Positions 1 to 32,000 are shown, numbered from the stretch's first letter. The stretch: DNA of 32,000 bases from Xylanibacter ruminicola 23 (GCF_000025925.1 NC_014033.1:1740001-1772000), one strand, 5' to 3'. Notes: generated by a model not told the origin, from the letters alone. Program-made: numbers and translations.

Positions 1-646
1 TGCATCGAACGTGATTCAGCACCACGGCATTAAGTTTACCGATGATATCGACAAACTGAACCGCAGCTTGAACGAGGCTGGCATCGTGTATCTGCACGCC
101 CAGCTGTTTGCCAAGGCCATGAAGTTTGTAGGCCCCATCCGCAAGGCCCTGCAGTTCCCTACCATCTTTAATTTGTTAGGACCACTGGTTAACCCCTCAC
201 AGCCACAGTGCCAGTTATTGGGTGTAGCCAACCTCGACCAGATGCGCCTGTACAACCAGGTATATCAAAAGATTGGAATCGACTACGGTATCGTGAACTC
301 TATCGATGGTTACGACGAGATCTCGCTGACAGGCGACTTCAAGGTAACCACCAAGCATTACGAGCGTATCTTTAAGCCCAGCGACCTTGGCTTTGAAATT
401 GCCAAGCCCGAAGAGTTGGTTGGCGGTGCTACCGAAGAGGAGGCAGCACAGATCTTCGACAGCGTACTGGAGAACCGTGCCCTGCCCGCTCAGAAGAATA
501 TCGTACTGGCCAATGCCGCCTTCGGTATCCAGGTTCTGGAGAAGGGCGAGAAGAGCATCGAGGAGTGTGTAGAGATTGCCCGCGAGAGTATCGACAGCGG
601 TGCCGCCCTCCGCACCTTCAAGAAGTTCGTTGAGTTGAACAGTTAA
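1..646 (+). CDS. trpD: Anthranilate phosphoribosyltransferase, C-terminal part (5' end lies upstream of the window)
   Basis: The frame is open from base 2, so the track Met at 11 is internal. The translation carries the TrpD core KFVGPIRKALQFPTIFNLLGPLVNPSQPQCQLLGV (compare RTIFNLLGPLTNPA in characterised TrpD). It lies directly upstream of trpC-trpF-trpA. Stop TAA at 644-646. Confidence 0.85.
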   Translation, partial: ASNVIQHHGIKFTDDIDKLNRSLNEAGIVYLHAQLFAKAMKFVGPIRKALQFPTIFNLLGPLVNPSQPQCQLLGVANLDQMRLYNQVYQKIGIDYGIVNSIDGYDEISLTGDFKVTTKHYERIFKPSDLGFEIAKPEELVGGATEEEAAQIFDSVLENRALPAQKNIVLANAAFGIQVLEKGEKSIEECVEIARESIDSGAALRTFKKFVELNS

Positions 647-708
647 TTTTGGGCAACGGACTACAGGACCTAAAGATTATGCACTACCTATTGTAAATAT
701 AAATAACA

Positions 709-1494
709 ATGGATATATTAGAAGAGATAGTAGCGAACAAGCGCGTGGAAGTTGAAGCAGCCAAGTTGGCTGTAGCACCAGCAGTGCTGCACAAACAGGT
801 GGAGGCGATTCTCGACTTTAGCGTGGCTTCGATGAAAAATGCCCTCACCGCATCCGACTCGGGCATCATCGCAGAGTTCAAACGCAAGTCACCTTCAAAG
901 GGTTGGATCAAAGAGGAGGGCCAACCCGACATCATCCCATTGAGCTACCAAAAGAATGGCGCTGCTGCACTGAGCATACTTACCGACCAGAAGTATTTTG
1001 GCGGTTGCGACGACTTTATTCGCACGGCCCGTCACAGCGGTGTAAACATCCCCATCCTTTACAAGAACTTTGTGATAGATGAGTACCAGCTGTTCCAGGC
1101 ACGCTTGTGCGGGGCTTCGGCTGTACTGCTGATTGCCGCCGACTTGTCGATAGCCGAGTGTAAAAGTCTGCTGAACACCGCCCACCAGTTAGGTCTGGAA
1201 GTTCTTTTAGAGATGCACTCCAACAAAGAATTGGAATACGCTGGGTTAGAGCCAGATATGTACGGTATCAACAACCGCAATTTAGGTTCATTTGTGACCG
1301 ACGTAGAGAACTCATTCCGCTTGGCTGAGCTATTACCAAAGGATGCCGTAAAGGTGAGCGAGAGTGGTATTTCGAACCCTGATACGGTGAAGGCTTTACG
1401 TGAGGTTGGTTTCCGTGGTTTCCTGATTGGCGAGAACTTTATGAAGACAGCCGATCCAGGATCAGCATTACGTGAATTGATTGAGAAGCTATGA
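709..1494 (+). CDS. trpC: Indole-3-glycerol-phosphate synthase
   Basis: 261 aa with the IGPS signature IIAEFKRKSPSKG, plus ILTDQKYFGG and GINNRNL blocks. It sits between trpD and trpF. Its stop overlaps the trpF start (ATGA at 1491-1494). Confidence 0.9.
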   Translation: MDILEEIVANKRVEVEAAKLAVAPAVLHKQVEAILDFSVASMKNALTASDSGIIAEFKRKSPSKGWIKEEGQPDIIPLSYQKNGAAALSILTDQKYFGGCDDFIRTARHSGVNIPILYKNFVIDEYQLFQARLCGASAVLLIAADLSIAECKSLLNTAHQLGLEVLLEMHSNKELEYAGLEPDMYGINNRNLGSFVTDVENSFRLAELLPKDAVKVSESGISNPDTVKALREVGFRGFLIGENFMKTADPGSALRELIEKL

Positions 1495-2129
1495 TAATCA
1501 AGGTTTGTGGTATGAGAGAGGCGGAGAACATCCGCGAGGTTGAACAATGTTCAATGTTAAATGATCAATGTTCAATTGATTGGATGGGCTTCATCTTCTG
1601 GCCTAAGTCGAGTAGGTTTGTGAGCCAAGTGCCAGCTTACTTGCCAAAGCACTGCCAGCGCGTGGGTGTGTTTGTTGATGCCAGCATCGGCGACATCATG
1701 TCGGCCGTAGATAGCTTTGCACTCAACTATATCCAGTTGCATGGTCAGGAGTCGCCCAGCTACATCATTCAGTTGAAGCCACATCTACCCGCCGATGTAA
1801 AAATAATTAAATCCTTCAACATCGCCACTACCAACGACCTGGCGCAGACCAAACCCTACGAAGGATTGGCAGATATCTTTCTCTTCGATACGAAAGGAAA
1901 GTGCGTGGGTGGCAACGGTGAGAAGTTCGACTGGACGGTACTCGACGCCTACACAGGCAACACACCTTTCTTGCTGAGTGGTGGTATCGGTCCCGATGAT
2001 GCTGAGCGTGTTCGCAACTTCCAGCACGACAAGTGCATTGGTATCGACTTGAACTCACGCTTCGAATCAGTCCCTGCTCTCAAGGATGCCGAAAAACTCA
2101 AGGCATTCTTTCAGAATGTAAAAATGTAA
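1491..2129 (+). CDS. trpF: N-(5'-phosphoribosyl)anthranilate isomerase
   Basis: 212 aa with PRAI-type blocks MIIKVCGM, GFIFWPKSSRFV, IQLHG, FLLSGGIGPDD and GIDLNSRFE. The ATGA overlap with trpC supports the start. Confidence 0.9.
   Translation: MIIKVCGMREAENIREVEQCSMLNDQCSIDWMGFIFWPKSSRFVSQVPAYLPKHCQRVGVFVDASIGDIMSAVDSFALNYIQLHGQESPSYIIQLKPHLPADVKIIKSFNIATTNDLAQTKPYEGLADIFLFDTKGKCVGGNGEKFDWTVLDAYTGNTPFLLSGGIGPDDAERVRNFQHDKCIGIDLNSRFESVPALKDAEKLKAFFQNVKM
1545..1579 (+). repeat. Heptanucleotide tandem array inside trpF: CAATGTT CAATGTT AAATGAT CAATGTT CAATTGA
   Basis: Read directly in a 7-nt register: three perfect and two degenerate units. The 11-mer CAATGTTCAAT recurs exactly 21 nt apart (1545 and 1566). 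Confidence 0.7.
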
Positions 2130-2154
2130 AAATGAGATAATGTAAAAATGTAAT
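2115..2154 (+). repeat. Octanucleotide tandem array at the trpF-trpA junction: AATGTAAA AATGTAAA AATGAGAT AATGTAAA AATGTAAT
   Basis: Read directly in an 8-nt register. Unit 2 contains the trpF stop (TAA 2127-2129). The array ends 3 nt before the trpA ATG (2158). Confidence 0.8.
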
Positions 2155-2157
2155 AAG

Positions 2158-2934
2158 ATGAATAAGATCAATCAACTTTTCGCAAACAGTCAGGACCAGA
2201 AACTCCTGTCGCTATACTTTTGCGCAGGCTGCCCCACACTCGAGGGCACAGGCGATGTGATTCTCGCCATGCAGCGTCGTGGTATTGCCATGATTGAAGT
2301 TGGCATTCCGTTCAGCGATCCGCTGGCCGACGGTCCTGTTATTCAGACTGCCGCCACCCAGGCCCTGAAAAACGGTATGAACCTGCATATCCTTTTCGAT
2401 CAGCTGAAAGCCATCAAGGATCAGGTGCAGATTCCACTGGTACTGATGGGCTATCTGAACCCTATTCTGCACTACGGTATCGAGGCTTTCTGTCAGAGTT
2501 GTGTAGAGGCTGGCGTGAGTGGTGCCATCATCCCCGACCTGCCATTCAAGGATTATCAGGAGGTAGTAAAACCCATTGCTGATAAATACGACCTGCGCAT
2601 CATCATGCTCATCACGCCAGAGACCAGTGAGGATCGTATCCGCTTTATCGACGATAATACCGATGGTTTTGTGTATATGGTGTCGAGTGCAGCCATCACT
2701 GGTGCACAGAAGAGTTTCGACGAAGCCAAACAAGAGTATTTCCGTCGTATCAACGCCATGAATCTGCGCAACCCACGTATGATTGGTTTCGGCATCAGCA
2801 ACAAGCAGACGTTCGAAGCCGCCCAGCAGAATGCCGCAGGTGCCATCATCGGTTCGAAGTTTGTAACCTTGCTGAATGAGAGCAACAACGCCGACGAGGC
2901 CCTCGACAAACTGTTTGACGCCCTTGAAAGATAA
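2158..2934 (+). CDS. trpA: Tryptophan synthase alpha chain
   Basis: 258 aa with the TrpA signature [18 protein letters not shown], plus LMGYLNPI and GFGIS blocks. It is the last gene of the trp cluster. Confidence 0.92.
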
Positions 2935-2964
2935 CGTTTACGTAGAATTTTGCGTATTGATTAG

Positions 2965-2995
2965 TTTGTAGTTTAGCACTTTTGTTGTATATTTG
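2965..2995 (+). promoter_or_regulatory. Bacteroidetes-type promoter candidate for the three-module glycosidase gene
   Basis: TTTG at 2965-2968 and TATATTTG (TAnnTTTG) at 2988-2995 with 19 nt between them. The -7 box lies 46 nt upstream of the ATG at 3042. Confidence 0.5.
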
Positions 2996-3041
2996 CAGCA
3001 AAATTGCGAGACTGCAAACTAATAAACGTTACTAAATACAG

Positions 3042-6000
3042 ATGATTAAAAGAATTTTTCAGATTGCGATGCTCTGCGTGCTGACACCCCTGTTAGCAGC
3101 AGCTCAGCAGTGGGACGAAACTCAGTATCGTCAGATTGAGCAGAGTATCCGCACACCGCATTTTGCCGACAAGGCTTATGTGATTACTCAGTATGGCGCA
3201 AAGACTACCAACACAGCCGCCAAGAACCAGAAGGCTATCCAGAAAGCCATCGACCTCTGCTCGAAGAAGGGCGGCGGCCGCGTAGTAATTCCCGCAAATC
3301 AGAAGTTCCTGACAGGTGCCATCCAGTTGAAGAGTAGTGTGAACCTGGAGGTGCAGGAAGGTGCCGTACTCGAGTTTGCCTTCCAGCCCGAGCTCTACCC
3401 CATCGTAGAAACCTCATGGGAGGGTTTGGAGTGCTTCAACCTCTCGCCTTGTGTATATGCTTTCAAGGCTAAGGATATTGCCATTACCGGTAAGGGAACC
3501 ATCGACGGTGGCGGTAGCAACGACACCTGGTGGCCTTGGAATGGTAATCCCCGTTTTGGTTGGAAAGAGGGCACCATCAGTCAGCGTGGCGGCTCACGTG
3601 CGCGCCTGCTTAAGAATGGTGAGGACGGTGTACCTATGTATAATGAGAAAGGTGAGCGTAGCCCCGAGCGCGTGTTTACAGCTCAGGATGGTCTGCGCCC
3701 ACAGCTGGTAAGCTTTAACAAGTGCGAAGGCATTCTGTTGGAGGATGTAACGCTGTTGCGTTCGCCGTTCTGGGTGATTCACCCCCTGCACTCTACCGAT
3801 ATTACTGTTCGTCGTGTAAAAATGATTAACGACGGACCTAACGGCGACGGCTGCGACCCAGAGTGCTGCGACCGCGTGCTGATTGAGGACTGTTTCTTTA
3901 ACACCGGCGACGACTGTATCGCTATCAAGAGCGGACGTAATCGCGACGGCCGTGAGCGTAACATGCCATCCAAGAACATCATCATCCGCAACTGCGAGAT
4001 GAAGAATGGCCATGGCGGTGTGGTAGTAGGCTCAGAGATTTCGGGCGGTTGCCAGAATGTGTATGCTCACGATTGTGTGATGGATTCGCCAGAGCTGGAG
4101 CGCGTGCTGCGTATCAAGACCAACAGCTGCCGTGGTGGTATCATCGAGAATATCAACATGCGTAACATCACCGTTGGCAAGTGTAAGGAGAGTGTGCTGA
4201 AGATTAACCTCGACTACGAGCACAACGAGATATGCTGCCGTGGCTACTACCCCATCGTTCGCAACGTTTATATGGAGAATGTTACCAGTCAGCAGTCGCA
4301 GTATGGTGTGCAGATTATCGGTCTCGACGAAGATACATTTGTTTACGACATCAATGTCAAGAACTGTCACTTCAACGGCGTCAAGAGTGGCAACTTTATG
4401 AGCGGCAAGACCCGCAACGTCAACTTCGACCGCTTGTTTATCAATGGTTCGCTGGCACTGCTCAAGGCCCCATACCAGAACTACTCGGAGTGGATGACCT
4501 ACAGCGAGATGCAGCGCACCCCTAAGAGCTACCTGCTGGACTTCTCGCAGAAACCCAAGTGGAGTTACGTGATGGGTATTGAACTGGAAGGTATGCTCGA
4601 CACCTATCTTAAATATGGTGGTGAGGATATCCGCAAGTACTGTCAGGAATATACCGACACGATGATTAACGCCAAAGGCGTCATTCGCAACTACGACATC
4701 CTGGACTACAACCTCGACAACGTGCGTACTGGTCATTTCGTAACCCGCATGTATCAGCAGTGGCCCGAGGCAAAGAACCTGGCAGCGATGAAGACGATGA
4801 TGAAGCAGTTGCAGAATCAGCCCCGCACCATCGCCGACAAGGTATTCTGGCACAAGGCCATCTATGCCTACCAGGTATGGCTCGATGGTATTTTCATGGG
4901 TCTGCCCTTCCGCACACTCACTGCCCCCATCACCACCACCGCCAAGGAGGCTAAAAAAGGTGCCATCAACAAGATTTACGACGATGCTGTAAACCAGCTG
5001 AAGATAACCTACGAGCGCACACTCGACCCCAAGACAGGTTTGAACCGTCATGCCTACGACGAAACCCGCAACACCTTCTGGGCCGATAAGACTACAGGTC
5101 TCTCACAGCACTGCTGGGGCCGCGCGCAGGGTTGGTATTCGATGGCACTCATCGAGGTGCTCGATGCCCTGCCCGAGGATTACGCCCGTCGCCAGGAAGT
5201 AATCGACCTGCTGAAGAAGGATCTGGATGCCGTTATCAAATGGCAGGACAAGAAAACAGGTGTTTGGTATCAGGTGATGGAGCAGCCTGGTCGCGAAGGC
5301 AACTATCTGGAGTCAACCTGCTCGTCGATGTTTGCCTATGTGCTGCTCAAGGCTTACAACAAAGGTTACCTGGGCACCAAATATCGCGATGCCGGTATCA
5401 AAGCCTATAAAGGTATCATCAACAACTTTATCCGCGTAAACGAGGATCAAACCATCTCGCTCACTCAGTGTTGTTCGGTAGCAGGACTCGGTCCGGCCGC
5501 CACACCCGAGGTACAGGCGGCCTTGAAGAAGATAAACCCCAAGGCAACGGTAAATGAGAATACCCGACGTGATGGCGGTTTCAACTACTATCTGTCGGAA
5601 CCTATTCGCGACAACGATGCCAAAGGTGTTGGCCCGTTTATCTGGGCCTCGCTCGAAATGGAACAGTTAGGATACAATATCAACAACGTGACGGCCTCTA
5701 TAGACCGTCACGCTGTTGTTAATCGCAACAACCCTCTTATCACCAAAGCCGATGCGCTGTCGTCGCTGTCGGTTGGTAACGGTCACTTTGTAACCACCGT
5801 GGATGTCACGGGTTTACAGTCGTACCCCAACGATTATCAGACAGGTGTACCGTTGTGTGCCATGAGTGATTGGGGGTGGCATCAGTTTCCGAACACCAAG
5901 GGATTGAAACCTTCGGAATCGGAAAAAGCCTACGACTTTGGGCATGGGCATCCTGAGGTATATGCCGTAGAATACAAGAAAGCAGAGGACGGTCGCCACA

Positions 6001-7832
6001 AAGAGGCAACCGATTTTTTTCGTATTAACCCCCACCGCTTAAACTTAGGCGCACTGGGCCTGCACCTTACCGATGCCAACGGCACACCTATCGCCTTGAA
6101 TCAGCTTACCAACATTCGTCAGGAACAGAAACTGCTGGATGGCGAGATTGAATCGGTGTTTACAGCCGATGGTCAGAAGGTTGAGGTGACAACAGGTGTT
6201 CATCCTGCCAAAGATGCGGTGTATGCCCGTATCGTAAGCCAGTTGCTCAAAAAACAGCGTGCCACCATCCGTTTGCGTTTCCCCTATCCCACCGGCAAGC
6301 ATGCCGATGATGCCAGCGACTGGAACCAGCCCGAAAAGCACCAGTCGGAGATTGTAGAGCAGAGCGCACAGAAAGCCTTGATTAAGCGCACCCTTGATGC
6401 CACCACCTATTACGTGCTGTTGCAGTGGGAAGGTCAGGCCACACTCAGCAGATGCGATAGTCATGAGTTTGAGCTGGCAGCCAACGAGGATGTGCTCACC
6501 GTATCAGCCGAATATCTGAACAGTCTGCCCACCAGTCAGGCTTTGGCTTTTGAGTACGACCAGTACCATAAAGCCACGTTGCGCCATTGGAATGCCTGGT
6601 GGAAGGCAGGTGCCATCGTGGATTTCTCGCAGTGTACCGATCAGCGCGCCAAGGAGTTGGAGCGCCGCGTGGTACTCTCGCAATACCTCACCCAGATTAA
6701 CTGTGCCAACAACATGCCGCCACAGGAAACAGGACTTACATACAACAGCTGGTTCGGTCGCCCACACTTAGAGATGACCTGGTGGCATGCCGTAGATTTT
6801 ACTCTTTGGAACCGTCCGGAGGTGGTTGCACAGATGCTACAGTGGTACAATACGGTAGCCTATCCCGTGGCCCGACAGATTGCCGAGCGACAAGGCTTTA
6901 AGGGTGTGCGCTGGATGAAGATGACCGACCCATGGGCTGGCGAGGCTCCATCTAACACCGGCTCGTTCCTCATCTGGCAGCAGCCCCACTACATCTATCT
7001 GGCCGAGGAGATGTATCGCGCCAATCCTACTGCCGAGACACTGAAAACCTATGGTGAACAGGTAGAAGCCACCGCCGAGTTTATGGCCGATTACGTTACC
7101 TACGATGCCCAGCAGAAGCGTTACATCCTGAAAGGTGCCACCGCTATGCAGGAGTGCATGACTAAGGACATCTCGTACAATCAGCCCTTTGAGTTGGCCT
7201 ACTGGCAGTACGGTTTGAAGGTGGCCCAGCAGTGGCGCGAACGCCAAGGCAAGGCACGTATCGCCAAATGGGATGATATCATTGCCAAGCTGTCGCCCCT
7301 GCCTGAGACCGATGGCATCTATACAGCCGGCATACAGATAGGTAGCGACAAGAACCACGAGGCATTCGACCCCTTTGATGCTACCAGCAAGAAAGTTGAG
7401 ACCTTTGCCGATAAGTGCCGTAACGACCACCCTGCCGTGCTGGGTGCCTGCGGCATGCTGCCATACACCTCTTTATATAATAAGGAGCAGATGCAGCGCA
7501 CACTCAACTGGGTGATGCAGAACTGGAACTGGCAAACCACCTGGGGATGGGATTACGGTATGATTGCCATGACCGCCGCCCGCTTAGGCGAACCCGAGAC
7601 AGCCCTCAATGCCCTGCTCATCGATACCCAGAAGAATACCTATCTGCCTAGCGGTCATAATTTCCAGACCGCCGACCGCTTGCGCATCTATCTGCCAGGT
7701 AATGGCGCCTTGCTTACAGCCGTGGCCATGATGTGCGCCGGATGGGATGGTTGCAGCCAGCCGCTGAACCCAGGATTCCCCCAAGATGGCCGTTGGAACG
7801 TACGTTGGGAAGGACTACAAAAAATGCAATAA
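3042..7832 (+). CDS. Secreted three-module glycoside hydrolase: GH28 (galacturonidase / rhamnogalacturonan hydrolase fold) + GH105 (unsaturated rhamnogalacturonyl hydrolase) + unassigned ~710-aa glycosidase-like module
   Basis: A single uninterrupted 1596-codon ORF with a Sec signal peptide (MIKRIFQIAMLCVLTPLLAAAQQ). nt ~3160-4465 carries the GH28 signature blocks NGDGCDP, GDDCIAIKSG, GHGGVVVGSE and RIKT. nt ~4480-5680 carries GH105/YteR-type blocks YQVWLDGIFMG, WGRAQGWYSMALIEVLDALP and LESTCSSMFAY. nt ~5690-7829 could not be assigned to a family. Confidence 0.85.
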   Translation: MIKRIFQIAMLCVLTPLLAAAQQWDETQYRQIEQSIRTPHFADKAYVITQYGAKTTNTAAKNQKAIQKAIDLCSKKGGGRVVIPANQKFLTGAIQLKSSVNLEVQEGAVLEFAFQPELYPIVETSWEGLECFNLSPCVYAFKAKDIAITGKGTIDGGGSNDTWWPWNGNPRFGWKEGTISQRGGSRARLLKNGEDGVPMYNEKGERSPERVFTAQDGLRPQLVSFNKCEGILLEDVTLLRSPFWVIHPLHSTDITVRRVKMINDGPNGDGCDPECCDRVLIEDCFFNTGDDCIAIKSGRNRDGRERNMPSKNIIIRNCEMKNGHGGVVVGSEISGGCQNVYAHDCVMDSPELERVLRIKTNSCRGGIIENINMRNITVGKCKESVLKINLDYEHNEICCRGYYPIVRNVYMENVTSQQSQYGVQIIGLDEDTFVYDINVKNCHFNGVKSGNFMSGKTRNVNFDRLFINGSLALLKAPYQNYSEWMTYSEMQRTPKSYLLDFSQKPKWSYVMGIELEGMLDTYLKYGGEDIRKYCQEYTDTMINAKGVIRNYDILDYNLDNVRTGHFVTRMYQQWPEAKNLAAMKTMMKQLQNQPRTIADKVFWHKAIYAYQVWLDGIFMGLPFRTLTAPITTTAKEAKKGAINKIYDDAVNQLKITYERTLDPKTGLNRHAYDETRNTFWADKTTGLSQHCWGRAQGWYSMALIEVLDALPEDYARRQEVIDLLKKDLDAVIKWQDKKTGVWYQVMEQPGREGNYLESTCSSMFAYVLLKAYNKGYLGTKYRDAGIKAYKGIINNFIRVNEDQTISLTQCCSVAGLGPAATPEVQAALKKINPKATVNENTRRDGGFNYYLSEPIRDNDAKGVGPFIWASLEMEQLGYNINNVTASIDRHAVVNRNNPLITKADALSSLSVGNGHFVTTVDVTGLQSYPNDYQTGVPLCAMSDWGWHQFPNTKGLKPSESEKAYDFGHGHPEVYAVEYKKAEDGRHKEATDFFRINPHRLNLGALGLHLTDANGTPIALNQLTNIRQEQKLLDGEIESVFTADGQKVEVTTGVHPAKDAVYARIVSQLLKKQRATIRLRFPYPTGKHADDASDWNQPEKHQSEIVEQSAQKALIKRTLDATTYYVLLQWEGQATLSRCDSHEFELAANEDVLTVSAEYLNSLPTSQALAFEYDQYHKATLRHWNAWWKAGAIVDFSQCTDQRAKELERRVVLSQYLTQINCANNMPPQETGLTYNSWFGRPHLEMTWWHAVDFTLWNRPEVVAQMLQWYNTVAYPVARQIAERQGFKGVRWMKMTDPWAGEAPSNTGSFLIWQQPHYIYLAEEMYRANPTAETLKTYGEQVEATAEFMADYVTYDAQQKRYILKGATAMQECMTKDISYNQPFELAYWQYGLKVAQQWRERQGKARIAKWDDIIAKLSPLPETDGIYTAGIQIGSDKNHEAFDPFDATSKKVETFADKCRNDHPAVLGACGMLPYTSLYNKEQMQRTLNWVMQNWNWQTTWGWDYGMIAMTAARLGEPETALNALLIDTQKNTYLPSGHNFQTADRLRIYLPGNGALLTAVAMMCAGWDGCSQPLNPGFPQDGRWNVRWEGLQKMQ

Positions 7833-7873
7833 TTGCGTAATTTAACAGCGCCATTTTGCTGTGTGCGATAACA

Positions 7874-7910
7874 CCCCTGCATAACGTAAACGTTTGCAGG
7901 GGATTTCTTA
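7874..7910 (+). terminator. Rho-independent terminator candidate after the three-module glycosidase gene
   Basis: Hairpin CCCCTGCATAACG/taaa/CGTTTGCAGGGG (7874-7902) forms 12 bp with one bulged T, followed by ATTTCTTA. Confidence 0.55.
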
Positions 7911-7942
7911 TAGAAAAGTATACATTGTTTCACAATTAATAA

Positions 7943-7950
7943 TACTTTTG
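7943..7950 (+). promoter_or_regulatory. -7 box candidate (TACTTTTG) upstream of the SusC-like gene
   Basis: Matches TAnnTTTG, lies downstream of the terminator hairpin and 87 nt upstream of the ATG at 8038. Confidence 0.4.
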
Positions 7951-8037
7951 CACCCGTAAAGTTCTGCAAGGAGCTTAAAACGCTAAATATTTAACTCTAT
8001 AAAAATAATATTAAGTACAACTAAAACTAACGTTCGT

Positions 8038-11000
8038 ATGAATCATCAAATCAAAAGAGCCTCTATGGCTTTGCTTTTGTCTGTGTTCTGCTTCGTGGCC
8101 TATGCCCAGAAGACTATCACAGGTACAGTGAAGGATGCATCAGGTGAACCTATGATTGGTGTAAGCGTAGTTGTCGATGGTACCACTATCGGTGGTGTAA
8201 CCGACTTCGACGGTAATTTCACCATTCAGAACGTATCTGAAAAGGCCGTCCTGAAGATTTCTTACATCGGTTTCAAGGAGCAGAAGATTTCTGTAGCCGG
8301 TAAGAACAGTTTTAACGTTACCATGCAGGAAGATGCTGCTGCCCTCGACGAGGTGGTAGTAGTAGGTTATGGTACGATGAAGAAGAAGGACCTGACCGGT
8401 TCGGTTGCTTCGGTTAAAACCGAGGATCTGGCTAAGGTGGCAGGTGCCAACGCCCTTTCGGCCATGCAGGCCAAGGTGCCTGGAGTTGACCTCCAGCAGA
8501 GTGGCGGTGGTGAGGCCGGTGCCGGTGTGAGCATGACCCTGCGCGGTAACCGTTCACTGTTGGCTGGTAACGGACCACTGGTTATCGTGGATGGTGTAGA
8601 GTATGGTTCTACCCTCGACATCCCAGCTACCGATATCGAGTCGATGGATATCCTGAAGGATGCTGCCTCTACCGCTATCTATGGTACCAAGGGTGCTAAC
8701 GGTGTTATCCTGATTACCACCAAGCGTGGTTCGGCCGGTAAGACCAAGGTTAGCTTCAACGGCTACCTCTCATTCAACGGTGCCACAGGTATTGTTAAGC
8801 CAATGTATGGCGACAAGGAAGTACAGCGCCTGATTGACAAGAAGAACTACGAGACAGCCGCTGCCAATGGCTGGGCCTTCAGCAACACAGCTACTGCTGC
8901 CGACGTGCTGACCTTCAAACTGGATGATGGTACAGAGACCCTGTCTATCTACAATGACAAGTCATATACCGACTGGCTCGATATGATTCTTGACAACAGC
9001 GTATCTCAGAACTATGAAGTATCTGTTCAGGGTGGTAACGAGAAGACCAACTTCAATGTGTCGATGGCCGCTATGGATGATAAAGGTTTGATGAAGGGTG
9101 ATGAGTTCAACCGTTACACCGGCCGCATCAACCTGGATCACAATATCAACCGCATCGTGAAGATTGGCGCCAGCCTCTCTTACACTTACAAGAGCAACGA
9201 CAAGCGTAACGGCGGTGTTTATAACCAGGCTCAGAAGATGACCACCATCACTCACGCCTATCTGAATGACGGTTCTATCAACGCTACTCCTAACCCATGG
9301 TATGCAGCTCACTGCTCACCTCTGCTCGACGAGGATGGCGCTTACCAGCGCAATATCGAGAGCAGCCGTTTCTTCGGCAGTGGTTATCTGCAGCTCAATC
9401 CTATCAAGGGTCTGATCGTGAAGTCGCAGTTCACACTCGACCGCAGCACCTCGCGCACAGGTACCTATCAGGACTACCACAGCCAGGCACGCTATCAGTC
9501 GCCTACCACTACTTATATTGCCAACGACCGCAGCACTGGTACCAAGTATGTATGGCAGAACACTGCTAACTACAACAAGACCATTGCTAAGCACGATATG
9601 ACCTTCCTGCTGGGTCATGAGATGTCGCAGTACGTATCTGAGAGCAGCAGCATCTCTGGTGTTGCCGGTTCTGAGAGCTACAAGAAGAGCGGCTTCTACG
9701 ATGTCAGCAAGATTCAGTCACCTCTTGTAAGCACAGGCTACACCAAGAGCTCTATGCTTTCATTCTTTGCCCGTGCCAACTACTCATACGATGGCAAGTA
9801 CCTGTTGCAGGCATCGGTTCGTGCCGATGGTTCTTCAGTACTCGCCGAAGGTCACAAGTGGGGTTACTTCCCATCAGTAAGTGCCGGTTGGCGTATCTCC
9901 GAGGAGAAGTTCATGCAGGGCACCAAGTCATGGCTCGACAACCTGAAGTTCCGCGTATCTTGGGGTCTCTCTGGCAACTCAGCCATCTCTGCCTACCAGA
10001 CACTGGCCACCATCCAGAGCATCGTGCCAAACTCTACCGACAAGGCTCCTATGACCATGGCTAATCCTAACCTGACATGGGAGAAGACCGCCGCCCTCGA
10101 CTTTGGTCTCGACTTCTCGTTCCTCAATGGTCGCATCTATGGAGGTATCGACTACTATAACAGCAAGACCTACGACCTGCTGTACTACAAGACCGCTCCT
10201 GCCTCATCGGTATTCACCAGCACTATCTCTAATGTTGGTAAGACCAAGGGCCACGGTCTCGAGATTTCACTCGGTGCAGTACCCGTTAAGACCAACGACT
10301 TTACTTGGGATCTGAGCGCATCGGCTACCTTTGCCCGCGACGAGGTTTCTGAGTTGGCCGACGGTATCGAGCAGGTAGTATCAGGCACCAGCATCCTGAA
10401 GATTGGCGAGCCTGTTTCAGCTTTCTACAGCTACGACATGGACGGCTGCTGGGGCATTGGCGAGTTCGACAAGTATCTGGCTGCTCACCCCAACTTCGAG
10501 AAGCCACAGGCCGACTACGGTGATCCTGGTACACCAAAGGTGATTGACGTAAACGGCGACGACAAGATCGACGATAGCGATAAGATTATCTACAACCGCT
10601 CGCCCAAGGCTATTCTTGGTTTGAACACCACCTTCACTTACAAGGACTTCTCACTGAGCGTTCAGACCATGGCCCGCTTGGGTGGCTACCTGAACTACAG
10701 CGGTTACGGACTCTATCTGTACGACAACGCCAACTGGGGCGACCTGAGCTACTGGACACCAGAGAACCAGGGTGCCGACATCCCATCTCCAGGTGCCACA
10801 GGTGCTACTCCTACATTCTACAAGAGCGCCATTCAGATTCAGAAGGCCGACTACTTCAAGATTAAGGACATCACCCTGTCGTACAACCTTCCCAAGAACC
10901 TCATCAAGAAGGTTTACATGAGCAATGTTCGCATTTACGGTTCACTCAAGAACTACTTCACATTCAGTCACTTCGACAACTACGACCCAGAGCGTGGCGG

Positions 11001-11058
11001 TTCAGTCAACTTCCCACTGATGAAGCAGGTTGTAGTAGGTCTTAACGTAACTTTCTAA
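8038..11058 (+). CDS. SusC-like TonB-dependent outer-membrane transporter
   Basis: 1006 aa with a signal peptide and a carboxypeptidase-regulatory-like N-domain (ITGTVKDASGEPMIGVSVVV..TDFDGNFTI). Plug/TonB-box blocks are DEVVVVGYGTMKKKDLTGSV and ILKDAASTAIYGTKGANGVILITTKRG. The C-terminus ends ..GLNVTF. A SusD-like gene follows immediately. Confidence 0.9.
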   Translation: MNHQIKRASMALLLSVFCFVAYAQKTITGTVKDASGEPMIGVSVVVDGTTIGGVTDFDGNFTIQNVSEKAVLKISYIGFKEQKISVAGKNSFNVTMQEDAAALDEVVVVGYGTMKKKDLTGSVASVKTEDLAKVAGANALSAMQAKVPGVDLQQSGGGEAGAGVSMTLRGNRSLLAGNGPLVIVDGVEYGSTLDIPATDIESMDILKDAASTAIYGTKGANGVILITTKRGSAGKTKVSFNGYLSFNGATGIVKPMYGDKEVQRLIDKKNYETAAANGWAFSNTATAADVLTFKLDDGTETLSIYNDKSYTDWLDMILDNSVSQNYEVSVQGGNEKTNFNVSMAAMDDKGLMKGDEFNRYTGRINLDHNINRIVKIGASLSYTYKSNDKRNGGVYNQAQKMTTITHAYLNDGSINATPNPWYAAHCSPLLDEDGAYQRNIESSRFFGSGYLQLNPIKGLIVKSQFTLDRSTSRTGTYQDYHSQARYQSPTTTYIANDRSTGTKYVWQNTANYNKTIAKHDMTFLLGHEMSQYVSESSSISGVAGSESYKKSGFYDVSKIQSPLVSTGYTKSSMLSFFARANYSYDGKYLLQASVRADGSSVLAEGHKWGYFPSVSAGWRISEEKFMQGTKSWLDNLKFRVSWGLSGNSAISAYQTLATIQSIVPNSTDKAPMTMANPNLTWEKTAALDFGLDFSFLNGRIYGGIDYYNSKTYDLLYYKTAPASSVFTSTISNVGKTKGHGLEISLGAVPVKTNDFTWDLSASATFARDEVSELADGIEQVVSGTSILKIGEPVSAFYSYDMDGCWGIGEFDKYLAAHPNFEKPQADYGDPGTPKVIDVNGDDKIDDSDKIIYNRSPKAILGLNTTFTYKDFSLSVQTMARLGGYLNYSGYGLYLYDNANWGDLSYWTPENQGADIPSPGATGATPTFYKSAIQIQKADYFKIKDITLSYNLPKNLIKKVYMSNVRIYGSLKNYFTFSHFDNYDPERGGSVNFPLMKQVVVGLNVTF

Positions 11059-11079
11059 ATCAAATAATTGATTATCGAT

Positions 11080-13194
11080 ATGAAAAAGATATATAGTATG
11101 TTATTTGCTGCCGCTGCCATCAGCTTCGGCGCAACCTCCTGCTCCGACTTCCTGGACGAGGACAACAAGACCGGTGAGACTGCCGACCTGGCCTACAACA
11201 CCGTATCGGGTATCGACGGACTCATCCAGTCGGCTTATACCTACACACACGGTTGGTGGGGTAAGGAGCCATCACTGGGTCTTGCAGAAATGGGCTCAGA
11301 CCTGTTCTACTTTGGCTACGACAACAAGCAGAAGTCGATGCTGAAATACGATATCTCTGCCGAGGCTCTTGGTAGCAACGTAGCCGACAACCCTTGCTTG
11401 GACGAGTACTGGGAGATGTTCTACGCTGGCGTGGATGTATGTAACAACGCCCTGAAGTATGTGCCCGAGTGCAGCGTTATCGACGATAACAAGAAGGCCG
11501 CCTACCTGGGCGATGCTTACTTCCTGCGCGCTCTGTACTACTCTCAGATGGTAGCTATGTGGGGACCAATCCCTTACAATGCCGAGCCCATCAACGCGAT
11601 TAACAACAACCCTGTTCGTGTGCCCGAGGCTGAGGTTTATGGTAACATCCTGAACGACCTGAAGCAGGCCATGGACAACTATAAGAAGGCAAACATCATG
11701 GATGGCAAGTCGGCCACTGCCGATGGTCGTGCCTACTACTATTCAGCCGAGGCCCTCTATGCCCGCGTAGCCCTCTACGCTGCATCTTGGTTGGGTGCCA
11801 ATGCCGTTAGCGGTTATGGCAATCTCTATACCGAGGCTCTGAATGCTGCCAATGATGTGATCAACAACTCTGGCGCGAAGTTCTACAGCCGTTTCAGCGA
11901 CACTTGGAATATGAACAATGAAGAGGCAACCACCAATACCGAGAACCTCTTTGCCGTTCACTACTCTAACGATCTGAACGCCGGTCGCGACAACTGCGTA
12001 CCTTACCGTTTCTCAAGCGAGGGTACTGGCAATTTCAACTCACTCATCACCCGTACCGGTTATGGTCGTAACGGTGGTAGTGCCTCACTGCTGATGTTCG
12101 TATCACTCTGGAACAACGGTTGCGACGATATCGGTCCTAACGGACAGAAGAACAACTCTATCTTCTTCCGTATGGCAGCCGGTAAGACCACCATCAAGAG
12201 CAAGAGCACAGGTAAGGATGTTGAGGTTGGTAAGTACTACTCTCCTTACGGCCGTGGCTTCACCCGCTACCTGCCTTCACTCTATCTCTGGCAGATTCTG
12301 GATGAGATCAAGGGTACCGACCAGCGTTACAATGGCACCCTGCTCACCGAATATCGCGTACATCCCGACCTGGCTGGCAATGCTGCCAACTATCCTAAGA
12401 TGGCCGATCAGACTTACAAGACCTACGACGAGGCTTACGCCGAGGATGGTAACTACTTCAACGGTGGTGTGATTGGTATCCAGTACGCCCTGATGGATGG
12501 TAACTCAGCCGAGGGTCAGGCTCTGCAGGCCGAGGCCAAGGACAAGTATCGCTTGCAGTTCGCATTCGGTGGCGACATTCCTGTTTACACCTCTGGCGAT
12601 CCTGCTACAGCCCTGCCTACCGAGGGTGGAAAGGCTAAGAGCGATGTATATGGCGACGCCCGCTACAAGAGCGAGAAGATTGAAGGTCGCCGTTCGTTCC
12701 CTGGCATCAAGAAGTTCCTCGACGATCAGTACGAAGAGGATTATCCTACCTTCGATATCTCACACCGCGACATCATGGTACTGCGCTTAGCCGAGATGTA
12801 CCTGATTAAGGCCGAGGCTGAGCTGGCAACAGGCGGCGATGCCCTGAAGACCATCAACCAGCTGCGTGCAGCCCGCGCCATCGCTGGCAAGGACAACAGC
12901 ATCAGCGGTACTGTAACCATCGAGACTATCCTGAAGGAGCGCGCTATCGAGCTCTGCGGTGAGTACCAGCGCTGGTTCGACCTGAAGCGTACCCACACCC
13001 TGATCGACCACGTGAAGAAGTACAATGCTCAGGCAAGTGGCAACATTGCCCTGAAGCACTACTACCGTCCTATCCCACTCTCTGAGCTGGAGTCGGTTAC
13101 CAACCGTGGCGACGCAGCTGTGACACAGGATGCAGGTGGTGTACTGCAGTACAGCGCAACACAGGAAACCATGTGGCAGAACCCTGGTTATTAA
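11080..13194 (+). CDS. SusD/RagB-like outer-membrane glycan-binding lipoprotein
   Basis: The ATG at 11080 gives the lipoprotein signal MKKIYSMLFAAAAISFGATSC. SusD hallmarks are AYFLRALYYSQMVAMWGPIPY, VLRLAEMYLIKAEA and ERAIELCGEYQRWFDLKR. I do not favour the track start at 11068, which is a TTG. Confidence 0.85.
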   Translation: MKKIYSMLFAAAAISFGATSCSDFLDEDNKTGETADLAYNTVSGIDGLIQSAYTYTHGWWGKEPSLGLAEMGSDLFYFGYDNKQKSMLKYDISAEALGSNVADNPCLDEYWEMFYAGVDVCNNALKYVPECSVIDDNKKAAYLGDAYFLRALYYSQMVAMWGPIPYNAEPINAINNNPVRVPEAEVYGNILNDLKQAMDNYKKANIMDGKSATADGRAYYYSAEALYARVALYAASWLGANAVSGYGNLYTEALNAANDVINNSGAKFYSRFSDTWNMNNEEATTNTENLFAVHYSNDLNAGRDNCVPYRFSSEGTGNFNSLITRTGYGRNGGSASLLMFVSLWNNGCDDIGPNGQKNNSIFFRMAAGKTTIKSKSTGKDVEVGKYYSPYGRGFTRYLPSLYLWQILDEIKGTDQRYNGTLLTEYRVHPDLAGNAANYPKMADQTYKTYDEAYAEDGNYFNGGVIGIQYALMDGNSAEGQALQAEAKDKYRLQFAFGGDIPVYTSGDPATALPTEGGKAKSDVYGDARYKSEKIEGRRSFPGIKKFLDDQYEEDYPTFDISHRDIMVLRLAEMYLIKAEAELATGGDALKTINQLRAARAIAGKDNSISGTVTIETILKERAIELCGEYQRWFDLKRTHTLIDHVKKYNAQASGNIALKHYYRPIPLSELESVTNRGDAAVTQDAGGVLQYSATQETMWQNPGY

Positions 13195-13216
13195 TCCTAT
13201 TATAACCATACAAATA

Positions 13217-13251
13217 AAAAGTAGCTTTCCGACTATCGGGAAGCTACTTTT
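13217..13251. terminator. Bidirectional rho-independent terminator between the convergent PUL arms
   Basis: AAAAGTAGCTTTCC/gactatc/GGGAAGCTACTTTT forms a ~14-bp stem (one G-U). An A-run lies 5' and a T-run 3', so a U-tract follows the stem on either strand. Confidence 0.7.
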
Positions 13252-13294
13252 CGTTTATCAATAAGTTACTTTTTACTGATCAAAAAGCTACTTT

Positions 13295-16108
13295 TCAGGG
13301 CTGCAGGGTTACGGCCATCAATCCGATGATCACATCGTTGGATAGCGTTCGGATGGTGAGCGACTGCAAGCGTTTCTGCTGGTCGAGCTGCATCTCTAAC
13401 ATCTGACCAGCACCACCGGGGATTTCTCTACCGTACTCACCACCAAGCTGGATGATGCTACCTAAGTTACGGCTCACATCGCCCGTGCTGAAGCATACAC
13501 GATACGGACGGGGCTGCGGCGCGTTGAACGCCATGCCGTCCACATAGTAGTCCTGCTCGATGGGGCACCAGTTATCAGGATTACGCAGGGCAAGTGTGTC
13601 GGTCGTACCGTCGGTATAGGTCACAATCACCAAACCGTTGTCAATCCTGCTCTGCATGTGGTTAGTAGAACCAGCCATCAGCAGATAAGCCTTCTGGGCC
13701 TTGCCCTTCAAGGGGATGGTAACGGCATCGGGGTAGTTATCCCACAAACTGGTGTAGATGATGTTCTCACCCTTTTGCGGGGTACTGAAGGGGATGCCAA
13801 CCATGTTAAACACACCGTTCACGATTTTGGTACGGAACACCGAGTCGTTAATCTCAGCAGTCTTCTTAGGATGGCACCACTCACCAATGCCCTGCACGGG
13901 TATCTGCAACGTGGTGGTTTGTGGACGCGGACTGAGATATTGGTTCTTGAAGATATCGCTCACGCTGGCGTTAAAATACTTAGCCAGTTTCACGGGCTGA
14001 TAATCCAAGTCGAACTCTATCACCTGATGCTGGGCTGTGGTGCCCTTGATGTCTCGATACTGACCGCCGGACAGATTCTGACGGAAGATGATTTGCAGAG
14101 GCTGACGGAAGTTCTGGGTGATTTCAACACGCACCTTGCCATTCTTTCGCGTGTACTTGTACGACAGGTAGGGCGTTTTTACGCTGGCACTATCCCACTC
14201 TGCGGGGAACCCCGGACGGATGATGCACTTGCCATCGAGCGCCTGGGGGATGATGCCAAACAAGCCCTGCAACAGCGTTCGACTGCTGATGCCGATGCAA
14301 TCACCAAAGTCGCGATAACACTCACCACGGGCCGCATCGTAATGACTAATCTGTCCGAAGTTGGCCGGACTTTGTCCGTAGTACATCTGATCCATGATGT
14401 TGGCTTTCATCAGCTGGTAGCCCTCGTCGGCACGCCCGGCCTCAAAGTAAGCCAACGCCGTGTGCATCACCTCGGCAGCAGCCACGTTGTTAATGCTCCA
14501 GCTGTAGGGCATCCAGTTGCTGGTTGAGATGGTTTGTAAACCCGACTGCTCCACGGGGATGTGCGGAATGTTACGGGTTACCCAGTTGGTAGCCTGGTAA
14601 GCCTGTTCGGTGGTGCAAGCACCACAGTCAATCGGGGTATAGATGCTCCACACGGCAGGATTATCGTGGGTGCGTTTCAAGCCCATGCCATCCTGATACT
14701 CGGCCCACACGCCTGCTTTCGACAGCCACAAACGCTGGTTCATGGCCTGCAGGATAGCTTCGGCCTCATCACGATAGGGCTGCGCATCCTCGCCAATGAT
14801 TTCGGCGATACGGGCAGCCAACTTGTTGCCGCGATAGTTGTAGGCCGAACTATGAGTAACGGCACCACCACTGTAGTAGAGTGCATCGCTGGCCCAGATG
14901 CAGCAGTAGGCATCGTACAGATGGTCGCCATCGGCATCGTAGTTGCGTTTCTCCCATGCCAGATGCGACTTGAGTACAGGCCACATCTTACGCATATAAG
15001 CGGTATCGGCATCGTATTGGAAGTGCCACAGCAGCTCGTCGATGTAGTTCAGGTTCATATCGTAATGGTGCATCTGATCATTACGCTCTGGATTTCGACA
15101 GATGTAACCATCGCTGTACATTTGCGTGCCCCAACGCTTCTCGGCACGCGCCATGTTTAACGTTGAATCCTGCGAGGGATGCGGGATGGTGGCAGGCACA
15201 TGGGTTACCTGACTCTTGGCGTAGGCATCAAAATGACTCACTGCCCTATCCTGCCAACCCAACACATCGCCCAAGTAACCGGCACGCCAACCAGCCAGCG
15301 GCATACGCCAACCGATACAACCGTGCAGCCACGTTTGTCCGTCCCAATCGCCATCGGCAGCCAGCACCAGGGCACCACCTAAGGTATTGATGTAGGCATC
15401 GGGCGTAGTAAACTGTATGCGCGCAGCCAACTGCTCGTAATACTGCTGGGCAGCGGCAAACTGCTTGGCACCATCGGCAGCCGCCAGCGGTTTCATCACG
15501 TTCACATCCACCAGCATGTAAGCCGTGTTGCCATCCAGCGCCACTTCGGCGGTTTGTAGCACCTCGCCTTTGGGTTCCAGCACGCCTGGTTTATCGGCAC
15601 CGATATCGCCATTGCGACTGAGCTTAGGCTGAGCAATCTCGCACACCAAAGCCTTGATACGAGCCTTGCCAGCCAATGCGGGCGACGAGAACTGCCAGAT
15701 GGCCGCCTCGCTATCGGGCAAGGCGATGACACGGATGGTTAGCTGCACCCCACCCCAGCCCGTAAGCTGATACGTGCGCTGGCCATCCACGTAGCTGGCC
15801 GTACAAGGACTCACCTGCTCTAGCGGATAGTCGATGCCATCCACCTGAGCCACCAGTCGGATGTTACGATGATAGCCTTTCTTTACCACGGCAAAGATGG
15901 GGCGGTCGCTGGTTTCCAGGCGCCAGTCGGTATGACTGCCGTAGAGAGCACGCGTGTAACGGTTGTTACCATCTGCACAAACAAAAGCGCCCCCCGCACC
16001 TGGCTGGTATTGCAAGGTGCGAGGAGCGGGTGTGCCATGGGTTTGGCACATAGCGGATAGCGGGACCATGCCCACTAGTCCGACTATAGCTATCTGTAGC
16101 TTATTCAT
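13295..16108 (-). CDS. Secreted 937-aa protein of unknown family; candidate glycoside hydrolase (beta-rich N-terminus, helix-rich (alpha/alpha)6-like core, beta-rich C-terminal domain)
   Basis: The start is taken at ATG 16108-16106, giving the signal peptide MNKLQIAIVGLVGMVPLSAMCQ. This ATG overlaps the rhaD stop (TAATG). The 33 extra codons in the track ORF (to 16207) lie inside rhaD and are not signal-like. Core motifs are WLHGCIGWRMPLAGWRAGYLGD and YDAYCCIWASDALYYSGG. The function is inferred from context only. Confidence 0.7.
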   Translation of the reverse strand: MNKLQIAIVGLVGMVPLSAMCQTHGTPAPRTLQYQPGAGGAFVCADGNNRYTRALYGSHTDWRLETSDRPIFAVVKKGYHRNIRLVAQVDGIDYPLEQVSPCTASYVDGQRTYQLTGWGGVQLTIRVIALPDSEAAIWQFSSPALAGKARIKALVCEIAQPKLSRNGDIGADKPGVLEPKGEVLQTAEVALDGNTAYMLVDVNVMKPLAAADGAKQFAAAQQYYEQLAARIQFTTPDAYINTLGGALVLAADGDWDGQTWLHGCIGWRMPLAGWRAGYLGDVLGWQDRAVSHFDAYAKSQVTHVPATIPHPSQDSTLNMARAEKRWGTQMYSDGYICRNPERNDQMHHYDMNLNYIDELLWHFQYDADTAYMRKMWPVLKSHLAWEKRNYDADGDHLYDAYCCIWASDALYYSGGAVTHSSAYNYRGNKLAARIAEIIGEDAQPYRDEAEAILQAMNQRLWLSKAGVWAEYQDGMGLKRTHDNPAVWSIYTPIDCGACTTEQAYQATNWVTRNIPHIPVEQSGLQTISTSNWMPYSWSINNVAAAEVMHTALAYFEAGRADEGYQLMKANIMDQMYYGQSPANFGQISHYDAARGECYRDFGDCIGISSRTLLQGLFGIIPQALDGKCIIRPGFPAEWDSASVKTPYLSYKYTRKNGKVRVEITQNFRQPLQIIFRQNLSGGQYRDIKGTTAQHQVIEFDLDYQPVKLAKYFNASVSDIFKNQYLSPRPQTTTLQIPVQGIGEWCHPKKTAEINDSVFRTKIVNGVFNMVGIPFSTPQKGENIIYTSLWDNYPDAVTIPLKGKAQKAYLLMAGSTNHMQSRIDNGLVIVTYTDGTTDTLALRNPDNWCPIEQDYYVDGMAFNAPQPRPYRVCFSTGDVSRNLGSIIQLGGEYGREIPGGAGQMLEMQLDQQKRLQSLTIRTLSNDVIIGLMAVTLQP

Positions 16109-16941
16109 TAGCAGGGGCGCTTCTTGGGCAGATTGAATGCGTCCTGCACTTCCTTCATCTGTGCGTCGGTCATGCCATCGGGCTCCGAACCCATCGACTT
16201 GGCACACATATAGATGTTGGCTGCCTTACAGAGCACGTCGGTCTGGTCGAAGGCATCCATGATATCGGTACCAACAGCCACGGTGCCATGCTTCTCCCAC
16301 AGCACCACGTCGTGGGTCTTAATCTGCTCGAGTGTAGCCTCGGCCAGTGCTACCGACGATGGCATAGCGTAAGGTACGATACCGATGCCGAGTGGTGCGA
16401 ATGCCAGTGTCTCGGGAATCATCGACCACAGCACGCGTGTCATCTCATCGCCCTTCAGGAAACGCTGGATATGACTCATAGCCACCAGCTCGATGGGGTG
16501 CGTATGCAGGGTAGCCTTGTAGGTAGAACCTGTCTCCAACAGATAGTTGTGCAGCGCCAGGTGTGTGGGCAGCTCCGATGTGGGTGCCACGGGCTCGTCG
16601 GCAATAATCTCGTAGCTGGCGCAGTCGTCGCAGATGCGGATGATACTACCGTTCTGCATAGGCTGCTTAGCCAGATCGCGCATACGCTTGCCTGTACCCT
16701 TGCAATAAAAATACTTTCCCTTAAGCTGAGGCAGTGTCATACCAATCTGCTTCACAGGGGCGATGGCAGGCATCTGCTTGCAGGCATCGTCCATATACTC
16801 GGTTACGTTCACGGTAATGTTACCACCGTTACGCTCAGCCCAACCTTTCTGCCAAAGATAACCTGTTACCTCGGCTATCTGGTCAACAACCGCTTTCAAA
16901 CCTTCGCGGCCGTCCAAAATGCTATTAAACTGTTTCTCCAT
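16108..16941 (-). CDS. rhaD: Rhamnulose-1-phosphate aldolase (class II aldolase)
   Basis: 277 aa that aligns by eye with E. coli RhaD at GWAERNGGNITV, PTSELPTHLALH, LHTHPIELVAMSH and VLWEKHGTVAVG. Confidence 0.9.
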   Translation of the reverse strand: MEKQFNSILDGREGLKAVVDQIAEVTGYLWQKGWAERNGGNITVNVTEYMDDACKQMPAIAPVKQIGMTLPQLKGKYFYCKGTGKRMRDLAKQPMQNGSIIRICDDCASYEIIADEPVAPTSELPTHLALHNYLLETGSTYKATLHTHPIELVAMSHIQRFLKGDEMTRVLWSMIPETLAFAPLGIGIVPYAMPSSVALAEATLEQIKTHDVVLWEKHGTVAVGTDIMDAFDQTDVLCKAANIYMCAKSMGSEPDGMTDAQMKEVQDAFNLPKKRPC

Positions 16942-18256
16942 ATCTTTCTTTTGTTATTTGTTCCAATGATTTACCACGGGTGTTAGGCATACCGATAAGA
17001 CCAACCACGAGCGATGCCAGCAGCAGGGCCACCATGCAGTAGGCAGCCAGTGTAAAGCCCTCGCCATTGTTGCCATAGATAAAGGTGAACACCAGTCCCC
17101 ATACAGCCGACAGGCCACGAACGATGAAGAACATCAGTCCCTGCGCACCGGCACGGAACTTGGCAGGGAACAGCTCCGAGCCCCACAAGGCGTAGAACAC
17201 CTGTACCGAGCTACCGTTGTTAACACCCCACAGGATGGTGAACACCCAGATACCTGCGATGGTTGACACGCCACCACCGATGATAAGAATCCACGCGGTG
17301 AGCGCTGCTGCCAAACCGAACACATAGAAGAAGCGGTGTGCCACCTTATCAACCATAAACGAGATGATAAACGTGGTTACCACTACAAACACCCAACTAA
17401 TGCAACTCAGCATGTTGGCTGCCTCGTTGCTCAGTCCGCCAGCGGTCTCGTAAATGTGTGGCATAAAGAATCCCATCACACTGGCCACCAGGTTCCAGGT
17501 AAGGTAGATGGCTGCCAGGAAAGCCACTGTCTTCACAGCAATCTTATTGGTAAAAAGCAGCTTGATGTTATCTACTATACTGCTCTGGTCCTTCTCCTTG
17601 TTGGCGGTAAACTCGGCGCTCTCCTCCAGCTGGCGCTGCAGGTTCCAGGCAATGAAAGCCACCACAAACAGGGTAGCGAACACTACACGCGAAGAGAATA
17701 CCTCGACAGCAGCCTGAGCCGCATCGGCACCGATGATATCGTGGGCGATAGCCTCGACCGGACCGTACAGATAACCGCCCGGCGCAAACAGCATACCGAA
17801 CAGCAGGATGCACATCGGACCTACGCCCCACGACATCTGCGAGATACAGATGTTACGACCGCGGTTGTTCACCTCCGAACTCTCAGAGATATAGGTCCAC
17901 GAGGCGGGCACACCGATACCTACCGAGATACCTGTTACCAGGAATCCAGCCAGCAGCATGGGGAAGTTCATCGACAGCATGATGATGAGCACACCCGTCA
18001 TATACACCAGCAGGTTGTAGGTAAAGATGAACTTACGACCGAACTTATCGGCCAGGAAACCACCGATGATAGCACCGATGGCGGCACCCAGCGCATTGGC
18101 ACTGAGTGCGTTCAGCCAACCTAAGTGCATCTCGCTCAAACCCAAGTAGTTCTGCCACAGCGTTACGCCACTGGCACCAGCAACGATGGCGCCTGCATCC
18201 AGGTAGTTATTGAGAGACACGGCCAGCGTGCTCTTCAGCGAACTCGACTTAGCCAT
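16925..18256 (-). CDS. MFS sugar-porter-family transporter (candidate L-rhamnose:H+ symporter)
   Basis: 443 aa and about 12 hydrophobic segments. Sugar-porter motifs are GGFLADKFGRK, ISESSEVNNRGR, PAKFRAGAQG and NTRGKSLEQI. It is embedded between rhaA and rhaD. Confidence 0.85.
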   Translation of the reverse strand: MAKSSSLKSTLAVSLNNYLDAGAIVAGASGVTLWQNYLGLSEMHLGWLNALSANALGAAIGAIIGGFLADKFGRKFIFTYNLLVYMTGVLIIMLSMNFPMLLAGFLVTGISVGIGVPASWTYISESSEVNNRGRNICISQMSWGVGPMCILLFGMLFAPGGYLYGPVEAIAHDIIGADAAQAAVEVFSSRVVFATLFVVAFIAWNLQRQLEESAEFTANKEKDQSSIVDNIKLLFTNKIAVKTVAFLAAIYLTWNLVASVMGFFMPHIYETAGGLSNEAANMLSCISWVFVVVTTFIISFMVDKVAHRFFYVFGLAAALTAWILIIGGGVSTIAGIWVFTILWGVNNGSSVQVFYALWGSELFPAKFRAGAQGLMFFIVRGLSAVWGLVFTFIYGNNGEGFTLAAYCMVALLLASLVVGLIGMPNTRGKSLEQITKERYGETV

Positions 18257-18260
18257 CGTC

Positions 18261-19511
18261 TTAGCGTTTTGAAGTCACATCCTGCTCGTACTGCTGGATG
18301 GCAGCGATAAACTCCTCGCCTACAGGCACGTTGTTCTTCAGGTTGAAGTAGTCGAACACAGCACCGAAAGGCAGACTCTTAGCCTCTTCCATCAGGGCCA
18401 GACGCTCAAAGTTCTGTCCGTTGTCCTCGTACTTACGCAGCAGCTCCTTTGGCTCCAACAGGGCCTGCAGGATGCACTTCTGCGTGGCACGGGCACCGAT
18501 GATATAAGCACCGATACGATTGATTGAGGCATCGAAGTAGTCGAGACCCACGTGGGCACGATCGAGCGCATCGCTACGTACCAGCTCCTTGAACAGGTCG
18601 AGTGTCTGGTCGTTCATGATGGTTACGTGGTCAGAGTCCCAACGTACTGGGCGACTTACGTGCAGCATCAGCTCGGGCACATACATCAGCAGGGTTGATA
18701 CAAAGTCGGATACGTTCTCGGTCTGCTCGTAGTGACCGGTATCGATGGTGTACATCTGCTTGCGGGTAGCACAGTAGGCGGTGTAGAAATCATGACTGCC
18801 CACGGTGTAGCTCTCCAGTCCGATACCAAACAGTTTGGCCTCGAAGCAGTTCTTTACGCCATCCAGCTTCTCCTCCATAATCTCATCGAGCGAGGCAGCC
18901 AAGATTTCGCGGTACTTCTTGCGCTGTACGGGCATGTCCTTGCTTCCATCGTGTACCCAGATGTTCATGATACAGGGATCGTTCTGCGCCTTACCCATGG
19001 CATCGGCGATACGACGGCAACGCTTGGTGTGCTCAATCCAGAAGTCGCGGATGGCCTTATCGGGGTTAGAAAGAGTGAGACTGCCGCTCTTGGGGTGCGA
19101 GAAGCTCGACGAGTTGAAGTCGAGTTTCATGTTCTGCTCCTTGGCCCAGTCGATCCAGCTCTGGAAGTGCTCCACGTCACACTGGTCGCGATCTACGAAC
19201 TTTCCACCAAAGTCGCCATATATCTCGTGCAGGTTCAGGCGGTGGTTACCAGCCAGCAGGGTCTTTACAAATTCGATATCCTGGCGCACCTCGTCGATAT
19301 TACGGGCACGTCCGGGGTAGTTACCAGTGGTTTGGATACCACCACTCAGGGCCTCGTTACGCTCAAAGCCCACTACATCATCAGTCTGCCAGCAGTGCAG
19401 CGAAATCTGCTGTGCCTGCAGTTGGTTCAACACGGCGTCGGTATCAACGCCTACGGCAGCGTAGCGCTCTTTGGCTACGGCATACGCTTTTTCAATTAGT
19501 TCTGTTTTCAT
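18261..19511 (-). CDS. rhaA: L-rhamnose isomerase
   Basis: 416 aa and collinear with E. coli RhaA, for example SLHCWQTDDV.GFE, GGIQTTGNYPG.ARN, LHVSRPVRWDSDHV and GLDYFDASINRI. Confidence 0.95.
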   Translation of the reverse strand: MKTELIEKAYAVAKERYAAVGVDTDAVLNQLQAQQISLHCWQTDDVVGFERNEALSGGIQTTGNYPGRARNIDEVRQDIEFVKTLLAGNHRLNLHEIYGDFGGKFVDRDQCDVEHFQSWIDWAKEQNMKLDFNSSSFSHPKSGSLTLSNPDKAIRDFWIEHTKRCRRIADAMGKAQNDPCIMNIWVHDGSKDMPVQRKKYREILAASLDEIMEEKLDGVKNCFEAKLFGIGLESYTVGSHDFYTAYCATRKQMYTIDTGHYEQTENVSDFVSTLLMYVPELMLHVSRPVRWDSDHVTIMNDQTLDLFKELVRSDALDRAHVGLDYFDASINRIGAYIIGARATQKCILQALLEPKELLRKYEDNGQNFERLALMEEAKSLPFGAVFDYFNLKNNVPVGEEFIAAIQQYEQDVTSKR

Positions 19512-19517
19512 TGTTTT

Positions 19518-21002
19518 CTATTTATTATTAGTTATGTTCAGATATGTCTCATAAGCCTCATCCCAAGCAGTCTGGTCGGTGGGTTCGTACTTCACCAGAT
19601 CAAGACTGTTGGCAATGATGCGGCGCATCTCCCAGATATCATTTACCAGTCCGGCAGCCTGGGCCTGCAGCATGATGTTGCCGATGGCGGTACCCTCTTG
19701 TGGACCGGCCAGTACGGTTGCACCGGTGGCGTTGGCGGTAAACTGGTTCAGATACTTGTTCAAACTGCCACCACCAATCACGTGCAGTGTCTTTAATTCG
19801 AATGGAGCAAACTCCTGCAGCCACTGGAACACCTGTTTGTAGCGCAGAGCCAGCGAGTCGAAGATACAACGACAGATTTCGGCCGGTGTTTCGGGCACAG
19901 GCTGATGGGTGTCGCGACAGTACTGCTGGATGGCACCAATCATGGATTTGGGCGATGCAAACAGCTGGTCGTCGGGGTTGATAATTGAGCGGAATGGCTC
20001 AACCTGCATGGCCGAACCCTGCAGCTCGGGATGCGACAACTTGCGCACCTCGTCGGGCCACTCCAGTCGGCAGCGCTCGTACAGCCACATACCACAGATA
20101 TTCTTCAGGAAACGGGTGGTACCCTCTACGCCACCCTCGTTGGTAAAGTTGCGATCGTACGAGAGGTCGTTGATGATGGCATCCTTGGTCTCGATACCCA
20201 TCAGGCTCCAGGTACCGCTACTCAGATAGGCAAACTGCTCGTTCTTGGCAGGCACGGCTGCCACAGCCGAACCGGTGTCATGACCAGCCACAGCTATCAC
20301 GGGCACAGCGCCCAGTCCGGTCAGCTGCTGCACCTCGTCGGTCAGCACACCAATCCGGGTGCCAGGCATCACCATCTTGCCAAACTTACCGCGGTCTAAT
20401 CCTACCGATGCCAGAAGGCGCTCGTCGAGCTGCTTGGTACGTGGGTCGAGCAACTGCGAGGTAGATGCGATGGTATATTCGCACACGGCCTCGCCCGTCA
20501 GCATCCAACTCAGTGCATCGGGCACAAACAGTATCTGCTTGGCGTGCTTCAGCGCGCTGTTATTCTCCTTGCGCATGGCGTAGAGCTGGAACAGCGAGTT
20601 AAAGAACATAAACTGTATGCCTGTTACATCATACACCTCTTTCTTTGTAACGACGTTCTGCAGATAATCGTCCATCGCCTCGAAGGTGATGGGATCGCGG
20701 TAGGCACGCGGATTACGCAGGATGGCGTTGTCCTCGCCTATCATCACAAAGTCCACACCCCAGGTATCGATACCGATGCTCACGATATCCAGTCCGCGGC
20801 GTGCCACCTCTTTCAGGCCCTTGATAATCTCGAAATACAGGGCGTAGATATCCCAGTAGTAATGACCGCCCTGCACAATCAGGTTATTGGGAAAGCGGGT
20901 CACCTCTTCCAGTTCGAATTTGTTATCGTTGATACGGCCGATGATGGTTCGACCGCTGGTAGCACCAAGGTCTACCGAAAAAAAGTATTTTTGATTATTC
21001 AT
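19518..21002 (-). CDS. rhaB: Rhamnulokinase (FGGY carbohydrate kinase family)
   Basis: 494 aa with the FGGY N-terminal block FSVDLGATSGR, plus GIDTWGVDF, HDTGSAVAA and IGGGSLN. It lies 6 nt upstream of rhaA. Confidence 0.9.
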   Translation of the reverse strand: MNNQKYFFSVDLGATSGRTIIGRINDNKFELEEVTRFPNNLIVQGGHYYWDIYALYFEIIKGLKEVARRGLDIVSIGIDTWGVDFVMIGEDNAILRNPRAYRDPITFEAMDDYLQNVVTKKEVYDVTGIQFMFFNSLFQLYAMRKENNSALKHAKQILFVPDALSWMLTGEAVCEYTIASTSQLLDPRTKQLDERLLASVGLDRGKFGKMVMPGTRIGVLTDEVQQLTGLGAVPVIAVAGHDTGSAVAAVPAKNEQFAYLSSGTWSLMGIETKDAIINDLSYDRNFTNEGGVEGTTRFLKNICGMWLYERCRLEWPDEVRKLSHPELQGSAMQVEPFRSIINPDDQLFASPKSMIGAIQQYCRDTHQPVPETPAEICRCIFDSLALRYKQVFQWLQEFAPFELKTLHVIGGGSLNKYLNQFTANATGATVLAGPQEGTAIGNIMLQAQAAGLVNDIWEMRRIIANSLDLVKYEPTDQTAWDEAYETYLNITNNK

Positions 21003-22314
21003 ATATCATATGTTGTAGTTGTTCTTTCGAAACGGGGTTCTTGGCAAAGGCCAGCGGCTTGCCGTCGATGGTAAAATCTACCAGCTCGTACTTATCCGAT
21101 GTCTTCACGTCGTAAGGCGTCGGGGTTTCCACCTGGATGTTACGCATCACGATGTTGTTGCATCTCGACAGCGGCATGTCGTCGCGCTGCTCGGGCTTAA
21201 AGAACTGTGTCCAGGGGTGGATAAACAAAAAGCGCTTGCAGTGACCGGTGATGTTCTCAACCAGCACATACTCGTAGTGCTGCGGCGTGTCGGGACGCAT
21301 TTTCAACCACAGCACACGGTCGGCACGCTCGGTGTAGCAGTTGCGCAGAATCACGTTGCGGTCGTGCAGCGACTCCGAACCCAGCGTCAGGCAGCCGTGT
21401 ACCTTTCCGTAGTGACAGTTCTGAATCAGTATGCGCTCGCAATCGCCGTTGGTCTCGTCCTTGTCGGCCCAGGTTCCCTTACCGCCTTTCAGCACCACGG
21501 CATCATCGTTCACGTGCATATAGCAGCCGTTGATGAGCACATCGGTGCAGGCGTCGATATCGATGGCATCGCTCGATGGCGCGCCACGTGTGGGGTCGGG
21601 CTCCCAGATATTCTCGGTGGGGGCATAGATGTAGCAATCCAGATAGCGCACGTGGTTGCTCTTGTACACATGGTTAGTCCAGAAGGGCGAGTTAACCAGA
21701 TGCACATCCTGAATGGTGACGTTTGTTGAGTTCGACACATAGGTGAGTCGTGGGCGCTGCGCATCCTTGTTGGTACACTGGGGGTTCCACTTGCGACGAA
21801 TCCAGAACTCCTGCCAGTAGTTCAGTCCGTTACCATCGATGGTACCCTTACCACTGATGGTAAAACCGTCCAGTCCGTCGGCATTCACCAGGGCACAGAA
21901 GTAGGTGCAGGTTTCGCCCTCGATACGGGTCTTGATATAGGGGAAATCGATGATGCGATCGGAGCCCTTCAATCGTCCGATTACATGCAGGTGCGTACCC
22001 TGCTTAAAGAACAAGGCGCCTGTAAGGAAAGTGCCCTCGGGGATAACCACCACGCCACCACCCTCTTGGGCAGCACGGTCGATGACAGCCTGGATGGCCT
22101 TGGTCTGCACCACGGTAGAATCGCGACGCACACCAAAGTCGGTAATCACATACTGCTTACCCAGCTTAGCCACATCAACTTTAGTAGTATCCTTAAACCA
22201 CGCGTCCATCACGGTCTGGTCGGGCCAAACCTCAACGGCGGGTTTCTTCTTGGGTTTTGCAACTCCCGTAGCAACCAGCGCCACGGCAAGCAACAAGAGC
22301 ACTATTCTTCTCAT
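20995..22314 (-). CDS. Secreted GH28-like beta-helix glycosidase (divergent; rhamnogalacturonan/galacturonan hydrolase candidate)
   Basis: 439 aa with the signal peptide MRRIVLLLLAVALVATGVA. The N-terminal block IQAVIDRAAQEGGGVVVIPEGTFLTGALFF parallels the GH28 module at 3042. Degenerate GH28 blocks are SSDAIDID, NDDAVVLKGGKG, HGCLTLGSE and LWLKMR. Its stop overlaps the rhaB start by 8 nt (ATGAATAA). Confidence 0.7.
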   Translation of the reverse strand: MRRIVLLLLAVALVATGVAKPKKKPAVEVWPDQTVMDAWFKDTTKVDVAKLGKQYVITDFGVRRDSTVVQTKAIQAVIDRAAQEGGGVVVIPEGTFLTGALFFKQGTHLHVIGRLKGSDRIIDFPYIKTRIEGETCTYFCALVNADGLDGFTISGKGTIDGNGLNYWQEFWIRRKWNPQCTNKDAQRPRLTYVSNSTNVTIQDVHLVNSPFWTNHVYKSNHVRYLDCYIYAPTENIWEPDPTRGAPSSDAIDIDACTDVLINGCYMHVNDDAVVLKGGKGTWADKDETNGDCERILIQNCHYGKVHGCLTLGSESLHDRNVILRNCYTERADRVLWLKMRPDTPQHYEYVLVENITGHCKRFLFIHPWTQFFKPEQRDDMPLSRCNNIVMRNIQVETPTPYDVKTSDKYELVDFTIDGKPLAFAKNPVSKEQLQHMIYE

Positions 22315-22341
22315 TTTTCAGTTATTTGTTTTAATCGCCTA

Positions 22342-22349
22342 CAAAATTA
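22342..22349 (-). promoter_or_regulatory. Weak internal -7 box candidate (TAATTTTG on the minus strand) in the 122-nt GH2/GH28 gap
   Basis: Matches TAnnTTTG 27 nt upstream of the ATG at 22314. I saw no well-spaced -33 TTTG. Confidence 0.3.
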
Positions 22350-22436
22350 CGGATTATTTCCGAATTAGCAGCGATACAAATTGTACTAATTGCTATCTTA
22401 TCGTACGGATTTAGTTATTTTTGGCGTACAATACGC

Positions 22437-25142
22437 TTAATTTAACTTAGGTTTCAGCTCGTCGGGACTCTCTTTCGTAAACATATCCACTCTGGGTGCC
22501 TCGCGCTCAAACAGGTGCTGAATCACCTCGGGTGCCACACGGATGGCGGGCTTGAAATCGTCCGATGCCATGTAACGCAGTATGCTGTAACGCAACTGTC
22601 GGGCCACGGGTCGGCGGTCCAGATTGCGGGTAATGTCCATCGTGGTCATCAGCAGGCGGCCGTTCAGTACGCACGCCTCTAACAGCATACCCAGTTTACG
22701 ACTTACGTGCCAGGTATCGATGGGCTGCACGATGGGCTGATAATCGGCGGGGAACTCGGCCATATTGACGACCTGCGCACGGTTGGTCAGCTCCCACCAG
22801 TTCAGGTTCTGCCAATCGTCGGTTGGGAAATAGCCGAACACGGGATGGTTGCTCTGGATATAGGCGCCGGTGGTGTGCGGCGGGCGCATCTTAAACCACG
22901 ACGTGTTCCAGAACACAGGCAGGAACGTGTGCTTTACATCGTTGCCGTAATGTATCTTGCCAGCGGCCGTCAGCAGCACATCGCCACCATCAGCCAGCAC
23001 TTGCAGGGCCTTGGCATCGAGGGTATCAGCGAAAAACAAACTGTCACACTGTATTTTGTCACAATTCAAATCGTTGGGGTACACCCAGAAATCCCACTGA
23101 TTGCTGGCCTTACCGTTAATGGCCACCTGCAGCGTAAGTTTGGTGGGCTGCTGATAAGCGGCCAAATCCAACTGCACCTTACCTAACTGGATGTTCTTAC
23201 CAAGGGGGATGGTGGTTACAGGCAGCATGCCAGTGTGGCCGGCTACGCGCCATGTTACCTGGGCACCACGCAACGCAGCAGCCGAGGCATTATACACCTC
23301 GATGGGCACCTCAAGGCGCTCGTTGTTGGTATATACAAACTTGGGGAACTTGGCCAGGGGCACTATGGGCGAACAGAACTGCGCCCAATCTTGCTGGTTG
23401 CAGTAGCCCTTCTCCAGCCAATGCACATTGAGCACACCCACCAGCGCGGTTCCCTGACCCGAATAGTCGTTCAGCCCCAACAGCTGGAAACCGGCATAAT
23501 CCTTGGTACGCAGGTTGCGCTCAATCTCGTATTTATAACACAGCGTCTGCAGTCGTCCACTGGCCTGCAGGAATTTCTCAGCCTGACTGGCCATGCCGTT
23601 ATCGGCCAGCAAATCGCGGAATATCTCAAAGTTCCTGGCTTTGTAGGCACCGGTGTATTGCGGTATCTCCTTGAAATCGGGGAAGGCGCACCACTGTCCC
23701 TGCTCGTGGGCAATGATGGGCGAGTTATTAGGTTCGCTTGACTTGTAATTGCGGGGGAATAGCAGCTGCTGATAATAATCATCATCGCTGCTGGGTGCAT
23801 GCTTGTCCCAATCCAGTCCGCGGGCACCAGCTTTTACGTGATACTCCGAACCATCGTCCCAAGCCCAGCCGCCACCTACCGATGCACCGCAGTACAGTCG
23901 GGTTGGGTCGTAGGCTTTCATCTGCTGCACCCACTCGTTGGTGTAAGGCACCCAGTTGCCAGCGGGCTCGTTGCCAGCCGCCATCATGCAGAACGAGGGG
24001 TGATGACCGTACGCATCAATCATCCTCCGGCCCTCGTCCATCAGGTACTGATCGATGGCCATACCACTGCGCAGTTTTACGCCATGGTTGGGCCACGACG
24101 GACCCTCGGGTTGCAGATACAATCCCAGTCGGTCGGCCACGGCAAAGGCGGCTTCGGGTGGACAATACGAGTGGAATCGGATGTGGTTGATGCCCCATGC
24201 CTTGCACTTCCCCAGCACACGCTCCCACGAGGCCTCGTCGGTTGGCGGATACCCCGTTTCGGGGAAACAACAGTTGCCCACCGTACCACGCAGGTACATG
24301 GGGTGGTTGTTAATCAGCATGCGGGCGCCGTCAATCTTCAACTCGCGCAGACCGAACGTTACGTTCACTGAGGTGCCCTGATAGTTTACGGTGCGGGTGT
24401 ATAGCTGCGGATGGAACTCGTCCCAGCGCACGGTATCGCTACCCAACGGCAGGCGATAGGTAGTCTCGTTGATGGTGATGTCCACCATGCCGTTCTGCAT
24501 ATCGGGCACCACCCGTTTGCGCCAGATGTGCGGGCCCTGGCGCAGTTCTATCTTACCCACAATGCCGTTCCAGTTGCCTTGCGTCTGGTCGGTTACGCTA
24601 TGCGAATCCTGACCCACGCACACGTTCTCGATGCCATTGTACACCTGGATGGTAAGCTGGTTGGGCTTGCCGTATTTTATATAAGGTGTAACATCGTAAA
24701 CATGCGGCACCGACAGCGACTGCTGATGCCCTACCCGCTGACCATTCACCATTACCGTGGTCTCGATATGCGGGCGCTCCAGGTACAGCATCACCGGCTG
24801 CCCTTTCCATTGTTTGGGCACCATCACCGTGCGCTCGTACCAGGCATTACCCACGTAATGCTTGTCGGGGGTTAGGAAGAACGGAAACTTCATCTGCCCT
24901 GCCTGGCGATAACGCGCCATGTAGGGGTTAAAATAGTAGGATGAGTCGTAGAGCGAGCTGGTCCACTTGGTGTTCACGGTTACCTCGTCGCCCTTGCCGT
25001 TTGTCAGCATCGAGCCGGGCAATCGCACCACTCCTGTTTCGCGTTCGCTACTGAACTGCCACTCGCCACTCAGGTCGATACGCTGCTGGGCCAGTGCGGG
25101 AAGCACCAGCATCAACAAGCAGCCCATTAACTTCAGTTTCAT
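22437..25142 (-). CDS. Secreted GH2-family glycosidase (beta-galactosidase/beta-glucuronidase-like)
   Basis: 901 aa with the signal peptide MKLKLMGCLLMLVLPALAQQ. It has a GH2 sugar-binding N-domain pattern (IDLSGEWQF..., VMVNGQRVG) and a TIM-barrel region with WGINHIRFHSYCPPE and NHPSFCMMAAGNEP (acid/base NE). Confidence 0.8.
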   Translation of the reverse strand: MKLKLMGCLLMLVLPALAQQRIDLSGEWQFSSERETGVVRLPGSMLTNGKGDEVTVNTKWTSSLYDSSYYFNPYMARYRQAGQMKFPFFLTPDKHYVGNAWYERTVMVPKQWKGQPVMLYLERPHIETTVMVNGQRVGHQQSLSVPHVYDVTPYIKYGKPNQLTIQVYNGIENVCVGQDSHSVTDQTQGNWNGIVGKIELRQGPHIWRKRVVPDMQNGMVDITINETTYRLPLGSDTVRWDEFHPQLYTRTVNYQGTSVNVTFGLRELKIDGARMLINNHPMYLRGTVGNCCFPETGYPPTDEASWERVLGKCKAWGINHIRFHSYCPPEAAFAVADRLGLYLQPEGPSWPNHGVKLRSGMAIDQYLMDEGRRMIDAYGHHPSFCMMAAGNEPAGNWVPYTNEWVQQMKAYDPTRLYCGASVGGGWAWDDGSEYHVKAGARGLDWDKHAPSSDDDYYQQLLFPRNYKSSEPNNSPIIAHEQGQWCAFPDFKEIPQYTGAYKARNFEIFRDLLADNGMASQAEKFLQASGRLQTLCYKYEIERNLRTKDYAGFQLLGLNDYSGQGTALVGVLNVHWLEKGYCNQQDWAQFCSPIVPLAKFPKFVYTNNERLEVPIEVYNASAAALRGAQVTWRVAGHTGMLPVTTIPLGKNIQLGKVQLDLAAYQQPTKLTLQVAINGKASNQWDFWVYPNDLNCDKIQCDSLFFADTLDAKALQVLADGGDVLLTAAGKIHYGNDVKHTFLPVFWNTSWFKMRPPHTTGAYIQSNHPVFGYFPTDDWQNLNWWELTNRAQVVNMAEFPADYQPIVQPIDTWHVSRKLGMLLEACVLNGRLLMTTMDITRNLDRRPVARQLRYSILRYMASDDFKPAIRVAPEVIQHLFEREAPRVDMFTKESPDELKPKLN

Positions 25143-25143
25143 A

Positions 25144-25461
25144 TCAATCGAGATGGAACACCTCCTGCAGAGGCTTGGTTACAGGCGAGTTGTCGGGGTT
25201 CACGTCCATAATGTCGGCCATCATGTCCCACCATTTCTGGGTGATGGGATCCACGTTGTCGGTATCCTGCGAGTTGCCCTCGCCTTCGCACTCCTGATAA
25301 CCAAACAGTATGTTGGTTTCCTTGTCCCAATAAATGCTGTAGTTGCTCACGCCGCCATCCTTAATCATTTTTACTAATTCGGGCCAGATGGCAGCATGCC
25401 TACGCTCGTATTCCTTTTCGCAACCGGGTTTCAGCTGCATCTTAAATGCAAATCGTTTCAT
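25144..25461 (-). CDS. rhaM: L-rhamnose mutarotase
   Basis: 105 aa and collinear with E. coli RhaM/YiiL at KRFAFKMQLKPG..EYERRHAAIWPEL, NYSIYWDK..N.LF and NPDNSPV...LQEVFHL. Confidence 0.92.
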   Translation of the reverse strand: MKRFAFKMQLKPGCEKEYERRHAAIWPELVKMIKDGGVSNYSIYWDKETNILFGYQECEGEGNSQDTDNVDPITQKWWDMMADIMDVNPDNSPVTKPLQEVFHLD

Positions 25462-25475
25462 TTGGTTTTACGTTA

Positions 25476-27092
25476 TTATTTCTTCTTTAGGTACTTTGCT
25501 AATGCACTATGGTTGGCGCGCAGACCCTTGGCCACACACTGGGCGCTGGTTTTGGCACCCAGCAGCGATGTGTGGGTGTGGTCCTGCTTAAAGTATTTCT
25601 CGGCTTTGGCCTTGCTGCCACATTTCTGGTCGTAGAAGTCGGCAGCCAGATTGTGCAGATCCACAAACTCTACGCCCGTTTCCTTTACCACCTGACGGTA
25701 CCAGGCACCATACGAGTCGTTGCGACGCTCTATCTTACCGCTCTCCCACTCGTTGCGCGGGGTGAGTGATACCAGAATAGGTGTAGCACCTTTTTCGCGT
25801 ACGTCCTGAATAAACTTTTTCAGATACCAGCCAAAGCTGTAAACCACCTCGTACGAACCGTTCTGAAGGCGATATACATGACAGCTGTCCTGGCCTGTGG
25901 CGATGGCTGCACGATATTTGGGTGCATCGATGGCGCCCGTATCGTTATGACCAAACTGGATGAGCACGAAATCGCCGGGTTGCAAGCTGTTATACACCTG
26001 CTCCCAACGGCCCTCGTTCAGATAGGTACGACAGCTACGACCTGCCTTGGCGGCATTCACAATACTGATTTTGTTTTCATCAAACACCGTATTGGCCACG
26101 GCGCCCCAGCCCCACATGCCGTCCTTATCCTTATCGGCATTCTTCACGGTGCTGTCGCCAGTGATAAACACCACGGGCTTACCATCGGTACGGTCCACCT
26201 GCCAGGTGTTCAGTTCCACGTTCTGCATCATCGCCTTCAGCGGGTTCAGCGCAGGGTTGCGGCTGGCCATCAGGCCCTCGGCAGCCGAACGGGCATTCAT
26301 CATCGCACCAAAACGACTGGTATGAATCTTATCCAGGAAGAAGTGGTAATCGGTTTTCCAGGCACCATAGCTATCCAGCTTTCGGCCCGATATCTCGTTC
26401 AGGTCGATAAAGGGCACGCCCTCTTCGGCAGCCACCTGCATCAGCCACTGGGTGTGAGGTTTGCGGATAATCTTGCCGTTCTCGTCGTAGGCATTGCGCG
26501 GGGTGAGCGACATCAGGATGGGGTTACCGCCCTGCGCACGTACATCATTAATATACTTACGCATGTAGCCGCCATAGGTATAAACGGTTTCGTGCTCGCC
26601 GGTCTCCTTGATCACCACCTGCAGCGAGTCATCGCCCACGCCGGGGATACTGGCACGCGCGCGGCCCTCGTCGTAGGGTCCGTTATCGTTATGGCCGATA
26701 CTGATAATCACCCAGTCGCCCGGACGGATAGCCTGCTTGATGGGCTGCCACAACTTGTTGTAGAAGGTACGACTACTCATACCGCCAAGTGCCTGATTCT
26801 CAACGGTTATCTTATCGGCATTAAAGTATTCGTGTGCATAGTAGCCCCAGCCCCACTGACCGTTGTTACCATTACCCAAGGTACCCGTACGCATGGTTGA
26901 GTTACCTATCAGAAACAGCACGGGATTGTTACCTTTTCTACTCGAACCAGGCACGGGGCGTGCCGTCATCGCCTTGGCTATACTGTCGGGCGTGTTGTCC
27001 ACCACCCCATTCACATCCTTTGGTGCCTCGGCCACCTGTGCCTGCGCGCCCAGCGCGCAAGCCATCATGCATAGTGCAAACAGTCGTTTCAT
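25476..27092 (-). CDS. Secreted tandem SGNH/GDSL esterase: two CE12-type rhamnogalacturonan acetylesterase modules
   Basis: The start is taken at ATG 27092, giving the signal peptide MKRLFALCMMACALGAQAQ, 1 nt after the AKR stop. Module 1 has LFLIGNSTMR, GWGY, ISIGHNDN and IHTSR. Module 2 has VFITGDSTVKN, WGWG, IQFGHNDT and DHTHTS. Confidence 0.8.
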   Translation of the reverse strand: MKRLFALCMMACALGAQAQVAEAPKDVNGVVDNTPDSIAKAMTARPVPGSSRKGNNPVLFLIGNSTMRTGTLGNGNNGQWGWGYYAHEYFNADKITVENQALGGMSSRTFYNKLWQPIKQAIRPGDWVIISIGHNDNGPYDEGRARASIPGVGDDSLQVVIKETGEHETVYTYGGYMRKYINDVRAQGGNPILMSLTPRNAYDENGKIIRKPHTQWLMQVAAEEGVPFIDLNEISGRKLDSYGAWKTDYHFFLDKIHTSRFGAMMNARSAAEGLMASRNPALNPLKAMMQNVELNTWQVDRTDGKPVVFITGDSTVKNADKDKDGMWGWGAVANTVFDENKISIVNAAKAGRSCRTYLNEGRWEQVYNSLQPGDFVLIQFGHNDTGAIDAPKYRAAIATGQDSCHVYRLQNGSYEVVYSFGWYLKKFIQDVREKGATPILVSLTPRNEWESGKIERRNDSYGAWYRQVVKETGVEFVDLHNLAADFYDQKCGSKAKAEKYFKQDHTHTSLLGAKTSAQCVAKGLRANHSALAKYLKKK

Positions 27093-27093
27093 C

Positions 27094-28065
27094 TTACAAC
27101 ACATCATCAAACGGAGCAGCACTTACACACTTCAGGTTCTTCTCTAACTGTGCGGTTGAGCTGGCACCTACCAATACCGATGTCACACCCTTCTGGTGCA
27201 GCACCCATGCCAGGGCCATCTCGGCCAATGTCTCATCGCGACTGGTAGCTATCTCGTTATATCTCTTCAGCTTGGCCAACAACTCGGGTGTCAGCATTTC
27301 CTCCTTCAGGAACTTACCCTTCGACATTCTGCTATCAGCTGGCACGCCATTCAGATAGCGATCGGTTAACAATCCCTGAGCCAGTGGCGAGAATGAGATA
27401 AAGCCCACGCCCTCTTCGGCACAGAAATCCAGAATGCCCTCTTCCATTGGTTCACGATCCAACATATTCAGTCGACCCTGATAAATCAACAACGGTACAT
27501 CGCGCTCACGCAGATACTTGGCAGCAAATCGAGCTGCTTCGAGCGGCCAACGCGAAATGCCAATATACAAAGCCTTACCCTGGCGGACGATATCCACCAA
27601 TGCCTGCAACGTTTCCTCGAGTGGTGTCTCCGGGTCGTAACGGTGACTGTAGAACAAATCCACGTAATCTATCTTCATGCGTTTCAGACTCTGGTCCAGG
27701 CTCGCCATCAGATATTTGCGGCTGCCCCAGTTGCCATAAGGTCCAGGCCACATATCGTAACCTGCCTTGCTCGAAATAAACAGCTCGTCGCGATAGGGTC
27801 GGAAGTCCTCGTCCATCAGTCGGCCCATCGTCTCCTCGGCCGAGCCATACACCGGTCCGTAGTTGTTAGCTAAGTCGAAGTGGGTAATGCCATGGTCGAA
27901 AGCATAATGTGTTATCTCGCGACTGCGCTCATAGGGGTCAACACTACCAAAGTTATGCCAGAATCCTAAGCTCACCTTTGGCAGCAACACACCCGAGCGT
28001 CCGCAACGCTCAAACTCCATCCCATTATCGTAGCGGTTCTTATCCGCAAAGTAATTTTCCTTCAT
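27094..28065 (-). CDS. Aldo-keto reductase of the YghZ/Gpr (L-glyceraldehyde-3-phosphate reductase) type
   Basis: 323 aa and collinear with E. coli YghZ at SLGFWHNFG, GITHFDLANNYGP.YGSAEE, SKAGYDMWPGPYG..GSRKYL.ASLDQSLKRM and GKALY.GIS. It has no signal peptide. Confidence 0.88.
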   Translation of the reverse strand: MKENYFADKNRYDNGMEFERCGRSGVLLPKVSLGFWHNFGSVDPYERSREITHYAFDHGITHFDLANNYGPVYGSAEETMGRLMDEDFRPYRDELFISSKAGYDMWPGPYGNWGSRKYLMASLDQSLKRMKIDYVDLFYSHRYDPETPLEETLQALVDIVRQGKALYIGISRWPLEAARFAAKYLRERDVPLLIYQGRLNMLDREPMEEGILDFCAEEGVGFISFSPLAQGLLTDRYLNGVPADSRMSKGKFLKEEMLTPELLAKLKRYNEIATSRDETLAEMALAWVLHQKGVTSVLVGASSTAQLEKNLKCVSAAPFDDVL

Positions 28066-28094
28066 AGATAGTTAATGTTTTAGTAATTTTGCTG

Positions 28095-28102
28095 CAAAGA
28101 TA
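28095..28102 (-). promoter_or_regulatory. -7 box candidate (TATCTTTG on the minus strand) for the ten-gene rhamnose/pectin operon
   Basis: Matches TAnnTTTG 29 nt upstream of the AKR ATG (28065) and downstream of the terminator of the preceding minus-strand gene. Confidence 0.5.
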
Positions 28103-28165
28103 GCGAATAATTGCGAAACTCCATTAGGAATATCGTTCATTTTTGTACAAAATTGTATGTTTTGG

Positions 28166-28207
28166 CATAAAAAAATAACAGAGGCATGCAATCACTGCAG
28201 GCCTCTG
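28166..28207 (-). terminator. Rho-independent terminator of the small OM beta-barrel gene
   Basis: Hairpin CAGAGGCATGCA/atcac/TGCAGGCCTCTG (28179-28207, one A-G mismatch). On the minus strand it is followed by TTATTTTTTTAT. Confidence 0.6.
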
Positions 28208-28251
28208 CCGAATTATTCTACATTATTCTCTTTTAAAAAAATGGATTCTTT

Positions 28252-28794
28252 TTAGAATGGGATCTTATAGCCCAGAGTCAGCATAATCACGCTGTTCTTG
28301 TTTTTTCCTACATCCTTACCAACATTAGTAAGACCGAGGTTGTAACGGGCATCGACAACGAAATCACCAAACTCGTAGGCAGCACCCAGAGGAATTGAGA
28401 AATCAGTCTTGTTGCAGAGCTCCTTAAAGTCAAGACCTTCAGCCTTAGCCTTGGTCATGAAACCAACCTGTACACCAGCCTTCAGGGCCAAACCAGGAGC
28501 CACATACACGTTGGCCAGTACAGGCACGTTGATATACTCCAGATTGTTTTTCGTGCCGTCGGCCTTAGCACCCTGCTGGGTGTAGAGCAGACCAGCTGTC
28601 AGTCCGAAGTTGTCGGTGCACATATAGCCCACCTCGGCACCGGCCACCAGACCAAACTTCATGTCGTTGTCGTTGTTAGTCACAGTAGCTAGTGTAGCAC
28701 CTACCATAGGCTTCAAGTATGCCTTACCAGCCACCTGGGCGTTAACAGTCACAGCTGCAATCATCATAGCAGCAATCATCATAAGCTTTTTCAT
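28252..28794 (-). CDS. Small outer-membrane beta-barrel protein (OmpW/OmpX-like, 'porin family')
   Basis: 180 aa with the signal peptide MKKLMMIAAMMIAAVTVNAQ. It shows alternating hydrophobic beta-strand patterns, aromatic girdle residues and a C-terminal ..LGYKIPF (terminal Phe OMP signature). Confidence 0.7.
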   Translation of the reverse strand: MKKLMMIAAMMIAAVTVNAQVAGKAYLKPMVGATLATVTNNDNDMKFGLVAGAEVGYMCTDNFGLTAGLLYTQQGAKADGTKNNLEYINVPVLANVYVAPGLALKAGVQVGFMTKAKAEGLDFKELCNKTDFSIPLGAAYEFGDFVVDARYNLGLTNVGKDVGKNKNSVIMLTLGYKIPF

Positions 28795-28865
28795 AATCTT
28801 TCCTTGTTTGTTAATAAATAATATTGTTAATAGGATTGTTTCATCACCTTTTTAAGTTTCGTTTG

Positions 28866-28873
28866 CAAATTTA
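28866..28873 (-). promoter_or_regulatory. -7 box candidate (TAAATTTG on the minus strand) for the OM beta-barrel gene
   Basis: Matches TAnnTTTG 71 nt upstream of the ATG at 28794. Confidence 0.4.
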
Positions 28874-28954
28874 GACATTTCTTCGACACAATAGAACAAT
28901 ATTTGTGTTAATAAATATTAATCAACCCAAAATTCTCATATTTATGTCATAAAA

Positions 28955-28986
28955 TTTGGATTTTCATAAAATACTTTGTATATTTG
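28955..28986 (+). promoter_or_regulatory. Bacteroidetes-type promoter candidate for the lipoprotein / PBP-C13 operon
   Basis: TTTG at 28955-28958 and TATATTTG at 28979-28986 with 20 nt between them. The -7 box lies inside the track ORF's first codons, which argues that the real start is the ATG at 29012. Confidence 0.55.
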
Positions 28987-29011
28987 CAGCATTATTACTA
29001 ACGACGGAACA

Positions 29012-30073
29012 ATGACGAGAAACAATCTTTTGACACTATTACTGGGTATTTTTATCATTTTAACAGGCTGTACGAAAGACGGCGATACGATATACCAGAT
29101 AAATCCTGACGAGGAGAAGCCAAGCACGGCTCCGCTCGTCACCGTGATCTATGGCCCTAACAGTCTGGGCGACCGCTCGTATTGCGACAAGATTTACAGG
29201 GGTATTGAAGCTTCGGCCACCAAACATGGCATCAGAACCCTACAGTTGATGCCTGAGAGTACGGAGCAGGGCCTGGCCTATCTCGAGATGATGTTCCAGC
29301 AGATGGAGAATGCGCAGGACAGTGTGCGCCGTCTGTTCATCACGCCCAGTCCCGTTTACGATGAGTTTATCCGTAAGAACAACCGCCGTTTGGAGAACAA
29401 CCCTAATGCCGACCTGCTGTATATGGAGACCACTACTCCGCTTGAGGGCAAGGGCTCCACGCTCTACATCGACTATTACGGTGCGATGTATATGGCAGGA
29501 TGCTTCAGCAAATATGCGTTCACTATTGATCTGTCGCTTTTGATACTGGCCAATCCTTACACGCAATCGGTGGTAGAGGCTGGAGAGGGCTTTGTGGATG
29601 GTTTTAACGATAGCGAAACTAAATGGGAATGGAAAAAACCAATCAAGATAAAGTATCTGAGCGACGAACCCGGTGGCGGATTCCAACTGGCTGACACCAC
29701 TGCACTGCGCATATACCAAGAGGTTGCTAACAACGAGGAAGACGCTAATATTTGTGTGGTGCCCGTTTGCGGCGGTGCCATGAATGCCTTCTACCGCATC
29801 CTACCTCCTTTAAGTAAATATATATGCATTGATGATTATATCTCCCTGAATGGTCCATTTAACTACGGTAACGTCATCAAGCATATAGACAGGGTACTGG
29901 ACGACTATATAGAGAAATGGTTAAACGCCACGATGCCCAAACACCAGACGTTTGGACTGGCTGATGGTGGCACGGAGTTCAATTTTGGCGAAGATTTCGG
30001 TTTCAAAGATTCAGTAGTGGACAGTGTGCGCCAAGTAGCCATCAGAAAGGAGGGGGAACGGTATGGTAAGTGA
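29012..30073 (+). CDS. Lipoprotein with a BMP/PnrA-like (periplasmic-binding-protein fold) sequence pattern
   Basis: The ATG at 29012 gives MTRNNLLTLLLGIFIILTGC (lipobox). It is collinear with BMP-family landmarks: VIYGPNSLGDRSYCDKIYRGIEA (compare G..DKSFNQ....G...A), YGAMYMAGCF, VPVCGGAMNAFY, ICIDDY and FGLADGG. Confidence 0.6.
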   Translation: MTRNNLLTLLLGIFIILTGCTKDGDTIYQINPDEEKPSTAPLVTVIYGPNSLGDRSYCDKIYRGIEASATKHGIRTLQLMPESTEQGLAYLEMMFQQMENAQDSVRRLFITPSPVYDEFIRKNNRRLENNPNADLLYMETTTPLEGKGSTLYIDYYGAMYMAGCFSKYAFTIDLSLLILANPYTQSVVEAGEGFVDGFNDSETKWEWKKPIKIKYLSDEPGGGFQLADTTALRIYQEVANNEEDANICVVPVCGGAMNAFYRILPPLSKYICIDDYISLNGPFNYGNVIKHIDRVLDDYIEKWLNATMPKHQTFGLADGGTEFNFGEDFGFKDSVVDSVRQVAIRKEGERYGK

Positions 30074-32000
30074 AAAGTTAAAAGTGAAAAGTGAAAAATT
30101 TGCTACCGCAATCCTAGGCTTCATTTTGATGCTGACTGGCTGTAAGAGTGAGGATGACGTGATAGTGTATAAGGACTCGCGTCGATGGGTGGAGAAGACG
30201 GTGGCTGTGGTGGCCCCATTGAACGATCCCATTATGAAGGCCCGACTGGAGCGTACGGCTGAGTGGATGCTCAGCAGTCTGCACAACGCCCAGTTGCACG
30301 ACACGCTCTGCATCGACCTGAAACTGGAGTGGTACGATGAATACGGCACCGACCTGAAAGCGTTAGGCGAACGGTTGGCTAACCGTGATGACCTGATGGC
30401 CGTCATCGGCCCCTTCGACAGCGACAACGTTGACATACTGGCTCCCTACTGCCAGCAGACCCACAAGCCGCTCATCCTGCCCACTGCCACCTGCGAAACC
30501 GTGATACGCCGCTTTGCCATTACCAGCACGGGCGATGGGCAGCAGCCCTTCCTCTGGTCGCTCACTGAGACCGATGTGTCGCTCTCGGAGGTGATGTTGA
30601 GTATGTATGCAGCCAACATCCAAAGGGGCAAAATGTATGCTAAGTTTTCTGATTATTCCGCACTATTCACGCCCGACGGTAAATTCGGTCAGACATTCTT
30701 TGAATGGGGACCTTTCTCGGCTACCGAACTGGGCATAGGCTTCAAGTATAACGAGCAGTATTCCAGCCCGGACATGCTCATACAGAAAATGAAAGCGTAT
30801 TACGATGATATCAGCGAAACGTTCGGCCTCTTGACTATACCTGCCTTTGTGGTTTTGGAGAAACCAGAGCCTCTTCCACAGATCAGGAGAATCCAAGCTC
30901 AACGTTGGGGGGGGATGGATATTATCGAAGAAATAAAGGAGTGGGAAGCTGATGGCGAGGATATCTTCGAATACAGCAAATCTTCTCTGTATAAATTAAC
31001 AAACATGTTCTCACCCGTCTATTTTGTATTATCGAATCTTACTGATGAAGCGATAGCGGCATTCGATATATACGACAGGACCATTATAGAACTCTATGAG
31101 GGCTTCTCGCCCTATGCCGACCCGATGACAGGCTTTGAGATGAGCTACGAGGCGCGCTACAACACGAAGCCTACCTTTGCCGAGTGTAAATTCTACGATG
31201 CCCTGTTGCTCTCGGCCTTTGCCGCCAACTACATGGAGCACCATCAGGAGGTGGATAACCTCAACGACGCCATCATCGCCATCACCACCACCGACAACTT
31301 CCTGTCGGGCTATGCCTGGAGCGAAACGGGTATGGAACTATACCTTGCAGCCTTGGAGCAGGGACAACTCGTTGGCTTTAAGGGCGCTTCGGGTCCTGTG
31401 CAGTTCGACAAGGAGTGCTACACCGCAGCCCTCAACACCACCTATGTGAACTGGATGATTAGAGACGGGCATGTGTACCACTCGGGCTATTACAGCCGGT
31501 CGGGCAATGCCCAGACGGCGAAGACACTGGCCTCGTGGAACTGGTTGGTGGAGAATGCCGAGGAGATGTTCGACAATACCTACGGCAAGAACATGCCCCC
31601 CATCAACTACCCCACCCTTACCGATCAGTATGCTGTGCTGGTGCAGGGCAGTAACGGCTGGAGCAACTACCGCCATGAGGCCGACGTGCTGAACATCTAT
31701 CAGATGCTGAAGGCTGGCGGCTACGACGACGACCATATCATATTGGTGAGTGCCGACGATGTAGCTAATGCCTCGGAGAATACCGACCGCGGTGCCGTGC
31801 GTACCGATCCTAATGGGGGCAATCTGCGCGAGGGCGCTGTGATAGACTATAAGAATGCCGACCTGACACCGGCCGACATCGTGAATATTCTGAAGGGCAA
31901 CAAGACCGACCGTACGCCAGTGGTATTGCCCAAGGACGAGGGGCAGAACGTGTTCTTCTTCTGGAGCGGACACGGGCGCAGCAAGGCCACCAACGGTGTG
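30063..32000 (+). CDS. Lipoprotein: type-1 periplasmic-binding-protein-like (LivK/ANF-receptor-like) region fused to a legumain-type C13 cysteine peptidase domain; 3' end beyond the window
   Basis: The frame is open from ATG 30063 to base 32000 (checked codon by codon); it is absent from the track because it has no stop. Signal/lipobox is MVSEKLKVKSEKFATAILGFILMLTGC. PBP1 landmarks are VAVVAPLND... and LMAVIGPFDSDNVDILAPYCQQTHKPLILPTAT. From nt ~31626 the legumain landmarks are AVLVQGSNGWSNYRHEADV, RTDPNGGNL, DYKNADLTPADIVNILKG and VFFFWSGHG (catalytic His-Gly). The ATG overlaps the upstream gene by 11 nt. Confidence 0.8.
   Translation, partial: MVSEKLKVKSEKFATAILGFILMLTGCKSEDDVIVYKDSRRWVEKTVAVVAPLNDPIMKARLERTAEWMLSSLHNAQLHDTLCIDLKLEWYDEYGTDLKALGERLANRDDLMAVIGPFDSDNVDILAPYCQQTHKPLILPTATCETVIRRFAITSTGDGQQPFLWSLTETDVSLSEVMLSMYAANIQRGKMYAKFSDYSALFTPDGKFGQTFFEWGPFSATELGIGFKYNEQYSSPDMLIQKMKAYYDDISETFGLLTIPAFVVLEKPEPLPQIRRIQAQRWGGMDIIEEIKEWEADGEDIFEYSKSSLYKLTNMFSPVYFVLSNLTDEAIAAFDIYDRTIIELYEGFSPYADPMTGFEMSYEARYNTKPTFAECKFYDALLLSAFAANYMEHHQEVDNLNDAIIAITTTDNFLSGYAWSETGMELYLAALEQGQLVGFKGASGPVQFDKECYTAALNTTYVNWMIRDGHVYHSGYYSRSGNAQTAKTLASWNWLVENAEEMFDNTYGKNMPPINYPTLTDQYAVLVQGSNGWSNYRHEADVLNIYQMLKAGGYDDDHIILVSADDVANASENTDRGAVRTDPNGGNLREGAVIDYKNADLTPADIVNILKGNKTDRTPVVLPKDEGQNVFFFWSGHGRSKATNGV
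30069..30096 (+). repeat. Heptanucleotide tandem array AGTGAAA AGTTAAA AGTGAAA AGTGAAA across the gene junction
   Basis: Read directly: four units with one mismatch. Unit 1 contains the upstream gene's TGA stop (30071-30073). The array covers codons 3-12 of the PBP-C13 gene. Confidence 0.85.
30907..30914 (+). repeat. G8 homopolymer tract inside the PBP-C13 gene
   Basis: Read directly: ...aacgttGGGGGGGGatgg... It encodes RWGGM and is the longest G/C homopolymer I noticed in the window. Confidence 0.95.

Follow-up and report, generated by a model that had tools for sequence, protein, structure and literature searches.

A predicted two-lipoprotein module with a legumain-type protease domain in Xylanibacter ruminicola 23, and its candidate lipoprotein substrates

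Two overlapping genes close a 32,000-nt stretch of the Xylanibacter ruminicola 23 genome (GCF_000025925.1, NC_014033.1:1740001-1772000; the whole analysed stretch is called the window below), and they raise the question of what a protease might do when it is fused to one ligand-binding fold and encoded next to another. A preliminary description made from the sequence had proposed a ligand-gated surface or periplasmic protease, or a signal-processing module. The window ends at codon 646 of the second gene, nine codons past the catalytic His637; beyond that point we used a public contig that is identical (L001, X. ruminicola BPTT01000001), and AF2 models were made of both proteins as monomers. 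The features of the locus are as follows.

28979..28986, + strand: candidate -7 promoter TAtaTTTG, 26 nt 5' of the ORF1 ATG (sequence reading)
29012..30073, + strand: ORF1, lipoprotein with a Bmp/PnrA-type (type-1 PBP) fold, obligate partner gene (from homologues and model)
29012..29071, + strand: ORF1 signal peptide and lipobox IILTG|C20, then CTKDGD (Cys codon 29069-29071)
30048..30053, + strand: AGGAGG inside ORF1, 9 nt 5' of the ORF2 ATG (sequence reading)
30063..30073, + strand: 11-nt overlap of the ORF2 start with the ORF1 stop
30063..32000, + strand: ORF2, PBP and Peptidase_C13 lipoprotein, truncated at codon 646 of 788 where the window ends
30063..30143, + strand: ORF2 signal peptide and lipobox LMLTG|C27, then CKSEDD (Cys codon 30141-30143)
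30162..31496, + strand: ORF2 type-1 PBP (Peripla_BP_6/ANF_receptor-like) domain, residues about 34-478
31497..31613, + strand: ORF2 interdomain linker, residues about 479-517, with several Asn
31614..32000, + strand: N-terminal half of the ORF2 legumain-type catalytic domain, residues 518-646, with N535, R537, H538 and His637
31971..31973, + strand: catalytic His637 codon CAC (WSGHG), by alignment to the legumain catalytic His

A conserved lipoprotein pair with two binding folds

ORF1 runs from ATG 29012 to TGA 30071-30073 (353 aa), and ORF2 (ADE83205.1, UniProt D5ET27) starts at ATG 30063 inside it. The frames, both lipoboxes and the coupling noted at the outset were confirmed, the 11-nt overlap suggesting translational coupling of the two genes. 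The motif upstream of ORF1 fits what we take to be the Bacteroidetes -7 promoter consensus, TAnnTTTG. TTTG motifs also occur upstream of ORF1 at 28955-28958 and 28975-28978. From the lipobox Cys onward, ORF2 reads CKSEDD and ORF1 CTKDGD, both similar to C-X-K-(D/E)2-X, the export signal of Bacteroidetes lipoproteins (PMC5080379); from this likeness we infer that both proteins lie on the outer surface rather than in the periplasm.

Genomic neighborhood analysis of 80 related loci from rumen Prevotellaceae, other Bacteroidales and Treponema supplied the phylogenetic survey that had been suggested: in 73 of them the gene immediately before the C13 gene is Bmp-like. Of the 68 BMP-C13 gene pairs that were scored, 33 have an overlap of exactly -11 and another 9 one of -13 or -14; in Treponema and at the distant locus L082 it is -14. 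The pair is also found in a paralogue of only 28% identity (L071) and in Treponema sp. JC4, and at L082 it adjoins MACPF lipoproteins. The fusion family comprises more than 300 clusters at 50% identity and is concentrated in rumen Prevotellaceae and Treponema.

ABC permease or ATPase genes are absent from the window and from the downstream L001 sequence and are not recurrent across the 80 loci, so the earlier remark that no transporter genes were visible holds well beyond the window. Judged from sequence comparison, ORF1 and ORF2 are a conserved, translationally coupled two-lipoprotein module without ABC transporter linkage. The Bmp and Peripla_BP_6 families are typically the binding proteins of ABC transporters, and source annotations of the kind 'basic membrane protein A' and 'ABC-type branched-chain amino acid transport' would fit ordinary solute-binding proteins for ABC import, to one of which a protease domain became fused by chance. 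Since permease and ATPase genes do not recur, while both the fusion and the gene pair persist in different phyla, the catalytic site being intact, this reading is extremely improbable.

Both binding folds proposed at the outset were upheld by structure prediction, although profile searches gave a mixed picture: Peptidase_C13 was recovered in ORF2, the PBP families scored below threshold in ORF2 itself and were matched by its divergent relatives, and Bmp was absent from ORF1. ORF1 gave no Pfam match at all, PF02608 (Bmp) being among the families sought, but 14 of 38 homologues match PF02608 (best 1.8e-6), as do the partner genes at the distant loci L082 and L084/L085. The ORF1 model (pLDDT 83.5) has its best Foldseek matches in PnrA, BmpD and RfuA (E 1e-13 to 3e-11, TM 0.62-0.76), lipoproteins with which it shares the type-1 PBP fold, so that the original BMP/PnrA-like call stands. 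Its predicted structure makes ORF1 the other type-1 PBP fold of the module, and one of the Bmp/PnrA kind. Unlike PnrA, BmpD and RfuA, it has no PF02608 match of its own and no ABC transporter operon, and a protease gene always accompanies it.

The N-terminal domain of ORF2, which contains VIGPFDS...PLILPTATSE, scores below the gathering cut-offs for ANF_receptor (PF01094; 4.6e-5, 23.1 bits against 25.4) and Peripla_BP_6 (PF13458; 0.0066, 16.6 bits against 31.7). A profile of this domain retrieved 416 cluster representatives, with fusion proteins at E 1e-25 or better. Among 60 divergent members tested, all carry C13, 39 match ANF_receptor (best 2.4e-17) and 32 match Peripla_BP_6 (best 6.2e-31). 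Residues 41-477 of the model are built of alternating beta-alpha units, and the linker residues 479-491 after them have a pLDDT below 50. Against viral structures (BFVD) its top match is a 'Periplasmic binding protein' (3.6e-8), with an 'Extracellular ligand-binding receptor' at 4.6e-6; the PDB matches listed are legumains. Homology through distant family members and the modelled fold together indicate that the domain is a divergent type-1 PBP, which bears out the pattern first read over about 450 aa. It differs from LivJ-type and ANF_receptor proteins in its sub-threshold scores, its fusion to a protease and its lack of a transporter or receptor partner.

Two PBP folds without a transporter also bear on the idea that a small molecule bound to one or both of them switches the protease on. 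Positions invariant or nearly so among homologues, namely R149 and D379 of the ORF2 N-domain and GDRSY, YxDYYG and K290/D293 of ORF1, would fit retained binding clefts. As the sole account of the module, ligand gating is quite improbable; it is compatible with the processing role proposed below rather than an exclusive alternative to it.

The legumain-type catalytic domain

Pfam Peptidase_C13 (PF01650) is matched far above its cut-off of 22.8 bits both by the window part of ORF2 (1.6e-29, 103.7 bits) and by the full-length 788-aa protein (6.6e-46, 157.4 bits). Extending the sequence downstream brought in the catalytic Cys that the window lacks: Cys688 (LEPC) is in register with the legumain EAC motif, as His637 (WSGHG) is with the HG motif, in an alignment at 2.5e-28 and about 26% identity. 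The ORF2 model (pLDDT 83) superimposes on human legumain (4n6o_A) with a Foldseek E of 3e-19, a TM (target) of 0.91 and an rmsd of 1.9 A. Alignment and model thus agree that ORF2 carries a complete C13 domain with an intact His637/Cys688 dyad, and the preliminary assignment to clan CD is borne out.

The residues around the dyad are equally well preserved. H637, C688, R537, H538, E686, S715 and D730 are invariant across 38 homologues, and H637, C688 and R537 are still invariant in 60 members at 27-47% identity. By alignment, N535, R537 and H538 occupy oxyanion and S1 pocket positions, and R537, H538, E686, S715 and D730 correspond to what we take to be Arg44, His45, Glu187, Ser215 and Asp231 of legumain. 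In these residues the S1 pocket is of the legumain Asn type, and specificity for Asn is predicted. As D730 is mostly Asn in the distant members of the 60-member alignment, P1 specificity may differ across the family.

ORF2 thus shares with legumain (MEROPS C13, clan CD; PDB 4aw9, 4n6o) the catalytic fold, the His-then-Cys order of the dyad, the oxyanion Asn and the equivalents of the S1 Arg, His, Glu, Ser and Asp. It differs in being bacterial and N-terminally lipidated, in the 450-aa PBP domain that precedes the protease and in its obligate Bmp-like partner gene. It also has no legumain-like C-terminal LSAM prodomain with an activation peptide, since the 788-aa protein ends about 14 residues past the catalytic domain. 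Eukaryotic legumains require acidic pH for stability.

No published description of a PBP-C13 fusion with a Bmp-like partner was found in the literature, in agreement with the initial statement that no characterised example was known. None of the refuting conditions named at the outset arose: the catalytic Cys is present, the binding folds are supported, and the literature search turned up no account of the architecture. Searches of the operon proteins with the PADLOC anti-phage defence models returned only a weak generic caspase match, in ORF2 (0.0018).

Neighbouring lipoproteins as candidate substrates

In X. ruminicola 23, ORF2 is immediately followed by two small lipoproteins of 209 and 233 aa, termed lpS, within a run of six genes from ORF1 to lp544 spaced 4-18 nt apart in L001. 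The lpS proteins consist of a conserved body of about 150 aa, a ...(F/W)G-G-N motif and a hypervariable tail of 24-51 aa. FG(G/R)N is present in all 120 of the best lpS homologues. Among the 117 of these that bear FGGN there are 78 distinct tails, and exactly two tail Cys occur in 115 of them; the spacing C-x13-C is found in 99 of 106. Pairwise identity averages 0.77 over the body and drops to 0.35 over the tail. Within the neighbourhoods, [FW]GGN occurs in 36 of 61 lpS-cluster proteins, always 20-50 residues from the C-terminus, versus 4 of 660 other proteins. With an invariant Asn just ahead of a hypervariable tail, these co-operonic proteins are candidate substrates of an Asn-specific protease, although the conserved GGN could instead be a structural turn and not a cleavage site.

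The association also holds when approached from the lpS side. Three lpS homologues, picked solely by the length of the DNA piece carrying them, each belong to an lpS-TlpA-Bmp-C13 operon whose genes are separated by about 30 nt at most. Next to lpS there is often a gene for a TlpA-like thiol oxidoreductase, and among the 80 loci such genes occur only in those with a Cys-tail lpS (6/16 versus 0/64; Fisher p 2.7e-5, an optimistic value because the loci are not phylogenetically independent). An Asn-tail lpS lies within reach in only 36 of the 80 loci, and in no member from Bacteroides, Phocaeicola or Treponema, which means that lpS cannot serve the whole family as substrate.

Because the module sits in operons with lipoproteins of invariant Asn and variable tail, it probably cuts these tails off. 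That it is a protease dedicated to processing adjacent surface lipoproteins, with lpS cut after Asn, is suggested by the gene neighbourhood and the matching P1 residue, and we advance it tentatively, at somewhat less than even confidence. The signal-processing alternative raised at the outset fits the co-operonic lpS as well.

The loci that lack lpS lend some weight to a nutritional role, in which ORF2 would be a general Asn-specific endopeptidase at the surface that contributes to feed-protein digestion in a proteolytic rumen bacterium, its neighbouring lipoproteins would be unrelated, and the LivJ-like and Bmp-like folds would capture released amino acids or peptides, or hold substrate proteins. 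The intact and probably surface-exposed C13 domain, the homology of the N-domain to branched-chain amino-acid binding proteins (JGI names some members so) and the concentration of the family in rumen Prevotellaceae and Treponema are all in keeping with this. Uptake genes, SusC/SusD-type or other, are nevertheless not recurrent beside the pair across the 80 loci, with a TonB-dependent receptor in only 4; bulk digestion needs no strictly coupled partner, and the tight lpS-TlpA-Bmp-C13 operons would be left unexplained. We regard a nutritional protease as unlikely.

Alternatively, lpS could be an inhibitor or immunity protein that occupies the S1 pocket with a reactive-site Asn loop, like cystatin E/M and the mycocypins. 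Legumain inhibitors employ an Asn reactive loop, and their complexes 4n6o and 8ae5 are among the ORF2 fold matches; Bacteroides C10 proteases, which are co-transcribed with small inhibitor lipoproteins, offer a parallel, and lpS has multiplied to as many as four paralogues (locus L021). The Asn, however, lies at the domain-tail junction after Gly-Gly and not in a conserved loop, the sequence past it is hypervariable, and the co-occurrence of TlpA with Cys tails is hard to account for, all of which makes inhibition very unlikely.

Comparison with known processing systems and a possible peptide-release route

On our best reading by analogy, the closest counterpart of the proposed lpS processing would be fragipain acting on Fab1. 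Fragipain, a lipidated clan-CD protease, cleaves the cell-bound Fab1 protoxin, after which the C-terminal fragment is secreted in active form (PMC8406203), and related C11 proteases activate the BcpT and BSAP toxins (bioRxiv 10.64898/2026.08.05.742979). Like fragipain/DpnB (C11; Fab1, BFT, BcpT and BSAP toxins), ORF2 is a lipidated Bacteroidales clan-CD cysteine protease by prediction; release of a C-terminal fragment from a cell-bound precursor is proposed likewise for the candidate substrate lpS, and the MACPF lipoproteins beside the distant family member at L082 add to the likeness. Unlike fragipain, ORF2 belongs to C13 and not C11, with a predicted specificity for Asn and not Arg, and has an extra PBP domain and a Bmp partner. 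It also shares an operon with its candidate substrates, whereas fragipain is the product of a housekeeping gene unlinked to Fab1.

Within C13 itself, the transamidase GPI8 and the plant peptide asparaginyl ligases (butelase-1, OaAEP1, VyPAL2) act at a small residue or Asn before a C-terminal signal peptide. The lpS C-terminus, laid out as a small-residue site, an acidic spacer of 6-12 aa and a hydrophobic stretch, resembles a GPI-attachment signal. ORF2 could accordingly be imagined as a transpeptidase or ligase that cuts after Asn and moves the lpS body or another protein to an amine acceptor on the PBP or Bmp fold, the tail serving as leaving-group signal; GPI8 and plant ligases are among its sequence and fold matches, and the two ligand-binding folds could supply the nucleophile. 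Yet lpS is already lipid-anchored at its N-terminus, and a leaving-group signal should be conserved, whereas the tail is the most variable part (identity 0.35 versus 0.77). GPI-transamidase partner subunits are not present, and head-to-tail cyclisation of the tail, unlike in the plant ligases, is impossible because the Asn precedes the variable peptide. Ligation is consequently rather improbable.

Two further systems resemble the tail release that we favour. In bacterial gasdermin operons, an adjacent caspase-like protease of clan CD with a sensor-type domain removes a short C-terminal peptide from a protein of roughly 200 aa, as the PBP-fused ORF2 would from lpS; here, however, all module components are exported lipoproteins, and the lpS body is smaller than the gasdermin pore-forming domain. 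Plant cyclotide (kalata) maturation relies on a trio of precursor, protein disulfide isomerase and AEP, to which the locus offers a Cys-containing peptide beside Asn, a thiol-disulfide oxidoreductase and a C13 enzyme. The order of Asn and peptide is reversed, lpS has a single disulfide frame (C-x13-C), and the carrier is a bacterial lipoprotein, so that the similarity would be convergent at most.

Under the processing role, ORF1 and ORF2 would act as one complex at the outer surface, and in X. ruminicola 23, as in many rumen Prevotella, the candidate substrates would be the lpS proteins. The tail disulfide would be formed or rearranged by the TlpA-like thiol-disulfide oxidoreductase of the operon, and ORF2 would cut lpS after the motif Asn, at Asn177 or Asn183 in lp209 or lp233, freeing the tail peptide from its lipid-anchored carrier. 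More speculatively, the two PBP folds might dock the substrate or gate the protease on a small ligand, and released tails might act as bacteriocin-like or signalling peptides.

Taken as a whole, the route would mean that rumen Prevotella produce hypervariable peptides of about 25-50 aa, diffusible and looped by a disulfide, from lipoprotein tails carried to the cell surface, through oxidation or rearrangement of the disulfide by a TlpA-like enzyme, cleavage after Gly-Gly-Asn by a bacterial legumain, and carrier recognition or gating of the cut by the two PBP folds; we consider this complete picture possible but doubtful. If true, it would be a peptide-release route so far undescribed, the first function assigned to any bacterial C13 peptidase, and a convergent bacterial equivalent of the plant logic of precursor, PDI and AEP, with peptides that would probably serve strain-level antagonism or signalling.

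The ORF1/ORF2 lipoprotein pair and its protease domain

ORF1 encodes a Bmp/PnrA-like lipoprotein, and ORF2 a lipoprotein in which a type-1 PBP domain (the N-domain) is followed by a Peptidase_C13 domain. The 142 residues of ORF2 missing from the window were taken from L001, an identical public X. ruminicola contig (BPTT01000001) that continues past the window end. The preliminary description had claimed two lipobox proteins with an 11-nt overlap, and the reading frames confirm both lipoboxes and the shared 11 nt.

Features of the gene pair (window coordinates)
ATG 29012 to TGA 30071-30073, forward strand: ORF1, 353 aa, signal peptide followed by lipobox IILTG↓C20
ATG 30063 to the window end at codon 646, forward strand: ORF2, 788 aa in full, signal peptide followed by lipobox LMLTG↓C27

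In strain 23, ORF2 is ADE83205.1 (UniProt D5ET27), whose sole annotation is 'peptidase, C13 (legumain) family'; ORF1 is annotated as 'hypothetical protein' or 'basic membrane protein A'. A perfect AGGAGG (window 30048-30053) lies 9 nt before the ORF2 ATG, within the 3' end of ORF1. Initiation in Bacteroidetes mostly occurs without a Shine-Dalgarno lead, so this motif is unusual there; it may aid coupled translation. A scan of the operon for sigma-70 promoters and terminators gave counts no higher than in shuffled sequence. The residues following the lipidated cysteine read CK(S/T/Q)EDD in the ORF2 family and CTK(D/E)GD in the ORF1 family. Because these sequences are similar to the lipoprotein export signal of Bacteroidetes (optimum C-X-K-(D/E)2-X; PMC5080379), both proteins are predicted to be exposed at the cell surface.

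The catalytic domain of ORF2 is a member of family C13, as had been proposed from the window, and every defining feature that could be tested was found. The full protein matches Pfam Peptidase_C13 at 6.6e-46, and mouse and human legumains align to residues 523-774 (2.5e-28), placing His637 (WSGHG) and Cys688 (LEPC) in register with the legumain catalytic His and Cys. The AlphaFold2 model (mean pLDDT 83) superimposes on human legumain with a TM score of 0.91 and an rmsd of 1.9 Å, and C13 proteins make up all 50 matches listed when the full model is searched against the PDB with Foldseek, a listing that masks any matches to the N-domain. N535, R537, H538, E686, S715 and D730 presumably correspond to the S1-pocket residues and the oxyanion Asn of legumain. 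Across 38 homologues (56-91% identity), all of these are invariant except N535, where 34 proteins have Asn and 4 have Asp. H637, C688 and R537 are also invariant across 60 members at 27-47% identity, while position 730 is mostly Asn in distant members, so P1 specificity may vary within the family. The protein ends ∼14 residues past the catalytic domain; there is thus no legumain-type C-terminal prodomain, and ORF2 is not a legumain proper. The possibility that it is a pseudo-protease lacking the catalytic Cys is refuted by the sequence past the window end, where Cys688 is present and invariant in homologues. As judged by sequence and modeled fold, the protease domain is complete and catalytically competent, and looks active.

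Binding-protein folds without a transporter and conservation of the pair

The N-domain of ORF2 is a divergent type-1 PBP, an assignment carried by profile, family and structural matches. In ORF2 itself, the Pfam matches to ANF_receptor (4.6e-5) and Peripla_BP_6 (0.0066) are both under the cut-off. A profile of residues 34-505 recovers 416 representatives (clusters at 50% identity) at E ≤ 1e-3 and 307 at ≤ 1e-10, almost all of the matches listed being 690-820 aa long. Among 60 divergent members of this family, C13 is present in all 60, Peripla_BP_6 in 32 (best 6.2e-31), ANF_receptor in 39 (best 2.4e-17) and Peripla_BP_5 in 3. Against a viral structure library, the best match of the ORF2 model is 'Periplasmic binding protein [Catovirus]' (3.6e-8), and 'Extracellular ligand-binding receptor [Tupanvirus]' is also matched (4.6e-6). 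An hhalign comparison of the family alignment with an approximate E. coli LivJ sequence gave only a 42-column local match around VIGP...PTAT (E 0.19), a result superseded by the family and viral-structure matches. ORF1 is a divergent Bmp-fold protein: it has no Pfam match itself, 14 of 38 homologues match Bmp, and its model (pLDDT 83.5) best matches PnrA, BmpD and RfuA (E 1e-13 to 3e-11, TM 0.62-0.76). PDB sequence and profile searches returned nothing significant for ORF1 or the N-domain. In NCBIfam, the only meaningful matches among ORF1, ORF2 and the genes after them were the TlpA/ResA-like ones of a 184-aa downstream protein. These results bear out the BMP/PnrA-like and type-1 PBP patterns noticed in the raw sequence.

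A scan with one genome per species yielded 119 relatives, of which 80 loci were examined. These loci come mostly from rumen Prevotellaceae or other Bacteroidales metagenome-assembled genomes, with a few from Phocaeicola plebeius, Bacteroides and Mediterranea. The ORF2 fusion forms a family of >300 clusters at 50% identity that is abundant in the rumen and strictly conserved in architecture. A Bmp-like gene lies directly 5' of the C13 gene in 73/80 loci; most of the others are contigs that end early, and L070 and L013 are genuine exceptions. Among the 68 gene pairs for which the overlap was scored, 33 have a value of exactly -11 nt and a further 9 have -13/-14. Genomic neighborhood analysis further extends the lack of ABC transporter genes, first noted for the window, to the related loci: when all 721 neighboring ORFs of the 80 loci were clustered, no ABC permease or ATPase recurred. 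Neither ORF1 nor the N-domain behaves genomically like a transporter component, and the two lipoproteins probably form a complex with each other.

Three loci (L037, L043, L071) carry a second pair with 28% identity and a 4-nt overlap (e.g. L071 2089-5459); it adjoins the main pair and is flanked by 414-441-aa lipoproteins (cluster c25). Treponema sp. JC4 (WP_009105393.1) encodes a Bmp plus PBP-C13 pair with a 14-nt overlap amid flagellar genes. In L082 (1-5954), three MACPF-domain lipoproteins stand directly 5' of a distant pair, also with a 14-nt overlap. The metagenomic protein P0242 (1211 aa), considered as a Rosetta-stone fusion of ORF1-like and ORF2-like parts, still has a signal peptide and a lipobox in its interior; the likeliest explanation is a gene call that reads through the overlapping stop/start or a frameshift, and the protein is therefore not counted as evidence for interaction. 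Two further sets of neighbors were set aside: the small c20 protein that accompanies the Bacteroides and Mediterranea members, which is an ordinary thioredoxin of the cytoplasm (WCGPC) outside the system, and clusters c38-c41, which are housekeeping genes.

The lpS lipoproteins as candidate substrates

Past ORF2, the L001 operon continues with a 209-aa lipoprotein, a TlpA/ResA-like protein, a 233-aa paralogue of the first and a 544-aa lipoprotein, separated by gaps of 4-18 nt. The 209- and 233-aa proteins (lp209 and lp233) belong to a small-lipoprotein family, here lpS, that has no Pfam or NCBIfam model.

Downstream features (L001 coordinates)
12377-13006: lp209, 9 nt downstream of ORF2, outside the window
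13023-13577: TlpA/ResA-like thioredoxin-fold lipoprotein, 184 aa, CMDC motif (D5ET29), between the two lpS genes
13582-14283: lp233, ∼1.2 kb downstream of ORF2, outside the window

By single-linkage clustering, lpS is present in 48/80 loci and ranks third among the families that recur near the pair. In alignment, its members consist of a lipobox with an acidic linker, a conserved ∼150-aa body, an invariant ...(D/T)(F/W)G-G-N and a variable tail. The body has a further site, 'FGN(D)/W(E/T)N', which is partly conserved and lies near residue 128. [FW]GGN occurs in 36/61 members of the lpS cluster, always 20-50 residues from the C-terminus, versus 4/660 other neighborhood proteins. A database search with lp209 returned 427 homologues, none annotated; the best 120 carry FGGN (117) or FGRN (3), so the Asn is invariant. 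In this set, tails span 24-51 aa with exactly two Cys in 115/117, spaced C-x13-C in 99/106, and 78 distinct tail sequences occur among the 117 proteins. In pairwise comparison, the body averages 0.77 identity and the tail 0.35. Tails of a second class lack Cys (e.g. AGDDSTQGTGISNEGATEDNR) and co-occur with giant BspA-type LRR proteins in 15/17 loci. These LRR_5 proteins (∼2000-2280 aa) adjoin the Cys-free lpS and the pair in L004, L010, L012, L025, L026, L064, L065 and others, and their C-termini, judged by eye, resemble the type IX secretion C-terminal domain.

TlpA-like genes are found only where the lpS tail has Cys (6/16 loci versus 0/64; Fisher p 2.7e-5, an optimistic value because the loci are related). 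A reverse look-up started from three lpS homologues that were chosen only for the length of their contigs. Each proved to belong to a compact lpS-TlpA-Bmp-like-C13 operon with the -11 overlap, and one of the three loci also contains a DsbD-like gene. In L087, a DsbD-like gene follows the C13 gene.

A protease of predicted Asn specificity shares an operon with proteins in which nothing but Gly-Gly-Asn is invariant where body and tail meet. Read most simply, ORF2 would cut lpS after this Asn, with predicted sites at Asn177 of lp209 and Asn183 of lp233 and predicted tails of 32 aa and 50 aa. Because lpS is anchored through its N-terminus, the cut would set the tail loose as a peptide and leave the body in place. 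The single disulfide of the tail would be handled by the TlpA-like enzyme. More speculatively, the two PBP folds might dock the carrier or the tail, or gate the active site, and the tails themselves might act as bacteriocin-like or signaling peptides. The GGN could also be a structural turn. Four other readings were ranked by their power to explain the structure of the operon. A nutritional protease comes first, followed by a GPI8- or ligase-like transpeptidase for which the lpS tail would be the leaving group; a ligand-gated sensor protease is third, and lpS as an inhibitor last. A gasdermin-like defense system was rejected, PADLOC being negative. For the proposed cleavage of lpS, the distribution sets a bound: within the sequence examined, Asn-tail lpS occurs in 36/80 loci, and none was seen with the Bacteroides, Phocaeicola and Treponema members. 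lpS can hence account for no more than one class of substrate, and other targets of the module must exist.

Single linkage also drew into the lpS cluster a group of shorter 'GNGF' lipoproteins (170-185 aa, ending ...RWPEEGN↓GFLKDIL...); their homology is doubtful, and they were left out of the core statistics. They occur, as ...RWPE(E/D)GN↓GF(L/I)KDIL..K, always after a DUF3667 zinc-ribbon membrane protein in the vicinity of the pair (L011, L030-L032, L046, L059, L060, L068, L073), and their 'N-G-F/L' resembles the recognition motif of OaAEP1.

Genomic surroundings and relation to known processing proteases

The remainder of the window holds tryptophan genes and a pectin/rhamnogalacturonan utilization locus, which is considered unrelated to the pair because the neighbors of the pair vary between genomes.

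Other features (window coordinates)
709-2934: trpC (IGPS), trpF (PRAI) and trpA in a row, at the left edge
3042-7832: 1596-aa ORF with GH28 and GH88 domains, heading the pectin/rhamnogalacturonan locus
8038-11058: SusC, same locus
11068-13194: SusD, same locus
13295-16207, reverse strand: 970-aa ORF inside the locus, no Pfam match at 1e-5
16925-18256: MFS, same locus
18261-19511: RhaA, then FGGY kinase, GH28, GH2, RhaM, GDSL esterase and aldo-keto reductase

In L001, PIN toxin, Fic, Peptidase_M15_3 and pRha/ANT phage-like genes flank the operon (16071-22367), as also in L014, L018 and L019. The corresponding PIN/Fic/phage-like clusters (c11, c17, c29/c42, c30) adjoin the Bmp-C13 pair in other genomes too. 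This points to one mobile or prophage element beside which the module repeatedly lies.

The proposed working of the pair has a published precedent in fragipain, although the pair lies outside that family. Bacteroidales MACPF toxins are known to need protease activation, and the MACPF-linked pair of L082 fits the same theme. Fragipain is a lipidated clan-CD (C11) protease of B. fragilis that cuts the cell-bound protoxin Fab1 between R200 and A201; secretion of the C-terminal fragment follows, and the fragment then turns antibacterial (PMC8406203). Related enzymes activate the BcpT and BSAP toxins (bioRxiv 10.64898/2026.08.05.742979); the 'C13' of a BSAP-1 preprint denotes 13-fold symmetry and not the peptidase family. 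In a literature search of incomplete coverage, we found no paper that describes a bacterial C13 (legumain) peptidase or its function, and none on a PBP-C13 fusion or on these protein accessions, in agreement with the earlier statement that no characterized example is known.

With a cultivable type strain, X. ruminicola 23, and cleavage sites predicted to the residue, the system is a good experimental target. A bacterial Asn-specific enzyme working at neutral pH could be of use in biotechnology, either for peptide ligation or as a protease. If the substrate link is true, the strain would offer a directly testable protease/substrate pair with a defined predicted site, and PBP folds would have been reused as protease accessory modules. 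The family would then represent a new class of Bacteroidales surface processing protease beside the C11 fragipains, and a possible source of new hypervariable secreted peptides shaping rumen competition.
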